From: Myxococcales bacterium
GTDB taxonomy: Bacteria; Myxococcota; Myxococcia; Myxococcales; 40CM-4-68-19
Length of the DNA stretch: 64,000 nt
Direction of reading: 5' to 3'
Assembly: GCA_036488495.1 (NCBI GenBank)
Contig: DASXHM010000125.1
Coordinates: 24,560 to 88,559, forward strand
In this document: one piece after another, positions 1 through 64,000 of the stretch
How positions within the stretch are numbered: the stretch's first letter is position 1
Layout of the letters: the number at the start of each line of letters is the position of its first letter
Made by a program: the position numbers and the translations under genes
Notes under the pieces: model-generated
Databases searched by the model: none
What the model was told of the DNA's origin: nothing
The model's input: only the letters and a program-made list of their open reading frames with translations

Positions 1-783
1 ATCCGGGCGCTGATCTATTTCGCGATCTGGACGGCCTATTCGTATCGACTGCGCTCGATGTCGATTCTGCAGGACCGCACGGGCGATCCGGCACTGACGG
101 CGCGGATGCGCTGGATCTCGCCGTCGGGGCTGGTGCTGTTCGTCCTGTCGGTGACCTTCGCTTCGTTCGATTGGCTGATGTCGCTCCAGCCCACCTGGTA
201 TTCGACCATCTTCGGCCTGTATTTCTATGCGGGCGCGTTCGTCGCCTCGCTGGCGCTCGTCTGCGTGGTGGTGACGTACCTGCGGGCGGCGCAGACGCCG
301 TGGGGTCAGCTCCTCACCGTCGACCAGCAGCACAACCTGGGCAAGCTCTTGCTCGCGTTCGTCGCCTTCTGGGCGTACATGCAGTTCTCCCAGTACATGC
401 TGATCTGGGCCGGCAACCTGCCTGAAGAGCTGACCTGGATCGTGGTCCGCAGCAAGGGCGTGTGGCGGCCGATCGGCCAGTTCATCATCTTCGGCCACTT
501 CATCATCCCGTTCTTCGCCTTGCTCTCGCGCAAGCTGAAGCGCACCTCCGCCCTCGCGCTGGTCGGCGTCTGGCTCCTCTTCGTCCATTACGTCGACCTC
601 TATTGGGTGGTGATGCCCGCCGCGGACTACGACCACATCGGGTTGCACCTCTCGCACTTCACCGCCTTCATCGGCATCGGCGGCGTCTCGATTGCCGCGG
701 CGGTCGCGTTGGTCCGGTCGGCGCCGCCGGTCCCGGTCAAGGATCCCTTCCTGGAAGACTCGCTCCGGTACGTACAGCCATGA
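1..783 (+). CDS. NrfD-like quinol-binding membrane subunit of alternative complex III (ActF/ActC type), 5'-partial
   Basis: The frame is open from base 1 (IRALIYFAIWTAYSYRLRSM...), so the ATG at 58 in the track is internal. The product is polytopic and carries ...QFSQYMLIWAGNLPEELTW..., which I associate with ACIII ActF/ActC subunits. It sits directly upstream of a caa3-type oxidase operon. Confidence 0.6.
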   Translation: MRALIYFAIWTAYSYRLRSMSILQDRTGDPALTARMRWISPSGLVLFVLSVTFASFDWLMSLQPTWYSTIFGLYFYAGAFVASLALVCVVVTYLRAAQTPWGQLLTVDQQHNLGKLLLAFVAFWAYMQFSQYMLIWAGNLPEELTWIVVRSKGVWRPIGQFIIFGHFIIPFFALLSRKLKRTSALALVGVWLLFVHYVDLYWVVMPAADYDHIGLHLSHFTAFIGIGGVSIAAAVALVRSAPPVPVKDPFLEDSLRYVQP

Positions 784-793
784 GCCGAACGCC

Positions 794-1183
794 ATGAGCC
801 ACCAGCCGTCGCATTCGACAGAACAGATGAGCCCGCCGCCTTCGCAATCGGCGGAGGCGATCCATTGGGGAAAGGTGATCGGCGTCGGCGTCAGCGCGCT
901 CGTGCTCTTCACCGCCGCGACGCTGGTTTCGTACCGCTTCCAAACCGCGCGCGAAAAGGAGCTGCAGCCGCTCGGGCCGGACGCGCTGCCGCACCAGGTG
1001 GGCCAGGCCGAGATCGGCATCGTCGACCAGGTGCCCTTCGACGTCACCCGCTCCCTGCAGAACTACCGCGACGATCGCAACCGCAGGCTCGAGAGCTGGG
1101 GCTGGGTCGACCGCAAGAACGGCATCGTCCACATGCCCGTGGAAGAGGCGATGGATCGCCTGATCAAGGAGCAGAAGAAGTGA
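794..1183 (+). CDS. Small single-pass membrane protein (possible ACIII/oxidase accessory subunit)
   Basis: ATG at 794 lies just after the upstream stop; the track start at 692 would overlap the preceding gene. One hydrophobic helix (VIGVGVSALVLFTAATLVSY). The stop overlaps the next start (GTGA at 1180-1183). Confidence 0.5.
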   Translation: MSHQPSHSTEQMSPPPSQSAEAIHWGKVIGVGVSALVLFTAATLVSYRFQTAREKELQPLGPDALPHQVGQAEIGIVDQVPFDVTRSLQNYRDDRNRRLESWGWVDRKNGIVHMPVEEAMDRLIKEQKK

Positions 1184-1974
1184 CGTTCGTCCTCGCCATC
1201 GTGCTCGCCGCCACCTCGGCCGCGCAGCCGCCGCCCGCCGCCCAGCCCGCCAACGACTCGGTAGACGTCGTCGAGCAGCTCGGCAGCTACGTCAAGGATG
1301 CGCCCTTCTTCGACAGCGACGGCAACCGCGTGCGGCTTCTCGACGTGGCGGCGCGCGGCAAGCCGGTCGTGCTCACGCTCATCTACTTCGACTGCGCCAT
1401 GCTCTGCAGCCTGGTGCAGAACGGCGTCATCAAGGCCTTGAACCAGACCGACCTGCGGCTTGGCCAGGACTACGAAGGTTTGACGGTCAGCTTCTCGCCG
1501 CACGACACGGTTCCGCAGGCGCGGCTGCGTCAGGGCGGGTATCTGCAGACGCTCGCCCACGCCGAAAAGGCGCATCCGTCGGACTGGCCGTACCTGGTCG
1601 GCGGCGAAACCGCCATCCGCACGCTGGCAGATTCGGTCGGCTTCCATTACCGCTGGGATCCGGAAGCGCAGCAGTTCGAGCACCCGGCGGTCAGCCTGGT
1701 GCTCGGCCCGGACGGCAAGATCTCCCGCTACCTCTACGGCGTCGAACAGAGCCCGCGCGATTTGAAGCTCGCCATTCTCGAGGCCGGCCAGGGCCGCGTC
1801 GGCACCACCCTCGACCGGGTGATCCTGCGCTGCTTCAAGTACGACCCTTCCAGCCGCAAGTACCATTTCTACGTCGTCGGAGCGCTGCGGCTCGGCTCTG
1901 GTGTCTGTGCGCTGGCGCTGTTCGCGCTGCTCGGCTTCCTCTGGCGCCGTGAAACGAAGAGGAAATCGGCATGA
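1180..1974 (+). CDS. SCO1/SenC-family copper chaperone (thioredoxin-like)
   Basis: GTG at 1180 overlaps the upstream stop. N-terminal anchor VTFVLAIVLAATSAAQ, CxxxC motif (YFDCAMLCSLV), C-terminal TM helix, and a position immediately before coxB. The track start at 865 runs through the previous gene in another frame. Confidence 0.7.
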   Translation: MTFVLAIVLAATSAAQPPPAAQPANDSVDVVEQLGSYVKDAPFFDSDGNRVRLLDVAARGKPVVLTLIYFDCAMLCSLVQNGVIKALNQTDLRLGQDYEGLTVSFSPHDTVPQARLRQGGYLQTLAHAEKAHPSDWPYLVGGETAIRTLADSVGFHYRWDPEAQQFEHPAVSLVLGPDGKISRYLYGVEQSPRDLKLAILEAGQGRVGTTLDRVILRCFKYDPSSRKYHFYVVGALRLGSGVCALALFALLGFLWRRETKRKSA

Positions 1975-3000
1975 ACGAGACTTTGCGCAGACTCTTGTTC
2001 CTGCCCGTGCAGGCGTCCACGTTCGCGCGCGACCTGGACCAGCTCCACTTCTTCGTCATCATCACCACCTTCATCATGTCGACCGCCGTCGGCGTGACCG
2101 CGCTCATCTTCTTCGCCCGCTACCGCCGCCGCTCCGAGAACCAGACCACTCCGCACATCGAGCCCACCTGGTGGATGGAGGGGATGTTCATCGGCATCCC
2201 GCTCAGCTTCTTCCTGCTCTGGTTCTTCCTCGGCTTCCACGAGTTCGTGCGGCAGCAGACGCCGCCGTCCGACGCGATGGACGTGTACGTGCAAGCGAAG
2301 AAGTGGATGTGGAAGTTCGCCTATCCGGACGGCCCCAACAGCATCAACGTCTTGCGGGTGCCGGCGGGAAGGAACGTGCGGCTCTTGATGACCTCGCGCG
2401 ACGTCATCCACTCCTTCTACGTGCCGGAGTTCCGCACCAAGCGGGACGTGCTGCCGGGCCGCTATACGCAGATCTGGTTCAATGCCACGACGCCAGGGCG
2501 CTACCAGATCCTCTGCGCGGAATACTGCGGCGCGGGCCATTCGATCATGCGCGGCGAAGTCATCGTGCTCAAGCCGCAGGAGTACGAGGACTGGCTCTCC
2601 TCGCAGAAGCGCGGCCTCGTCGCCCGGCAGGACGGGTCGCCCACCGAGCTCGACTTCTCGCCGCCGCTCGGGAACCTCGTCGATCAAGGCAAGCGCATCG
2701 CCGCCGAGCAGGGCTGCCTCAAGTGCCATTCGACCGACGGCACCCGCCACATCGGCCCCACCTGGCTCGACCTCTACCACCGCAGGGAGAAGCTGAACGA
2801 CGGCAGCTTCGTCGACGCGGACGAGGCCTACCTGACCGAATCGATGATGGACCCGCCGCTCAAGGTGGTGGAAGGCTTCCAGCCGGTGATGCCCAGCTTC
2901 CAGGGCAAGATCTCCGGCCCGGAAGTGGCCGCCCTCGTCGAATACATCAAATCCCTGCAAAGCGACGCGGTCCGCACCGGACCGTCGGAAGGACCCGCCT

Positions 3001-3023
<23 letters not shown>
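1971..3023 (+). CDS. coxB: Cytochrome c oxidase subunit II with fused C-terminal cytochrome c domain (caa3 type)
   Basis: Two N-terminal TM helices, CuA site HSFYVPEF...CAEYCGAGHSIM, and a C-terminal CLKCH heme c motif. Confidence 0.9.
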
Positions 3024-4645
<1,622 letters not shown>

Positions 4646-4656
<11 letters not shown>

Positions 4657-5314
4657 AGAGAGCGCGACTCCGGGTTTCGAGGGAGTTCCGCCGGAGCTGA
4701 TCGGCCATCACTTCGACGGCATCGCCCGGCAGAACGAAGCGATGCGGCTCGGCATGTGGCTGTTCCTCGCCACCGAGGTGCTGCTCTTCGCCGGCCTCTT
4801 CTGCGCGTATTCGGTCTATCGATTCGAGTTCCCGGTGGCATTCGAGGAGTGCAGCCGGCACTTGAACATCCCGCTCGGCACCCTGAACACGGTGGTCTTG
4901 ATCACCTCCAGCTTCACGGTGGCGCTCGCCATCCATTTCGCCCGCACCGACAAGCGGAAGGCCTCGGCCATCTGCCTCGTCATCACCCTCTTGTTCGCGC
5001 TCGGCTTCTTGGGAATCAAAGCCATCGAATACACGCAGCACTTCCACGAGCATGCGCTCCCCGGCAAGTATTACTCCTCCGAGGAGGTGAAGGCGCCCGG
5101 CGCGGCGATGTTCTACACGCTCTACTTCCTCATGACCGGCCTGCACGGCGTGCACGTCGTCGCCGGCATGAGCGTGCTCAGCTACATCCTCTGGCGCACG
5201 CTGCAGGGCAGGTATTCGTCCACGTACTACACCGGCGTCGAATTGGGCGGCCTCTATTGGCACCTCGTCGACCTGGTGTGGATCTTCCTCTATCCGTTGC
5301 TCTATCTCATCTAA
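4646..5314 (+). CDS. coxC: Cytochrome c oxidase subunit III
   Basis: Multi-TM protein with typical subunit III sequence (...LGMWLFLATEVLLFAGLF..., ...WHLVDLVWIFLYPLLYL). It overlaps the coxA stop. Confidence 0.85.
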
Positions 5315-5328
5315 AGGCCAAGACGCCC

Positions 5329-5706
5329 ATGGCACACGAGCACGAGCACGCGGAGCACCATTCGGCCATCCCCTACGTGGTGGTGTGGATCGTGCTCCTC
5401 ATCTTCACCGCGCTCACCTACATCACCGGAACGCAACACATCGGCAAGTGGGCGCTGCCGGTCGCGTTGGCCATCGCGACGGCCAAGTCGGCGCTGGTCG
5501 CCATCATCTTCATGCACCTGCGCGAGTCGAGCGGCGCCACCCGGCTCGTCTTCGTCACCGCGCTGGTGTTCGTCGGGCTGCTTCTGACCTTTACTCTTGG
5601 CGACGTCGCAACGCGCTTTTCACTATCAACACCCGCCGGCGCGCCATTCGGGACCGAGCGATCGCAGCCCGAAGGACTGCTCGAGCACGAGATGCCTGCC
5701 GAATAG
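5329..5706 (+). CDS. Cytochrome c oxidase small subunit IV-like membrane protein
   Basis: ATG at 5329 follows the coxC stop closely. His-rich N-terminus MAHEHEHAEHH followed by three hydrophobic helices. The track ORF 4756..5706 starts far upstream in an alternate frame of coxC. Confidence 0.6.
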   Translation: MAHEHEHAEHHSAIPYVVVWIVLLIFTALTYITGTQHIGKWALPVALAIATAKSALVAIIFMHLRESSGATRLVFVTALVFVGLLLTFTLGDVATRFSLSTPAGAPFGTERSQPEGLLEHEMPAE

Positions 5707-5712
5707 GCCGCC

Positions 5713-6003
5713 TCAAGGGTGCTTGCCTTCGGCTTCCATTCCGCGACCGATGTTCTCGCGGCGGCTCGGATCGTCGGGCCGCCCGCCCAGCATGCGCCGC
5801 TCGGCCTCGGCGAAGTCGCGCAGACACTCTTCTTGTGAGGCGTACTGCTCTTTCGGCAGGCTCTTCATGAAGTTGATCACTTCCAAGGGCGCTTCGCTGT
5901 CTTCCGCCGTCTCGACCAATTCGTCGCGGGAGACGGGGAATTCGACCTGGGAGAGGATGAACGCGGGGCTTCTGGTAGGGTTCTCGCCAATGCCATTTGC
6001 CAT
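5713..6003 (-). CDS. DUF2795-like small protein
   Basis: ATG at 6003 (minus) gives a 96-aa product, MANGIGENPTRSPAFILSQVEFPVSRDELVETAEDSEAPLEVINFMKSLP.... This matches my memory of DUF2795. The upstream part of track ORF 5713..6585 is Arg/Gly-rich and not protein-like. Confidence 0.55.
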   Translation of the reverse strand: MANGIGENPTRSPAFILSQVEFPVSRDELVETAEDSEAPLEVINFMKSLPKEQYASQEECLRDFAEAERRMLGGRPDDPSRRENIGRGMEAEGKHP

Positions 6004-6164
6004 ACGAAGAACGTAAGTCCGAGGCCGGCACTTCGGCCCGCCCCGTCGCTGTGCGGTGAGGAGAGTGCCTGCCCGTCCGGCCGTCGTCCGGCGACGACAT
6101 CCGCGACTACGAGGACGCCGTACGGTCGGGTCGACCGCCGGGCTGCACAGCGATTCCCCTGCAA

Positions 6165-6890
6165 TCAGATGCCGACCGCGGCGGGCTTCTTTGCGTGCCG
6201 CACTCCGTCCAGCATCGCCGCGAGCGATGCGGCAGATAGCGCGGTCGGGCGCGTCGAAGGGAGGATGATGCCCGCAAGGTTGCCTTCCGCGTCGAAGAGC
6301 GGGCCGCCCCAGTAGCGCGAGTCGAGCGCGTGGTTGCTGGTAAGGAGAAGGGCGTCGTCGCTCGCCGCCACGGAGGCCACCCCGATCACGCGGATACCCT
6401 CTTCGTCCGCGCCCAGCGCAATCAGCGGCGCGCCTGCCTTGGGAGCCTGGCTCTCGAGCGGCAGCGACGAGATAGACGCGGTGCCCGGCAGCCGCAGGAG
6501 CGCGAGGTCGACTTCCGGGAACCAAGCCACCACCTCCGCAACGACCACGCCGTTCTGCGGCACCTGTACCTGGATGTTCTTCCACGGCACCATCTTGCCC
6601 GGCAGCGAGATGCCCACCGTATGCAGCGCGGTGACCGCGAAGCCGTCGCCGAGCAGCGTCGCGGCGCCGAAGCTCACTGTCGTCCCGAGCGCCTGCGGGT
6701 CGCCGGAGGAAGCGACCGCGGCGTCGGCGCGAACCACCACGACCCGGGAATGGACGCGATCGGCCACCACCTTCAGATCCGTCTCCGGATTGCCGGGCAC
6801 GACCACCGCAGCCCGGGCCGCGTTGGCTGCAACACCAAAGGAAAGAGCAAGAGCCACGGCGGGCACGAACGCAGCGCGCGGGAAGGTCAT
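6165..6890 (-). CDS. Secreted trypsin-like (S1/HtrA-type fold) protein lacking the catalytic serine
   Basis: Signal peptide MTFPRAAFVPAVALALSFGVAANAARA. His region VTALHTV and Asp region VDLALLRL are present. The GxSGGP box reads RYWGGPLFDAEGNLAGI, with Trp (codon at 6309-6311) in the nucleophile position. Confidence 0.6.
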   Translation of the reverse strand: MTFPRAAFVPAVALALSFGVAANAARAAVVVPGNPETDLKVVADRVHSRVVVVRADAAVASSGDPQALGTTVSFGAATLLGDGFAVTALHTVGISLPGKMVPWKNIQVQVPQNGVVVAEVVAWFPEVDLALLRLPGTASISSLPLESQAPKAGAPLIALGADEEGIRVIGVASVAASDDALLLTSNHALDSRYWGGPLFDAEGNLAGIILPSTRPTALSAASLAAMLDGVRHAKKPAAVGI

Positions 6891-7033
6891 GCCCCCCTTA
6901 TGCGTGCTGCAATGTTGCGGCGCATTGCGAACTCATCTCGATTCGTCAAGCGAGCGCGCACCATCGCTTCGCCAGTTGTTTCTCTTCCGAGCACCGCATC
7001 GAATCCGGGTTCGCGTCGCGTTATCTTGCGCAG

Positions 7034-7705
7034 ATGCCGACTCTCGTGCTGCTCATCGCGGCGATCGCGCTCCCGGCGGCGGCCCAGGAACAGCGGCCAC
7101 AGCAAGAACCTGCCGCGGAGCAGCCGCCCGCCGCCGCGCAGCAGCAAGAACAACCCGCACCGCAGCAAAACGCCCCCGCAGGAGCGGCGAAGCCGGCCGA
7201 ACCTTCGCCCGCGCTCGACTTCGACCTCCTCGGCCAGCCGAAGCCCGTCACGCTCGTCGACGACGCCGCTCTGCGCCGCCGCCGCACCCTCTTGAACTGG
7301 CACCAGGCCGCGGGCCTCGGCATGCTGGGGATCGCGCTTGCCAACACCGTCGTCGGGCAGCTCAACTACTCCGACCGCTTCGCTTCCGGTCCCTCGACGG
7401 GGCGTTACGAGATGGCGCACCAGATCACCGCCGTCGCCACCGTCGTCGCGTTCACGGGCACAGGCCTCCTCGCCGTGTTCGCGCCCAACCCTCTGCCGAA
7501 GACGGGCGGGTTCGATCGCACCACCATCCACAAGGTCGCCATGTACAGCGCGGCCGGCGCCATGGCCGCGGAGGCGGTGCTCGGGATCTACACCGCCGGC
7601 CGCGAGGGCTACCTCAACCAGCCCACCTACGCCACAGCCCACCTCGCGCTCGGCTACTTCACGTTCGCGGCGATCTCGCTCGGCGTCGGCGTCATCGTCT
7701 TCTGA
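7034..7705 (+). CDS. Hypothetical membrane protein with Gln/Pro/Ala-rich N-terminal region
   Basis: Signal-like N-terminus, a low-complexity QEQRPQQEPAAEQPPAAAQQQEQ stretch, then about four hydrophobic helices. No family recognised. Confidence 0.5.
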   Translation: MPTLVLLIAAIALPAAAQEQRPQQEPAAEQPPAAAQQQEQPAPQQNAPAGAAKPAEPSPALDFDLLGQPKPVTLVDDAALRRRRTLLNWHQAAGLGMLGIALANTVVGQLNYSDRFASGPSTGRYEMAHQITAVATVVAFTGTGLLAVFAPNPLPKTGGFDRTTIHKVAMYSAAGAMAAEAVLGIYTAGREGYLNQPTYATAHLALGYFTFAAISLGVGVIVF

Positions 7706-7721
7706 ACGGAGAAACGTCTCC

Positions 7722-8246
7722 ATGCTGCTCGCAGCCTTCCTCGCGCTGGCATCCTCCTGGACCGTCGATCCGGCGCGCAGCACGCTGCGCTACGCCGTCA
7801 CCCACAAGTTGCACCAGGTGGACGCGACCTCGAAGGAGATCGAGGGAAAGGCGGTCGTGCGCGGCGATTCGGTCCTGACGGAGGTCCGCGCGCAGGTTGC
7901 GAGCTTCCACTCCGGCGACGGCAACCGCGACGAGCACATGGACGAGGTGATGAGCATCGGAACGTACCCGTACGTGGTCGTGAAAGGAGTGGCGCGGCTT
8001 CGCGACGGCCAACTGCCCGCTGGCCCCTTGCAGATGACCGCGCAGGTCGATCTGCACGGGGTGAAGAAGACGTATGAGGTGCCGGTCTCGGTCGCGCCGC
8101 AGTCCGACGGGTCCTTGCGGGTGACGGCGAAGATCGACGTCAGCCTCGACGCGCATCACGTCGAGCGCCCGTCGCTGCTGTTCGTCAAGATCGACGACGA
8201 CTGCCGCATCGACGTCGACCTCGTCCTGCGGGAGCAGAAGCAATGA
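7722..8246 (+). CDS. YceI-like periplasmic protein
   Basis: ATG at 7722. N-terminal signal MLLAAFLALASS, then W.VD...S.L.Y.V.HK.H and ...FHSGDGNRDEHM..., typical of YceI-like domains. The track start at 7338 overlaps the previous gene. Confidence 0.6.
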   Translation: MLLAAFLALASSWTVDPARSTLRYAVTHKLHQVDATSKEIEGKAVVRGDSVLTEVRAQVASFHSGDGNRDEHMDEVMSIGTYPYVVVKGVARLRDGQLPAGPLQMTAQVDLHGVKKTYEVPVSVAPQSDGSLRVTAKIDVSLDAHHVERPSLLFVKIDDDCRIDVDLVLREQKQ

Positions 8247-8665
8247 GGTGGGCCGCGGCCGCGGTGCTCATCGCAGCCTGCGTTCCCGCCGAAGGGCCGG
8301 CGATGGACCCGGGCGAGAACTGCCAAGGCTGCCACGGTAGCGGGAACCAGCCGCTCTACCAGGGCGAGGAGCGCAGGCACGCAACCGACTGGACCATCGC
8401 GGGCACGGTCTTCGATGTCGGCGACGCCGGAGTCGAAGGCGCCGAGGTGCAGATCACGGATTCGGCCGGCTTCAGCTTTTCGCTGCGCAGCAACCTCGCC
8501 GGCAACTTCTATTCGAAAGAGACGGTCGCGTTCCCGCTCCAAGCCTGCATCGCGCGCGACGGCAGGACGGTCTGCCAAGAGTCCCCCGTTGCCAGCGGGT
8601 CGTGCAACGCCTGCCACAACGCCGCCTCGGCCCAGTTGCCGCAGGCCGAGTTGATTGCGCCGTAA
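8243..8665 (+). CDS. Putative dihaem c-type cytochrome lipoprotein
   Basis: Start overlaps the upstream stop. Lipobox-like LIAAC. Two CxxCH motifs (CQGCH, CNACH) flank a small beta-rich middle segment. Confidence 0.5.
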   Translation: MRWAAAAVLIAACVPAEGPAMDPGENCQGCHGSGNQPLYQGEERRHATDWTIAGTVFDVGDAGVEGAEVQITDSAGFSFSLRSNLAGNFYSKETVAFPLQACIARDGRTVCQESPVASGSCNACHNAASAQLPQAELIAP

Positions 8666-8742
8666 CGGACGTCGCGTTCGAAGCCTGCATGGAAAAAGGA
8701 GAGGTGGAACATGGGGCGAGGCACGCTAAACCGCCGCTAGCC

Positions 8743-9381
8743 TCATGGGGAAGTCCTCGCGGGCGCGCCGGCGTCCTCCCCGTTCGCTGTCTTCGTCGAG
8801 AGCGCCTGATCGAAGCGGGTCTCCTCCAGCGAGCGGAACGGCCTGGCATCCGGCGCGCAGTCCTTCACCGCCACCGTCGTCGAAGTCTGCGCCAGATCCG
8901 GCACGCGCAGCTCCCAGCAGTCGTCGAGCGACGAGCAGTAGCAAGCCTCGAAGCCGAGCCTGCGGCGCTGCCTGAGGAGCTCGATCGCCTGCGCGCCCGA
9001 GAGCTTGATCGGCGCGATCTGCTGCCCGGGGCTCATCACCTCGTTCTCGACCTCGTTGATCGCCGGCATCGTGAAGCGACGAAGCTTCAGGAGCGCGCCG
9101 ATCGCCGCCACCCAGTCGACCTGCGGCTGACCGTCGACCCAGACGCGGACGCGTTTCACCTGCGCCGGCCCGACCCCGCGGTTCTGCACTTGCAGCGTGA
9201 CCACGTCGTCGGTCCAGTCGGTGTCGAGGTTGAGCCGCGGCCACACCTGGGCCCGCACCTGCTGCCGCTGCAGATAGACGTTGTACGTCGAAGTGCCGAG
9301 CGCAAGCGCGCCGACGAGCCCGCTCACCGAAGCGGCGAGAAGGTCGCGATGCCGCGCGAACCAGCCGGGGTGCGGAGCCAC
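8743..9381 (-). CDS. Hypothetical membrane-anchored protein
   Basis: I chose GTG at 9381 as the start because it precedes a single TM helix (LLAASVSGLVGALALGTSTY). The rest is non-repetitive and protein-like. The upstream part of the 324-aa track ORF looks non-coding. The start is uncertain. Confidence 0.35.
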   Translation of the reverse strand: MAPHPGWFARHRDLLAASVSGLVGALALGTSTYNVYLQRQQVRAQVWPRLNLDTDWTDDVVTLQVQNRGVGPAQVKRVRVWVDGQPQVDWVAAIGALLKLRRFTMPAINEVENEVMSPGQQIAPIKLSGAQAIELLRQRRRLGFEACYCSSLDDCWELRVPDLAQTSTTVAVKDCAPDARPFRSLEETRFDQALSTKTANGEDAGAPARTSP

Positions 9382-9534
9382 GCAACGGCATTGTGGCACC
9401 GCGTCCGCGTGGGCGTCCACATCGAAACCCAAATCCGGGGTCGTCGGCGCGAAGACATGGCAACCCGGGGTACGGTGCGCCGATGCGGCTTCTCCTGATC
9501 GCGTTGGCCGTCTGCGGTTGCGCGCATCGGCAGC

Positions 9535-10032
9535 GTGTACGCGCTGGGCGATGAGCTGAGCGTCGTTGCCGACGGCCTGGAGGTCGCCGTGCGCAACGAG
9601 CGGCAGCCCGGCATGATTGGCGCCAGGAAGGGGCCCCTCTTCATGATGCGGCCACGCGCCGACTACGCCGCCAACCACTGCTACGAAGGCTTCTACAACC
9701 CCTATGAGATCGCGCACCCCGACAGCGCCGGGCTGTCGCAGAGCTTTGTCCTCTGCAAGGATCCAGAGAACCCGGACGACGCCACCGCCTTCTTTATTGG
9801 CCTTCGCGCCCGCACCAGCAAGTACGACTCGCTCGACGAGCAGCGGAAGGTGCAGGAAATCGCTTTCACCGCGCGCACGCTGCCGGGGCTAGTCGAGGTC
9901 AAGATCGCCGGCGACAATCCGCGAACCGTTGCGTTGCCCGTCGACTCCGCGCCGTTTGGCGAGCATCCGGAGTACGTCGGCGCCATGGTCGCGCTCGGCG
10001 TCTGGCCCGTATCGGCGCGTTTGACGCGCTGA
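9535..10032 (+). CDS. Hypothetical protein, possibly a lipoprotein separated from its signal peptide by a frameshift
   Basis: The ORF starts only at GTG 9535. A 23-codon ORF in another frame (9483-9554, MRLLLIALAVCGCAHRQ...) encodes a lipoprotein-type signal peptide and overlaps this start. Confidence 0.4.
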   Translation: MYALGDELSVVADGLEVAVRNERQPGMIGARKGPLFMMRPRADYAANHCYEGFYNPYEIAHPDSAGLSQSFVLCKDPENPDDATAFFIGLRARTSKYDSLDEQRKVQEIAFTARTLPGLVEVKIAGDNPRTVALPVDSAPFGEHPEYVGAMVALGVWPVSARLTR

Positions 10033-10184
10033 CGCCGCGCGCTGGAAACGCTGGATGGTTGCAACGCTGGCTGCCGTCAGAATCGGTGACTGGGCGGAGG
10101 CGCGAATGGCGTTGAAGGCTCGGCTTTCGATGCCGCTGGTCTTGCCTCAAAGTTGCCAACCGCACAACCGCACAAGCCACGCTC

Positions 10185-10202
10185 GCGAACACTGTCCAGC
10201 GC
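10185..10202 (+). repeat. Copy A of the GCGAACACTGTCCAGCGC core motif
   Basis: The same 18-mer occurs at 50222 and 51433. With the upstream ACGCTC it matches copy C over 24 nt. The 40 nt to its right are the reverse complement of the sequence right of copy B. Confidence 0.7.
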
Positions 10203-10244
10203 GACCGACAACGCACGGGGACGGGTCATGCCCCCAAACTAGCG

Positions 10245-10340
10245 CGACGAGCTCCAAGTCGTAGAGCTGCGCGTAGGCGGCGACCTTGCCGCGCTGGGCC
10301 TCCAGGCTCACTCCGCGGTCGGCCTGTTTCTCCGTGCTCA
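10245..10340 (-). pseudogene. Fragment of a serine recombinase (resolvase-domain N-terminus)
   Basis: In my hand alignment, 95 nt match the 5' part of the recombinase gene at 36426 at 85 of 95 positions. The fragment encodes ...STEKQADRGVSLEAQRGKVAAYAQLYDLELV. There is no start codon and homology stops abruptly at both ends. Confidence 0.75.
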
Positions 10341-10503
10341 GGCTTTGACTCTAAGCGCGAGACGGTTGTCGCGCCCGAGGAGACAACGCGGCGGCGAAGG
10401 GGCTCGAAACGCCGTCTGGAGGGCGAATGCGGCAGGCACGGACAGTGCATTCAGGAGCAGTTCCAACCACGGGGTGTCCACCCCGCGGAGAGGGCGGCGC
10501 GCA

Positions 10504-12249
10504 GTGGTGCATCTTCTTGAAGGCTGCAACCGCGTTTTCTCGGCGGTGTTCCTGGCTGTTGCCATTTGGGGTTCCGCCTCGACACCCGCGTGGGCAGACG
10601 AGGTCGACGTTGCGGTCGACGCATTTGCCATGGCCGGAAGCAGTGTCGGGTTCACGCTCGATGAAACCGAGAAAACGATCGCGAAGGCGATCGTCCGTTG
10701 TGTCGGGCGCAAAAAGCAGCTCGTGATCTGTTCTCGCGAAGAGGTCGTCCGGCGTCTGCCTGCCGACGCTCAACCAATCGTGACGTGCATGCTGCAGGGC
10801 AGGCGCATCGATGCTTGTGCCGCGCAAGGCATGCTCCAGCGATTGCCACCGGAGGTACGCGGGACTGCCCAGTGCATCGCTGAGCAGCGACCGCTGTCCG
10901 AATGCGGTTCCGCCGAGGTGGTTCGGCGCCTGCCGCCGGAGACTCAAGCGATCGCGTCGTGCATCGCGGCGGGTCGTACGTTCGAGGCGTGTGCGGGCGA
11001 TGAGGCCGTCAGACGGTTGCCGGTCCAGACACGCGATCTCGCACCGTGCCTGGTGGAGCGCCCTGATTTCGGAACCTGCACCGCGCACGCAGCCGCGAAA
11101 ACGGCTCACAGGCAAGCGCTCGTGGTCATCGAAAAGCTCAAGGCCGATGGCCGCACCGACCTGGGGTCGGGCCCGCCGACTCCCATACGCAACATCATCA
11201 ATGTCGCGGACGGAATTCGGGAAGACGATTGGGGAAAGGTCGCCTTGTATGGTGGGGCCGAGGTCTACAAGGCGGCAGCGAAGATCGTTCTCAATATCCT
11301 TCTGACTCCTGCATTCCAGCCCTTGATCGGGCCTATCGTCGATACGATCGTACAGAACCGCGTCGACCTTTTCGCGCGTTTGGTCAAAGCGTTGAAGAAG
11401 AAGGATGTAAAGGCTGTTGGCGAGGTCGCGGTCGAGGGGTACCTCCTGATGCAGGTCGAGGTCGCATGTGCCCTACCGATGCCGAACGACATGCGAGAGT
11501 CACTTTGCGGAACGGTCGGCAAAATCATCAAGGACGTGGCTCATGTTGGCGGGGATGCCGCAGATTTGGCGAGACGGCTGATTGCGCGGCCGCTCAATAT
11601 TCCTGACACGCTCTGGGCCGAGACTCAGACCCTCCGCGAGCGAATGAGTGGAAAGAAAAGGGGCTGCGAACCCGCGCCGACCTACTACGCTTCGCATTAT
11701 GTAGGGTGCTACCATCGAGCCGCTTACCTGAAGCTGTCGGATCCGGCTCACCTGCGTGGATTGACCGGGTCTCTCAACAATACTTGCCGTCGCTATTACG
11801 ACCAGTGCTTCTTCTCAAACCGCTTCGACGGGTTATGCAATCCTCAAAGGGACATGTTTCTCAAACACGCGGACCAGCTCGCGGGCGGACTGAACGACGC
11901 AGCCGTCATTTATGCCCGGTCATTGCGTGACTCCCTTGCGGCCGCGGGCACGCAAGCTTGCGACCCGTCGTTCACAGCGGGAAGGATCAGGGACTTCACG
12001 ACGAGCTGCGTGCGTGCGCTTCACGCACAGGTGCCCCTGAAAGGTAGCGCATCAGACGATAGCTGTCACGGTGGCCAATCTTCGCCGACCGAGTCTGCGC
12101 ATTGGCTGGCCTGTCACAAGACCATCGAAGCGCTTCAGCCGCTGCGATTGGCGGCCAATCTGTGTCACGCCGCGAAGGAGGCCCTGAACAGGGCGCGCGG
12201 CATCGCCGAGGCGGCCCCACGATACAAGAGACTTGGAAAGAACAGGTGA
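10504..12249 (+). CDS. Secreted protein with four tandem Cys-pair repeats and a Cys-containing C-terminal region; no family recognised
   Basis: GTG at 10504/10507 precedes a signal peptide (VVHLLEGCNRVFSAVFLAVAIWGSASTPAWA). The track start at 10345 is Arg-rich and unlikely. Composition is lower in GC than the flanks, by eye. Confidence 0.6.
   Translation: MVHLLEGCNRVFSAVFLAVAIWGSASTPAWADEVDVAVDAFAMAGSSVGFTLDETEKTIAKAIVRCVGRKKQLVICSREEVVRRLPADAQPIVTCMLQGRRIDACAAQGMLQRLPPEVRGTAQCIAEQRPLSECGSAEVVRRLPPETQAIASCIAAGRTFEACAGDEAVRRLPVQTRDLAPCLVERPDFGTCTAHAAAKTAHRQALVVIEKLKADGRTDLGSGPPTPIRNIINVADGIREDDWGKVALYGGAEVYKAAAKIVLNILLTPAFQPLIGPIVDTIVQNRVDLFARLVKALKKKDVKAVGEVAVEGYLLMQVEVACALPMPNDMRESLCGTVGKIIKDVAHVGGDAADLARRLIARPLNIPDTLWAETQTLRERMSGKKRGCEPAPTYYASHYVGCYHRAAYLKLSDPAHLRGLTGSLNNTCRRYYDQCFFSNRFDGLCNPQRDMFLKHADQLAGGLNDAAVIYARSLRDSLAAAGTQACDPSFTAGRIRDFTTSCVRALHAQVPLKGSASDDSCHGGQSSPTESAHWLACHKTIEALQPLRLAANLCHAAKEALNRARGIAEAAPRYKRLGKNR
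10729..11079 (+). repeat. Four tandem ~29-aa coding repeats (consensus ..EVVRRLPxxxQxxxxCxxxxRxxxxC)
   Basis: CSREEVVRRLPADAQPIVTCMLQGRRIDAC / AAQGMLQRLPPEVRGTAQCIAEQRPLSEC / GSAEVVRRLPPETQAIASCIAAGRTFEAC / AGDEAVRRLPVQTRDLAPCLVERPDFGTC. Confidence 0.8.
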
Positions 12250-12307
12250 TTGGTACGTAGCACATACCGTGCCCCGCTTGGTCCACCTCAATCGACAGGA
12301 GCGTGTC

Positions 12308-13249
12308 ATGTCTCATGCGTTTCGCATATTTGTCGCGTTGCTCGTATTCATGCCTTTTCATGCGGCCCGTGCCCTGACGACGATACTGGCCGACTACCCG
12401 CGGTATGGCACGGCTCTCTCTCCCGACAAGGAGCTTGCTCTGCGCAGCGCCGCAAGGGCCGTCGCGGGTGTCCTGTTGACGGGAGGGAGCGTCGATGTGG
12501 CCATCTACGGAAACGCGGACTTCGACAACGATCGCTCGAAAGAGGTGTCGGTGAGCACGGAGCGAGCGCGCTCAGCAGAAGCCACGTTGCGTCGGATGAT
12601 TGCAGAGGAGGCAGCGCTGGTCGGTCAGTCCGGGCGTCTTTCAGCGGTGAGCATCACCTCCACGGGGCTTGGAACACTTCGACCCGTGTTCCCCCGGCCC
12701 CTGAACGAGGAACAGCGCCGCGCCAACCGCCGCATCGAGATCGTTTGGAACGCAAGTGCGGGTCCCTTGCCAGCACCGTCCGAGCCGATCTTCCAGCGTT
12801 GCATGCGCGTGTTGCCTTCCGTGAGCGTTGCAGGAACGCGCCGACGCATGGCTTGCGTTTGCAGCAAGCTCCAGCAGATAACCCCGGCGGTGGGCGACAC
12901 TCATTACGACTACCGCGCAAAGCTCCAGATGCCCGGAAGTGCCGGCTGGCCGAACCTCACTCCCGAACAGTGGAACGTCGCCGTGAACGGGTTCGTCCGA
13001 CATCTGCGGGCCGACATTCGTAGCTCCTCCAACAATTCGCCCCGGGACGCCGACTTCGCGGCGGGTCTGGTTGCACTGGACGACATGGTCGGGCGGAACA
13101 TCGACGATTTCTCCAACCAGCAGGTCGGCGGCTCAGCCACAGGGCTGCTGGATCGTGCGTTGCTTGCCGATATCCAAAATCGCATGTCGGACCCGAATCA
13201 CACTTACTCCTGCTACGCGAATTATTCGAGGAGGGACCACGATCTCTAG
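12308..13249 (+). CDS. OmpA-like (peptidoglycan-associating) domain protein with an unassigned C-terminal half
   Basis: ATG at 12308. Signal peptide MSHAFRIFVALLVFMPFHAARA. OmpA_C-like segment ...VAIYGNADFDND...STERARSAEATL...RANRRIEIVW. About 170 further residues have no motif I recognise. Confidence 0.6.
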   Translation: MSHAFRIFVALLVFMPFHAARALTTILADYPRYGTALSPDKELALRSAARAVAGVLLTGGSVDVAIYGNADFDNDRSKEVSVSTERARSAEATLRRMIAEEAALVGQSGRLSAVSITSTGLGTLRPVFPRPLNEEQRRANRRIEIVWNASAGPLPAPSEPIFQRCMRVLPSVSVAGTRRRMACVCSKLQQITPAVGDTHYDYRAKLQMPGSAGWPNLTPEQWNVAVNGFVRHLRADIRSSSNNSPRDADFAAGLVALDDMVGRNIDDFSNQQVGGSATGLLDRALLADIQNRMSDPNHTYSCYANYSRRDHDL

Positions 13250-13263
13250 AGTCTCGCCTGTGA

Positions 13264-13584
13264 CGATCTCCTGCGAGCTCCGCCCACAGTGATCGACCTA
13301 GCAGCTGCGCGACGCGACGATCTAACTGTCCCGCGTGCGGATACGAACTGCCTTTTTGCGATGAGACGGAGCCTCGCCGTCCGGATGAGATATGCCCCTG
13401 TTGCGGAATCCAGTTTGGGTATGACGACCCCCGCACGTGGATGTGGCCGGAGATTTATTTGGCGCGCCGCGGAAATTGCTGGTCGTGCGACTACGGCAGA
13501 AAACAAGATGCGCAAGCCGGTACTGACGGAGCCGTGCAACTTGTCATTGCGGCCTGCCTGGCGCACGCGGTTGTCGCTTCCTAG
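13264..13584 (+). other. Start-less ORF encoding a zinc-ribbon-type Cys-rich peptide (CPxCG...CPCCG)
   Basis: The frame is open from 13264 to TAG 13582-13584. It translates to ...NCPACGYELPFCDETEPRRPDEICPCCGIQFGYDDPRTW... with no ATG, GTG or TTG before the first Cys pair. It is absent from the ORF track. Confidence 0.3.
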
Positions 13585-15962
13585 TCGCCACGCAGCGCGG
13601 TCATCGGGTCCTGCCGAGCGGCGGCAGCAGCAGGCAACACGCTCGCCGCCAGCGTCACCATCGCAAGCGCGGCCGCGACGGCCGCGAACGTCAGCGGATC
13701 GCGCGCGCCGACGCCGAAGAGCAGCGCCGCGAGAAAGCGCGAGAGCAAGAGCGATCCGGCAAGACCAATCGCAACACCGATGAGCGCGAGCCGCAGGCCA
13801 CGGCCGAGCACGAGCCACGCAAGTTGCCGGCCCCGCGCACCCAACGCAGCGCGCACGGCAAGCTCACGCCGCCGCTGCACCACCGAAAACGCGGTCGCGC
13901 CGTAGACGCCGAGAGCCGACAGCAAGAGCGCCGCTGCCGCGAAGACGAGCGCGACCTCGAGATAGAAGCGCCGCTGCCGCGACCAGCCTGCAAGGAAGTC
14001 TTCGAGCGCTCTCGTCGGGCCGAGGAGGAGCTCTCCCGCAAATCCGGCGGTCGCCGCGCGCAATTGCGGCTCCAGGCGGGCGACCGGCAAGTGGCTCTTG
14101 GTCACCAGCATGAACCCTTGCTGGTAGTTGTCCCTTGAGAATGCGAACTGCGCTTGCGGCAGGTACACTTGTGGTTGCACGGGTTCGCCGGGTCCCCATT
14201 GGTGGACGTCCTGCACGACCCCGACGATGGTGAAACGGATTGGCCAGGTGGTCATGTCGAAGGCGACCCCGAGCGGGTCGCGCCCGGCGAGATACCGGTC
14301 GACGAACGTCTGGTTCACGAGCGCAACCGGAGTGCTCGTCGCGGTGTCGGTCTCCGCGAGGTCCCTACCTTTCAAGAGCCGCGTGCCGGCGAGCCCGAGA
14401 TAGCCGGGGCTGAACCAGTTGGGGATGACTGTGTCCCAGACATCCGGGCGGTGGGTGCGGCCGACGACGTCGACGCTCTCGCCCCAGCCTCGCGTTCCGC
14501 GCTCGAAGGGCAGCACGCCGGCGAGCGCGGCCTCTTCGACGCCGGGTGTCTTGCGCGCGGCCTCCAAGACGCGATTCGCGGTCGCAACCGACGCCGTTCG
14601 TTCTGGATAGAAGAAGGTGCCGAAGAGATTCGCCGGATCGGCGCCGAGCGGCACCGCCGCGAACCGCTGCATGCTGCGAACGAGAAGACCCGTGCCTGCC
14701 GCCAGCATCAGCGCGATGGCGAGTTGCGCGACCACCATTCCGTCGCGAAGCCGCGACCTGCCCGAGCCAGCAGTCACGCTCGCGCCACCGTCGTTGAGCA
14801 GCCCAAACACGTCCGGCTCGAGCACCGGCGCGGCCGAGGCGAGGCCGGACAGCGCACCGGCGCACAGCGACGAGATGACGGCGAACGCCGCCATCCGGAA
14901 GTCGACGGAAAGCTGGTCCATCCGCGGCAGCGGACCGACCGCAGCCAAGAAGCGCAGCGCCAAAGCCGCGAGGAGAAGGCCCAATCCGCCGCCAGCGACG
15001 GCGAGCAAGACGCCTTCCAGCACGTGCTGCCTCGCGATGCGCGCCCGCCCGCCGCCGAGCGCGGCGCGTATGGCCAGATCGCGCGCGCGAGCCGACCCGC
15101 GCATCAAGAGGAGAAGAGCGACGTTGGCGCAGGCGATGACGAGGAGCAGCAGCACGGCCGCGAACGACGCTTCGAGCGCCGGCGCGTACGACCCGGTGAG
15201 AAAGGGCACGAATCGAGTCGCGTCGATCCCGTTGTGGTTGAACGCGCGCAAGAGGGCGTCGAGCTCGGCGCGGACCGCGTCCGGCGTCACGCCCGGCTTC
15301 ATCCGCACGATGCCGTACAGGCCGGTGCGATCGCGGTCGGCGAGCTGCTGCGCCGTGATCCCGAGCGGCATGACGAGCTCGTACCGTTCGATCAGGGGGA
15401 AGCTCACGCGCGGCGGCAGGACTCCGACGATGGTGACCGCGCGGCGATCGATCCGGATGGTCCGGCCGAGCACCGCGGGATCGCCGTTGAGCTCGCGCCG
15501 CCAGAACCCATCGGCGATGACCACGACTGCGTCCTTGCCCGCGTAGTCCTCCGCCGGCTCGAAGGCGCGGCCGATCGCGGGCGAAACGCCGAGGGTCGTG
15601 AAGAGGCTCGCGCTGACATGACCGACGCCGAGAGGCTTGGTGCCCGCGGAGGTCGTGACGATGTCACTGCCGCCGCCCAGCATCCCGATCGCCTGGATGG
15701 TCTTCGCGCGGTCCTGGAGGTGAAGGAATTGTGCCGGACCGAGCGGCACGTACTCCCCCGCGCCATCGATGGCGCGGAGCGCGAGCAGTCGCTCCGGCGA
15801 CGCGTACGGCAAGGGCCGCCGCAGCACCGTGTCGACGAGGCTGAAGGTCGCCGTGCTGCTGCCGACGCCGATGGCGAGTGCGAGGATGGCGACGGCCGCG
15901 AATCCGGGTTGCCGCGAGAAACCGCGTAGGCTTTGCCGCAGGTCGAGCAACAATCCACGCAT
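13581..15962 (-). CDS. ABC transporter permease, duplicated FtsX/MacB-type (ADOP family)
   Basis: 793 aa. N-terminus MRGLLLDLRQSLRGFSRQPGFAAVAILALAIGVGSSTATFSLVDTVLRRPLPY is typical of ADOP permeases. Two FtsX-like 4-TM modules. C-terminal ...DPMTALRGD. Confidence 0.85.
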   Translation of the reverse strand: MRGLLLDLRQSLRGFSRQPGFAAVAILALAIGVGSSTATFSLVDTVLRRPLPYASPERLLALRAIDGAGEYVPLGPAQFLHLQDRAKTIQAIGMLGGGSDIVTTSAGTKPLGVGHVSASLFTTLGVSPAIGRAFEPAEDYAGKDAVVVIADGFWRRELNGDPAVLGRTIRIDRRAVTIVGVLPPRVSFPLIERYELVMPLGITAQQLADRDRTGLYGIVRMKPGVTPDAVRAELDALLRAFNHNGIDATRFVPFLTGSYAPALEASFAAVLLLLVIACANVALLLLMRGSARARDLAIRAALGGGRARIARQHVLEGVLLAVAGGGLGLLLAALALRFLAAVGPLPRMDQLSVDFRMAAFAVISSLCAGALSGLASAAPVLEPDVFGLLNDGGASVTAGSGRSRLRDGMVVAQLAIALMLAAGTGLLVRSMQRFAAVPLGADPANLFGTFFYPERTASVATANRVLEAARKTPGVEEAALAGVLPFERGTRGWGESVDVVGRTHRPDVWDTVIPNWFSPGYLGLAGTRLLKGRDLAETDTATSTPVALVNQTFVDRYLAGRDPLGVAFDMTTWPIRFTIVGVVQDVHQWGPGEPVQPQVYLPQAQFAFSRDNYQQGFMLVTKSHLPVARLEPQLRAATAGFAGELLLGPTRALEDFLAGWSRQRRFYLEVALVFAAAALLLSALGVYGATAFSVVQRRRELAVRAALGARGRQLAWLVLGRGLRLALIGVAIGLAGSLLLSRFLAALLFGVGARDPLTFAAVAAALAMVTLAASVLPAAAAARQDPMTALRGD

Positions 15963-16086
15963 CGAATGCCCCCTCGCGGGAAAGACGACGGCTCCCGCGC
16001 TGGTGTTCCCTCATACCGCGATCGGTTGCCGGACAAGACGGTGGCCAGTGATCGAGCTATAGAGTCACGCCCGGGGGGGACCCGCC

Positions 16087-16650
16087 ATGGCCCATCGCAT
16101 GATCGTTTTGATTCTGTCCGTCGGTGCAGCCGCTCACGCCGAGGATCGGTTCGGTTCCGGGGGACAGATCGTGCCGTTCGGCAACGCAGCCGTCGCGCGC
16201 ACCTCGAGCGGAGGCCTCTCGCAAACCGTCGTCTCGCTCGCGCCAGGCGCCTTGTGGTTCGCCGCTGACGGTTTCGCGCTGGGGCTGCAGGCGAGGTTGA
16301 GCTACGCGTCCGGCGTCGCCGGCAGCATCACCGTCGTCAACGGGGTGCCTGTCAGCAGCGTCAACGCGCCCTCCGTCTGGGCTGTCGGTCTCGCTCCGGA
16401 GGTGGCCACCGTCCTCCATCTGGGCGATCGCCTCGCGCTCTTTCCGCAGGCCAGCTTCGGCTTCCTCTCGGTTTCGGGCGGCAACGCCAGCGCGCACGCC
16501 CTCGACTTGACCGTGTTCGCGCCGGTCGTGTTCATTCCGGTCCCGCACCTGTTCCTCGGCTTCGGGCCGTTCATCGACTGGGTGGTCTCGGGCGACGCCT
16601 CGGGAAACAACACCTTCGGCCTTCAATCGCAGATCGGCGGCTGGTTTTAA
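16087..16650 (+). CDS. Small outer-membrane beta-barrel protein
   Basis: Signal peptide MAHRMIVLILSVGAAAHA, alternating Gly/Ala/Ser-rich beta-strand-like segments, and a C-terminal aromatic residue (...QSQIGGWF). Confidence 0.55.
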   Translation: MAHRMIVLILSVGAAAHAEDRFGSGGQIVPFGNAAVARTSSGGLSQTVVSLAPGALWFAADGFALGLQARLSYASGVAGSITVVNGVPVSSVNAPSVWAVGLAPEVATVLHLGDRLALFPQASFGFLSVSGGNASAHALDLTVFAPVVFIPVPHLFLGFGPFIDWVVSGDASGNNTFGLQSQIGGWF

Positions 16651-16684
16651 TCAACTCGCGCCGCCAGAGTCGCGGCGCCTCTTT

Positions 16685-17242
16685 TCAGCGCGCCTCGAAG
16701 GTGGTGGGCCGGCCTTCGAAGTAGATCCAGGCCAGCCCGGCGGCCGCCGTGAGCAGGCCGCCGAGCGCGAGGAATCCGGAGTTGCGCTTCCGCCGATCGT
16801 AGCTCGAGATGCAGCGCGGCTCGTCGTCGCAAAATGCGCCTTCCAGAACGGCATTGCCCATCAAGGAAAGTCCGCCGCCGAGGACCGCCACCCCGCCCGC
16901 GGCCGCCACGACCGTGCCCAGCGCCCTTGCCGACGAGGAACGCGCGGCGACCTCGAGCTCCAGATCGTCCGGGCGCAGCGCAAGCCGGAACGGTGCGCTA
17001 ACCAAAATGCCGGGCCCGCCGAACAGGAACGTGTCCTCGGGCCCGAACGTCACGTCGACATCGCACGGAGCCCGGCAGACCGCGAAGCGCCGCGCGTTCG
17101 ACGCGAGCCGCAAGAGCTGCACGCGGTCGTCGTCGGTGAGGAGTCGCACGTGCCGCGTCCAACCCGCCTCCGGCGGAGGCGGCGGTTCCGCGGCGGGCGC
17201 CGCAACTGCGAACAAGGGGGCTACGGAAGCAATGCGTTTCAT
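16685..17242 (-). CDS. Hypothetical exported/membrane protein
   Basis: Signal peptide MKRIASVAPLFAVAAPAA and two C-terminal hydrophobic segments. No family recognised. Confidence 0.45.
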   Translation of the reverse strand: MKRIASVAPLFAVAAPAAEPPPPPEAGWTRHVRLLTDDDRVQLLRLASNARRFAVCRAPCDVDVTFGPEDTFLFGGPGILVSAPFRLALRPDDLELEVAARSSSARALGTVVAAAGGVAVLGGGLSLMGNAVLEGAFCDDEPRCISSYDRRKRNSGFLALGGLLTAAAGLAWIYFEGRPTTFEAR

Positions 17243-17305
17243 GGTTCGTCCGACCTTCCTCCGTCGCCTCCGGTCACGAGCGCGCGGCCCGTCTAGCCGC
17301 GCGCT

Positions 17306-17605
17306 GTAACAGCGGGTTCCCCGCAGTTACTTGTGCGACTCGATCCCTGGGGTTTTTGGCCGATCGAGTCGCGCAGAGCCGAGGCCCAAAAGCGAGCTAC
17401 TGTCCCGACACCTTTTAGGAATGTGGCCATAATCGCCTGTGTCGCGATCTCGCGGAACCCCTGCGTAAACGCACCAAAGGGCCCGATTCGGCACCGGATC
17501 GATACGTCACGGCATGACGGGTACCGGCACGGCCGGTTTTGTGCCCGAGCGCGCGGTCCACGTTGCACAACCGCTCTACCGCGCGGTCCACGTCGCACTT
17601 CGTTC
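17306..17605 (+). repeat. Structured dispersed repeat, full-length copy 1
   Basis: Aligns with 35687-35865 and 49140-49440. It begins with hairpin GTAACAGCGGG..CCCGCAGTTAC. Then comes a perfect 11-bp inverted repeat, GCGACTCGATC (17335-17345) and GATCGAGTCGC (17362-17372), around a 16-nt spacer. The right part holds a local duplication (CGCGCGGTCCACGT.GCAC twice). Confidence 0.85.
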
Positions 17606-17649
17606 GACTGTGAAGACCGTGCTAGAGAGTGGTCTCCGAGGGGCGATTG

Positions 17650-18747
17650 ATGATGTTCCGTTGGTGCACGTGCGCACTACTCGCTTGTCTCGCCGTCAGC
17701 TTCGCCGCCCCAGCCGATCCGTATCCCGTCGGCGCGCGCTTGCGTCTCGCGGACTCCGCGGAACAGAAGTGCCTCCGCGACCCCGGCAGTAGCCGCACCG
17801 ACTGCAGCGTCGTGGAGCAGACTCGCGTTGCCTTCACCGAGGCCGTGGCGCGCATGTTTACCCCCAAGCCAACGCCTGATCTCGAGTTGGAGCTGGCAGT
17901 CGAGACGGCGGAGATCTTCGAGCAGGTCCAGGGCGGGTTCGTCCTCGACATCGAGGCGCGGATACGCGTGCTGACTCCCGAGGGCGCCCTGCTCGACGCC
18001 GTCCACGCCGTCGGCCGCCGGTCGGTCACGGCCGACACCGCAGTGGACCGGGCCGCGCTGGAAGCCGCCCGCGTGGCGGCCCGAGACTTCGAGGAGAAGT
18101 ACGACCGCTCGTCCGCGATTCGCGCCTGGCTGGTGAGCAGCGGTGTCGCATCCGCATCGGCGGTGGCTTTGCCGCCCCGGAGCCGCCAGCTGTTCTGGAT
18201 CGCGCCCGTCCTGGGCGTGGGGACGGGCGGCGACAAGAGCATGACCGTCATCCCGGCGGTGCGGGTTGGCGCTTCGTGGAACTGGCTGATGTTGCAAGCG
18301 ATGTACGCGCACCACGGCCCGGACTTCACCGCCGCGCTCTTGGCCAACAGCAACCAGCTGAGCAACCCGGTAGCGACGCTCTCCACCAACGACTTCGGCC
18401 TGGAGATCGGCGGAGTCCTGCGGCCGTGGGAAAGCATCGAGCTGCGCGCCGGACCGGGCGTGCACTATCTCTTTGGCAGCGCCAGCACAGACCCCGCGGA
18501 GCCGGGGCAGCAGGGGAGCGAATCCTACTCCAAGCTCTCGCCCACGCTCTTCGCCTCCATCTCCACCACCTTCCTGCCCTTCCGTAACGGCGCGCGCTTC
18601 GTCGTCGGCGCAGAGGCGCGGGTCTACTTCAGCAGCAGCACCGACCTCGCCGAGCTCGGCCGCCGCGTGCCGCTGCTCGACAACTCGTTCGGACTGTTCC
18701 TCGGAATCGAGGCCCCGTGGAAGTCCAGCCGAGGCGGTACGCGATGA
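17650..18747 (+). CDS. Hypothetical exported protein (possibly outer-membrane associated)
   Basis: ATG at 17650/17653 precedes signal peptide MMFRWCTCALLACLAVSFAAPA. The C-terminal half is rich in short beta-like segments. The stop overlaps the next gene start. Confidence 0.55.
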   Translation: MMFRWCTCALLACLAVSFAAPADPYPVGARLRLADSAEQKCLRDPGSSRTDCSVVEQTRVAFTEAVARMFTPKPTPDLELELAVETAEIFEQVQGGFVLDIEARIRVLTPEGALLDAVHAVGRRSVTADTAVDRAALEAARVAARDFEEKYDRSSAIRAWLVSSGVASASAVALPPRSRQLFWIAPVLGVGTGGDKSMTVIPAVRVGASWNWLMLQAMYAHHGPDFTAALLANSNQLSNPVATLSTNDFGLEIGGVLRPWESIELRAGPGVHYLFGSASTDPAEPGQQGSESYSKLSPTLFASISTTFLPFRNGARFVVGAEARVYFSSSTDLAELGRRVPLLDNSFGLFLGIEAPWKSSRGGTR

Positions 18748-20279
18748 CATCGTGGCAGCGCCTTCCCCTCTTTGCGTTTCTTCTGCTGGCGAGCTGCTTC
18801 AACTCGTCCGGCGGCTATCCCATCGTGGTCGCCGTCTCTGGCGCCGGCCAGGTGGGCTTTCTTACGCCCGTGCCCACCGGCGAGACGCAGATCGTCGTGT
18901 CCGGCTTCAACCTGCAGGAGGGGGCAATCGTATTCTGGCAGGGCCGGCCGCATCCCGGCGTGTTGGCGGGCCCGACACCGCAGGGTGGAGCCGCGTCATT
19001 GCAGGTCACCCTCGACCTCCAAGAGACGCTCACACCGGGCGCGGTGACCGTCTCGGTGCAGAATCCGGACTCGCTCAGTTCCAAGCCGGTGCATGTCGAC
19101 GTGGAGCCGAACAACTTCTCGCTGACGGCGATCTCACCTGACCGCTTCGCGCTCGGCGCGGGAGCCTCCACCGCGACCCTCTCCGGGACCGACTTCTTCA
19201 ATGGCATGCAGATCACCTGGAGCGGCACGGTGCTGACCCCGACCGTGCAGGACGGCCATACGGCGACCGTGCAGGTGCCGGCGTCGTTGCTCGCCGCGGC
19301 GGGCGATGCGTTGGTGCAGGTTGTGGATCGCGACTGCCCGGCCTGCGGTCCGTCCACGACAGGAGGGGTGATCGCGCACGTGGGTGCCGGCGTCGTCGTC
19401 GGCCCTTTCCAGCAGGGAGTGCTCGCGCCGTCGTTCCAGGACGTGGCCGGGGACCGCGTCCATGGATTGCTGCTCGGCACCTCCGGCAACTCGCTGGCCG
19501 CGATCGATCCCACCACGGGCGCGTTGGGCGCCGGCGTCGCGGCCTCAGGCCCCATCGCCGTCTCCGACGGAGCGGAGTTCGTCTATGCACAAGGCGTGCG
19601 GTTCACCTTGCCCGGGCTGACCGAGCCGACCACCCTTCCGCCACAAGCCGTCGGCGCGGTGGCTGCGGCGCCGGGCGCACCGCAAACGGTGGCCTACGCC
19701 AACGTCGACGCCATCAACGTGTTCGATGGAACCACGAGGCGCCCTCTCCAAGCGACGGGCGGCTTCTTCGACAACTCGATCACTTGGGGCGCGGACACGT
19801 CGGTGCTCTACGCGGTGGCCGGACGCGCGATCAACAAGTACCCCGTGACCGCCTCAGGAGTTGGCGCCGCCACGACCATCGTCAACGACCCGTCGATCCT
19901 GACACCGGAGGTGATCTTCGACGGCGTCACCCGGCGCCTTTACACCGGCTCGGGCCAGACCTACGACGAAGAGGGTGGCACCCCGCTGACCTTCGACTTG
20001 ACCAACTTCTTCACGCCGGCGCAGTTCACCTGCCACGTGGCGGTCGATTCCGGCTTGGGCAAGGCGTTCTTTGCCTGCGATTTCGTCAGCAGCCGCACAC
20101 CTCCCGGGCTGTGGGTGGCAGCCTACGACCTCGCGACGCAAGCGCCGCTGGGCGGAATCCTCCTCGCACCTGGGCCGACGCAGTCCGTGTCGCGCATCGT
20201 GCGCTTCGGCAACGACGGGCTGGCGGTGATTGGAACTACCCACCTCTACCTGTACCGAGGGCAGTTCGTCCGTCCCTGA
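18744..20279 (+). CDS. Lipoprotein with IPT/TIG-like N-terminal domains and a probable beta-propeller C-terminal region
   Basis: ATG at 18744. Lipobox LLLASC. Two Ig-like segments (..IVVSGFNLQEGAIVFW.., ..ATLSGTDFFNGMQITW..). Confidence 0.6.
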   Translation: MTSWQRLPLFAFLLLASCFNSSGGYPIVVAVSGAGQVGFLTPVPTGETQIVVSGFNLQEGAIVFWQGRPHPGVLAGPTPQGGAASLQVTLDLQETLTPGAVTVSVQNPDSLSSKPVHVDVEPNNFSLTAISPDRFALGAGASTATLSGTDFFNGMQITWSGTVLTPTVQDGHTATVQVPASLLAAAGDALVQVVDRDCPACGPSTTGGVIAHVGAGVVVGPFQQGVLAPSFQDVAGDRVHGLLLGTSGNSLAAIDPTTGALGAGVAASGPIAVSDGAEFVYAQGVRFTLPGLTEPTTLPPQAVGAVAAAPGAPQTVAYANVDAINVFDGTTRRPLQATGGFFDNSITWGADTSVLYAVAGRAINKYPVTASGVGAATTIVNDPSILTPEVIFDGVTRRLYTGSGQTYDEEGGTPLTFDLTNFFTPAQFTCHVAVDSGLGKAFFACDFVSSRTPPGLWVAAYDLATQAPLGGILLAPGPTQSVSRIVRFGNDGLAVIGTTHLYLYRGQFVRP

Positions 20280-20354
20280 TATGTCCGGCACCGCGATGCA
20301 GCGGCGCTTTCGAAAGGCGCATGCTGGGACGCTGGCGAGCCGCCCTGCTGTCAT

Positions 20355-20404
20355 CCTCGAGTATAGAAGCTTCGCTTTGGCGTCGAGAGCGGCATCCCAT
20401 CTCC
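20355..20404. repeat. 50-nt repeat, copy a (partner at 52333-52381)
   Basis: CCTCGAGTATAGAAGCTTCGCTTTGGCGTCGAGAGCGGCATCCCATCTCC aligns with CCTCGGTATTAAAGCTTCGCCTTGGCGTCGAGCGAGGCATCCAATCTCC. Both lie shortly after the stop of a plus-strand gene. Confidence 0.7.
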
Positions 20405-20873
20405 AATATAATATGATGGAGGTTCATTCGCGTCGCGCCACGTTTTGCGCTCGATCGAGGGCGATGTTCATCTGTGCCGGTCCTCCGCGAGATGAAGCGA
20501 GCGCACGAGGAGAAATATCTCGAGCACCCGTACGAAGCGCCGGAGTCTGTTGTCGCGCAGCTGCGTACCGACATGGAGCGCTATTGGGTCGCAGTTAGAC
20601 TAGCCAACACATCCGGCCACATCGTTCCCGAACTAGCAATCGGATCGACACGAATGCAACAGGCCTGGCCGTCATCGATCAAGTCAGAGAACGCCTTACA
20701 AGGCTCACTGCAGTCGCGATGGATCTGTCTGCGTCGCCGTCGTGCTGGGCGCGCCACCGAAAGTGTCGTCCCGTCGCCACCGACATCAAGTCGCGGGAAA
20801 CTTCCCAAACCTCGACCGCCGCGGCAACCGCTCCGTAGCGAAGCGCAATCAATCGGCGTCAGCGGCATCGCGT

Positions 20874-21149
20874 CTACCGCTCGCCTGAGCACGTCGTTGT
20901 GTCGACCCCGTCTCGGCGTTCTCTCCCCGGGAGAGTTCGAAATCGGTGTCGAGCGGTTGCCCCGGAGGACACGCCGGGGTGTCCTGCGGGGTCCCGGCGC
21001 GAGTGCGAAAGGAACGGAGAATGCTCACGCCGATGCTGGCGCCAGCGCAATGTCGCGTAGTTCAGGGCAGAATTGGCGTAAGGTGCGAAGCGCGGACTTC
21101 GCGGGCCTGTGTTAAGCGCGGGCGCGAACTCGATCCGATAGCGCTTCAC
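20874..21149 (-). pseudogene. Degenerate RelE/ParE-type toxin remnant
   Basis: Begins (V/M)KRYRIEFAP, as RelE/ParE toxins do, directly after the antitoxin-like ORF. Beyond about 10 codons the sequence is no longer toxin-like in any single frame. Confidence 0.4.
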
Positions 21150-21151
21150 GT

Positions 21152-21385
21152 TTAGCGCTTGTTGCGGAGCGCATCGAGCACGGTCTTCGCGGGCACCACC
21201 TGGCCCGCCAGGAACTGCTCCTCGGACAGCCCGATGGCGGCGTGCAGGCGCCGGCGGTCCTCGTCCTCGAGGTCGTCGCCCTCTTCGTCATCGAGGCTCT
21301 TGAGCAAGCGATCCAGGAACTAGACCCGCTCTTCAGCGGGCAGCTTCAGGGCTTCGGAGGCTAGCTTTTCGCCATCGGGCGCCAT
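21152..21385 (-). pseudogene. Addiction-module-component-like antitoxin with an in-frame TAG
   Basis: ATG at 21385 gives MAPDGEKLASEALKLPAEERV*FLDRLLKSLDDEEGDDLEDEDRRRLHAAIGLSEEQFLAGQVVPAKTVLDALRNKR. The in-frame stop codon is at 21320-21322. The L.LP.EER..L...L..SL pattern resembles small antitoxin components. Confidence 0.5.
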
Positions 21386-21603
21386 GGGCGGAGTGTACGT
21401 GTCACTCGGACCACCGACAAGCCGGAGGTTGCGGCTCTATTGCGAGCCGCATGTATGCGTTGCGCGTGCCCGAGGGTGTGGTGCATCGTGCCGCGTCCGG
21501 TCGTTCCGACGTCGTCAAACCTGCGCCGTTGCGGCGGTCCTCTCGAACCAACTGACGTCACGCGAGGCATCGTCAATCGCGGCCCCGGCCGCATGGGGGC
21601 CCT

Positions 21604-24600
21604 GTGCACTGCTCGTCGAGCCAGATGTTGCGTCTCTCCTTCTGCGCCCTCGTGCTCGCCGCCGGCTGCGGCGGCAACGAAGCCGGGCAGGTCGCCACCG
21701 CGCCCGCGGCGAGCCTCGTGAAGCTCTCCGGAGACGGGCAGACGGGGACCGCGGGCGCAGCGCTCGCGGCGCCACTCGTCGTCCAGGTGCTGGACGCCAA
21801 CGGCAATCCGTTCGCCGGCTTCACCATCGCCTGGGCGGCGCCAGCCGGCGGCAGCATCGCGGCGGCGACCAACACCACCGGTCCGGACGGCAAGGCCTCC
21901 ATGACCGCCACGCTCGGCAAAGTGGCCGGCGCCAACAGCTTCACCGCCACCGGCGCCGGCCTCTCGGGCTCGGTCGCGACCTTCACCGAGAACGGGGCCC
22001 CCGGCGACGCAACCGCGTTCCAGGTCGCCTTTCCCATCAGCGTCGCGACCCAGGTACCGCACGCTGCGTCCGTCACCGCTCGAGACGCAAACGGAAACTC
22101 GACGAGCTTCCATGGCACGGTCGACGTGACCTTCGGCGAGCCCGACACGGGCAGCGGCGCCCTCTTGCCCGCGGGTGTCGCGCTCGACATCACGCCGACG
22201 GTCCCAGGCGCGATTCCCAACATCACCTTCGCTACCGCCGTCACGCTGCCACCGCTCCAGTCGGTCGTCGTCACCGACGCCAAGAACCCGGCGCTCACCG
22301 GCGCGCAAACGGGAATCACGGTCACTCCGGCGGGCAGCGTCACCACGCTCGCGGCTGCTCCCACCTCGTCTTCGTTCGGCGAGACCGTCGTCTTCACTGC
22401 GCAGGTGGCCGGCGTTCCCTCCGGAGTGCCCACCGGCACGGTGAGCTTCGTCGATGGCGCGACGACCCTCGGCACCGCGACCCTCATCGGTGGCACCGCC
22501 ACCTTCTCGACAGCTTCGCTCGCGGCCGGCACCCACTCGATCAGGGTGGACTACGCAGGCGACACCAACTTCGCCGCGTCGAGCTCGGCCACGCAGCCGC
22601 TCTCGTTCGTGGTCGATCCGGCGACGACCACCGTCAGCCTGGCCACGAGCGCGACGCCCGCAAGCTTCGGAGTTGCCGTGACCTTCACCGCCGCCATCGC
22701 GGTCGCCACCGGCGCGGGCACGCCCACGGGAACGGTCTCCTTCACCGACGGCGGGGCGCCCATGGCAGGTTGCAGCTCGGTCGCGCTCACGGCTCTCCTC
22801 CGGGCGACCTGCACCACGACCACGCTCGCCGTCGGGGCGCACATCATCGCCGCCACGCTGACTGCCGACGCGAACTTCCTCGGATCGTCGAACGCGGTCA
22901 CGCAGACCGTCGACAAGGGCACCACCACGACCGTCGTCACCACCAGCGGCTCGCCCTCGGTCTTCGGCAACAGCGTGACCTTCACCGCCTCGATCGCGGT
23001 GACGGCCGGCGCCGGAGCTCCCACCGGCACGGTCGCCTTCAACGACGGCGCTTTGCCGATCGCCGGTTGCACTGCAGTGGCCTTGACGGCTGGCTCGCAA
23101 GCGGTCTGCACCAGCGCGCTCGCCGCCGGATCGCACACCATCACCGCGGCGTTTGCCGGCGACGCAAACTTCGCCGGTTCGTTGGGCACCGTCCCACAGA
23201 CGGTCGACAAGGCCACCACCAGCGTGACGGTGACCAGCAGCCTCTCGCCGTCCGCGTTCGGCAACTCCGTCACCTTCACCGCGTCCATCGCGGTGCTGAC
23301 GGGCGCGGGCACGCCCACCGGAACGGTCACCTTCGCCGAAGGGGCCAGCCCGCTGATCGGCTGCGCCGGCGTCGCGCTGAATGCCGCGCTCAAGGCGACC
23401 TGCACCCTCTCCACGCTCTCGGTCGGTTCGCACGGCATCACCGCGACCCTGGCCGCCGACGCGAACTTCACCGGCTCCTCGGGCAGCGTCGTCCAGGCGG
23501 TCAACCCGGGCACCACCACCACGGCCGTTCTGTCCAGCAACCCGACGTCGTCCTTCGGCAACAGCGTGACCTTCACCGCCACCGTCGCGGTGGCCAGTGG
23601 GGCCGGCGCGCTGACGGGCACTGTCTCCTTTACCGACACCGTCGGGGCCGGCGCACCTACGGCCATCTCCGGGTGCAACGCGGTGGCCTTGACCGGCACC
23701 CTGAGCGCGACCTGCACGACCAGCACGCTCTCCGTCGCCACCCACACCATCACCGCCAACTACAGCAGCGATCCTGACTTCTCCGGCTCCTCTGGAACCG
23801 TTGCCCAAGCCGTCAATCCGGGGACGACCGGCATCGTGGTCGTCAGCAGCAGCGGCAATCCCAGCGCGCCGGTGACGTTTGGAACGTCGCTCTCCTTCAC
23901 CGCCACCGTCGCGGTCACAGCCGGCACCGGCACGCCGTCGGGAACCGTCTCCTTCGTCGATGCCGTCGGCGCCGGCAGCCCTGGTGCCATCTCGCCGGCT
24001 TGCACGAGCGTAGCGCTCAACACCACGACCCGGCAGGCGACGTGCTCGACCGCGTCGTTGACCCCTGGTGCGCACACCATCACCGCGACCTTCACCAACG
24101 CCAACGGCAACTTCGCCGGGTCGAGCGGGACCGTCACCCAGACGGTGAATCAAGCCGCCACGACCACCGTGAGCGCCAATGGGACGGCGACCTTCGGCGC
24201 CAGCGCGACCTTCAGCGCGACCGTCAGCGCCAGCGTCAGCGCCAGCGCCGGAACGCCGACCGGGACCGTCTCCTTCGTCGACACCGCCTTCGGCGTGGCG
24301 TTGTGTACGGCCACCCTGAACACGAGCAATCCGCCGACCGCCTCGTGCAGCAGCAGCGCCCTTCCCCAGGCGGGCGCGCACACCATCACCGCGACCTATA
24401 GCGGCGACGCCGACTTCGCGACCTCGTCCACCACCTTCCAAGAGACGGCCAACGAGGCCGCGACCACCACCAGCATCACCTCGACCAGCTTGAACGCGAT
24501 CTCGACGTTCGGGCAGAGCGTCACCTTCACCGCGACGGTGGCCTTCACTTCTGCCGTCGGCGGCCCGATCGGCATCGTCACCTTCACCGATCTCCCCACT

Positions 24601-26370
24601 GGCGGCACCGCTTCCAGGCTCTGCACCGCGGTGCTCGATTCGACCCACAAGGCGATCTGCACCGTCAGCAAGGTGAATGCTGGCGTCCACACCATCGCCG
24701 CCGCCTTCCTCGATGACGGCAACTTCCTCGGCTCGACGGGCACGGTCGCGCAGGAGGTCCTCGCGGCCAACGTCCTCGTCGCCGTCAACGTCGGCGGCAC
24801 GCCCACGGCGTCGTCGGCGCCCTTCGGCACGGCGGTGACCTTCACGGCGGCGCTCACGCCGATTCCTCCCACCACCGCCGTGACCGGCACGGTCGTCTTC
24901 ATGGACACCAGCACCAACACGACGCTCGGCGGCGCGAGCTGCCCCTCGACCATCGTCTCGAATCAGGCGCATTGCACCATCTCCACGCTCGACGTCGCGC
25001 ACTCGCCGCACAGCATCGTCGCGACCTTCAATCCGGATACCGGCAATTTCGTCGGTCCGGACGACTCGCCGGCCTTCACCGAGACCATCACCCAAGCAGC
25101 GACCACCACGACCTTCGCCTTCAGCCAGCCCGGCGGCGCCGGCACCCCGGTCGTCTTGACCGCGACGGTCGCGGGCAGTCCGGACGCCGTCCTGCCTCCG
25201 TCGGGGCAAGTCACGTTCACGGCCGGGGCGATCAACGCGACGTGCGCGTTGACCAGCCTCACGGCCTCTACCGCGACCTGCACCAAGTCCATCACGGTGC
25301 CGCCCGGTGCGACGACCTTTGGCGCGAGCTACGGCGGCGACGCCAACTATCTCGGCTCGAGCGCGGCCAGCCAGACGGACACGGTGCAGAGCGCGCCGCC
25401 CGGGCCGGCAGCGGCGGCCATCCTTGGCGGGCCCCTGGACGGCAAGGTCTTCATCGCAGCCGTCAGCCAGGATGCCACGCCCTCACGGGCGACCTTGTTG
25501 TACGAGCCCGCGACCTCCGTCATGACTCCCGGGCCGCAGCTCGCCGCCCCGCGCGCGTTCCTGACCGCCACGGCCATCGGCAACGGCCTCGTCCTCCTCG
25601 CCGGCGGGAACGCCTCCGGCGGCAGCACGTTCGAGCTCTGCAGCTTCGGCGCCGGCGCCTCCTGCTCGCCGACGGGCTCGCTCAGCACCCGGCGCTGCAA
25701 CGCGGCCGCCGCGCTCGAGGGCAGCTCGGTGCTGGTGGCCGGCGGCGACGACTGCTCGGCGAACGCCACCGCGCTCGCGAGCTGGGACCTGTGGAGCGCC
25801 GATGCGATCGTCTCTTCCACCGCCGCGAACCAAATGACCGAGCCGCGCGCTTCGCCGACCGTCACCGTGCTCGGCGGCGGCGCCATCCTGCTCGCGGGCG
25901 GTGCGACCGCCGACGTCTTCCAAGGCAACGCCATCGTCCGGACTGCCCGGATGTCCACCGTCCGCAGCGGCCACAGCGCGACGCTCTTGCCGGCAGGCAG
26001 CAAGGCTTGCGCGTCCGGCGCTTGCGTCTTCGTGGCCGGCGGCGTGGCTGATGCTTCCGCGCCGAGCTGGGAGATCTTCGACGTCGCGAGCGGCAGCTTC
26101 GGCCGCGCGGCCAACGCCCCCGAGCTCTCGAACCCGCTCCTCGCGCGCCACGCCACGGCGCTCCTCGCCGATGGCCGCGTCTTGCTGGCGGGCGGCGTGG
26201 CTCTGGATCGAGCCATTGCTTCCACCGAGACCTTCGACGGCATCGCCTTCAAATCCGGTCCGCCGCTGCAGAGCGCGCGGACAGGCGCCGCAGCCGCGTA
26301 CGTGCCGTCGCTGGATCTGCTGGTGCTCTCGGACGGACGCCAGCCGCCGGAGCTGATCACCGCGCCCTGA
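21604..26370 (+). CDS. Giant lipoprotein with about a dozen Ig-like repeats and a Kelch-like beta-propeller C-terminus
   Basis: Lipobox LVLAAGCGG near the N-terminus; the start could be GTG 21604 or ATG 21625. Repeats of about 95 aa carry ..ATCT.STL..G.H.ITA.Y.GD.NF.GS...V.Q.V. The C-terminal 330 aa hold repeated ..R..H.A.LL.DGRVL.AGG.. units. Confidence 0.85.
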   Translation: MHCSSSQMLRLSFCALVLAAGCGGNEAGQVATAPAASLVKLSGDGQTGTAGAALAAPLVVQVLDANGNPFAGFTIAWAAPAGGSIAAATNTTGPDGKASMTATLGKVAGANSFTATGAGLSGSVATFTENGAPGDATAFQVAFPISVATQVPHAASVTARDANGNSTSFHGTVDVTFGEPDTGSGALLPAGVALDITPTVPGAIPNITFATAVTLPPLQSVVVTDAKNPALTGAQTGITVTPAGSVTTLAAAPTSSSFGETVVFTAQVAGVPSGVPTGTVSFVDGATTLGTATLIGGTATFSTASLAAGTHSIRVDYAGDTNFAASSSATQPLSFVVDPATTTVSLATSATPASFGVAVTFTAAIAVATGAGTPTGTVSFTDGGAPMAGCSSVALTALLRATCTTTTLAVGAHIIAATLTADANFLGSSNAVTQTVDKGTTTTVVTTSGSPSVFGNSVTFTASIAVTAGAGAPTGTVAFNDGALPIAGCTAVALTAGSQAVCTSALAAGSHTITAAFAGDANFAGSLGTVPQTVDKATTSVTVTSSLSPSAFGNSVTFTASIAVLTGAGTPTGTVTFAEGASPLIGCAGVALNAALKATCTLSTLSVGSHGITATLAADANFTGSSGSVVQAVNPGTTTTAVLSSNPTSSFGNSVTFTATVAVASGAGALTGTVSFTDTVGAGAPTAISGCNAVALTGTLSATCTTSTLSVATHTITANYSSDPDFSGSSGTVAQAVNPGTTGIVVVSSSGNPSAPVTFGTSLSFTATVAVTAGTGTPSGTVSFVDAVGAGSPGAISPACTSVALNTTTRQATCSTASLTPGAHTITATFTNANGNFAGSSGTVTQTVNQAATTTVSANGTATFGASATFSATVSASVSASAGTPTGTVSFVDTAFGVALCTATLNTSNPPTASCSSSALPQAGAHTITATYSGDADFATSSTTFQETANEAATTTSITSTSLNAISTFGQSVTFTATVAFTSAVGGPIGIVTFTDLPTGGTASRLCTAVLDSTHKAICTVSKVNAGVHTIAAAFLDDGNFLGSTGTVAQEVLAANVLVAVNVGGTPTASSAPFGTAVTFTAALTPIPPTTAVTGTVVFMDTSTNTTLGGASCPSTIVSNQAHCTISTLDVAHSPHSIVATFNPDTGNFVGPDDSPAFTETITQAATTTTFAFSQPGGAGTPVVLTATVAGSPDAVLPPSGQVTFTAGAINATCALTSLTASTATCTKSITVPPGATTFGASYGGDANYLGSSAASQTDTVQSAPPGPAAAAILGGPLDGKVFIAAVSQDATPSRATLLYEPATSVMTPGPQLAAPRAFLTATAIGNGLVLLAGGNASGGSTFELCSFGAGASCSPTGSLSTRRCNAAAALEGSSVLVAGGDDCSANATALASWDLWSADAIVSSTAANQMTEPRASPTVTVLGGGAILLAGGATADVFQGNAIVRTARMSTVRSGHSATLLPAGSKACASGACVFVAGGVADASAPSWEIFDVASGSFGRAANAPELSNPLLARHATALLADGRVLLAGGVALDRAIASTETFDGIAFKSGPPLQSARTGAAAAYVPSLDLLVLSDGRQPPELITAP
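22318..25390 (+). repeat. Tandem coding repeats (Ig-like domain array) inside the giant lipoprotein gene
   Basis: Periodic recurrence of TVSFTD/FVDG...CT...L..G.H.ITA...D.NF.GS at both protein and DNA level. Boundaries are approximate. Confidence 0.6.
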
Positions 26371-26519
26371 CGTTGCGTCTCGAGCCGCGAACTCCTCGAT
26401 CCGCGGCGGCGAGCGGACGCTGGAAGTAGGAGGGCCAGCTTGACGTCTCGCTACGTTGAGCGCCCCAAGCGGCGTGCTCCGCCACAAATGACCGACGAAC
26501 GGGAGAGGAGGTGAGGTTG

Positions 26520-26582
26520 ATGAAGATCAAGACCAAGGTGCACAGCGGCGCCCTGCTGATCATCGCGTCGCGCAGCTGCTAG
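26520..26582 (+). CDS. Candidate 20-aa micro-ORF (MKIKTKVHSGALLIIASRSC)
   Basis: ATG at 26520 follows GGAGAGGAGGTGAGG at Shine-Dalgarno spacing, the strongest SD I noticed in the window. TAG at 26580-26582. Too short for the ORF track. Confidence 0.3.
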   Translation: MKIKTKVHSGALLIIASRSC

Positions 26583-26766
26583 GTCGATCGATGCTTCTTC
26601 GGGCCGGCGACTTCGACCTTCACGGCTTCCATCTCGCCGGCCTTCTTCCGCGGTGTAGGTAGCGAGTACGTTCGTTCCGTCCTTAATTCCCTTCGCGTGG
26701 AGGTAAAACCGGGTCGTCGTCAGGCGGCCGCCGGCTCGAGACTACGGCCCGGGGTGACATGTTCGA

Positions 26767-27261
26767 TCAGCTGAAGTCGATGTCGACTGTGACGGTCCCG
26801 GCGATGACGCTGTGGCCGGCGCTGTCGAAGACCTGGCACCGCCAAGTGGCGAATTTGTCGCCGACCCGCGAAAACCCGTTCCAGGACCAGGTGACCGAGG
26901 CGGAAGAAGCGTCGCTGACGGCGACGTTCGCCTGCCCACTGACGAGGGTCCATGAATAGGTGTAGGAGCCCGTGCCGCCCGCGGCCGTGACAACGATCGG
27001 CGGATCCGAGGTGCCGCCGGCGACCGCCGACCAACTGGATGCGCTGAGGGTGGCGGAGAGCGCGGCCGAGTCCGGGTTGACGGTCGCCGAGACCGTGCCT
27101 GGGCTGCTAGTCCCGCCCGGGCCGGTGGCGGTATAGGTGAAGCTGTCGGCGCCGGGGACTCCCGTCGAGACGTGGCTGGCCGGCATGTCGCCGCCGCAGG
27201 CGGCGAGACCGAATGCGGCGGCAAAGGCCGCTCCAACGAATGTTTTCTTCATTTGATTCAC
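26767..27261 (-). CDS. Small lipoprotein with Ig/PKD-like beta-sandwich region
   Basis: MNQMKKTFVGAAFAAAFGLAACGG (lipobox), then a Ser/Thr/Gly-rich beta-type sequence (..FTYTATGPGGTSSPGTVSATV.., ..GSYTYSWTLVSG..). Confidence 0.65.
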   Translation of the reverse strand: MNQMKKTFVGAAFAAAFGLAACGGDMPASHVSTGVPGADSFTYTATGPGGTSSPGTVSATVNPDSAALSATLSASSWSAVAGGTSDPPIVVTAAGGTGSYTYSWTLVSGQANVAVSDASSASVTWSWNGFSRVGDKFATWRCQVFDSAGHSVIAGTVTVDIDFS

Positions 27262-27309
27262 TCCTTGTGGTTGCGACGTTCGGCCTTCACGATCGGCCTC
27301 TTGATTGGT

Positions 27310-27325
27310 GTGAGTCTTGACTCAC
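27310..27325. promoter_or_regulatory. Perfect 16-bp palindrome GTGAGTCTTGACTCAC upstream of the 27261 lipoprotein gene
   Basis: A 7-bp inverted repeat with a 2-nt centre, about 50 nt upstream of the minus-strand start. Candidate operator; no known regulator assigned. Confidence 0.25.
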
Positions 27326-27630
27326 CCCGCTTGAGAAGCAACAGCGGCATTGGCTGGAAACCAAGCTCCGCAAGCTCATGACCGAGACCTTTCGAATCCT
27401 GGCCCGGCTTTCGCGGATACCTGAAGCACTCAGCTTGGGCAGAAGCTCGCTTCGAGCGCGGTGGCCGTTTGGCGGGCTTCTTCGAGGGTACCGTCCAGAT
27501 CACCGGCAACCTTGTCGTTGGCCAAGGCACTTCACGCCAGCTCTCGGCCGCGCGCGAGCGACGAAGAGCCGCGTGAAAGGCTGGACAACGCGGGACCGGC
27601 GAGGCTGTGCCTCTGTGCTAGCTTACGTCA

Positions 27631-27783
27631 ATGCTCATCTTGCTCATCGTCCTCTTGCTTCTCGCCACCGGCGGCGGCTTCTACGGCTCGACGCGAAGGT
27701 GGGGTTACGCTGGCTGGTCGCCGCTCGGGTTGATCCTGATCATTTGCTTGCTGCTCTACCTGACCGGCAATCTTCGCTTCTGA
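27631..27783 (+). CDS. DUF3309-like small membrane protein (50 aa)
   Basis: MLILLIVLLLLATGGGFYGSTRRWGYAGWSPLGLILIICLLLYLTGNLRF: two hydrophobic helices around a ..RRWGY..W.. loop, as I remember for DUF3309. Too short for the ORF track. Confidence 0.55.
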   Translation: MLILLIVLLLLATGGGFYGSTRRWGYAGWSPLGLILIICLLLYLTGNLRF

Positions 27784-28041
27784 CCGAGCGCGGAGACGGC
27801 GCGTCGAGGGGCTGGACCGCGAGCCTCCCGAGAAGAGCGTCTCGCAGGTGCCGCTCAGCCCGGCCCACCTCCACTTCCTCGAGTCCGAGAAGGAACATGA
27901 GCCGCAATTCGCGACCGACACAGCCCTCTCGTGCCGAGAAGTAACGGAGCTGGTGAGCGACGAGCTTGAGGCGGGCCTTGCCCGACGCCCCGCGTCCGTC
28001 CTTTCGAATTCGTCGACGGCGAACATCCTTGCGCGAGCTGC

Positions 28042-28722
28042 TCACGGACGCGGAACTCTGCCCCGACCCGTACTGGCTTTCCGGGCACTGCCGCTCGGCC
28101 CGCGGCTAACCTCCCGCGGCAGAAGGACCACCAAGTCAGCCGCTTCCTCGGCATCCCTGAGAAGCGTCTTGCGCGGCGTGCCCATCTGCGCGCGCATCGT
28201 CAGACCGCGGGTAAGATCGATGACCAGACTCGCACGCGCGGCTACGGGAAAGTCTGACGGGATTTCTCCCGCGCTGATGCCGTCCCGGAAACGATGCTGT
28301 ACGAGGGCCGCGGCGCCAGCCGTTGCGTTTTGCAGGAACTGCCGGACCTCTTCATCGTCCACGAGCGGCGCGACGCACACGAGAAGACAACCTGTGGCGG
28401 AGCCCTCCTGGGTCGCACTCTCTACGGCGTGCTTGAGGAAGCTGGCGAGCGAGTCGCGAAGAGTGTTCGGCGAGAGAAGTGCGTTCGCAGCCCGAGCGCC
28501 CTTCGCCTCGGCGTACGCCCGGAGGACGCGCAAGAACAACGTCCGCTTGTCCCCGAAGATTGCGTAAAGGCTCGGCCGACCAACACCCATCCCGGCTACG
28601 AGATCGTCGATCGTCACTCCGTCGTAGCCCTTCGACCAGAACACCTGGGTCGCCTTTTCCAGCGCTTCCAGCTCGTCGAAGCTGCGCGGTCTTCCACGCG
28701 GCCTGGTGGAGTTTTGAATCAT
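28042..28722 (-). CDS. TetR/AcrR-family transcriptional regulator
   Basis: N-terminal HTH region RGRPRSFDELEALEKATQVFWSKGYDGVTIDDLVAGMGVGRPSLYAIFGDKRTLF. Divergent from the SDR gene. Confidence 0.85.
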   Translation of the reverse strand: MIQNSTRPRGRPRSFDELEALEKATQVFWSKGYDGVTIDDLVAGMGVGRPSLYAIFGDKRTLFLRVLRAYAEAKGARAANALLSPNTLRDSLASFLKHAVESATQEGSATGCLLVCVAPLVDDEEVRQFLQNATAGAAALVQHRFRDGISAGEIPSDFPVAARASLVIDLTRGLTMRAQMGTPRKTLLRDAEEAADLVVLLPREVSRGPSGSARKASTGRGRVPRP

Positions 28723-28817
28723 GTAGTTCGAAACTCCTTGCGTCTGGTCATCCGCGCCTCTTATAGTACCGACCGGTTCGAAATTGGCAAGTCAACCTGT
28801 CGTCGCGAGGACCACCC

Positions 28818-29786
28818 ATGAGACATTCGATCGCTCTCGTTACCGGCACCACCTCCGGGCTCGGTTATGCGGCAGCCCGCATGCTCGCCGCCGAGGGCTG
28901 CGGTCAGGTCATCGTCACGGGGCGCAGCATGGCCCGGGTTCAGGGAACGGCCGCTCAGCTCGCGGCTGAGACCAAGACCGAGGTCTTCACGCCGCTGGAG
29001 CTGGATCTGGACACGCCGTCCAGCGTTCAGTCCGCGCTCGCCGAGCTCGTCAAGGAAGGTCGGCCGATCGATTTCCTGCTGCTCAATGCAGGGATGGTCC
29101 CAGGTAAGAAGCGCGTGATCACTGCCGCGGACATCGAGGCTTCTCATGCCCCGCTCATCGGCCATCATCAACTGACTGTCGGGTTGCTCCGCGCCAACCT
29201 GCTGAGCCCCAACGCACGGATTGTGATCGCCGGCGCGGAACCTGCCCGGGGGGGCGTGCCGATGTTCAGCTACACCGATGTGCCGGCCTTCGCGGCCAGA
29301 TACTTCCGGGAAGACCGGACCACCGCTATCGAGGCCCTGATTCGCAACGGGCCAAACGTGAAGTACGTGCCCAACAATACGTATGCCGACGCGAAGCTCA
29401 TTGTCGCTTGGTGGGTCGCGTCGCTGGCGCGCCGGCTGCCCTCCGGCATGGCCGTGTACGCTGTCTCGCCCGGTGGGGCGACCGCCACCAAGGTAGTGCG
29501 AAACGCTGGCCTGGCATTGAAGTATCTTTTTATCCCAATCGTGAACCTCATTCCCGGCATGAATCAGACGCCGGAGACCGCGGCCCGCCGGTACCTCCAG
29601 GCGTCGGAGTTCGGAACTGACGTCTCAGGACAATTCTTCGCCTCCGCTCAAGGGAAGTTCTCAGGCCCAATTGAGGTGCAGCGCCAGCCGCACCTCCACG
29701 ATCGCGCCAGCCAGGAAGCCGCGTGGCAGGCCGTGGTCAAGGTCTCGGGTGTCGACTTCTCCTCCGCAGCACCCTTGAGCGTTTGA
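28818..29786 (+). CDS. Short-chain dehydrogenase/reductase (SDR) family oxidoreductase
   Basis: Rossmann motif ALVTGTTSGLGYAAA and catalytic YxxxK (TYADAKL). The stop codon lies inside a fragment of the dispersed repeat. Confidence 0.8.
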   Translation: MRHSIALVTGTTSGLGYAAARMLAAEGCGQVIVTGRSMARVQGTAAQLAAETKTEVFTPLELDLDTPSSVQSALAELVKEGRPIDFLLLNAGMVPGKKRVITAADIEASHAPLIGHHQLTVGLLRANLLSPNARIVIAGAEPARGGVPMFSYTDVPAFAARYFREDRTTAIEALIRNGPNVKYVPNNTYADAKLIVAWWVASLARRLPSGMAVYAVSPGGATATKVVRNAGLALKYLFIPIVNLIPGMNQTPETAARRYLQASEFGTDVSGQFFASAQGKFSGPIEVQRQPHLHDRASQEAAWQAVVKVSGVDFSSAAPLSV

Positions 29787-29806
29787 GGAATGTGGCCAAA
29801 ACGGCC
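29782..29806 (+). repeat. Short internal fragment of the structured dispersed repeat
   Basis: TTTGAGGAATGTGGCCAAAACGGCC matches the ...CCTTTGAGGAATGTGGCAAAAGCGGCC... segment of copy 49140-49440. Confidence 0.5.
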
Positions 29807-29812
29807 CGGAGG

Positions 29813-30385
29813 TCACGGGGGCCATTTCGCGACCGGGTCGCGGTTGATGATCCGCTCGTCTGCGGCGGTCGGGCGCTGCGGTCGCAGATAGGGCTTGCCG
29901 ATCGCCTTGTGGCACGCAAAACAAGCCGTCAGCGTCTCGTCGTAGGCGGGAACGAACTCGTCGGTGCGCCGTCGATGGATCGCGTCGCCAATCTTGGCGA
30001 ATTCAGTGCTGTCGACGGCTTGCGCGATGGCCGAAAGGTCGACGTCTCCCGCCGGCCCCTTGCGCACCGGACGCATGCCGACCGTCCACTTGACGTCGGT
30101 TCGTACCTCGCCGAGGTAGAAGTCCGCGAGCGGCCAGTTGTGATCCCGCGCAGCGAACCAAAGATTGGTGAAGTGGTAGGCGACGTGCGTCATCCCGATC
30201 GCCTGATCCGGGACGCGCCGCTCGAGCTCGTCTACCCGCGCTTGCAGCTTCAGGATTGCATCTGCCGGGTCTGCCGTCGTCGGTGGCGCCGCCGCCGCAT
30301 TGCGCCCGAGCACGAGGACGCCGCCGGCGAGGACGATGCCCGCGACCACGAGCATGAGGGCCGACCGCATCATTCGCCTCACCAT
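29813..30385 (-). CDS. Membrane-anchored protein with a C-terminal CxxCH motif (class II-like c-type cytochrome candidate)
   Basis: ATG at 30385 (MVRRMMRSALMLVVAGIVLAGGVLVL anchor), a helical body, and a single CFACH about 30 residues from the C-terminus, as in four-helix-bundle cytochromes c. Confidence 0.4.
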   Translation of the reverse strand: MVRRMMRSALMLVVAGIVLAGGVLVLGRNAAAAPPTTADPADAILKLQARVDELERRVPDQAIGMTHVAYHFTNLWFAARDHNWPLADFYLGEVRTDVKWTVGMRPVRKGPAGDVDLSAIAQAVDSTEFAKIGDAIHRRRTDEFVPAYDETLTACFACHKAIGKPYLRPQRPTAADERIINRDPVAKWPP

Positions 30386-30696
30386 GTGATGTAGCGATGG
30401 TCGTAAAGGCCAGGATAGTGCCGCGTCCACGGGCCTTTCCACGTCGCGAACGCCTCGCCCGACCGAGGCCATGCCGCATGCTCGACGACGTCGGTGGCGT
30501 AACGATCGGGGACATGCTGCGGAAGTTGGCGAGCGAGCAGGAGACTCCCGATCAGGATTGTCGTGTGCATTTCGTTTCTCCTCGCACAGAGGGTAGCAGC
30601 GCGGGGGTTCCGGCTCCGCGGTCCCCGACGAGCGCCGGGCTCGTCCGGACGAGGCACCCTCCTCGGCCGACGAGCGGAGAGGTAAAGTCGGCCACC

Positions 30697-31761
30697 GTGC
30701 AGCCGCCGTTCGAAACCATCAACCGCAAGCCCTCGCGCCGCTTGGGCGTCCTGGCCATGGTGGGGATTGCGCTTTTGCAGCTCGCTTCCGAATACCTCGG
30801 GACGCGCGACGCCGCCCGCTTCTTCTCCAAGTTGATGGCGCTGTCGATCGGGTTGCCCCTTTTGATCGCCGGCGGTTTCGCCGCGTTCCGCCGGGTGTCG
30901 CCAAGAGGGCCGAGCGCGGTTGGCCCGCTCTTCGTCGGCGCGCTGACCACCGGGGTCGTCTTCGCCCTCTTGCTCCTCGCGACCCGGGCGCTGACCGCCT
31001 CGCTGATCATGCCCCGGCCCGGGCTGGAAGCGTGGGGCCACGGCGATGTGCTCCGTGTCGGATTCGCGCTCGGGCTGACCCATTTTGGAGTCTGGGCGCT
31101 GGCCTTCGTGTTCCCCGGCGTCGCCGAGGACCTGCGCGTCCGTGCCCTGGAAGCGCAGCAGCTTCGGACGCAGGCGGAGCTGGCGCGGCTCCGCTCGCAT
31201 CTCGAGCCGCATTTCCTCCTCAACACGCTCAACGCCATCGCGGGGCTCGTCACCGAGGACCCGCGCAAGGCGCGCCAGCTGATCGGAACGCTCGGCGACC
31301 TGCTGCGCGATTCCGCGGAGCCGGAGGGTGAGATGCAGATGCTCGACGCGCAGATCGAATGGCTGCGCCGGTACGCGCAGATCCTCGAGGAGCGCCACGC
31401 CGGACATCTCGTCTTCCGCTGGGAGATCTCGCGCGGCACGCGCCGGGCGCTGTTGCCTCGGCTCCTGCTTCAGCCGCTGGTCGAGAATGCGGTGAAGCAC
31501 GGCGCTTTGATGCGCGCCGGGGGCGGCCAAATCGTCGTTCGCACCGAATTGGCCGATGGAGGCAGGCTCATCTGTACCGTCGAAGACAACGGGCCCGGAG
31601 TCGCGGCGCGGCCAACGCGGCCTGGGGCGTTCGGGCTGCTCTCGGTGCGCAGCCGGCTGTCGTTGCGATATTCGGATGCTGCCTGGTTGCGAATCGAGTC
31701 CTCCGCGGCCGGCACGCGATCGATCGTGGAGATGCCGCTCGAGCAAGGGAGCACTTCATGA
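30697..31761 (+). CDS. LytS/YehU-type sensor histidine kinase
   Basis: GTG at 30697 (start uncertain). Several TM helices, then LRSHLEPHFLLNTLNAIAGL (His_kinase-type H box) and QPLVENAVKHG...DNGPG (ATPase). Confidence 0.8.
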   Translation: MQPPFETINRKPSRRLGVLAMVGIALLQLASEYLGTRDAARFFSKLMALSIGLPLLIAGGFAAFRRVSPRGPSAVGPLFVGALTTGVVFALLLLATRALTASLIMPRPGLEAWGHGDVLRVGFALGLTHFGVWALAFVFPGVAEDLRVRALEAQQLRTQAELARLRSHLEPHFLLNTLNAIAGLVTEDPRKARQLIGTLGDLLRDSAEPEGEMQMLDAQIEWLRRYAQILEERHAGHLVFRWEISRGTRRALLPRLLLQPLVENAVKHGALMRAGGGQIVVRTELADGGRLICTVEDNGPGVAARPTRPGAFGLLSVRSRLSLRYSDAAWLRIESSAAGTRSIVEMPLEQGSTS

Positions 31762-32528
31762 GCGAAACGAATCTGCTCAAGGCGCTGGTGCTCGAAGACG
31801 AATGGCCGACACGGAACTACCTCGTCAAACTGATCGAGGGCACCGGACGCGCGCAAGCGGTCGGCGCGGTGGGGACACTCGACGAGGCGCGCGAGGCCCT
31901 CGCTGGTTCGACGGTCGACGTCGTGTTCGTCGACGTCCAACTCGCCGCCACCGGCGATTCCCGCACCGGCCTCGACTTGATCCGCGCGATGGCAGCGGAG
32001 CCGGGCGCGCCGATGTTCGTCCTCGCCACCGCCTCTTCGCAGCACGGCCTCGAGGCGTTCGATCTCGGTGTCGTCGATTACATCTTGAAGCCGTACACCG
32101 AAGAGCGCCTCGATCAATGCGTGCGCCGCTTGCTCGAGCGCCGGGCGCCGCGGGCGCAGACGGTCAGCCGCGTGGTCGCGAGGCGGAAGAAGAGCCTCGT
32201 CTTCCTCGACGCTTCGAGCATCTGGGCGTTCGAGGCGGCCGACCGGCTGACGTTCGTGCACGCGGCTGAAGGCAAGTTCGACATCGATCTGTCGCTCGCC
32301 GCGATCGAGGCTTCCTTCGGCCGCGCTCTGTTTCGTGTGCACCGGAACTGGCTCGTGAACCTGGCTTACGTCAAGGAGCTCGAACGCGACCTCGGCGGCG
32401 CTACCGTCACGGTCGGGAGCGATCTCGGCGACGACGGCAAGGGCATCCATGTCCCTGTCTCGCAAGACCGCGCCAAGCCGCTCCGCGACGCGCTCCTGAG
32501 CAACACGACGGGTTTGCGGCGGCCGTGA
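31758..32528 (+). CDS. LytR/AlgR-family response regulator (receiver + LytTR DNA-binding domain)
   Basis: ATGA overlap with the kinase stop. Receiver (ALVLEDEWP...VDVVFVDVQL), then LytTR (..FRVHRNWLVNLAYVKEL..). Confidence 0.85.
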   Translation: MSETNLLKALVLEDEWPTRNYLVKLIEGTGRAQAVGAVGTLDEAREALAGSTVDVVFVDVQLAATGDSRTGLDLIRAMAAEPGAPMFVLATASSQHGLEAFDLGVVDYILKPYTEERLDQCVRRLLERRAPRAQTVSRVVARRKKSLVFLDASSIWAFEAADRLTFVHAAEGKFDIDLSLAAIEASFGRALFRVHRNWLVNLAYVKELERDLGGATVTVGSDLGDDGKGIHVPVSQDRAKPLRDALLSNTTGLRRP

Positions 32529-32799
32529 GCTGAATCGTCCTCGCCCCGAAATGCAGACGAGAGGCGGCTTTCCGACGACCGGCGCTGCACTCCGCGCCCG
32601 CCGCGCCGCCTACACTCGGGACATGCGAATCGTCTCACAGTGCTCCACCCGGCGCAGTTGGTGCACGTCTGGCTACCGAAGTGCCTCGCGAACGGAGATT
32701 GCGGCGAATGATCGGGGTTGAGTCACGGCCGCCGCAGGCCGGCCGGCCGGTCGTGTTTTCGAGCAGCGCGGCGCGAAGCGCTTTCGACCGACCCTGCTG

Positions 32800-32960
32800 C
32801 GGGTGGTGAATGCGTTGTCGTCGGCGCCATAGGTCGCGCCACGCATTGTCAGCGCCCCTGCGGTAGCTTCCGAGTTGGTCTGGATCGGCCGAAAACCCAG
32901 GGATCGAGTCGCACAAGTAACCTTGTGTGGCGAGCCGGTTCGTCGCGCACGCTGTCACGA
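32800..32960 (-). repeat. Diverged/partial inverted copy of the structured dispersed repeat
   Basis: 32884-32921 is the reverse complement of GTTACTTGTGCGACTCGATCCCTGG.GTTTT.GGCCGATC. Weaker similarity extends on both sides. Boundaries are approximate. Confidence 0.55.
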
Positions 32961-32975
32961 ACAGCCGTCGACGTC

Positions 32976-33980
32976 TTACTTCGCCCCGACCCCGCCATAC
33001 TTTGCGACGAATCTCTCCCACGCGGCTGTCGCGGCGTCCGCGGCGCCGTCGATCAGAGCTGGCGCGTCGGCGTGGACCAGCCGGCCGTCGTCGACGACGA
33101 TGCGGCCGTCGACCAGCACGGTCTCAACGTTCGTCGCATGCGCGTGGTAGACGAGGTTCTGGATTGGATCGAGCGTCAGACCGAACGCCTGAAAATCGAC
33201 GACCACCAGATCCGCGCGTTTGCCGATTTCGATCGATCCGATCTCGCGCTCGAACCCGAGTGCCCTGGCGCCGCCCAGCGTCGCGAGCTCCAGCGCCTCC
33301 GCCGCGGGCATCGTCACCGCGCTCTCTTCCTTGACGCGCGCCATCAGCACCGCCGCGCGGACCAGCTCGAAGTAATCGGCGAACAAACTGTCGCTGCCGA
33401 GGCCGACCGCGATGCCGCGGCGCCGGAACTCGCCCACCGGTGCGATGTGGCCACGGAGCGAATTGATCAGCGGGCAGTGGGCGACGGCGGCGCGCGTCTC
33501 GGCGAGAAGCGCGATGTCCGAATCTTCGATGACGTAGCAGTGCGCGGCCACGACGTCCGGCGCGAGCAGCCCATTGGCCCGCGCGTACTCGAATGGGGTC
33601 ACACCGTGGAGGCGCCGGGTGGCGTCGACTTCGCCCCGCCCCCAGCCGAGATGCATGCTGAGGCGCAGCCCCAGGCGATCGGCCGCCGCTCGCGACTCCC
33701 GCAAGAGCTCCGGCGAGGAGCTGATGGTCATGTTCGGCGCCATGATCGCGGAGATGCGGCCGTCCGCCTTGCCGTGCCACTCTTCCGCGAACTCGACCGC
33801 TCGACGGAGTTGGGCCTGTCGCAGCGCCGGATCGTACCGGTACCGGTCGTGGCGCAGGCCGTCCACCTCCACGTCGTGCGTCATGACGCCCATCAGGCTG
33901 CGGATACCGATCCGCTCGACGAACGCGGCGAAGACGTCGGCGTCCTCCTCCATCTCGAGCACGAGAACAACCCTCCACAA
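32976..33980 (-). CDS. Amidohydrolase-superfamily protein (chlorohydrolase/deaminase-like), apparently N-terminally truncated
   Basis: C-terminal two-thirds of an amidohydrolase fold (..AHC..I..SDI.LLAE....VAHCP..N..L..G.AP..........GLGSD...., ..GSIE.GK.ADLVV.D). The N-terminal beta-sandwich and HxH metal motif are missing, and no upstream in-frame extension exists. Confidence 0.6.
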   Translation of the reverse strand: MWRVVLVLEMEEDADVFAAFVERIGIRSLMGVMTHDVEVDGLRHDRYRYDPALRQAQLRRAVEFAEEWHGKADGRISAIMAPNMTISSSPELLRESRAAADRLGLRLSMHLGWGRGEVDATRRLHGVTPFEYARANGLLAPDVVAAHCYVIEDSDIALLAETRAAVAHCPLINSLRGHIAPVGEFRRRGIAVGLGSDSLFADYFELVRAAVLMARVKEESAVTMPAAEALELATLGGARALGFEREIGSIEIGKRADLVVVDFQAFGLTLDPIQNLVYHAHATNVETVLVDGRIVVDDGRLVHADAPALIDGAADAATAAWERFVAKYGGVGAK

Positions 33981-34058
33981 TTCGCATAGCGGCCATACGA
34001 ACCGATCATCTCCGGGCGATCTCCTTGGCTTCGACAGTCGCAGAAAAGGAGATCCACC

Positions 34059-34535
34059 ATGAAGCTGCTTTCGATCCGAATTCTACTGGCAGTGGGCCTC
34101 GTCGGCGGAACCGCGCGTGCCGAGGCGACGCAGGCAGACCTCGCCGAGGCCGGCGCGCCCGACAGCGTGCTGAACCAGGACGGCTACGGCCTGCAGTCCG
34201 TCGACAGCGCCGTCACCGATGCGCAGGTGCTGCGCGCCGAAGCGGGCAGCCCGCACTCGGTCGGCAACGCCTCGCGCATGATCGTCGCAGGCGATCCGAA
34301 CATGCGCGCGTGCGACATGCACCTCGCAGATCTCGCCGAGGCTGGCGCGCCGGACAGCCTCTTGAACAAGGACGGGTACGGCCGCGCGGAGTCCCTCGAC
34401 AGCGTCGATGCGCAGGCGCTGCGCGCGGAAAACGACGGCGGCGATTCGATCGGCGCCGCCGATCAGCCGGCGCTGGCGTGCAACATGCCCGTGCCGGGGC
34501 TCGCCAACCTGCACTCGCCGGACTCGGGCAAGTAA
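34059..34535 (+). CDS. Secreted protein with an internal duplication
   Basis: AAGGAG SD, signal peptide MKLLSIRILLAVGLVGGTARA. ADLAEAGAPDS(V/L)LN(Q/K)DGYG...SVD..AQ.LRAE occurs twice. Confidence 0.6.
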   Translation: MKLLSIRILLAVGLVGGTARAEATQADLAEAGAPDSVLNQDGYGLQSVDSAVTDAQVLRAEAGSPHSVGNASRMIVAGDPNMRACDMHLADLAEAGAPDSLLNKDGYGRAESLDSVDAQALRAENDGGDSIGAADQPALACNMPVPGLANLHSPDSGK

Positions 34536-34718
34536 CAAAGGCGGCGCGGCGGCAGGGTTTCGGACCGCCGCGCTTTGTGCTGCTCGTCGGAAAAGAATCG
34601 GCGCCCGGCGGCAAAATCCGGCCCTTCGACGGCTGTTCGCGGCGCGCCGCAACGGCGCTCGTATCTTCCCCCACCGCGGTGCACCGCTGAAGGGGCCGCA
34701 TTTCCTGGAGATGTCGCG

Positions 34719-35519
34719 ATGACGAATTGGATCAAGCAGAACCTGTTTCGAGTCCACGCGGCGCTGCCGCTCCTGGCTGTCCTCGCCCTGGGGTCGGCCG
34801 CCAGCGCCGCTCCCGTCAAGAACATCGTGCTCGTCCATGGCGCTTTCGTGGACGGCTCGGGATGGAGGCCGGTGTACGAGATTCTGGAGCGCGATGGCTA
34901 TTCTGTCAGCATCGTCCAACAGCCGCTCACCGGCCTCGAGGAGGATGTGGCCGCGACCAGGCGCATCCTCGAACGGCAGGGCGGTCCTGCCATCCTCGTC
35001 GGGCACAGCTACGGCGGGGCGATCATCTCCGCAGCGGGCAACGAGCCGAACGTCGTCGGCCTCGTCTACATCGCCGCGCACGCGCTCGACGACGGCGAGA
35101 CAGAGAGCGCCAACGGCAAGCTCTACCCCGCTGCAGCCCGGGACGCGATAACGAAGACTGCGGACGGCTTCACCTTCATCGATCCTGCTCGCTACGGAAA
35201 GGACTTCGCCGCAGACCTGCCGCCGGCCGAAGCCGCGTTCGAGGCGGGGGCGCAAATGTTCACGGCGGCGAAGGTCTTCGCCACTCCACTCGTCAACCCC
35301 GCCTGGAAGCAGAAGCCGAGCTGGTACATGGTCGCGAAATCGGATCGAATCATCAGCCCGGACCTCGAGCGAATGTATGCCGCGCGGGCGCACAGCCACA
35401 CGGTCGAAATCGCCGGCGCCAGTCATTCGGTATACCGCTCGCACCCGAAGGAAGTTGCCGCGCTGATCGAACAGGCCGCCAAGGGCGCATTGACGGCGGA
35501 AGCCATGAACCGCCGCTAG
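34719..35519 (+). CDS. Secreted alpha/beta-hydrolase
   Basis: ATG at 34719, signal peptide, IVLVHGAF..GSGW, nucleophile elbow GHSYGG, and C-terminal ..GASHSV... Confidence 0.8.
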   Translation: MTNWIKQNLFRVHAALPLLAVLALGSAASAAPVKNIVLVHGAFVDGSGWRPVYEILERDGYSVSIVQQPLTGLEEDVAATRRILERQGGPAILVGHSYGGAIISAAGNEPNVVGLVYIAAHALDDGETESANGKLYPAAARDAITKTADGFTFIDPARYGKDFAADLPPAEAAFEAGAQMFTAAKVFATPLVNPAWKQKPSWYMVAKSDRIISPDLERMYAARAHSHTVEIAGASHSVYRSHPKEVAALIEQAAKGALTAEAMNRR

Positions 35520-35686
35520 TGCTTTCGAAACACTTCTGAAGGCTTGATTTCGGCTGAGCGACGGTCGTTGCCGCGGCGAGGTTCTTCCATGTCCCTTGCA
35601 CTAGATGAAGATGGGGCAAGGTAGCCTCCATGAATTTGATCACGAGGCTCGGCATATTCCATGCCTCGTAAATTTGGTAACGGGTG

Positions 35687-35865
35687 TAACAGCGGGTCCC
35701 CGCAGTTACTTGCGCGACTCGATCCCTAGGGTTTTGGCCGATCGTGTCGCGCAAAGCTGAGGCCCGAAAACGAGCTACTGCGCGGACACCTTTGCGGAAT
35801 GTGGCCAAGACGGCCGTGTCGCGTTCTCGCGAAATCCCTGCATAAACGCACCAAAAGGGCCCGAC
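35687..35865 (+). repeat. Structured dispersed repeat, right-truncated copy abutting the recombinase remnant
   Basis: Aligns with the first ~180 nt of copies at 17306 and 49140. Similarity ends at GGGCCCGA (35865), where recombinase-coding sequence on the opposite strand begins. Confidence 0.85.
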
Positions 35866-36426
35866 CTGGCGCGCCACAGCGCGGGCTTCGGCCTCCTGTG
35901 GGTCTTCCTCGAGGCGCTCACCGTCGACGGCTACGCGCCGGCCGTACGGCGCCTGCCCGCCCGTGTACTCGCCCCTGCTCGCCTTGTGCTGCATCGCCGT
36001 CGCCGTCCGCTCCCCGATGGCCTCCCGCTCCCACTGGCTGACCGAGGCAAGGACGTTTAGGACGAGTCTCCCTGCGGCGCTGCGGGTGTCGATCTGCTCT
36101 CCCACGCTGAGCAGGGCCGCCTTGCCGGGCGCGAAGTACCCCTCTACCAGCGTTCCGAGATCGACCACGCTTCGCGTTAGCCTGTCGAGCTTCACTACCA
36201 ACAGCGCTTCCGCCTGAGCCGCCTTCAGCACCGCTACAGCGCGCTTCAAGCCTGGGCGGTCGAGGCTTTTCGCGCTCTCGCCTGCGTCGACGGTGGTGTC
36301 GACGAGCTCCAAGTCGTACAGCTGCGCGTAGGCCGCGACCTTGCCGCGCTGGGCATCGAGGCTCACCCCTCGGTCAGCCTGCTTTTCGGTGCTCACTCGC
36401 AAGTAAGCGATGGTTCTCGTCGGCAT
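35866..36426 (-). pseudogene. Serine recombinase, 3'-truncated (resolvase domain only)
   Basis: MPTRTIAYLRVSTEKQADRGVSLDAQ... (catalytic Ser context), ..LLVVKLDRLTRS.., ..ASVSQWEREAIGERT.., then APYGRRVAVDGERLEEDPQEAEARAVAR. At that point the reading frame runs into the repeat. The rest of the 357-aa track ORF is read-through of repeat and lower-GC DNA. Confidence 0.75.
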
Positions 36427-36522
36427 GAGAGTGACGTTCGCTCTCTGCGCGGCGGAGTCAAGCGGACTCGACGCCTCCTCGGACCCACTGCTGCATTTGG
36501 CCGCAGCCCCACAGCACCGCCG

Positions 36523-37320
36523 TTATTGGCCGACGTCGATACGGGTGCAAGACCGCGTGCCGCGGGCGCTCGCGCAAGCCCCGGCGTGTCCCGTCGCTCG
36601 CGCGAGAACCAACCCATCGTGCAGATGCTGAATGACGTTCGCGTTGCTCGTGGTCCATTCAACCGCGCCTGAGTAGACCGCTGGAATGTGCAACTGCTGC
36701 ATCGATCCGACCGTCATTCGGAGTTGCGGCGGCGTGACGCGGAGCAGGATGTCGGATTCGTCGACCTGCACTGGAAGCGTCGCTCTTGCGTCGCCAAGCG
36801 TGGCCGTCAGCGTGGCTAAACCGGGGGACCGGCCGGCGATCACTTTGAGCTTGGTGCCGACCGCGACGCTTGGGTCTTCGCTCAACCACCGGATCGCGCG
36901 TCCGTCCACCGGTTCGCCGTCCGCCTTGATCTCCACGACCTGCTCGGCGCCGACCTTCAGCGCGAGACGTGGTGGCTCAATTCGCAGCGCGTGCGCCGCC
37001 CGCACTGAAACCTCGAGGGTGACGCCATTGCGTGAACGGATGGTGGCGGTGCCGTTGCGATGGGCTACGAGCATGCCGTTGGCGTCGGCTTCGACGACGG
37101 CGGGATTGCTACTGGAGAGCAGACCGCCGCCGCGTGCGCTTCCCGCAGCATACGGCGGTGCGACGGGCTTCTCGATCCGATCGATGCTCATAGTGGGAAA
37201 GCGGAAGGCAACGGATGAGTCGGCTGGTGCGCGTTCTTGGTCCTGACCGCCACGGTCCGAGGGTGAGCAGCACCACAGCAGACCGGCAACGGCGGCGAAC
37301 GCGGGCAACTTAGAACGCAT
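36523..37320 (-). CDS. Lipoprotein with bacterial Ig-like (Big_2-type) domains
   Basis: MRSKLPAFAAVAGLLWCCS signal/lipobox. ..SSNPAVVEADANGMLVAHRNGTATI.., ..LSEDPSVAVGTKLKVIAGRSPGLATLTATLG.., ..WTTSNANV... Confidence 0.65.
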   Translation of the reverse strand: MRSKLPAFAAVAGLLWCCSPSDRGGQDQERAPADSSVAFRFPTMSIDRIEKPVAPPYAAGSARGGGLLSSSNPAVVEADANGMLVAHRNGTATIRSRNGVTLEVSVRAAHALRIEPPRLALKVGAEQVVEIKADGEPVDGRAIRWLSEDPSVAVGTKLKVIAGRSPGLATLTATLGDARATLPVQVDESDILLRVTPPQLRMTVGSMQQLHIPAVYSGAVEWTTSNANVIQHLHDGLVLARATGHAGACASARGTRSCTRIDVGQ

Positions 37321-37577
37321 TGCGCGACTCTAACGTGAAGCGCTACCAGAGCGGTAAGACTGAGTGCGTCCTCGCACGCGCACTGTCGCGGTCAGTTTCA
37401 GCCCGCGGCCGCGAAGTGACAGTCGCAATTTTCGGCAAGCAAAGGGCTCGTTTTCTGGCCGGCAGGGCTGATTGGTCGCACGCCAGATAACTGGCTGAGC
37501 GCATTATCTAAAATCACGGCGGATTGACACAGCCCGCAGCTGTTGGGCATGGTCCCGCGCTTTTTGGGGGGGGGCAC

Positions 37578-38708
37578 ATGGTCGGGCGCACCGTCGTGGC
37601 CGCATTCGTTTCAGCTATTATCCTGCAACCGGCCGCTGCGTTTGCGCAGTCTTGCCTTCCGTCCGGAAAGCCTAGCTGCGGCGCCTGCACGAGTCCTGTC
37701 TGCGTCGCTGATGGATGGGAGTGCGATCCTGTCGCGGACGGTACCGTTTGCAACGACGGAAATCCGTGCACGACGCGCGATTCGTGTCAATCTGGCACTT
37801 GCGTCGGCACTCCGGTCAGCTGCCAGCTTCCGGGGAACGACCCGACCGGCCAATGCAACACGATGGCTTGCAACAGGTCGACGGGCGCGTGCGTCGCAAC
37901 GCCCAAGACCGGGCTCGCCTGCAACGACAGCAACACGGGCACCTACAACGACGCCTGCCAAGTCGCGGCGAACTCGCCGGTCGGCACGCCGGCAACATGC
38001 TCCGGGACGGCATTTACGTGCCCGCAGACCACGACGTGTGTGACATACACACCGAATGCCGCGACGGGAGCGACGGCACCGTCCTGCGCCGTCAGCTATG
38101 CCGCCTCAACCGTCCGCTGCAGCGACAACGACGTGTGCACCGGCACTTCCTCCTCGCCCGACCACTGCGACGGGGGGGGCAGCTGCGTTTCGGGCGCCAC
38201 GGTCTGCGCGGCTCTCGACGCCTGCCACGTCGTCGGCGCGTGCTCGGCGGACGCGAACGGCAATCCTTCCTGCACCAACCCTGCCGCCCCGAATGGCACA
38301 CCGTGCCAGCAGCCCAACGGCGGCGGCGCCACGTGCGCGAACGGCGTCTGCACCCCGCCCACTCAATGCAACAGTGGCTTCAGCTTGTGCAACGGAGCCT
38401 GCATCGCATCAAGCCAATGCTGCACCGATGCAGACTGCCGGCTGGCAAGCGGGGAAGGCCAGCAAACCTGCGTTACGACCGCGAACGGCCATACATGCAG
38501 CGGGGCGCCCACCTGCGCCGCTGGCTACCGGGTGTGCGGATCGAGTTGCATTGCGGCGGATGCGTGCTGCACGAGCGCCGACTGCCCGAGCGGCCTGACC
38601 TGCTCGAGCTTCGCGTGTACCGCGTCGTGTCCTTCGTCGCAGATTCTCTGCGGCACCGGCTGCATTCCTGTGGGCACCGGCATTTGCTGCCCTGCCGACA
38701 ACATCTGA
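37578..38708 (+). CDS. Secreted cysteine-rich repeat protein
   Basis: ATG at 37578 follows a T5G9 tract. Signal peptide MVGRTVVAAFVSAIILQPAAAFAQ. Dozens of Cys sit in units such as DGTVCNDGNPCTTRDSCQSGTCVG and GLACNDSNTGTYNDACQ, then CxxGxxxCxxxCI-type modules. Resembles cysteine-rich repeats common in myxobacterial secreted proteins (from memory). Confidence 0.7.
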   Translation: MVGRTVVAAFVSAIILQPAAAFAQSCLPSGKPSCGACTSPVCVADGWECDPVADGTVCNDGNPCTTRDSCQSGTCVGTPVSCQLPGNDPTGQCNTMACNRSTGACVATPKTGLACNDSNTGTYNDACQVAANSPVGTPATCSGTAFTCPQTTTCVTYTPNAATGATAPSCAVSYAASTVRCSDNDVCTGTSSSPDHCDGGGSCVSGATVCAALDACHVVGACSADANGNPSCTNPAAPNGTPCQQPNGGGATCANGVCTPPTQCNSGFSLCNGACIASSQCCTDADCRLASGEGQQTCVTTANGHTCSGAPTCAAGYRVCGSSCIAADACCTSADCPSGLTCSSFACTASCPSSQILCGTGCIPVGTGICCPADNI

Positions 38709-38721
38709 GCCGGAACCTCCA

Positions 38722-41700
38722 ATGATCAAGAACCGCGCGTTGCCGTTTGTCGCCGCTCTCGCCCTGGGCGGCTCCTTCTCCGCCGTAGCGCAAACCGTCG
38801 CCGCGGACGGGTCGCTCGGCGTCTCGTACGCTTTTTCGCTGCCTGCCGCCCGTGGCCGCTACCAGCCGTGGCTTGCGCTCACCTATGACAGCAATGCGGG
38901 GACGACAAACTACGGCGTCGGGTGGACGTTGACGTCGAACTACGTTGAAGCAGTCACTCGCGCGACGCACAACACCGACTCGACGCAGCGTGCACGGTAT
39001 TTCCTGTCGTCGGCGGGCGGCAAAAGGCTTCTCGTCGCCGCCGGCGATAACAGCTACCGCGCTGATGTGTCGTCGAGCTACTTCTCCGTCACACCGTCCG
39101 TGACGCCTTCGGCATCGGCGACGCCGACTACATGGACAGCCGTCGACGGAGTCGGCAACAAGTACACGTACGGCTGCGTCCCGAGCACCGCGGCAACGTG
39201 CTCGCGTTGGTACCTGAAGTTCGTGCAGGATGTCGATAACAACACAACGTCGTTTGATTATGGAAGCACAGCAAGCGACGCGCCGGAAACGAGTACTTGC
39301 TCGGGAAACGCGACAGCGCCGACAGCTCTGCTCCTCCGCATTAGCTACAACTTTGCGATCGACGCGACGACGCCCGTGTCGACCGTCGAGCTCGCGTACG
39401 AGGTGTCGCCCGAGCCGTCTGTGCAAGCCATAAGCGGCTGTATGGTGACGCACGACCACCGGCTGTCTTCCGTCACTGTGAACCGTTCCGTATCTGCAGG
39501 ATCGCCGCCGCCCGTAGTAAGCCTTGGGTCATGGACCCTTGGCTACGTACATAACGGAAGCACCGATACGCACCGCGACCTGCTGGACCACATTCAGCGC
39601 AACGATCGCGCTGGCGCGCCATTGGGATTGGCGACCTCATTCGTATATGAAACGGACTTCGATCCGGTGAAGGTGCCACCTCTTGCCGCGGCAGCGGACT
39701 TCACGTTTGCGGGAGGCGACGCGTTTGGGCACCTCCCTAGCACGCAGTGCTGGTCGTGGGGATTGGGAGACGGGACTACTTGCGACGTCTCGCAGGCAGC
39801 CGTTTTCATGGACATGGACGGCGACGGTCTGCCCGACATCGTCTACGGCGGCAGCGACAGCATGGCTGGCGTAACGGCGCTTTATTGGGCGCGCAATCTC
39901 GGCAGCGCGAGCGGTCACCCCACGTTCGCAGCGATGACGCAGATTCCTGGCGCCGACGGCAAGAGCAGGACGAGTGTTCCCGATCCGCGTGCTGCGCCCT
40001 GGCCGGGCTTCATCTCTACGCTCAACAGCGATGGCACGACACCTACCGGGGAGGAAGCACATGGGTATTACAGTGGGCACACGCTAAAGGGCAATAACGG
40101 CGGCCCCTGGGTTGCCATGGGACCGAACAACTTCACCGGGACGTGCCCGGCCAACGGTAAGTTCGCGAATGGTACCCCCTGCCCGCCGCCGCCCATCGGC
40201 AACGGCGCTCTCGGCATGGTGGCAGATTTCAACGGCGACGGTGCGCCTGATCTCATCTCAAGCGGCTGTGGCGGAAGCGCGCGAGCATTGTCGGTGTGGT
40301 TTGCACAGATTGATCCGACCACGGGAGCACTATCGTATGCGGATGCGCCCTCGTGCGTGGATGCGACAGCGGCGTTCAACCAGATGCAGACGATGTACCA
40401 AGTGCAGCAGCTTCCGGTCAGCTACACGATGCCGGGGCCGCGTCTGTTCACCGGCAGCGGGACGACAACCAACACTTGGATTCAACTCGCTGACTTCGAC
40501 GGTGACGGCGTGCTCGATTTTATCATCGCGGATAGCAACTCCGCGACGTGGTTCGTTTATCCCGGCTATTCGCCGGGGAAAGACACGAGCGGACACACGC
40601 TTTGGGCCTTCGCCGCGACTCCGCTGCCGAACGTCGCCGCCGGTTACGCCTGGCCGCAAAATGCTGCGATGAGCCCAAACATCTACCCAATCCGCTCCGT
40701 CATGGGCCCTATGGCCGCTGCCGTGTACGACGACCCGAGTCATCCGCCTTACGATCCATCGCAACTGCTCGGTGGAAAGACGATCATCGATTTTGTCGAC
40801 GTCAACGGCGACGGTCTGCCCGATAGAGTGGTCGCATTTCAATGGTCCGACGGCAGCGCTCTCCACAATTCCTGGTTCGTCGACTACAACACGGGTACCG
40901 GCTTCGTCGAAACGCAAGGCCCGTCGAACGTCCGAGGCTTATTTCAAAAGGATCTTCCGTACCAGGACGCGTGGGTCACTACGCACGATTCGGCGCTGTT
41001 CGACCTGAATCGCGACGGGCGTCCGGATCTGATCATCCGGTCGGGTCCGAATAGCGTTACGTCCGCGGGCAACACCGCCTGCACGGGTCCCGGCGATTCC
41101 ATGAAGGTCTGGTACGGTTCGCCTACAGGGTTGAACGGCAACAGCGGTTTTGTCGAAGGGCCGTGCCTCGACAATCCGACCGGGGTGCCGAGCTGGCGAC
41201 CGTTCGATAACTACACGGACCTCGACGATCTCTCGACATCAAAGATGTACAACGAAGGCTTTGCGGATCTCGACGGCGATGGTGTTCTCGATTTCTACCG
41301 CGCACCCGGTCCGTCGGAGGGGATGCCGATCAACCATTGGTACTTCTATCGAGGGACGCATCAAAAGAGACGCTCCGACCTGCTTGTCTCCATGACGAGT
41401 TCGTCTGGGTCGACGCAGACGTACCATTGGGCGCCGTCAACGGCATACAGCGCCGGAATTTCGGGTTCGCCCATGGTTGGAGACGTGGTCGCGGCGATCG
41501 ATAGCTCCGGCCCTGCGATGTCGCCCCTGACGGTGACGTATTCCTACGCGGGCCTGAAGGCGGTGAAGGTCTGGGACGATCCAACCCAATCGCAAAATGA
41601 ATCGCTTGGCTTCACGGTGGGCTACGCGACGCCCAGCGTTGGCGGCCTCGTCTCACAGACGACCTATGGATCGACGCACGATACGCAAGGCCTCGTCGTT

Positions 41701-42891
41701 AGTGCGGCGAAAGGGACCGCCACGCCTCCATGGACGAACGGCGCCGGCGTCATCGAATCCTCGGCCGCTACATGGAGCTCGAGCAGCATCGGCAGCAACG
41801 TCATCGCGGGCACGACGTATCTGTATCCCACGTATGTGTACCCTTCCGCGCAGACGCGGAGCCGGACGGAGATGGGGGCGGCCCCCGTGTCGGTGCAGAC
41901 AGCGCAGCCGCCTGACGCTTACGGCAACATCCTAACCATGACCACCACGCCGGATGCGTTGCCGAGCGCGTCGACGGCCCCGTCGCTGACGATCAAACGC
42001 GCTTTCGCGACCGGTCCTAAGTCGGCGTGTCCCTCGTGCGTCATCGACGAGGCGATCACCGCCTCGAACGGGACTGAGCTTGGCCACAGCTATTACCATT
42101 ACGACTTAGCGGTCGGTGTCAATGTGAGCCCGAGCTCCGCCACAGCGGACTCAGTTTCCACTGTCGTCGCAAAGGGCCATCTTTCGTACGTCCAGACAGC
42201 GTGCCAGTCATGCGCCAATCCATATGAGGTCGCGTCCGCGACGTACTATTCGACGAGCGGAAACGTCCTGCGCAGTGTGAGATCGTACTCAGGCCAGGCG
42301 ATCGCGTCCGTGACGGAGGAAATCACTTACGATCCCTTCGACGACCTGTCGATCATTTCGCGCGTGGCAAAAGATGCGCCGCCGCCGCCCACGGGGACCG
42401 CGCCGCCTCAGCCGCCGTACACCTCGCTAACGACGACTTTCACGTATACGAGCTATGGCGACGTCGCGAGCGTCGTCGGGCCCGTCCTCGGGGGCACGGC
42501 GCCGACTAGCACGCCGCTGCACGCGATGGCGCTGCATCGTTCGTACGACCCTGCGGGAAGGGTGGTGGCAGAGTCGGACCAACCTCTCGGGACGACCATC
42601 ACACATGCGCTTCGCGCGTTCGAGTACGTCCTTCCCACGGTCACCACGCCTGGTGCGGTGAAGAGCTACGTCTTCGCATCGGATCCGCCATCATTCACCG
42701 CCGGAGGGCCGGTTTCGCCGTCGAACGATTCGACGCAGGTCATCACCTATTTCGACGCGCTCGGCCGCGCAGTGCAGGAACGAGTTAGGCTCGGGTCCGG
42801 CGCCGCCCCGAAATCGACCGGTGGGAATGTTATCACAAGTCGCTCCCCACCCAATATTCCGTCCGCAGCAACGTGCTCCTTGACGGGCTAG
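38722..42891 (+). CDS. SpvB/TcB-like protein: signal peptide, SpvB N-domain, FG-GAP/VCBS-type propeller repeats, C-terminal YD/RHS repeats
   Basis: MIKNRALPFVAALALGGSFSAVAQ signal. GSLGVSYAFSLPAARGRYQPWLALTYDSNAGTTNYGVGWTL (SpvB-like). Six DxDGDGxxD-type loops (DMDGDGLPDIV, DFNGDGAPDLI, DFDGDGVLDFI, DVNGDGLPDRV, DLNRDGRPDLI, DLDGDGVLDFY). Late YD repeats (YDPAGRVVAESD, YFDALGRAVQERV). Confidence 0.8.
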   Translation: MIKNRALPFVAALALGGSFSAVAQTVAADGSLGVSYAFSLPAARGRYQPWLALTYDSNAGTTNYGVGWTLTSNYVEAVTRATHNTDSTQRARYFLSSAGGKRLLVAAGDNSYRADVSSSYFSVTPSVTPSASATPTTWTAVDGVGNKYTYGCVPSTAATCSRWYLKFVQDVDNNTTSFDYGSTASDAPETSTCSGNATAPTALLLRISYNFAIDATTPVSTVELAYEVSPEPSVQAISGCMVTHDHRLSSVTVNRSVSAGSPPPVVSLGSWTLGYVHNGSTDTHRDLLDHIQRNDRAGAPLGLATSFVYETDFDPVKVPPLAAAADFTFAGGDAFGHLPSTQCWSWGLGDGTTCDVSQAAVFMDMDGDGLPDIVYGGSDSMAGVTALYWARNLGSASGHPTFAAMTQIPGADGKSRTSVPDPRAAPWPGFISTLNSDGTTPTGEEAHGYYSGHTLKGNNGGPWVAMGPNNFTGTCPANGKFANGTPCPPPPIGNGALGMVADFNGDGAPDLISSGCGGSARALSVWFAQIDPTTGALSYADAPSCVDATAAFNQMQTMYQVQQLPVSYTMPGPRLFTGSGTTTNTWIQLADFDGDGVLDFIIADSNSATWFVYPGYSPGKDTSGHTLWAFAATPLPNVAAGYAWPQNAAMSPNIYPIRSVMGPMAAAVYDDPSHPPYDPSQLLGGKTIIDFVDVNGDGLPDRVVAFQWSDGSALHNSWFVDYNTGTGFVETQGPSNVRGLFQKDLPYQDAWVTTHDSALFDLNRDGRPDLIIRSGPNSVTSAGNTACTGPGDSMKVWYGSPTGLNGNSGFVEGPCLDNPTGVPSWRPFDNYTDLDDLSTSKMYNEGFADLDGDGVLDFYRAPGPSEGMPINHWYFYRGTHQKRRSDLLVSMTSSSGSTQTYHWAPSTAYSAGISGSPMVGDVVAAIDSSGPAMSPLTVTYSYAGLKAVKVWDDPTQSQNESLGFTVGYATPSVGGLVSQTTYGSTHDTQGLVVSAAKGTATPPWTNGAGVIESSAATWSSSSIGSNVIAGTTYLYPTYVYPSAQTRSRTEMGAAPVSVQTAQPPDAYGNILTMTTTPDALPSASTAPSLTIKRAFATGPKSACPSCVIDEAITASNGTELGHSYYHYDLAVGVNVSPSSATADSVSTVVAKGHLSYVQTACQSCANPYEVASATYYSTSGNVLRSVRSYSGQAIASVTEEITYDPFDDLSIISRVAKDAPPPPTGTAPPQPPYTSLTTTFTYTSYGDVASVVGPVLGGTAPTSTPLHAMALHRSYDPAGRVVAESDQPLGTTITHALRAFEYVLPTVTTPGAVKSYVFASDPPSFTAGGPVSPSNDSTQVITYFDALGRAVQERVRLGSGAAPKSTGGNVITSRSPPNIPSAATCSLTG

Positions 42892-45800
42892 GCCGGGCGG
42901 TAGTCTCATTTGAACCGTACTTTTCGCCAACGGGCGCGTACGTCGATCCGAGAAACTCGTCGGAGCTGACGACGGCAAGACTGCACGCAACCGTCGCGGC
43001 CTACGATGTCGAGTCAAGGCCGACGTGCACCGTGTACGAGCCCGTGGCGGGAACGATCCCCATTGTCCCATCAGGTTGCAGCTCGAGCTTTGCCGAAGGC
43101 CCAACCTACTCGCGCGCCACACGCATGACGTACGGCGTGGACTCCAGTTTTGACGGGCGTCCGTACATGACCGTCGATATGGTGCAGAGCTGGGCCAACC
43201 CTGGCTCTCCTGCCAGCCGCGTCTATCTGGACGCTGCGGGTCACGCGCGCTACGCGCGCACACCAGCGGGGACGTACGAAGCGAGCCAATACGATGCGCT
43301 CGGCAGGCGCACGCAGGTACTGCGGACTTCAGGTCCGCCTGGATCGTCGTCGCCGGTGAAAAACGCCTGGACGTATGACGAGCGTGCGAGGTTGGCGAGC
43401 GAGTTCAACGACGCAGGCAACTATCGAGGATATTCATACCTTCCGACGGGCGAAATAGCGCAGGTCATCCAGAGCACGAATTCGCAGCCGACGATCGCAG
43501 ATACGCTTGCGGTGTGGAGCGTGTTCAGCATCGGGAGCCTGGGCCGGATCGTCGAGCGCGACGACTACCGGCATGAAACGGCCTCTGACTGCAACGCATC
43601 CGCTCTGCAGGAAGACCAGACCACTTACCAATACGATGTTCCCTATAAAAACCAGACAGGCCGGTACGACTACACAGCGGGACATCTGACCGCGGCAATG
43701 ACGGGAACTCCCGATGCGCCGCGAACAACGGTGGCCGTCGGATACGACAGCCACGGCAGCGCCGTGTTGCGCGACGAATGGTTCGGTGCGTCGCAATCCG
43801 CGCACAGCGTGGCCGAGACTCGCGGTCTAGACGGAAGGCTGCTCGCGCGAGTAATGACGAGTCCATTTCTGAATGAGTACAATGCCGCGGGGCAGTTCGG
43901 CTACAGCGTCGGTTATGATTCGGCGGGCAATCCGATCCAGGTGAATACCGCGAGCCTCGACGGCAACGGGAATGCGCTGCCCTTCGATGGCAGCGGCGAT
44001 ATCTATTGGCTCGCAGGAACGAACGGCGCGGATCCAGCGACGGGCGCCTACGATGCGCTGGGCCGGCTGACGGCGGAAAGGTGGGACGGCGGCGTTGTGC
44101 AGAAGTCGCGCTCATTCCTATCGGGCTCGAACCTGCCGTCGAGCTACTCTACGACGCTGTCCGGCGGCGCCAATGTGTACACTGTGTCCGGTATGACGTG
44201 GCAAGGCAGCCTGCTGAAGACATACTCACTCTCGAGCAATTGGGAGGGCGGCGGCGCGTCGTACTCTGCCGCCTACGATATCGACGCGCACCTACAGCAG
44301 TGGAGCGCCGCGCCGCAGGGCCAGACAGGCGCGGCGCAACAGAAGTTCGCTGAAGCGTACGGCTTCAACCTGGAAAACCTGAAGACGGTGAACGTAACGA
44401 ACAGCCTCGGGTTCTCCGTCGGGTCGACCTACGACTACGCGGACGCGACGTCGCCCGAGCGGGTCACCTCAATCTCAGCGCTCGGCGCAACAACGACGGA
44501 CACCTTCGTATACGACCGTCGTGGCCGTGGGCTCGTCGTGCAGCACAAGCTGAACGCGTCGCAGGCCGTGCCCCAGGACTCCTACGAATACGATAGCCAA
44601 AGCCGGCTCATCTCGATCGCGCGGCTTGGGAGCAAGCTGGAGAGCCTCGACTACGACGGCGCGGGCGATCTTGCCAGCCGCACGTTTCCAAGCGGCAGCG
44701 CGGAAGTGGCGCGCTACTACGTCGGCGACGACTTGACGCTCGTCGACCACGGCGGCACAGGCAACGTCGGGTACGCGCACATCCGCTTGGGGCGGCTCCG
44801 CATTCCGAGCGTCTACGCGAAGAGCGGCACGCTGCCCAACGTCATCTACTACCACCGTGACCGCCGCAATGACGTCGTGGCGACGACGACCAGCTCCGCA
44901 ACGGGTCGTGGCCTGATTGGCCTCAGCTACCGGTATCTCCCGTCCGGCGCGATCGACAAGATCGTCAACGCAGCCGGCAGCCCAGCGAGCGAGACGGATC
45001 CTGCAGCGTCCGAGCTCGGCTTCATCGGCGGCCTCAAGTTGAGCGGCGGACTCGTGCACTTGAAGGCGCGTGCGTATTCGCCAGCGTTGCGCCGTTTCCT
45101 CCAGGCCGACACGATAGACGCCCGTCGTTACACGTACGCGTTTGGAGATCCCCTGAACTTCACGGATCCGTCCGGTCGCGCCCCAGGCCAGAAGGTACCT
45201 TTACCTACGGTTACTTCGGGCGACCAGGGAGGGGGTTGCACCACGCCCGCTTGTCAAGGGCTGTCGAACCAGCCGGCCAGTACGGGCGGGATAGACTTGT
45301 CTGGCCTAGGAAGTGGTTTGGCCAACCTCGGCTCGGGCATCGCCGATTGGTTTAGGAACCAAGCAGCGCAGACAGGCGGCGTCAACCAGGATTCAACGGA
45401 CGCAACGTTGGCTGTGGCGGGTTTGCAAGCGTCCCTGATGTCGAATGTGACATCTGTGGCGAGCACCGCGTGGGCCTCTGCAAAGCAGGCAGGCTCGTGG
45501 ATGGCTCAACACCCCGTTGCGACGGGTATTGCCGTGGTAGGCATCGCAGCGGTCATCACTAAGGCTGCCGAGCTCGGCGCGACCCCACCGGCTCTTTCAG
45601 AAGTTGTATCAGAGTCGCAGGCCTACGAGGCTAAAATAGCCGGTATTCTGAACGAACACCTCGAGACAGCGCTTCAGAACTTTGAGCTCACGCCTGCGCA
45701 GGAGGCGGCCGCTGCTCGCAATCCCGCGCTCAATGCTATGTTTGAGGGGACGCAGATCGATGCCCTTGTCAAGGAATACGCACGCTTCGATCCGCGTCTC

Positions 45801-45956
45801 AGCGGCATACAGATAACTCCTGCCGGTGTATTCGGTCCTGATTTCTACGATGCCACAGCCGGAACCTGGTGGGATGTTACAACTGCTGGACAATGGGCCG
45901 ATCACGTGATGAGATACACCCCGTTCTTCGGGAGCGGATTCCCCGTTTTGCACTGA
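42873..45956 (+). CDS. RHS/YD-repeat protein (TcC-like) with an unassigned C-terminal payload domain
   Basis: Many YD repeats (YDALGRRTQV, YDALGRLTAE, YDSQSRLISI...). Core end ...AYSPALRRFLQADTIDARRYTYAFGDPLNFTDPSGR. GTG start overlaps the upstream stop by 19 nt. Confidence 0.85.
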   Translation: MLLDGLGRAVVSFEPYFSPTGAYVDPRNSSELTTARLHATVAAYDVESRPTCTVYEPVAGTIPIVPSGCSSSFAEGPTYSRATRMTYGVDSSFDGRPYMTVDMVQSWANPGSPASRVYLDAAGHARYARTPAGTYEASQYDALGRRTQVLRTSGPPGSSSPVKNAWTYDERARLASEFNDAGNYRGYSYLPTGEIAQVIQSTNSQPTIADTLAVWSVFSIGSLGRIVERDDYRHETASDCNASALQEDQTTYQYDVPYKNQTGRYDYTAGHLTAAMTGTPDAPRTTVAVGYDSHGSAVLRDEWFGASQSAHSVAETRGLDGRLLARVMTSPFLNEYNAAGQFGYSVGYDSAGNPIQVNTASLDGNGNALPFDGSGDIYWLAGTNGADPATGAYDALGRLTAERWDGGVVQKSRSFLSGSNLPSSYSTTLSGGANVYTVSGMTWQGSLLKTYSLSSNWEGGGASYSAAYDIDAHLQQWSAAPQGQTGAAQQKFAEAYGFNLENLKTVNVTNSLGFSVGSTYDYADATSPERVTSISALGATTTDTFVYDRRGRGLVVQHKLNASQAVPQDSYEYDSQSRLISIARLGSKLESLDYDGAGDLASRTFPSGSAEVARYYVGDDLTLVDHGGTGNVGYAHIRLGRLRIPSVYAKSGTLPNVIYYHRDRRNDVVATTTSSATGRGLIGLSYRYLPSGAIDKIVNAAGSPASETDPAASELGFIGGLKLSGGLVHLKARAYSPALRRFLQADTIDARRYTYAFGDPLNFTDPSGRAPGQKVPLPTVTSGDQGGGCTTPACQGLSNQPASTGGIDLSGLGSGLANLGSGIADWFRNQAAQTGGVNQDSTDATLAVAGLQASLMSNVTSVASTAWASAKQAGSWMAQHPVATGIAVVGIAAVITKAAELGATPPALSEVVSESQAYEAKIAGILNEHLETALQNFELTPAQEAAAARNPALNAMFEGTQIDALVKEYARFDPRLSGIQITPAGVFGPDFYDATAGTWWDVTTAGQWADHVMRYTPFFGSGFPVLH
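45179..45956 (+). other. C-terminal payload (toxin-tip) region of the RHS protein
   Basis: Everything after the DPSGR core terminus: a Gly-rich segment, one hydrophobic helix, and a terminal ~110-aa module ...GTQIDALVKEYARFDPRLSGIQITPAGVFGPDFYDATAGTWWDVTTAGQWADHVMRY.... Visibly lower GC than the core. Confidence 0.6.
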
Positions 45957-45973
45957 CAAAGAGGCTTGCCAGG

Positions 45974-52523: not shown

Positions 52524-52958
52524 CTATCGCGTCAGCCCTAAGCAGTCACGAGCGCGCTCGTATTTTGCGATGCGCTTCCGATCCTCGTCCGTGATGACGT
52601 CGAGGCGGCTCAGGTCCATGTTGTCCTTGAGATCCGCTAGCTTCACCCGCACAGCCAGCGGGTTCTTAGCCACGCGCTCGATGAACTTCTCATAGTCGCC
52701 GTGCTCGTCCGCAGCCTTCGTCAGCGCCTCGAGCGCGGCGATCTCCGTCTCCGGATAGCCTAGGTCCTTCAGGTCGCTGCGGGTGACTCCGCAATCCTCC
52801 ATGACGTCGTGGAGAACTGCGACGCGACGCTCTTCATCCGTCGCCATCGACAGCATCACTCGAAGCGGATGAAGGATGTACGGCTTGCCGGCCTTATCCT
52901 GCTGACCTCGGTGCTTCCCCACTGCGAGCGCGATCGCATCCTCGACCGTTGGCATCAT
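52524..52958 (-). CDS. HD-domain protein, small alarmone (p)ppGpp hydrolase-like (SpoT/Mesh1-type)
   Basis: ..AVGKHRGQQDKAGKPYILHPLRV......DEERRVAVLHDVMED.. (H..HD signature), 144 aa, stand-alone. Confidence 0.7.
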   Translation of the reverse strand: MMPTVEDAIALAVGKHRGQQDKAGKPYILHPLRVMLSMATDEERRVAVLHDVMEDCGVTRSDLKDLGYPETEIAALEALTKAADEHGDYEKFIERVAKNPLAVRVKLADLKDNMDLSRLDVITDEDRKRIAKYERARDCLGLTR

Positions 52959-53303
52959 CGTGCTCCGCGTCTTGTGTAACGAGAGGAGTCAGACTTTGTT
53001 GGTCGCGGCATCGGACTCTTCACTGCGCGACGAGGAACCATAGGCCGCTTGCTTAGCATTGCCCTCCGGCCGTGCGGCAAGAGTGAAAGCGGGCTCCGTC
53101 GCTGCGTCACCGGAGCAGCGATGGCGCGGTGCAACATCGGGTCGTGAAGCGCACAACCGGCTGTCGAGCACCGTTCGTCGGACGAGCCCTGTGGGCTCGA
53201 ACCAAAGCTCGCGACCACGCGCCGCGTCGTTCACCCAACACGAAAGCGGGAAATTTGGGGCTTTGCCGACATCGGGCTACATCTAAGCCCTTTCCTGCCA
53301 CCC

Positions 53304-55760
53304 ATGACAGATGCCTACCGTCCCCACATGCACGGGACCGTCCGAGAGCCTCAGATCCTACGATCGGTGCGCGAGGCGGCGCACAGGGCTCGAAGCCTGG
53401 AAGATGCGCTGCGCGCCGCATTGCAGCGCATTTGCACGGCGACCGGCTGGCAGGCTGGCCGCGTGGAGCTGGCGCGCGACATCGGCTCCCGGATCGTCTG
53501 GCATCTCGATCATCCGGAGCGGCTGCTCACGCTGCGCCGCGTGGCCGAGCGGCGGCGGCGGGCGCGCGGAGCCGGGCTTGCTGCCAAGGTGTTGCTGGAC
53601 GGCGCGCCTCAATGGCGTCCTGATTCGGAAGACGACGTTGGTGCGGTGTTTGCCTTTCCCGCCGTGGCCAGGCGTAAGACTGTTGCCGCGGTTGAATTCT
53701 TTGCCGCCGCAAAAGAAACGCCCGACGACGAGACGCTCAACGGAATCGCGACCGCATGCGCGGAGCTCGGCGAGATCATCGAGCTCAAACCGGCGGAGGA
53801 CGCCCTGCGCAAGGTAGAGCGCGGATACCGCGAGGTCTTCGAAAGCCTGGGCGAAGCGCTCATCCTGGTTGCGCCGAAGACGGGCGTGGTGCTCGACGCC
53901 AATCCGCGCGCCGCGGCGGTGTTCCGGGTGCCGCGGGACAAGCTGATCGGCGCCACCGTCGCTGCTCTCTGGTCGGATGCGGCGCTGGCGCAGAAGGCCA
54001 TTGCCCGCGGGAGCCGTTTCGAGACTTCGCCGCGCGGCACCGACATCGTCTTGGAAGTCAGCGCGAGCGAAGTGCAGTTCAATGGCGTTCCGGCGACGCT
54101 GCTCCTGGCCAAGGAAGTGACCCAGCGCGTTCGCGTCATCGATGCCTTGCGGGCCAGCGAAGAGCGCTATCGCGTGCTGTTCGAAAACAATCCGCAGCCG
54201 ATGTGGGTGGAGGATGCGGACAGCGGCAGCTTTCTGGCCGTGAACGACGCTGCGGTGCGCCATTACGGGTGGCCGCGCGAGAAGTTCATGACCTTGAAGT
54301 CGTCCGATCTGCGGCTCGATCCGGGCGCGGCGGCGGAGCAACGCAGCGGCAGCCCTTCGGTCGAGCGCCACCGAACCGCCTCGGGCGAGGCGCACGACCT
54401 CGAGCTCTCGGTGCACGAGGTGGTCTTCGAACAGAAGCGCGCGCTCCTGGTGGCGGCGACCGACGTCACCCAGCGGCGCAAGGTGCAAGCGCGGCTCTTG
54501 CAGGCGGCCTTCTACGATCCGTTGACCGGCCTTCCCAACCGCGCGCTCTTCAAGGACCGCTTGGAAGTTGCGTTCGCGCGCGCGACCGGCCGCGAGCAGG
54601 CGCGCTTCGCGGTGCTCTTCCTCGACCTGGACCGCTTCAAGCTGGTCAACGACTCGCTCGGCCACCGCGCCGGCGACGAGCTTCTGGTGCAGATTGCGCG
54701 CAGGCTCGAGAGCTGCCGCCGCGCGGGCGACACCGTGGCCCGGTTGGGCGGCGACGAGTTCACCCTGCTCGTCGAAGGCACCGCCACCGAGGACGAGGCC
54801 ATCGCCGTCGCCGAGCGCGTCCATCGCGCGTTGGCGCCGCCGTTCCTGGTGGAAGGCCACGAGGTCTTTGCCGGCGCTTCCATCGGCATTGCCCTGGGCG
54901 GTCCCAACACCGAGCGCGTCGATCACCTGCTCCGCGACGCCGACACCGCGATGTACCGCGCCAAGGTCCGCGGCACCCGCCACGCCGTCTTCGACTCGTC
55001 CATGCACGAGCGGGCAATGGCGGCGCTGCGGCTTGAAAACGAGCTGCGTCGCGCCCTCGAACGCGGCGAGTTGCGCGTCCATTACCAACCCATCGTAGAG
55101 CTCGCCACCGGGAAGACGCTGGGCGTGGAGGCGCTGGTGCGCTGGGAGCACCGCGAGCGCGGCACCGTTCCGCCGTCCGAGTTCATTCCGCTGGCGGAAG
55201 AGACCGGCATGGTGGTGCCGCTCGGGCGCTGGGTCTTGGACGAGGCTTGCCGCGCTCTCGCCTCGCTCCCCGGCGCGATCCAGCTTTCGGTGAACCTCTC
55301 CGGCCGGCAGCTTCTCCAGCCCGACTTTGCCACCGAGCTGGCGACGATGATGAAGGAGCGGCAGATCGAGCCGTCGCGGCTGCGGCTGGAACTGACCGAG
55401 AGCATGCTGATCGGCAACGGCGCGGTGGCGCAAGAGGCTCTCCAGCACCTGCGCGACATCGGCGTGCGGCTCTGCATCGACGACTTCGGCACCGGCTATA
55501 GCTCACTCAGCTACCTGCACGAGCTGCCCATCGACGCGCTCAAGATCGACCGCTCGTTCATCGGCGCCATCGGACAGGACGACCGCAAGCACAAGATCGT
55601 CCAGAGCATCCTCCTCCTCGGCAAGGGCCTCGGCATCGAGGTGGTGGCGGAGGGCGTCGAGACGCAGCAGCAGGTGGACGCGCTGCTCAAGCTCGGCTGC
55701 GAGCGCGCGCAGGGCTATTTCTACTCGCGCCCCCTGCCCCTCGAGCAGTTGTCGTTCTGA
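53304..55760 (+). CDS. Sensor-domain (GAF/PAS-like) GGDEF-EAL protein (c-di-GMP turnover)
   Basis: N-terminal sensory region with PAS-like segments, RLGGDEFTLLV (GGDEF), then EALVRWEH...DDFGTGYSSLSYL (EAL). Confidence 0.9.
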   Translation: MTDAYRPHMHGTVREPQILRSVREAAHRARSLEDALRAALQRICTATGWQAGRVELARDIGSRIVWHLDHPERLLTLRRVAERRRRARGAGLAAKVLLDGAPQWRPDSEDDVGAVFAFPAVARRKTVAAVEFFAAAKETPDDETLNGIATACAELGEIIELKPAEDALRKVERGYREVFESLGEALILVAPKTGVVLDANPRAAAVFRVPRDKLIGATVAALWSDAALAQKAIARGSRFETSPRGTDIVLEVSASEVQFNGVPATLLLAKEVTQRVRVIDALRASEERYRVLFENNPQPMWVEDADSGSFLAVNDAAVRHYGWPREKFMTLKSSDLRLDPGAAAEQRSGSPSVERHRTASGEAHDLELSVHEVVFEQKRALLVAATDVTQRRKVQARLLQAAFYDPLTGLPNRALFKDRLEVAFARATGREQARFAVLFLDLDRFKLVNDSLGHRAGDELLVQIARRLESCRRAGDTVARLGGDEFTLLVEGTATEDEAIAVAERVHRALAPPFLVEGHEVFAGASIGIALGGPNTERVDHLLRDADTAMYRAKVRGTRHAVFDSSMHERAMAALRLENELRRALERGELRVHYQPIVELATGKTLGVEALVRWEHRERGTVPPSEFIPLAEETGMVVPLGRWVLDEACRALASLPGAIQLSVNLSGRQLLQPDFATELATMMKERQIEPSRLRLELTESMLIGNGAVAQEALQHLRDIGVRLCIDDFGTGYSSLSYLHELPIDALKIDRSFIGAIGQDDRKHKIVQSILLLGKGLGIEVVAEGVETQQQVDALLKLGCERAQGYFYSRPLPLEQLSF

Positions 55761-55808
55761 GCCTCGTTCGCCCCGCTGAAGCTGACGTATTTGTCCGCCT
55801 CACAGCGA

Positions 55809-57173
55809 TCAATCCCCGTCTGGCTTGCGGGCTGGCCTGCGCAGCTTTTCAACCAGCGTGGTGCGGTTCAAGCCTAGAATGCGCGCTGCTTGGTTCTTGT
55901 TGCCGTGCGTGCGCTCCAGCGCGGCGTTGATGAGGCGATCTTCGAGATCGCCCAAGACGGCTTTGAGGTCCACGCCTTCGGGCGGCAGCGAGACGGCCGC
56001 AGGGACGGCGGTCAATGGCGAAGGCCCAGCCGCGGCGGCGATCTCCTGCGGCAGATCGGCGAGGTCGAGCTCGCCTTCCGGTTTGAGCACGACGAGGCGC
56101 TGGATCAGGTTTTCCATTTCGCGCACGTTGCCCGGCCAGCGGTGCCGCTCGAGCGCCGCCAGCGCCGCGGTAGTGAACTTCCGCGATTGGTTCCGGGAGG
56201 CGAGAAAGTGTTGCGCGAGGAGCGCGATGTCCTCGCGCCGCTCCCGCAACGGCGGCAACACCAAGGGAACGACGTTGAGGCGGTAATACAGGTCGCCGCG
56301 GAACGATCCTTCCTCGACTTGCTGGCCGAGATTGCGGCTGGTCGCGGCCACCACTCGGACGTCGATGGGCCGCCCCTTCGCGGCCCCCTCGGAGCGCACT
56401 TCGCCCTCCTGCAGGACGCGCAACAGCCTCGCCTGCGGCGCAAGCGGCATCTCCCCGATCTCGTCGAGGAAGAGCGTCCCGCCGTGGGCCTTTCGCAACA
56501 GTCCTTGCCGGGCGCTGTCGCGAGCTCCTTTGGCGTGGCCGAACAGCTCGCTGTCGAGCGAGGTTTCCGACCACGCGGCGCAGTTGACGGCGACGAACTC
56601 CGAGCGGGCGCGCCGCGACAGCTTGTGGACCGCTTGCGCCGCGAGCTCCTTGCCAGTGCCGGTCTCGCCTTCGATCAGCACGGTCACGTCGGTGGGCGCG
56701 GCGAGGAGCAGCACGTCCAGCGCCGCGCGGATCTTCGGCGAGACCCCGATGATTCCCGCATCGGAGGCCGCGTGGAGCCCGTCGTCGAGGCCGGCGCTGG
56801 ATTCGATGGCCTGGCGGATCTCGGCGGTCAAGGTCTCTAGCGCGACGGGCTTCTCCAGCACGGTGACCGCGCCCAACCGGACCGCCTCGACGCTGCCGGC
56901 GACCCACCGCGAGCCGGTCATGATGACGACGGGACAGTCCGGCAGGCGCTTGCGCACGAGCTTGACCACGTCCCTGCCGTCGCCATCGGGAAGCTGCAGA
57001 TCGCTGAGGACTGCCGCAAACCGCTTCGCGCCCGCAGCCGCGGCTTCGATCGCCTGCGTCGCTTGACCGACGGTGAAGACGCCTTCGGGCTCGTAGCCGC
57101 GGCGCTCGAAATGCCGCACCAGCGCCTCGACCAGCGCTTCTTCGTCGTCGACGATCAGCAGCCGCTTCTTCAC
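55809..57173 (-). CDS. NtrC-family response regulator (receiver + AAA+ + Fis-type HTH) with a degenerate GAFTGA loop
   Basis: Receiver (LLIVDDEE...VLSDLQLPDGDG), Walker A GETGTGKE, and C-terminal HTH (..NKNQAARILGLNRTTLVEKL). The sigma-54 contact motif reads GARDSA (56511-56528). Confidence 0.85.
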   Translation of the reverse strand: MKKRLLIVDDEEALVEALVRHFERRGYEPEGVFTVGQATQAIEAAAAGAKRFAAVLSDLQLPDGDGRDVVKLVRKRLPDCPVVIMTGSRWVAGSVEAVRLGAVTVLEKPVALETLTAEIRQAIESSAGLDDGLHAASDAGIIGVSPKIRAALDVLLLAAPTDVTVLIEGETGTGKELAAQAVHKLSRRARSEFVAVNCAAWSETSLDSELFGHAKGARDSARQGLLRKAHGGTLFLDEIGEMPLAPQARLLRVLQEGEVRSEGAAKGRPIDVRVVAATSRNLGQQVEEGSFRGDLYYRLNVVPLVLPPLRERREDIALLAQHFLASRNQSRKFTTAALAALERHRWPGNVREMENLIQRLVVLKPEGELDLADLPQEIAAAAGPSPLTAVPAAVSLPPEGVDLKAVLGDLEDRLINAALERTHGNKNQAARILGLNRTTLVEKLRRPARKPDGD

Positions 57174-57223
57174 GGCTGGCTTTTAATCCTCAATCACCGG
57201 CTTGCCAAGCCGCATCCACCACC

Positions 57224-58537
57224 TCAGGTGATCGCCGGAGGCGACAGCGGGAGGCGTAGGCGTGCGACGGCGCCGGGACGGCCTGAGCGATTCGAGAGCG
57301 TCAGCGAGCCTTCGTGGGCCTCCGCGATCTGGCGGGAGAGCAAAAGGCCAATTCCCGAGCCCCCGGGCTTGGTGGTGAAGAACGGCACGAACAGGTTGGA
57401 AGTGCCTTTGATGCCCGGCCCTTCGTCCGCCACCCAGACTTCCAGCTCCTCGCGCACGAGCGACCATCCCACCTCGACGCCACCGGAGGTTTCGAGCGAT
57501 GCGTCCACCGCGTTGCGGACCAGGTTGATGAGGAGCTGATCGAGCTGATCCGGGTCGGCCTGGATGCTCACCTCCGGGCCGGACATGACCTTCACGCAGA
57601 GGCGCTTTTCCAGCGCCACCACCCGTTCAATCCAGGGCTTTACGGAGACCGCCGCCGGCTTGGGCGGCGGCAACCGCGCGATGCGCGCGTAGGCAGTCAT
57701 GAAGCGGAGCAGCGATTCCGAACGGCGGGAGATGACCGCGAGGCCGGCCTCCACGTCCTCGGGCGCGGCGCCCGCGAGGCCCTGCGCGATGGAGTGGATG
57801 GGTGCGAGCGAGTTGTTGATCTCGTGGCCAAGGACGCGCACGAGGCGCTGCCAGGCGAGCCGCTCCTCTTCGCGCAGCGCACGGCGCAGGTCGGCGAGCA
57901 CGACCAGTTGGTGCGGCAGGCCGCCGAGCCGGAACGTGCTCCTGCGCACTTCGAACCGGCCACTCGCGCCCGGCAGGTGCAATTCGAGAATGCGCGGCGA
58001 CTCGCCCTGCAGCGCCTCCGTCAGCCGCAGCCGCTTCGCATCGAGCCCGCCCGACTCCAACAGGCGCGAGAGGGGCACGCCCAACAGCCGCTCGGCGGCG
58101 CGATTCGCGAGCACCGCCCGCCCGCTCTCGTCGAAGGCGAGCACCGCCACCTGGATCTCGTCCATCACCCGCCGCAAGAGAGCGCCGGCTTCCAACGCCG
58201 AGCTGCGCTGCGAACGGAGCGCGTCGGCGAGCTGGTTGATCTCGAGCAGCAATTCGCCCATCGGGTCGCCTGCGCGCGCCCCACGCCCGCGGACCGAGAA
58301 GTCCTCTTCGCGCAGCGCAGCCAACAGGTTCGCCGCCGTCTGCAAGGGCCGCAGCACCCGCTCGCGCACCGCCGCTGCCGTGCCGATCCAAACCGCCACG
58401 ATCAACAGGATCACCGTCCAGCGCGTCTTTGCATCGTCGACATAGGCGACGAGCAGCACCACCGCGCAAATCACGGCCGGAAGCCCTGCCCAGATCGAAA
58501 GCCAGAAGACGTACAGGTCGTGCGGAATGCGCTTCAC
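57224..58537 (-). CDS. Sensor histidine kinase (TM-HAMP-PAS-HisKA-HATPase)
   Basis: GTG at 58537 overlaps the upstream stop (GTGA). Two TM helices, H box LGHEINNSLAPI, ATPase NLVRNAVDA...DEGPGI...GGSGIGL. The track ORF (780 aa) is extended by an alternate frame of the upstream gene. Confidence 0.85.
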   Translation of the reverse strand: MKRIPHDLYVFWLSIWAGLPAVICAVVLLVAYVDDAKTRWTVILLIVAVWIGTAAAVRERVLRPLQTAANLLAALREEDFSVRGRGARAGDPMGELLLEINQLADALRSQRSSALEAGALLRRVMDEIQVAVLAFDESGRAVLANRAAERLLGVPLSRLLESGGLDAKRLRLTEALQGESPRILELHLPGASGRFEVRRSTFRLGGLPHQLVVLADLRRALREEERLAWQRLVRVLGHEINNSLAPIHSIAQGLAGAAPEDVEAGLAVISRRSESLLRFMTAYARIARLPPPKPAAVSVKPWIERVVALEKRLCVKVMSGPEVSIQADPDQLDQLLINLVRNAVDASLETSGGVEVGWSLVREELEVWVADEGPGIKGTSNLFVPFFTTKPGGSGIGLLLSRQIAEAHEGSLTLSNRSGRPGAVARLRLPLSPPAIT

Positions 58538-59898
58538 GGCACCTTCAGACCATGATGCGAGATCCTCCGGTAGAGGGCGCTGCGCGAGAGCCCGAGCTCG
58601 CGGGCGGCCTCGCTGACGTTCCCCGCGCAGCGGACCAGGGCGCGCTGGATGAGGTGGCGCTCGGCCTCCTCCAGGGTCATCCGTTCGAGCAATGCTCCGC
58701 CCGACGATGCCTCCGAGAGCAGCAGATCGTCTGGCCCCAGCTCTTCTCCCGAGGCGAGCAGCACCGCGCGCTCCACCACGTGCTCGAGCTCGCGGACGTT
58801 GCCGCGGAACGAATGCCGGGTGAGCGCGTCGAGCGCCTCCGGCGAAAACCGCCGCACGCTGGTGGCGCCCCGGTCGACCAGCCTTCCCAGGAAGAGCTGG
58901 GCGAGCTGCGGAATGTCGTCGCGCCGCTCGCGCAGCGGCGGGAGGTGCACTTCGACGGTGTTGAGCCGGTAGAGCAGGTCTTCGCGAAAGCGCCCCGCGG
59001 CCACTTCTTCGTCGAGCTTCGCGTTGGTGGCGGCGATCACCCTCGCGTCCGACTTGCGCACGCGGGAAGAGCCGACCGGGGTGAATTCTCCCGTCTGCAA
59101 GACGCGCAACAGCTTCGCCTGCTGGCCGAGCGGCAAGTTTCCCACCTCGTCCAGGAACAAGGTGCCGCCTTCCGCCACCTCGAACGCGCCGGCGCGGTCG
59201 GCCCGGGCGTCGGTGAAGGCGCCGCGGACGTGGCCGAACAATTCGCTCTCGAAGACGCCTTCCGCGACCCCGCCGCCGTTGACGGCGACGAACGGTTTGT
59301 GCGCGCGCTTGGAAGCAGCGTGCAGGTAGCGCGCCGCGACTTCCTTGCCGGTGCCGTGCTCGCCGCTGAGGAGCACGTTGGCGTCGCTCGCCGCCACCTT
59401 GTCGAGCACCCGCAACACGGCTTGCATCGCCGGCGACCGCGCGATCATCGAAGGGGCGTTGCCCCGCAACCGCGCGTTCTCGTCTTCGAGGCGGCGGGTG
59501 CGGCGGAGCGCCTTCGACAGCTCCATCTGGGTGCGCAAGGCCGCGGTGAGGCGCGCGTTGTCCCACGGCTTTTGCACGTAGTCGCGGGCGCCGCGGCGCA
59601 TCGCTTCCACCGCACCCTCGACGCTGCCCCAGGCGGTCATGACGATGACCGGCAAGGTCGGGTCGGCCGCGCGCATGCGGCTGAGGAGATCGAGGCCTTC
59701 GCTGCCGCTCGTGGTGTCGCGGGCGTAGTTGAGATCGACCAGCGCCGCGTCGAACTCGTCGGTCTCGAGCAGCGAGAGCACGCCTGCGGGCGAAGAGGCC
59801 TGCACGATCGCAATGCCTTCGCGCTTGAGCAGCAGCCGCAGCGCTTCCAGCACGTCCGGCTGGTCGTCGGCTGCGAGGACTTTCAAGTGGCGATCCAC
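58534..59898 (-). CDS. Sigma-54-dependent NtrC-family response regulator
   Basis: Receiver (VLAADDQPD...ALVDLNY), Walker A GEHGTGKE, near-canonical GAFTDA loop, and C-terminal HTH (..GNVSEAARELGLSRSALYRRI). Confidence 0.88.
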   Translation of the reverse strand: MDRHLKVLAADDQPDVLEALRLLLKREGIAIVQASSPAGVLSLLETDEFDAALVDLNYARDTTSGSEGLDLLSRMRAADPTLPVIVMTAWGSVEGAVEAMRRGARDYVQKPWDNARLTAALRTQMELSKALRRTRRLEDENARLRGNAPSMIARSPAMQAVLRVLDKVAASDANVLLSGEHGTGKEVAARYLHAASKRAHKPFVAVNGGGVAEGVFESELFGHVRGAFTDARADRAGAFEVAEGGTLFLDEVGNLPLGQQAKLLRVLQTGEFTPVGSSRVRKSDARVIAATNAKLDEEVAAGRFREDLLYRLNTVEVHLPPLRERRDDIPQLAQLFLGRLVDRGATSVRRFSPEALDALTRHSFRGNVRELEHVVERAVLLASGEELGPDDLLLSEASSGGALLERMTLEEAERHLIQRALVRCAGNVSEAARELGLSRSALYRRISHHGLKVP

Positions 59899-60545
59899 CC
59901 GTCGCGCAGACGGACGATGCGCTTGCCGAAGGCGGCGTTCGGCTCGGAGTGCGTCACCTGCACGATGGTGGTGCCCTGCCGGTTGAGCTCCTGGAAGAGC
60001 CGCATGATGTCCTCGCCCTGCGCGGTGTGCAGGTTGCCGGTGGGCTCGTCGGCGAGCAAGAGCTTGGGGCTCGCAATCAACGCGCGCGCCACGCCGACGA
60101 GCTGCTGCTGACCGCCGGAGAGCTGGCTTGGATAGAGGTCTTTTTTTCCGACGATGCCGAAGCGATCGAGCGTGTCGGCCACCAGCGACTGGCGCTGCGA
60201 GGCCGGCAGGTCACGATAACCGAGCGGCACTTCCAGGTTCTCGGCGACCGTCAAATCATCGAGCAGGTGGTACTGCTGGAAGACGAACCCGATGGTGCGC
60301 TTCGCCAATTCCGCGCGCTTCTTCGCGTTGAGCTCGTGGACCGCGATGCCGTCCAGGTCGTACTCGCCGGTCCAGCCGTGGTCGAGCATGCCGAGGATGG
60401 CGAGCAAGGTGGACTTGCCGGCGCCGGACGGCCCCATGATGGTGACGAAATCGCCGTCCGGGATGTCGAGGTCGATGCGGCGCAAGAGGAAGAGCTGCCC
60501 CGCGCCTTGCTTCACCGACTTTTCCAGGTTGCGCAGCTCGATCAT
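59883..60545 (-). CDS. ABC transporter ATP-binding protein (MacB/LolD-like)
   Basis: ATG at 60545 (MIELRNLEK...). Walker A GPSGAGKST, signature LSGGQQQ, Walker B LLLADEPT. The upstream part of the track ORF is not protein-like. Confidence 0.9.
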   Translation of the reverse strand: MIELRNLEKSVKQGAGQLFLLRRIDLDIPDGDFVTIMGPSGAGKSTLLAILGMLDHGWTGEYDLDGIAVHELNAKKRAELAKRTIGFVFQQYHLLDDLTVAENLEVPLGYRDLPASQRQSLVADTLDRFGIVGKKDLYPSQLSGGQQQLVGVARALIASPKLLLADEPTGNLHTAQGEDIMRLFQELNRQGTTIVQVTHSEPNAAFGKRIVRLRDGWIAT

Positions 60546-60642
60546 CGCAAGGCCTTCCACACCACGGCAAGGAGCCCTACGCAAATGGCGGCGCAAAATT
60601 GCGCGGCTGCGAGGTGGACGACCAGGGTGGCGAGGTGCGCCA

Positions 60643-63030
60643 TCACTCTGCCCGCAGCGCCGAGGCGGGGTCGACGTGGGTCGCGCGCCGCGCGGGAAGG
60701 AACGAGGCGAGCGCAGCCACCAAAAGGAGCGCTCCGCCGACCACGAGGTAGGTGAGCGGATCGGTCGCGGAGATGCCGAAGAGGAAGCTGCGGAGAAAGC
60801 GCGTGGCGACGAGAGCGACGGCGCCACCTGCCGCCACTCCGAACAGCGAGAGCCGGACGCCTTCGCGCAGAACCATCGAGAGCACTTCGCCGCGGGCCGC
60901 CCCGAGCGCCATCCGCACCCCGATCTCACGCTGGCGAAGCACGACGCCATAGGAGACGACGCCGTAGATTCCCAGCGCCGCCAAGAGCAGCGCGGCGAGA
61001 GAGAAGCCTCCGAGCAGAGTGGCGGAGAGCCGGCGGGTGCCGACCGACGCCGCGAGCAGCTCGGTCATGGTGGGCATCTTCGCGACCGGCTGCTCCGGAT
61101 CCACTTCCAGCACCGCGGCCTTCACCAAAGACGTCAGCGCCTTGGGATCGCCGGTCGCGCGCACCACCATGTCGAGCCCTGCCCACGCCACCTGGTCGTA
61201 GGGAAAATCGATCTCCATCCGCGCCGGCTGGCTCAAGTCGTGCTGCTTCACGTCGGCGACGACGCCGACGATGGTCGCGTCGGTGTCCTTGGTGTGGAAG
61301 AAGCCCGCGTCGATGCGCTGGCCGACCGCGTCCTGGCCGGGAAAGATTTTCTTTGCCAGCGTCTCGTTGACCACCACCACCCGGGTCGGCTCGCTATCGC
61401 CGAAGACGCGGCCCTTCAGAATCGGGATCTGCATGGCGGAGAAATAGCCGCTCGTCACCATCCGCTTCTCGGCGAAGGGCTGTTCGTTCTCGGCGAGCGG
61501 CGGGCGGCCGACGATCTGGAAGTCGCCGATGGAAGTGTGGTCGCCCATCGGCAGCCCGCCGGTCACCCCTGCCGCGCGCACTCCGGGAAGAGCTGCGACG
61601 CGGGCGAGGAGATCGCGGACGAACTGGGCGCGCTTCTCCGGAGTCGGATACTTGCGGGCGGGAAGCTCCATCCGCACCGACAGCGCATGCTCGACGGCAA
61701 AGCCGGGATCCTCGTGCAGGACGCGGGTGAAGCTCTGGACCAGGAGCGCCGCGCCGATCAAGAGCAGGGTTGCGAGCGCGCTCTGGGCGACCACCAGCGC
61801 ATGGCGCGCCCTGCCCCGGCCGCTCGTCGCTCCCGCGCCCTCGCGCAGGTCGTCGTGCAGCTCGCCGCGGCCGGAAGCGACTGCGGGAAGCACGCCGATG
61901 GCGAGGCCGGTCAAGAGTGAGACCGTCGCGGCGAACACCAGCACGCGGACATCAAGCGGGGCTTCCTCGATGCGCGGCATCGACCGCGGCCAGGCGTGCA
62001 GCGCGATGTCCCTGCCCCAAAGCGCCAGCAAGAGTCCGACCGCGCCGCCCAAGAGCCCGATCAGCGCGCTCTCGATCAGGAGTTGCCGCGCGAGCCGCAT
62101 CCGGGAAGCGCCGAGCGCGCGCCGCACCGCGAACTCGCGCACCCGCCCGCTCGCCCGCGCGAGCAGGACGTTGGCGAGGTTGACGGCGGCGATGAGCAAG
62201 ACCATCCCCACCGCGCAGAGGAGAAGCCAGAGCAAGGGTGCCGAGCTTCCCCGCAGCGCTTGCCGCAAGGGACGGATGCGGGCGAGGTGGGTGGAATGCG
62301 CGGCTGCGCCCAGGTTCTTCGCCACCGCCGCAACTTCGGTCTGGCCGTGCTCGAGCGAAACGCCCGGCGCGAGGCGGGCGACGGCGTCGAAGAAGTGTGC
62401 GCCGCGCTCGTGGTTGACGTAGCGCTCCTCGAACGGCAACCAGACCTGGCCGGGGCCGGCCACCGTTCCGGCGGCGGGGTTGACCACTCCCACGAGCGTG
62501 TGGGCAACGCCGTCGAGATCGAGAGAGGTGCCCATCGGCGCATCGCCCAGCGAGGCGTGCCAGAACTCCTTCGAGACCATCGCCGCGGCAGGGCCGTGTT
62601 CCTGGTGCTCCTCGCTCGTGAAAGCGCGTCCGGCCACGGGCGGCGATCCGAGGACGTCGAAGAAGCCCCTGCTCACGTACCTCGCCACCACCCGCTGCGG
62701 GTCGCCGCGGCCGAGGAGCGCCATGTCCGAGCCGACGTATGCGGCAGCCCCCGCCACCACCTTGGCGTTGTCGCGCAGCTCGGTGAATTCGGGCCAGGAG
62801 AGATCGCCCGCGCCGCTCGCGTTCGGGTTCGGATCCACGTCCTCGAGCGACACCAGTTGCTCAGGCGCCGGGAACGGCAGCGGCTTCAAGAGGAGCGCGC
62901 TGACCACGCTGAAGATCGAGGTGACGCCGCCAATGGCGATGCCGAGCGTCAACACGGCGACCGCGGTCACTGCCGGGCTCTTGCGCAGGATGCGGAGCGC
63001 AAAGCGCAAGTCTTGGCGAAGGCTCTCCAT
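60643..63030 (-). CDS. ABC transporter permease, duplicated FtsX/MacB-type (ADOP family)
   Basis: ATG at 63030 (MESLRQDLRFALRILRKSPAVTAVAVLTLGIAIGGVTSIFSVV...). 795 aa, C-terminal ...DPASALRAE. The track ORF start at 63372 overlaps the upstream gene. Confidence 0.85.
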   Translation of the reverse strand: MESLRQDLRFALRILRKSPAVTAVAVLTLGIAIGGVTSIFSVVSALLLKPLPFPAPEQLVSLEDVDPNPNASGAGDLSWPEFTELRDNAKVVAGAAAYVGSDMALLGRGDPQRVVARYVSRGFFDVLGSPPVAGRAFTSEEHQEHGPAAAMVSKEFWHASLGDAPMGTSLDLDGVAHTLVGVVNPAAGTVAGPGQVWLPFEERYVNHERGAHFFDAVARLAPGVSLEHGQTEVAAVAKNLGAAAHSTHLARIRPLRQALRGSSAPLLWLLLCAVGMVLLIAAVNLANVLLARASGRVREFAVRRALGASRMRLARQLLIESALIGLLGGAVGLLLALWGRDIALHAWPRSMPRIEEAPLDVRVLVFAATVSLLTGLAIGVLPAVASGRGELHDDLREGAGATSGRGRARHALVVAQSALATLLLIGAALLVQSFTRVLHEDPGFAVEHALSVRMELPARKYPTPEKRAQFVRDLLARVAALPGVRAAGVTGGLPMGDHTSIGDFQIVGRPPLAENEQPFAEKRMVTSGYFSAMQIPILKGRVFGDSEPTRVVVVNETLAKKIFPGQDAVGQRIDAGFFHTKDTDATIVGVVADVKQHDLSQPARMEIDFPYDQVAWAGLDMVVRATGDPKALTSLVKAAVLEVDPEQPVAKMPTMTELLAASVGTRRLSATLLGGFSLAALLLAALGIYGVVSYGVVLRQREIGVRMALGAARGEVLSMVLREGVRLSLFGVAAGGAVALVATRFLRSFLFGISATDPLTYLVVGGALLLVAALASFLPARRATHVDPASALRAE

Positions 63031-63032
63031 CT

Positions 63033-64000
63033 TCACTCCGAGCGAAGTGCGTTCATGGGATCGGTGCGGGCCGCGCGCAGGGCCGGCAGGAAGCTCGCAC
63101 CCACCGCCAGCGCTCCGAGGAGCAGCGCGATGCTGCCGTACGTGAGCGGGTCGCGCGCCGAGACTCCGAAGAGCTGCGATTCGAGCACCTTCGACATCGC
63201 CAGTGCGACGAAGAGGCCGATGCCGACACCGATCGCCGCGAGCTTCGCCGCCGAGCGCAGCACCATCCGCACCACTTCGCCGGAGGTTGCGCCGACGGCA
63301 AGGCGCACGCCGATCTCCTTCGTGCGCTGGGTGACTCCGTAGGCCGTCACGCCGTAGATGCCCACCGCGCACAGCAGCACCGCGAGCAGCGCGAAGGCGC
63401 CGAAGAGCTGCAGCGGGAACCGGCGTGGGGCGAGCGCCGCCGAGATGCGCGATTCGAAGGATTCGACGAACTCCACCGGCTGCGTCACGTCGACTGCCGA
63501 CATCGCCTCGCGGATGGCCGAAAGCGAGCCGCCGCGGACCATCATCGTCATCGCGTCGTCGGGAAGCTGCGCCTGCGCTGCGTAGAGAACGGGTGGGGTC
63601 GGCTGATCGAGGCCCTTCTCGTGCGCGTCGCCGGCGACCCCGACGATGGTGTGCCAGGGAGACTTGTCGCCGCCCATCCGGATGCGCTTGCCGAGGACGT
63701 CCTGTCCGGGAAAGAAGCGGCGCACCCAGGCATCGTTGACGACCATCACGAAGGGCGCTTGGGCATCGTCCGCCGTCGAGAGCTCGCGGCCGCGCAACAC
63801 CGGAATGTGCATGGTGGCGAAGTACCCGGCGGTCACCCGGCGGAACTCGTCGTCGAGCCCGGGCTCTCCCGGACGCGGGACGTAGTTCTCGACCTTGTAG
63901 CTCCAGTCGGTGTGTCCTTCGAGCGGCGGCACGTTGACCGCGCCCGCCGACGAGACTCCGGGAATCGCCGTCACCCGGCGGAGCGCCTCGGTGAAGAAGG
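63033..64000 (-). CDS. ABC transporter permease (ADOP family), 5' end outside window
   Basis: The frame remains open to base 64000 (..FFTEALRRVTAIPGVSSAG..). C-terminal FtsX module and ...DPMNALRSE. The stop lies 3 nt before the next permease start. Confidence 0.8.
   Translation of the reverse strand, partial: FFTEALRRVTAIPGVSSAGAVNVPPLEGHTDWSYKVENYVPRPGEPGLDDEFRRVTAGYFATMHIPVLRGRELSTADDAQAPFVMVVNDAWVRRFFPGQDVLGKRIRMGGDKSPWHTIVGVAGDAHEKGLDQPTPPVLYAAQAQLPDDAMTMMVRGGSLSAIREAMSAVDVTQPVEFVESFESRISAALAPRRFPLQLFGAFALLAVLLCAVGIYGVTAYGVTQRTKEIGVRLAVGATSGEVVRMVLRSAAKLAAIGVGIGLFVALAMSKVLESQLFGVSARDPLTYGSIALLLGALAVGASFLPALRAARTDPMNALRSE

Follow-up and report, generated by a model that had tools for sequence, protein, structure and literature searches.

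Short motifs that stand beside recombinase genes are known from several bacterial systems. In SCCmec and composite SCC arrays, which encode CcrAB or CcrC, direct repeats of 15-18 bp (ISS/DR) bound the elements and serve as attachment sites of the serine recombinases, and the invertible promoters of Salmonella (hin/hix), E. coli (fimS) and Bacteroides (Mpi) are promoter segments of hundreds of bp, bounded by inverted repeats and found in opposite orientations. Decayed scars of mobile elements or recombinases, with joints of illegitimate (MMBIR/FoSTeS-type) recombination, are described at island borders. Sigma-70-type promoters of leaderless or short-leader genes in high-GC bacteria carry a -10 box (TAnnnT) 6-7 nt before the start codon.

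The locus studied here, site A, shares features with each of these systems. It lies in a window of 64 kb (the whole stretch of DNA analysed), which comes from a Myxococcales metagenome-assembled genome and is chromosomal, with a cytochrome c oxidase operon at 2-5.3 kb. The original prediction regarded an 18-mer core at this site, joined to an inverted flank and to a piece of a serine recombinase gene, as a present or former site-specific recombination site. The observation has been confirmed and the interpretation is supported in part, in that the pieces belong together and with a recombinase. The reading preferred here, at a probability of about 55%, is that site A represents a non-functional rearrangement scar of a small accessory module, in which the element U1 containing the 18-mer most likely served as a promoter or operator.

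Results

The 18-mer GCGAACACTGTCCAGCGC has three exact matches in the window, at 10185 (A), 50222 (B) and 51433 (C), all on the + strand, and the core at site A is hence the third copy that had been predicted. A count of three was reached by none of 100 shuffles (mean 0.18). The features of site A and of the related loci are listed in Table 1.

Table 1. Positions of site A and of related features in the window
Feature	Position	Strand	Description
U1 left part at site A (copy A)	10179..10207	+	ACGCTC + 18-mer core (10185-10202) + GACCG
Inverted 5' fragment of a gene-X copy	10201..10244	-	reverse complement of 50244-50287, 86% over 44 nt
Serine recombinase relic, internal, codons 11-42	10245..10340	-	no start codon; in-frame TAG upstream
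Lower-GC islet	10341..13580	+	GC 0.595-0.65; ORFs 10504-12249 (581 aa) and 12308-13249 (313 aa)
32-nt relic, right side of islet	13291..13322	-	31/32 to reverse complement of 26558-26589
Truncated serine recombinase gene	35866..36426	-	residues 1-186 of ~225; Pfam Resolvase aa 6-153
Upstream region of recombinase gene	36427..36462	-	TTGACT, then imperfect palindrome GAGAGCGA-ACG-TCACTCTC abutting ATG
U1 copy B (right part)	50222..50258	+	core + CACGGCTAGCCTGG; -10-like TAGCCT 50246-50251; ATG at 50258
Gene X	50258..50640	+	annotated start TTG 50277; tblastn of L076 X protein, two frames
U1 copy C, most complete	51427..51470	+	ACGCTC + core + CACCGCTAGCCTGG; then GAGG, GTG at 51489
PQQ-like beta-propeller gene, frameshifted, downstream of copy C	51489..52302	+	Pfam PQQ_2 in both ORFs, 51489-51974 and 51670-52302
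Motif string, query form			ACGCTCGCGAACACTGTCCAGCGCCACSGCTAGCCTGG

Site A displays a patchwork of three pieces. On the left, 10179-10202 is identical to 51427-51450 over 24 nt including ACGCTC, as predicted, and pairwise BLAST extends the match with copy C to 28/29 (10179-10207 vs 51427-51455). The following ~40 nt, described earlier as an inverted copy of the flank of B, align with the reverse complement of 50244-50287 (10201-10243; 38/44 positions, one gap; E 2e-5 in the whole-window self-BLAST, 9e-9 pairwise), and TGGGGGCATGASCCGTCCCCG occurs in just two copies in the window. On the minus strand this segment shows a -10-like TAGTTT (10241-10236), 6 nt, and an ATG (10229-10227) in frame with the conserved N-terminus of gene X, from which about ten codons (MTRPRALSVA) run up to the core. 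The third piece, rightly assigned to the N-terminal part of a serine recombinase, matches 36300-36395 at 86/96 positions (89.6%; E 4e-28 in the window self-BLAST), and 30 of its 32 amino acids are identical to residues 11-42 of the gene at 36426 (tblastn). It is 84-85% identical to homologues in three other genomes (L058, L076, L057), lacks codons 1-10 and 43-225, lies 42 nt from the motif, and shows similarity to the catalytic domain of Pfam PF00239 (Resolvase) with no intact frame.

Read from the sequence, the joint between recombinase and segment (CTCGTCG meeting CGCTAG) is blunt, and the joint between core and segment shows a 2-nt GC overlap, the inverted match extending over the last 2 nt of the core. 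In copy B, 4-5 nt (CACG/G) lie between core and segment. When mapped on the putative ancestral module, both joints of A fall in the 5 nt between core and CTAG. The same arrangement at A is seen in L059, a second assembly of this genome with 99.97% identity over 17.2 kb, and the arrangements at A, B and C in L059, L031 and L032, which may derive from the same or closely related samples, are identical to the window. The arrangement is thus not an assembly artefact, as other assemblies show it too.

Site A is located between a 165-aa gene on its left and a MacB-like permease gene, and it marks the left edge of a lower-GC islet as had been noted, the GC content being 0.595-0.653 over 10-14 kb vs ~0.68 on both sides. 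The ORFs of the islet, called as in L059, gave weak OmpA/ZorB-like matches and otherwise no family in Pfam, NCBIfam or PHROG; the 313-aa product of 12308-13249 displays a weak OmpA/MotB-like match. On the far side of the islet, 13291-13322 is an inverted copy of the end of a 20-codon ORF at 26520-26582 (+), covering its final 7 codons and the 3' flank. This small ORF has a strong Shine-Dalgarno sequence (MKIKTKVHSGALLIIASRSC) and follows a giant repeat-protein gene (21604-26370; product of about 1588 aa, called Big_3_5 by JGI), in which units of ~297 bp are repeated in tandem at 22.6-24.3 kb with 72-83% identity. A search for an empty site by means of the 165-aa gene gave a sole longer homologous locus (L060), which adjoins Rhs cassettes and is not syntenic, the similarity ending at the stop codon.

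Copy C unites a left part common to A with a right part common to B (50222-50258 matches 51433-51470 at 36/38, self-BLAST), so that U1 (~45 nt) can be written as ACGCTC-GCGAACACTGTCCAGCGC-CACSGCTAGCCTGG. The 18-mer is the overlap of the 29-nt repeat of A and C and the 38-nt repeat of B and C, so that its limits follow from where these two partial copies, A and B, are broken. It has no special edge of its own, and what was called the 'edge of the core' is in part a product of how the core was defined.

U1 is most likely the promoter or operator region of the genes downstream, as suggested by its same orientation and similar spacing to the start codons of two genes, the core ending 38 nt before TTG at 50277 (B) and 39 nt before GTG at 51489 (C). 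In C, GAGG stands 5 nt upstream of the GTG. TAGCCT (B) or TAGTTT (A) lies 6 nt before an ATG, and T1, A2 and T6 of the -10 hexamer are conserved in TAGCCT. Against the promoter part of the reading count a strict sigma-70 consensus scan, which called no promoter at any of the three copies, and a weak -35 match (CGAACA, best 3/6). The core is identical in 3/3 copies and homologous flanks differ by 10-14% (p about 0.02-0.06 under equal divergence), a hint of mild constraint that would fit a regulatory element. Readings of the core as a sigma-54 promoter or a LexA box were rejected, as spacing and half-sites do not fit on inspection of the sequence. An RNA structure at the motif was likewise rejected; Rfam gave no match for the whole window at gathering threshold or for 49-51.7 kb at E<=1, and fold z-scores were -0.7 to +0.8 relative to shuffles. 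No tRNA gene is involved.

The nature of the 41-44-nt flank became evident from gene X. The X protein of L076 matches 50346-50525 and 50524-50640 in two reading frames (tblastn, E 7e-25), and the N-termini of the X family, MKASFADLARRRL, align with (TTG)SLAALARRRL of the window, which begins inside the flank; on these grounds the flank is identified, by sequence comparison, as the 5' end of X. The family (128-136 aa, P0127-P0130) is uncharacterised and has no Pfam or PHROG match. At B, X carries a 1-nt insertion relative to A after the ATG and a second frameshift near 50524; as these are kept in other assemblies (L031, L032), X at B is probably a pseudogene. Both X and the PQQ-like gene, which follow B and C, are frameshifted in all assemblies, which suggests that the whole 50-52.3 kb stretch is decaying. 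Copy B itself stands between divergent small genes. Its divergent neighbour (49967-50131, -) encodes a 54-aa acidic protein with an NPNNDAY...NRANQLNP motif, whose gene shares ~48 nt at 89% identity with hypothetical genes of Burkholderia plasmids (AP022311.1, NZ_AP022320.1).

A 1.36-kb contig (L076) connects X with the recombinase. Here X lies 58 nt beyond the stop codon of the closest recombinase homologue (P0001, 89% identical), on the opposite strand and convergent with it, and the region beyond the recombinase matches window 50334-50588. Since B gives the core followed by X, and L076 gives X followed by a convergent recombinase, a module of the order motif, X and convergent recombinase can be proposed. 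With such an order, a core on the + strand should be followed on its right by a minus-strand recombinase gene whose 3' end is the one closer to the core, and the relic at site A has this orientation. The adjacency is seen in this one contig and was not shown by the other X and recombinase loci examined, and no intact copy of the whole U1-X-recombinase module was recovered; both facts count against module decay at A.

The recombinase belongs to a family of ~225 aa (P0001-P0120; 7910 matches at E<=1e-20), with thousands of metagenomic homologues at 75-89% identity and top matches of 80-89% across many metagenomes. Its best NCBIfam matches are CcrB, CcrC and XisF, over the first ~160 aa only, and its PHROG match is phrog_95 "integrase". 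Among annotated phage proteins, large serine integrases align with it over their first ~225 residues at ~33% identity, and the zinc-ribbon/coiled-coil region of large serine recombinases is absent from the family. The ORF at 35353-36426 (357 aa; Pfam PF00239 Resolvase, E 1e-31) was considered as a large serine recombinase and rejected, as the family has 225 aa and the tail beyond residue 186 is a read-through into a ~200-bp repeat. The gene at 36426, used previously for comparison, is therefore not intact and comprises just residues 1-186 of ~225. The window does not encode the final 39 residues of the family anywhere and contains two dead recombinase copies and no live one.

Gutted or internally deleted copies of the family also occur in unrelated genomes. 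In L062, the upstream region and codons 1-46 are fused to the last ~11 codons (F1), with a separate central fragment nearby, and a second copy in L057 is reduced to residues ~118-126 and 204-225. A break hotspot at codons 42-46 was considered and rejected, as the deletions in these two are of the ordinary internal type and end elsewhere. Over the ~36-40 nt that precede the recombinase ATG, conservation among distant genomes is ~80% (L062 6957-6993 and 7964-8000; L076 200-235), and this stretch contains the palindrome of Table 1, also given as GAGAGCGA-ACG-TCGCTCTC, directly before the ATG. This region is likely a promoter with an autoregulatory or recombinase-binding site, and on sequence grounds its palindrome would be a better candidate binding site for the recombinase than the 18-mer.

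The repeat that abuts the recombinase gene and truncates it at residue 186 is a member of a family of ~200-280 bp (17306-17570, 35686-35864, 49140-49422; partial inverted copy 32880-32921). Its copies are 87-90% identical and contain a perfect 15-bp hairpin (TTGTGCGACTCGATC, 16 nt, GATCGAGTCGCACAA). Rfam gave no match at gathering threshold in the window, nor below it for the one copy within 49-51.7 kb; the repeat may be a MITE-like or REP-like element.

A low-GC accessory stretch at 46-53 kb, which harbours copies B and C, lies downstream of a Tc/Rhs-type toxin locus with ORFs 38722-42891 (1389 aa; SpvB, TcdB_midN and FG-GAP domains) and 42873-45956 (1027 aa; RHS-associated core). The toxin locus is followed by a pentapeptide-repeat protein and an Imm26 immunity gene in low-GC DNA (a range including 48403-48864).

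The motif was further examined for properties of a recombination site. The best dyad symmetry of the 41-nt copy C (7/11) was reached by 1112 of 2000 shuffles, i.e. chance level. No core-like sequence (up to 3-4 mismatches) was found within several kb of the recombinase genes in at least 12 homologous loci (L057, L058, L061-L076). The exact 18-mer occurs at 29 loci in genomes (596 Gb), 23 in metagenomes and 1 in viral sequences (IMG/VR), in collections that do not include the source genome; the flanks are unrelated in 53/53, so that these matches fit chance. The segment pattern GGGGGCATGANCCGTCCCCG had no matches in viral contigs, and plasmid BLAST with both regions returned nothing relevant. 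The link between motif and recombinase is real, as the flank is the 5' end of X and X adjoins the recombinase in L076; the further step to a recombination site finds no support in the dyad analysis, the homologous loci or the public matches.

No functional cognate recombinase lies nearby, there being only residues 1-186 (36426-35866) and 11-42 (10340-10245), and no alternative arrangement occurs in L059, L031 and L032, perhaps from the same or closely related samples. No inverted core that could act as an IS or MITE terminal inverted repeat is present in the window, and a search around the islet and before the recombinase gene gave no further repeats. The segment is also not bounded by inverted repeats, with all cores on the + strand, and both orientations were not seen at one locus, the opposite orientations being those of different loci. 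The possibility that the segment and reverse-complemented core form the natural 3' flank of the recombinase was rejected, no similarity being present downstream of seven homologues. Beyond the right end of the segment at B, a stretch resembles an inverted, degenerate core in 11/18 positions; this reading was rejected also, since the stretch codes for the conserved ARRRL of X.

Discussion

The homologies, orientations, X-recombinase neighbourhood, spacing and truncations recorded above would be accommodated by the following order of events. The ancestral module would have comprised the ~45-nt U1 and the small gene X on one strand, and a convergent ~225-aa serine recombinase gene. At A, the interval from the core to codon 42 of the recombinase would have been lost except for the first 44 nt of the X unit, which now lie inverted in between, and the 5' end of the recombinase (codons 1-10 and promoter) would have been replaced at 10341 by the low-GC islet. 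This may have come about in two steps, the block reaching from the segment up to and including recombinase codon 43 being inverted and a deletion following, or by a single template switch that copied 44 nt from the opposite strand and deleted about 1.1 kb. Illegitimate recombination would be favoured over precise site-specific exchange, as the joints have 0-2 nt microhomology, and inversion in place is disfavoured by the lack of a second, inverted site, all cores being on the + strand.

The decay of a module in place is also consistent with the truncated recombinase copy at 36 kb, the frameshifts in X and the PQQ gene, and the second short relic across the islet. Against it counts the position of both joints of A within the 5 nt between core and CTAG, a coincidence that calls for one complex event or for a site prone to breakage.

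Another reading considers site A as 'filler' DNA, its 29-, 44- and 96-nt pieces having been copied from a module elsewhere during insertion or repair at the islet border, with no module ever present at A. The pieces are indeed short, contiguous and 86-97% identical to other window sequences, a comparable piece of 32 nt, inverted and taken from an unrelated small ORF, lies on the other side of the islet, and the joints show 0-2 nt microhomology. However, the orientation of the recombinase relative to the core fits a module in situ, which random capture does not predict, and 10-14% divergence implies that the donor is not any copy present in the window. Filler capture is rated as distinctly unlikely; the present data do not separate it from decay in place, and both are scars. 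A chance origin of the similarities in GC-rich DNA, named beforehand as a finding that would overturn the prediction, draws on a genome of 65-70% GC and on the 53 unrelated exact matches of the 18-mer in public collections. It is excluded by the shuffles (0/100; three copies in 64 kb vs 0.18 expected) and by BLAST E-values of 2e-5 to 4e-28 within the window, and the flank is moreover recognisable as the start of gene X, which leaves its probability practically negligible.

The idea closest to the original prediction is that the 18-mer with a CACSG spacer serves, or once served, the 225-aa family as crossover or attachment site, and that the joints at A arose by aberrant reactions with pseudo-sites in the recombinase gene and X. 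The three exact direct copies, the better conservation of the core than of its flanks, the GC shift at A, the relic 42 nt away, the location of both joints within 5 nt after the core and the integrase-type scores of the family (phrog_95, CcrB/XisF-like) all speak for it, as does the hybrid look of C, which has 6 nt on the left as in A and 20 nt on the right as in B. The shared left flank is, however, only 6 nt, a weak match, and the borders of homology lie at different edges of the 18-mer. The motif has dyad symmetry not above chance, is absent beside at least 12 homologous recombinase loci (up to 3-4 mismatches) and has no related copies in the collections scanned (596 Gb of genomes, metagenomes and IMG/VR); the window lacks an intact recombinase, other assemblies show no structural variant, the recombinase gene possesses its own conserved upstream palindrome, and the 40-kb interval between A and B holds high-GC housekeeping-like genes. 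A crossover site is therefore unlikely. A more ambitious version takes U1-X-recombinase as an undescribed small mobile module of Myxococcota with a ~225-aa 'mini' large serine recombinase, in which the 18-mer and 5-nt spacer would be the att or crossover site, the joints at A aberrant cleavage, and the three direct copies successive integrations; it is more doubtful than either the plain crossover site or filler capture. Very improbable is an invertible promoter switch (fimS-like or hin-like), in which the 41-44 nt segment would be flipped by the neighbouring recombinase. The segment does carry a -10-like box and a start codon and occurs in both orientations relative to the core, but 3/3 cores are on the + strand with none inverted, at A the segment is bordered on its other side by coding sequence of the recombinase, at B the possible right arm (11/18) coincides with the codons for the conserved ARRRL of X, and every assembly has a single orientation. 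An inversion of 41-44 nt in place is too short for recombinase synapsis, given the synapse geometry of Hin, Gin and Fim, and 44 nt is far below the spacing of known invertases, which makes a recombinase-driven inversion of 44 bp in place physically implausible.

As a decayed small accessory module in a Myxococcales chromosome, site A is an ordinary kind of feature and carries little weight alone. It does serve as a warning that a conserved core with a breakpoint at its edge can be the mere overlap of two partial repeats. Of wider interest are the abundant and conserved ~225-aa serine recombinases, each resembling the first third of a large serine integrase, and the linkage of this family to the small uncharacterised gene X. 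If the motif were the site of the family after all, it would be a starting point for characterising a new compact recombinase system.

Comparison with known systems

The 18-nt exact direct repeat, present three times, the N-terminal matches (160 aa) of the recombinase to CcrB, CcrC and XisF, and the one motif copy with hybrid-looking flanks recall the SCCmec arrays. Unlike in SCCmec, the local family has only ~225 aa and no zinc-ribbon and coiled-coil region, the motif is absent beside homologous genes elsewhere and no empty site is known, and the repeats enclose 40 kb with mostly core-like genes and 1.2 kb, neither of which resembles a cassette. With the hin, fimS and Mpi switches, site A shares a promoter-like segment in opposite orientations beside a short motif and a recombinase gene. 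It differs from them in that the segment has no flanking inverted repeats and measures 44 nt vs hundreds of bp, the two orientations belong to different loci, and the recombinase is dead.

Resemblance to the sigma-70-type promoters of high-GC bacteria lies in TAGCCT/TAGTTT of X 6 nt before the ATG and in the same element at 38-39 nt from two start codons; in contrast to them, U1 has a weak -35 and no call in the strict consensus scan. From the scars described at island borders, site A is set apart by a mechanism that is read from the joints only and by a parent module, U1-X-recombinase, that is itself undescribed. It resembles them in its gene fragments without start or stop codons, in joints with 0-2 nt microhomology and a small inverted piece taken from beside the breakpoint, as in MMBIR/FoSTeS-type events, and in the GC shift beside A with further truncated and frameshifted copies nearby.

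What the first reader, a model, noticed from the sequence alone, without database searches (positions are those of the whole stretch)
17306..17605. Structured ~300-nt dispersed repeat family in at least five copies
Copies are at 17306-17605 (+), 49140-49440 (+), 35687-35865 (+, truncated), ~32800-32960 (-, diverged), and a 25-nt fragment at 29782-29806. Conserved features are as follows. A 5' hairpin GTAAC-A-GCGGG/CCCGC-A-GTTAC. A perfect 11-bp inverted repeat, GCGACTCGATC and GATCGAGTCGC, around a 16-nt spacer (CCTGGGGTTTTTGGCC). A conserved core ...GGAATGTGGC...TGTCGCGATCTCGCG...GCATAAACGCACCAAAAGGGCCCGA. The right part is variable, with local duplications and GGTACC palindromes. No consistent ORF is conserved across copies. 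All copies are intergenic or at gene 3' ends. Candidate identities are a MITE-like non-autonomous element, a structured ncRNA family, or recombinase binding sites. The 38-bp dyad is att/res-like in size, and one copy abuts a serine recombinase remnant.
Basis: seen in the sequence. Interest (0 to 1): 0.65.

Follow-up and report, generated by a model that had tools for sequence, protein, structure and literature searches.

The report
Decayed ends of a recombinase cassette
The repeat is real, but it is best read as the non-coding head (end palindrome, long hairpin, promoter region) of a small mobile gene cassette that carries a serine recombinase and survives here only as several decayed remnants, so it is a moderately interesting piece of mobile-DNA anatomy and probably not a new RNA or transposon class.

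Summary
The repeat exists as described. There are two roughly 265-300-nt copies (17306-17605, 49140-49437) and one 180-nt copy (35686-35865). There are also short fragments at 32880-32921(-), 29782-29806 and a new one at 10169-10190. Flanks are unrelated, there is no conserved ORF, no Rfam match, and no terminal inverted repeats or target duplications.

The decisive lead was the recombinase remnant beside copy 3. It belongs to an abundant family of about 225-aa serine recombinases. In two other metagenomic lineages a diverged homolog of the repeat lies directly upstream of, and co-oriented with, a small-ORF plus recombinase operon: L136/L137 (whole repeat, E 3e-22) and L123 (3' half, E 5e-8). 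The 24-nt palindrome hp1 also recurs just downstream of such recombinase genes (L119-L124, half-site in L114). It does not occur in 1.43 Mb of unrelated DNA.

In the window, copy 2 is followed by a frameshifted homolog of the operon's small ORF. Fragment 10169-10190 links the repeat's tail to further cassette pieces and a second recombinase fragment.

I therefore read the family as remnants of one cassette's cis-acting head. hp1 is a candidate recombinase site, hp2 a strand-biased hairpin, and the GGTACC palindromes sit in a promoter region. The functions are inferred, not shown.

The parts
17306..17605 (+). Copy c1, a solo copy between divergent host genes. hp1 is 17306-17330, with a 3-nt centre. 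hp2 is 17331-17376. The small GGCC hairpin is at about 17425-17437. The degenerate GGTACC region is at about 17487-17535. The tail is 17546-17570, in which the start codon seen in c2 reads ACG. A 30-nt tandem duplication then runs to about 17605.
   Evidence: orthologous loci of the neighbouring operon lack it
49140..49437 (+). Copy c2, the most complete copy. hp1 is 49140-49163. hp2 is 49164-49209, with perfect 15-bp arms. There are three GGTACC palindromes, including a 19-nt tandem duplication. An ATG at 49412 aligns with the first ORF start in L136. The tail ...CGCACAAGCCAGGCTCGCGAAC ends at 49437.
35686..35865 (+). Copy c3. hp1 is 35686-35709 and hp2 is 35710-35754, followed by the core up to GGGCCCGA. 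It is then fused to codon 187 of the recombinase gene on the opposite strand.
35866..36426 (-). Remnant of the small serine recombinase gene: codons 1-187 of about 225, with the Resolvase domain.
   Evidence: PF00239 E 2e-32; homologs of about 225 aa, up to 89% identity
32880..32921 (-). Fragment c4. It holds the last 5 nt of hp1, the hp2 left arm, the loop and GATC, and nothing more.
29782..29806 (+). 25-nt fragment covering the GGAATGTGGCC-loop-GGCC small hairpin.
   Evidence: (D17)
10169..10243 (+). Composite fragment 'A'. It holds the repeat's 3' tail (10169-10190), module X GCGAACACTGTCCAGCGC (10185-10207) and an inverted module Y (10201-10243). It shows that the tail and X were once contiguous.
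10245..10340 (-). Second recombinase gene fragment (codons 11-42, 90% identical to 36300-36395).
   Evidence: (D10)
50222..50652 (+). Modules X (50222-50239) and Y (50256-50290), followed by a frameshifted homolog of the cassette's small-ORF family (L136 ORF131, L136 ORF136, L119 ORF122). It probably once followed c2 directly.
51427..51470 (+). Third copy of module X with a degenerate Y.
   Evidence: (D18)

Best explanation
The repeat is the non-coding head of a small mobile gene cassette: the left end plus the upstream control region. The cassette's operon encodes two to three small proteins of unknown function and a serine recombinase of about 225 aa, built from a resolvase catalytic domain and a short C-terminal helix-turn-helix-like tail. 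The window holds several decayed copies of this cassette, not an independently multiplying mini-element.

The head has three inferred functional parts.
1. hp1 (GTAAC-N-GCGGG, 2-nt centre, CCCGC-N-GTTAC) is a sequence-conserved 24-26-bp imperfect palindrome. It marks the sharp end of homology. It has the half-site / 2-bp centre / half-site layout of the sites that small serine recombinases bind and cut. I take it as the recombinase's site, or alternatively as an end-of-unit terminator.
2. hp2 plus a small GGCC hairpin is a strand-biased folded element. Its stem drifts with compensation and its loop is conserved. It acts as single-stranded nucleic acid (RNA or ssDNA), and its role is unknown.
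3. An array of GGTACC palindromes sits immediately upstream of a -10-like TAAAAT box, which lies 6 nt before the first ATG in the intact homologs. This is an operator/promoter for the operon.

Shown: homology, boundaries, linkage to the recombinase operon in three lineages, and conserved pairing of hp1 and hp2. Inferred: every functional assignment.
For: (a) Copies have a common, sharp 5' boundary at hp1, unrelated flanks and variable 3' truncation.
(b) c3 is fused to a recombinase remnant. Fragment A joins the repeat's tail to modules X and Y and to a second recombinase fragment.
(c) c2 is followed, after about 780 nt bounded by GCGAAC on both sides, by X, Y and a frameshifted homolog of the operon's small-ORF family (tblastn E 1e-7 to 6e-5). 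Joining c2 to X/Y puts the ATG at 49412 in frame with that ORF.
(d) L136/L137 carry a homolog of the whole repeat (HMM positions 1-242, E 3.4e-22). It ends 18 nt before ORF106-ORF131-ORF95-recombinase-ORF136, on the same strand.
(e) L123 carries the repeat's 3' half (E 5e-8) directly upstream of ORF122-ORF83-ORF74-recombinase. The 5' half is cut off by the contig end.
(f) An hp1 palindrome lies 0.86 kb downstream of the recombinase in L119-L124 (22/24 identical to the window's). A half-site GCGGGCACCCGCTGTTAC lies about 10 nt after the recombinase reading frame in L114. No hp1-like motif with up to 3 substitutions occurs in 1.43 Mb (both strands counted) of unrelated loci.
(g) Block conservation against L136: hp1 84%, hp2 loop 81%, hp2 right arm 47%. 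hp1 and hp2 are 94% paired across 4 sequences, with 3 double-sided changes.
(h) The recombinase has a catalytic domain like TP901-1 integrase and gamma-delta resolvase plus a short C-terminal tail, so a short dimer-binding site is expected for it.
(i) More distant homolog loci carry other long palindromes with a 2-bp centre and a ..GT[AG]AC..CGG-NN-CCG.. theme (L130 15-2-15, L129 13-2-13).
(j) Relatives' orthologous loci of c1's neighbouring operon lack the repeat.
Against: No intact cassette is present in the window, and c1 has no cassette gene remnant beside it, so a mini-element origin for c1 cannot be excluded. In c3 and in fragment A the recombinase is on the opposite strand to the repeat, unlike in L136 and L123, which requires rearrangements.

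An intact palindrome at the end of homology is not what a simple crossover at its centre would leave, because integration should split it. hp1 could equally be a terminator: the scan flagged it in c1, and in L119 it sits between convergent genes.

Only three external lineages support the linkage. Several close recombinase homolog loci (L115-118, L135, L138-146) show neither the repeat nor hp1. The promoter assignment rests on consensus-like hexamers in two sequences only, and the window copies have lost them. Whether DNA to the left of the repeat in L136/L137 is host or mobile DNA is unknown; my reading of a broken response-regulator gene there got no Pfam support.
Confidence: 0.55

Rival explanations
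1. The repeat is an independent non-autonomous mobile element, MITE-like or PATE-like, moving as a single strand or by a trans-acting recombinase. It merely tends to land in mobile-DNA-rich regions, including the recombinase cassettes.
For: It is a discrete unit of 180-300 nt with a sharp common 5' end and unrelated flanks. c1 is a solo copy inserted in an intergenic region that lacks it in relatives. c1 and c2 end at nearly the same 3' position. The hairpins show + strand-specific G-T/G-U tolerance, as expected for elements handled as single strands.
Against: There are no terminal inverted repeats, no target-site duplication and no conserved target sequence. No second end hairpin resembles the first. 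Copies are 81-90% identical, which is no younger than the recombinase fragments (90%). The same position and orientation upstream of the same operon in L136, L123 and the c2/X/Y reconstruction is hard to obtain by independent insertions. The 3' tail contains the operon's start codon. Two 20-25-base patterns found nothing in 185,579 species genomes.
Confidence: 0.15
2. The repeat's main product is a structured RNA. This could be a cis-acting leader or insulator of the cassette transcript, or a small RNA that controls the cassette, such as an immunity or antisense regulator. Under this reading the copies are RNA genes or pseudogenes.
For: The c1 + strand folds with z = -4.5, against -2.1 for the - strand. 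Stems vary less than loops (14/114 versus 21/72 variable columns, p = 0.006). All 7 one-sided stem changes give G-U on the + strand. hp2 shows 3 double-sided changes and a conserved loop against L136. The small GGCC hairpin is kept with different stems and loops in L136 and L123, with a G-U to G-C change at the closing pair. A hairpin followed by TTTTG occurs in c1 and c2 in different registers (read directly from the sequences).
Against: There is no Rfam match even at E of 1 or less. No promoter is conserved upstream of hp1 or inside the repeat. The central domain's predicted helices are broken in L136. The consensus folding energy is about equal on both strands (-65.3 versus -66.9), and L136 folds equally well on both strands (z = -2.84 and -2.85). 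With 3-4 sequences the covariation is not beyond shuffles for the whole structure (325/500) and only modest for hp1 and hp2 (33/500). The plausible operon promoter lies downstream of the hairpins, so they would not be in that mRNA.
Confidence: 0.2
3. The copies arose by plain segmental duplication of one locus, and no element biology is involved.
For: All three large copies are on the same strand within 32 kb.
Against: Six-frame and nucleotide comparisons show no homology in the flanks beyond the repeat itself. Homologs exist in unrelated metagenomes.
Confidence: 0.03

Closest known systems
res / crossover sites and upstream control regions of small serine recombinases (Tn3 and gamma-delta res, Sin resH, hix/gix of Hin/Gin invertases)
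   Same: It is a non-coding region of one to three hundred bp lying upstream of, or next to, the recombinase operon. It contains an imperfect palindrome of two half-sites of about 11-12 bp around a 2-bp centre (hp1), plus further palindromes that overlap a putative promoter. The recombinase has the resolvase catalytic domain.
   Different: hp1, hp2 and the GGTACC palindromes share no common half-site, unlike the three subsites of res. There is no sequence similarity to the hix, gix or res consensus (from my own knowledge of those sequences). The recombinase gene is about 1 kb downstream, behind three small ORFs. The recombinase's C-terminal part resembles the start of the large-serine-recombinase 'recombinase domain' and not HTH_7. 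Activity is untested.
Small structured dispersed repeats of bacteria (BOX elements of Streptococcus pneumoniae, ERIC/IRU, Correia elements, REP/REPIN)
   Same: It is short, non-coding, intergenic and strongly hairpin-forming. It is modular, with variable numbers of internal sub-repeats, as with boxB. It is dispersed with unrelated flanks.
   Different: Here the copies are tied to remnants of a gene cassette, and a diverged homolog keeps the same place upstream of the same operon in other lineages. There are no terminal inverted repeats or TA duplication (Correia), no whole-element palindrome (ERIC), and no RAYT gene. Only a few copies are known.
Solo ends and remnants of decayed mobile elements (for example solo IS ends or prophage att-proximal remnants)
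   Same: One end is always intact at the same nucleotide while the other side is deleted to varying extents. Copies co-occur with fragments of the element's genes. They sit in a low-GC, toxin- and immunity-rich island-like region.
   Different: The parent element has not been seen intact in this genome, and its mode of movement is unknown.

Membership tests
MITE (non-autonomous DDE-transposon derivative) | Terminal inverted repeats at the two extreme ends | tested here: not met
   The 5' end is GTAACAG... and the 3' end is ...GTCGCACAAG. The reverse complement of the 3' end matches only an internal site (positions 25-36), not the terminus.
MITE (non-autonomous DDE-transposon derivative) | Target-site duplication flanking each copy | tested here: not met
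   No direct repeat of 8 nt or more spans the two flanks of c1, c2 or c3. The c1 11-mer CGAGCGCGCGG repeats flank-to-interior, not flank-to-flank.
MITE (non-autonomous DDE-transposon derivative) | Many similar copies genome-wide | not testable with these tools
   Only 64 kb of the source MAG is available. Exact-pattern scans of GTDB species genomes found none. A metagenome scan gave only chance palindromes.
IS200/IS605-derived PATE | Similar subterminal hairpins at both ends and a conserved short target sequence 5' of the left end | tested here: not met
   hp1 and hp2 are both at the left end and no related hairpin is at the right end. The 5' flanks GCGCT, CGAGC and CGGGT share no motif.
Any Rfam RNA family | Match to a covariance model at or near the gathering score | tested here: not met
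   There are 0 hits at gathering threshold in the window. The best sub-threshold hits are Betaproteobacteria-1 at 16 bits against 49 and a microRNA model in L136 away from the element.
Crossover site of a small serine recombinase (hix/gix/res-site-I type) | Imperfect palindrome of two half-sites of about 12 bp around a 2-bp centre | tested here: met
   hp1 is 11 + 2 + 11, with centre TC in c2, c3 and L119 and GT in L136. c1 has a 3-nt centre.
Crossover site of a small serine recombinase (hix/gix/res-site-I type) | Located beside the recombinase gene it serves | tested here: met
   It lies within 0-1.3 kb of the recombinase gene in c3, L136/L137, L119-L124 and L114, and is absent from 1.43 Mb of unrelated loci. 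It was not found in L115, L135 or L138.
Crossover site of a small serine recombinase (hix/gix/res-site-I type) | Bound and recombined by the recombinase | not testable with these tools
   This needs EMSA and in vitro or in vivo recombination assays.
Tn3-type res site | Three subsites built from one shared binding motif | tested here: not met
   The half-sites of hp1 (GTAACAGCGGG), hp2 (TTGTGCGACTCGATC) and the GGTACC palindromes are unrelated.
attP/attB of a large serine recombinase | A 40-50-bp imperfect dyad recognised through conserved arms by a 450-700-aa recombinase with zinc-ribbon and coiled-coil domains | tested here: not met
   hp2 has the right size (46 bp). However, its arms drift with compensation while its spacer is conserved. 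The recombinase is about 225 aa and matches only residues about 10-219 of CcrB.
Integron attC site | R''/R' cores (RYYYAAC ... GTTRRRY), 57-141 bp, extrahelical bases, and an IntI integrase nearby | tested here: not met
   hp1 has AAC...GTT but is only 24 nt. No tyrosine integrase domain appeared among the ~38 window ORFs scanned against Pfam, which do not cover the whole window.
Intrinsic terminator | G+C-rich stem-loop followed by a U run | tested here: inconclusive
   hp1 of c1 is flagged by the scan, but hp1 of c2 and c3 is not. In L119 hp1 sits between convergent genes and is followed by TTATTTCC.

The most novel reading that the evidence does not exclude
The hairpins hp2 and the small GGCC hairpin, and possibly hp1, form a new cis-acting single-stranded element (RNA or ssDNA) that a family of miniature serine recombinases needs in order to move or control its cassette. 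Examples would be a strand-specific recombination, replication or transfer signal, or an RNA cofactor. That would make this a new class of structured nucleic acid tied to serine recombinases.
Probability: 0.07. Interest if true: 0.8.

Novelty: new member of a known kind. Interest (0 to 1): 0.38.

Why it matters
If this reading is right, an apparent 'new repeat or ncRNA family' becomes a marker for a widespread but uncharacterised cassette built around a serine recombinase of about 225 aa. That recombinase family has thousands of close homologs in soil metagenomes. The reading supplies a concrete candidate site (hp1) and a candidate control region for a recombinase family whose substrates are unknown. 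It also explains the local patchwork of short repeats in this toxin- and immunity-rich island as cassette debris. It does not by itself open a long-standing question. Its value lies in annotation, in avoiding a false ncRNA or MITE call, and as a starting point for testing a compact site-specific recombinase.

Tried and rejected
(1) Rfam at gathering and at permissive E-values on the window, c1, L136 and L123 gave nothing.

(2) Exact or degenerate pattern scans:
- Genome collection, twice: 0 hits.
- Metagenome collection with the hp2 dyad pattern: 107 loci, all chance palindromes by blastn.
- Viral contigs with four patterns: 0 hits or chance coding hits.

(3) blastn against plasmids and phages gave nothing.

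(4) I searched the protein database with a concatenated six-frame translation of the three copies, hoping for spurious ORF calls over other copies. There were no hits.

(5) I tried to fetch the source contig through its own protein. It is not on record.

(6) I tested whether c1 is a conserved leader of the neighbouring operon. It is absent from three orthologous loci.

(7) I tried to extend the short fragments c4 and 29782-29806 into degenerate full copies. The result was no better than shuffles.

(8) I tested sigma-70, sigma-54 and ECF-type promoters by scan and by eye. None is conserved across the window copies.

(9) I looked for guide-like complementarity between variable loops and flanks. 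There is none.

(10) I looked for similarity between the repeat and the recombinase gene or its immediate flanks beyond hp1. There is none.

(11) I compared the repeat by eye with oriT nic sites, the rolling-circle nick site CTTGATA, the group II intron 5' end, retron msr/msd and integron attC. Resemblances were either not conserved among homologs or lacked the defining features.

(12) Two literature searches for myxobacterial repeat families or MITEs found nothing relevant.

(13) My reading of a broken response-regulator gene upstream of the L137 element was not supported by Pfam, and I dropped it.
Full report
**1. The observation**

Reading the coordinates and running repeat finding, nhmmer/blastn and a self-comparison confirm three substantial homologous copies on the + strand:
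- c1 is 17306-17570, prolonged to about 17605 by a local 30-nt tandem duplication.
- c2 is 49140-49422, and its tail continues to 49437.
- c3 is 35686-35865.

Pairwise identity is 81-90%, with E-values of 1e-54 to 1e-74.

The minus-strand 'diverged copy' is only a 43-nt fragment (32880-32921, 93%). The 25-nt fragment at 29782-29806 is significant (E about 1e-4). Neither extends further than shuffled controls allow. A further 22-nt fragment of the 3' tail lies at 10169-10190.

- hp1, GTAAC-A-GCGGG/CCCGC-A-GTTAC
- hp2, an 11-15-bp dyad around a 15-16-nt spacer
- the conserved core
- a right part with GGTACC palindromes and local tandem duplications

Single-base indels break every reading frame across copies. 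Flanking DNA and flanking ORFs are unrelated, so this is not a segmental duplication.

On context, c1 lies between the 5' ends of two divergent genes, not at a 3' end. c3 lies between an alpha/beta hydrolase gene and a truncated recombinase gene. c4 lies just after an amidohydrolase gene.

**2. First-line identity tests**

Rfam gives nothing at gathering threshold or at permissive E-values. There are no tRNAs. No sigma-70-like promoter or terminator is shared by the copies. There are no terminal inverted repeats, no target-site duplications and no common 5' target.

The source is an NCBI third-party-annotated MAG named 'Myxococcales bacterium'; the window has 65.9% G+C. The following searches found no relative:
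- exact-pattern scans of 185,579 species genomes
- a metagenome scan (only chance palindromes)
- viral contigs
- plasmid and phage BLAST
- a six-frame 'spurious ORF' protein search

The operon next to c1 is conserved in three distant relatives, and their upstream regions lack the repeat. In this lineage c1 is therefore an insertion, not a conserved leader.

**3. Structure**

c1 folds better on the + strand (z = -4.5) than on the - strand (z = -2.1). Among the three window copies, predicted stems vary less than unpaired columns (14/114 versus 21/72, p = 0.006). All seven one-sided stem changes give G-U on the + strand, which would be C-A on the - strand.

This evidence is weak, for three reasons. 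The structure was predicted from the same sequences. The consensus energies of the two strands are about equal. With three sequences, the covariation measures are not above shuffles.

**4. The recombinase lead**

The ORF abutting c3 (35866-36426, minus strand) has a Resolvase domain. A database search showed it is not a remnant of a large serine recombinase. It is 187 of about 225 codons of a very abundant, highly conserved family: 7,910 hits at E of 1e-20 or less, with top hits 80-89% identical and 217-238 aa long.

The proteins have a catalytic domain like TP901-1 integrase and gamma-delta resolvase. They also have a tail of about 65 aa that resembles the first, helix-turn-helix-like part of the large-serine-recombinase 'recombinase domain'. 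Related genes at 42-54% identity sit on small cyanobacterial and other plasmids, annotated only as 'recombinase family protein'.

A second 96-nt fragment of the same gene is at 10245-10340.

**5. Homologs of the repeat beside homologs of the recombinase**

I fetched the contigs of close recombinase homologs and scanned them with an HMM of the repeat.

- **L136/L137.** L136 (GCA_043781535.1, JAYWBL010000286.1) and L137 (an ENA assembly) contain a homolog of the whole repeat (HMM positions 1-242, E 3.4e-22, roughly 65% identical) at L136:610-844. It ends 18 nt before an operon ORF106-ORF131-ORF95-recombinase-ORF136 on the same strand. That contig also encodes a terminase small subunit (phrog_4102, E 4e-26) and a DNA methylase, which indicates a prophage-like setting.
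- **L123.** With the improved HMM, L123 (a JGI contig) shows the 3' half of the repeat (E 5e-8) directly upstream of ORF122-ORF83-ORF74-recombinase. The 5' half is cut off by the contig end. Sister contigs such as L119 carry the identical recombinase. They diverge from L123 exactly inside the GGTACC array and keep only the promoter-proximal part.
- **hp1 downstream of the recombinase.** The hp1 palindrome alone (GTAACTGCGGGTCCCCGCAGTTAT, 22/24 identical) lies 0.86 kb downstream of the recombinase in L119-L124. It overlaps the stop codon of the next ORF. In L114 the half-site GCGGGCACCCGCTGTTAC follows the recombinase reading frame by about 10 nt.
- **Loci without it.** Other close homolog loci (L115-118, L135, L138-146) and more distant viral ones (L127-134) lack the repeat and hp1.

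**6. Cassette debris in the window**

tblastn with the neighbours of the recombinase found a frameshifted homolog of the ORF131/ORF122/ORF136 family at 50358-50652.

That pseudogene is preceded by two short modules, X (GCGAACACTGTCCAGCGC) and Y. Both recur at 10185-10243, where Y is inverted, and at 51427-51470.

Fragment A (10169-10243) joins the tail of the repeat (CGCACAAGCC-GCTCGCGAAC) directly to X. c2 ends with the same GCGAAC (49437) with which X begins at 50222. Joining the two puts the ATG at 49412 in frame with the ORF131-like reading frame. That ATG aligns with the ORF106 start of L136 (GCGCTTGA, then 11-12 nt, then ATG).

The simplest reading is that c2, X, Y and the small ORF were once contiguous and are now split by an insert of about 780 nt.

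Two of the three large copies (c2, c3) and fragment A are therefore physically tied to cassette genes. The arrangement 'repeat, then small ORFs, then recombinase' is shared by the window's c2 reconstruction, L136 and L123.

**7. What the comparison says about the parts**

Identity of each part between L136 and the window consensus:

| Part | Identity |
|---|---|
| hp1 | 84% |
| hp2 loop | 81% |
| CGAAACCC..GC.TAAA.GCA.CAAAAGG block | 76% |
| hp2 left arm | 73% |
| hp2 right arm | 47% |
| rest of the core | about 50% |

- **hp1 and hp2.** They remain 94% paired over four sequences. Three pairs changed on both sides, all in hp2: 4 of 500 shuffles reach the observed percentage paired, and 33 of 500 reach the observed covariation.
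- **hp2.** A stem that drifts with compensation around a conserved loop is what a folded single strand shows. It is the opposite of what a dimer-binding duplex palindrome shows.
- **hp1.** It is conserved in sequence on both arms, and its 2-nt centre varies (TC, GT; TTC in c1). That layout, 11 + 2 + 11, is the one used by small serine recombinases. This comparison comes from my own knowledge of hix, gix and res site I; there is no sequence similarity to those sites.
- **Small GGCC hairpin.** The hairpin after the invariant GGAAT-N-T is kept with different stems and loops: GGCC-N5-GGCC in the window, GGCCAG-ACA-UUGGUC in L136 and GGCCAG-AUA-CUGGUC in L123.
- **Rest of the core.** The predicted helices are broken in L136, so a large conserved RNA fold is not supported.
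- **Right part.** It carries two or three GGTACC-centred palindromes in every homolog. In L136 and L123 it also has a TAAAAT box 6 nt before an ATG, consistent with a promoter for a leaderless first gene. This is an inference from two sequences, and the window copies have lost the box.
- **Other palindromes.** More distant recombinase loci carry other long palindromes with a 2-bp centre and a similar GT[AG]AC..CGG-NN-CCG theme (L130, L129). This observation is post hoc.

**8. Interpretation**

The best-supported reading is that the 'dispersed repeat' is the cis-acting head of a recombinase cassette. It comprises an end or site palindrome (hp1), a strand-biased hairpin module (hp2 plus the small hairpin) and a promoter/operator.

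The window, which includes a low-GC region rich in toxin and immunity genes, holds several decayed copies of that cassette.

The copies share one intact end and are truncated to different extents on the other side: c3 at position 181, c1 at about 265-300, and c2 interrupted at 298. That pattern is what decaying mobile DNA leaves.

I give this reading 0.55. The functional labels are inferred. hp1 could be a terminator instead of a recombination site, and an intact palindrome at the boundary is not what a simple central crossover would leave. The opposite orientation of the recombinase in c3 and in fragment A requires rearrangements.

The rivals are:
- an independent MITE-like element, 0.15. It is disfavoured by the conserved synteny, by the start codon in the tail, and by the lack of terminal inverted repeats and target duplications.
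- a primarily RNA-level function, 0.20. It is not exclusive of the main reading and is supported mainly for hp2.
- plain segmental duplication, 0.03. It is contradicted.

**9. Novelty and value**

Nothing like this repeat is in Rfam, and I found no description of it. In kind it is a new member of something familiar: the non-coding end or control region of a mobile element, seen as remnants.

It matters chiefly for annotation, because it avoids a false ncRNA or MITE call. It also hands a candidate site and control region to a large, uncharacterised family of miniature serine recombinases.

The most novel reading still open is a new single-stranded structured element required by these recombinases. 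I rate it at about 7%.

Noticed in passing
window 10185-10243, 50222-50290, 51427-51470: This is a second small repeat family. It consists of module X (GCGAACACTGTCCAGCGC) followed by CAC(G/C)GCTAGCCTGG and module Y (GGGGGCATGA.CCGTCCCCG..GCGTTGTCG). Y is inverted at 10201-10243 relative to 50256-50290. X and Y appear to be further pieces of the same cassette, lying between the repeat's tail and the small ORF.
   Followed up: partly
window 49438-50221: A segment of about 780 nt is bounded on both sides by GCGAAC and separates c2 from X/Y. It carries an ORF at 49448-49945 on the minus strand that has no Pfam or NCBIfam match. It looks like an insertion with a 6-bp duplication.
   Followed up: partly
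window 17563-17570, 49416-49423, 10162-10176, 32922-32929; L119 about 1305-1312: The motif GCACAA(G/C), which is also part of the hp2 arms, sits at several points where homology between family members stops. It also sits where the L119-type and L123-type contigs diverge. This may mark a recombination-prone site. It was noticed post hoc and has not been tested statistically.
   Followed up: no
window 36427-36460; L136 1854-1878; L115 about 3975-4003: A conserved palindrome, GAGAGCGA-N3-TC(G/A)CTCTC, ends in the recombinase's own ATG. It lies within the roughly 40 nt upstream of the gene that stay conserved between loci. It could be an autoregulatory operator or a hairpin that sequesters the start codon.
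   Followed up: no
window 17277-17287 and 17546-17556: The 11-mer CGAGCGCGCGG in the left flank of c1 recurs inside c1 near its 3' end. The left flank also forms a 10-bp hairpin (AGCGCGCGGC...GCCGCGCGCT) that abuts hp1.
   Followed up: no
window 13291-13322 and 26558-26589: A 32-nt inverted repeat pair, 97% complementary and 13 kb apart (GATCGACCTAGCAGCTGCGCGACGCGACGATC).
   Followed up: no
window 20355-20404 and 52333-52381: A 50-nt direct repeat pair, 86% identical and 32 kb apart.
   Followed up: no
window 21604-26370: A long ORF contains at least seven tandem repeats of about 294-324 nt. They are 60-80% identical and typical of a repetitive surface protein.
   Followed up: no
window 38722-48882: This is a Tc-toxin-like locus. 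It includes SpvB, TcdB_toxin_midN and FG-GAP domains at 38722-42891, a 1027-aa ORF with no Pfam hit, a pentapeptide-repeat ORF, and an Imm26 immunity gene at 48403-48882 on the minus strand. G+C falls to 58-63% between about 39 and 53 kb. L114, a recombinase homolog locus, also lies next to an RHS-repeat gene.
   Followed up: partly
L115 2955-3171; L114 2593-2644 and 3530-3611: Loci carrying the recombinase are littered with partial extra copies of the recombinase gene (5' and 3' pieces), as in the window. In L115 the main copy is cut at codon 160 next to what looks like an IS3-type transposase fragment, and an IS630-type (DDE_3 + HTH) gene is nearby.
   Followed up: partly
L130 2012-2043; L129 4870-4897: Long perfect or near-perfect palindromes with a 2-bp centre lie within 0.3-1.2 kb of more distant recombinase homologs on viral contigs. 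They are TTTGTCATGTAACGG-TT-CCGTTGCATGACAAA and AGTGACGTGACGG-GT-CCGTGACGTCACT. Their layout is reminiscent of hp1.
   Followed up: no
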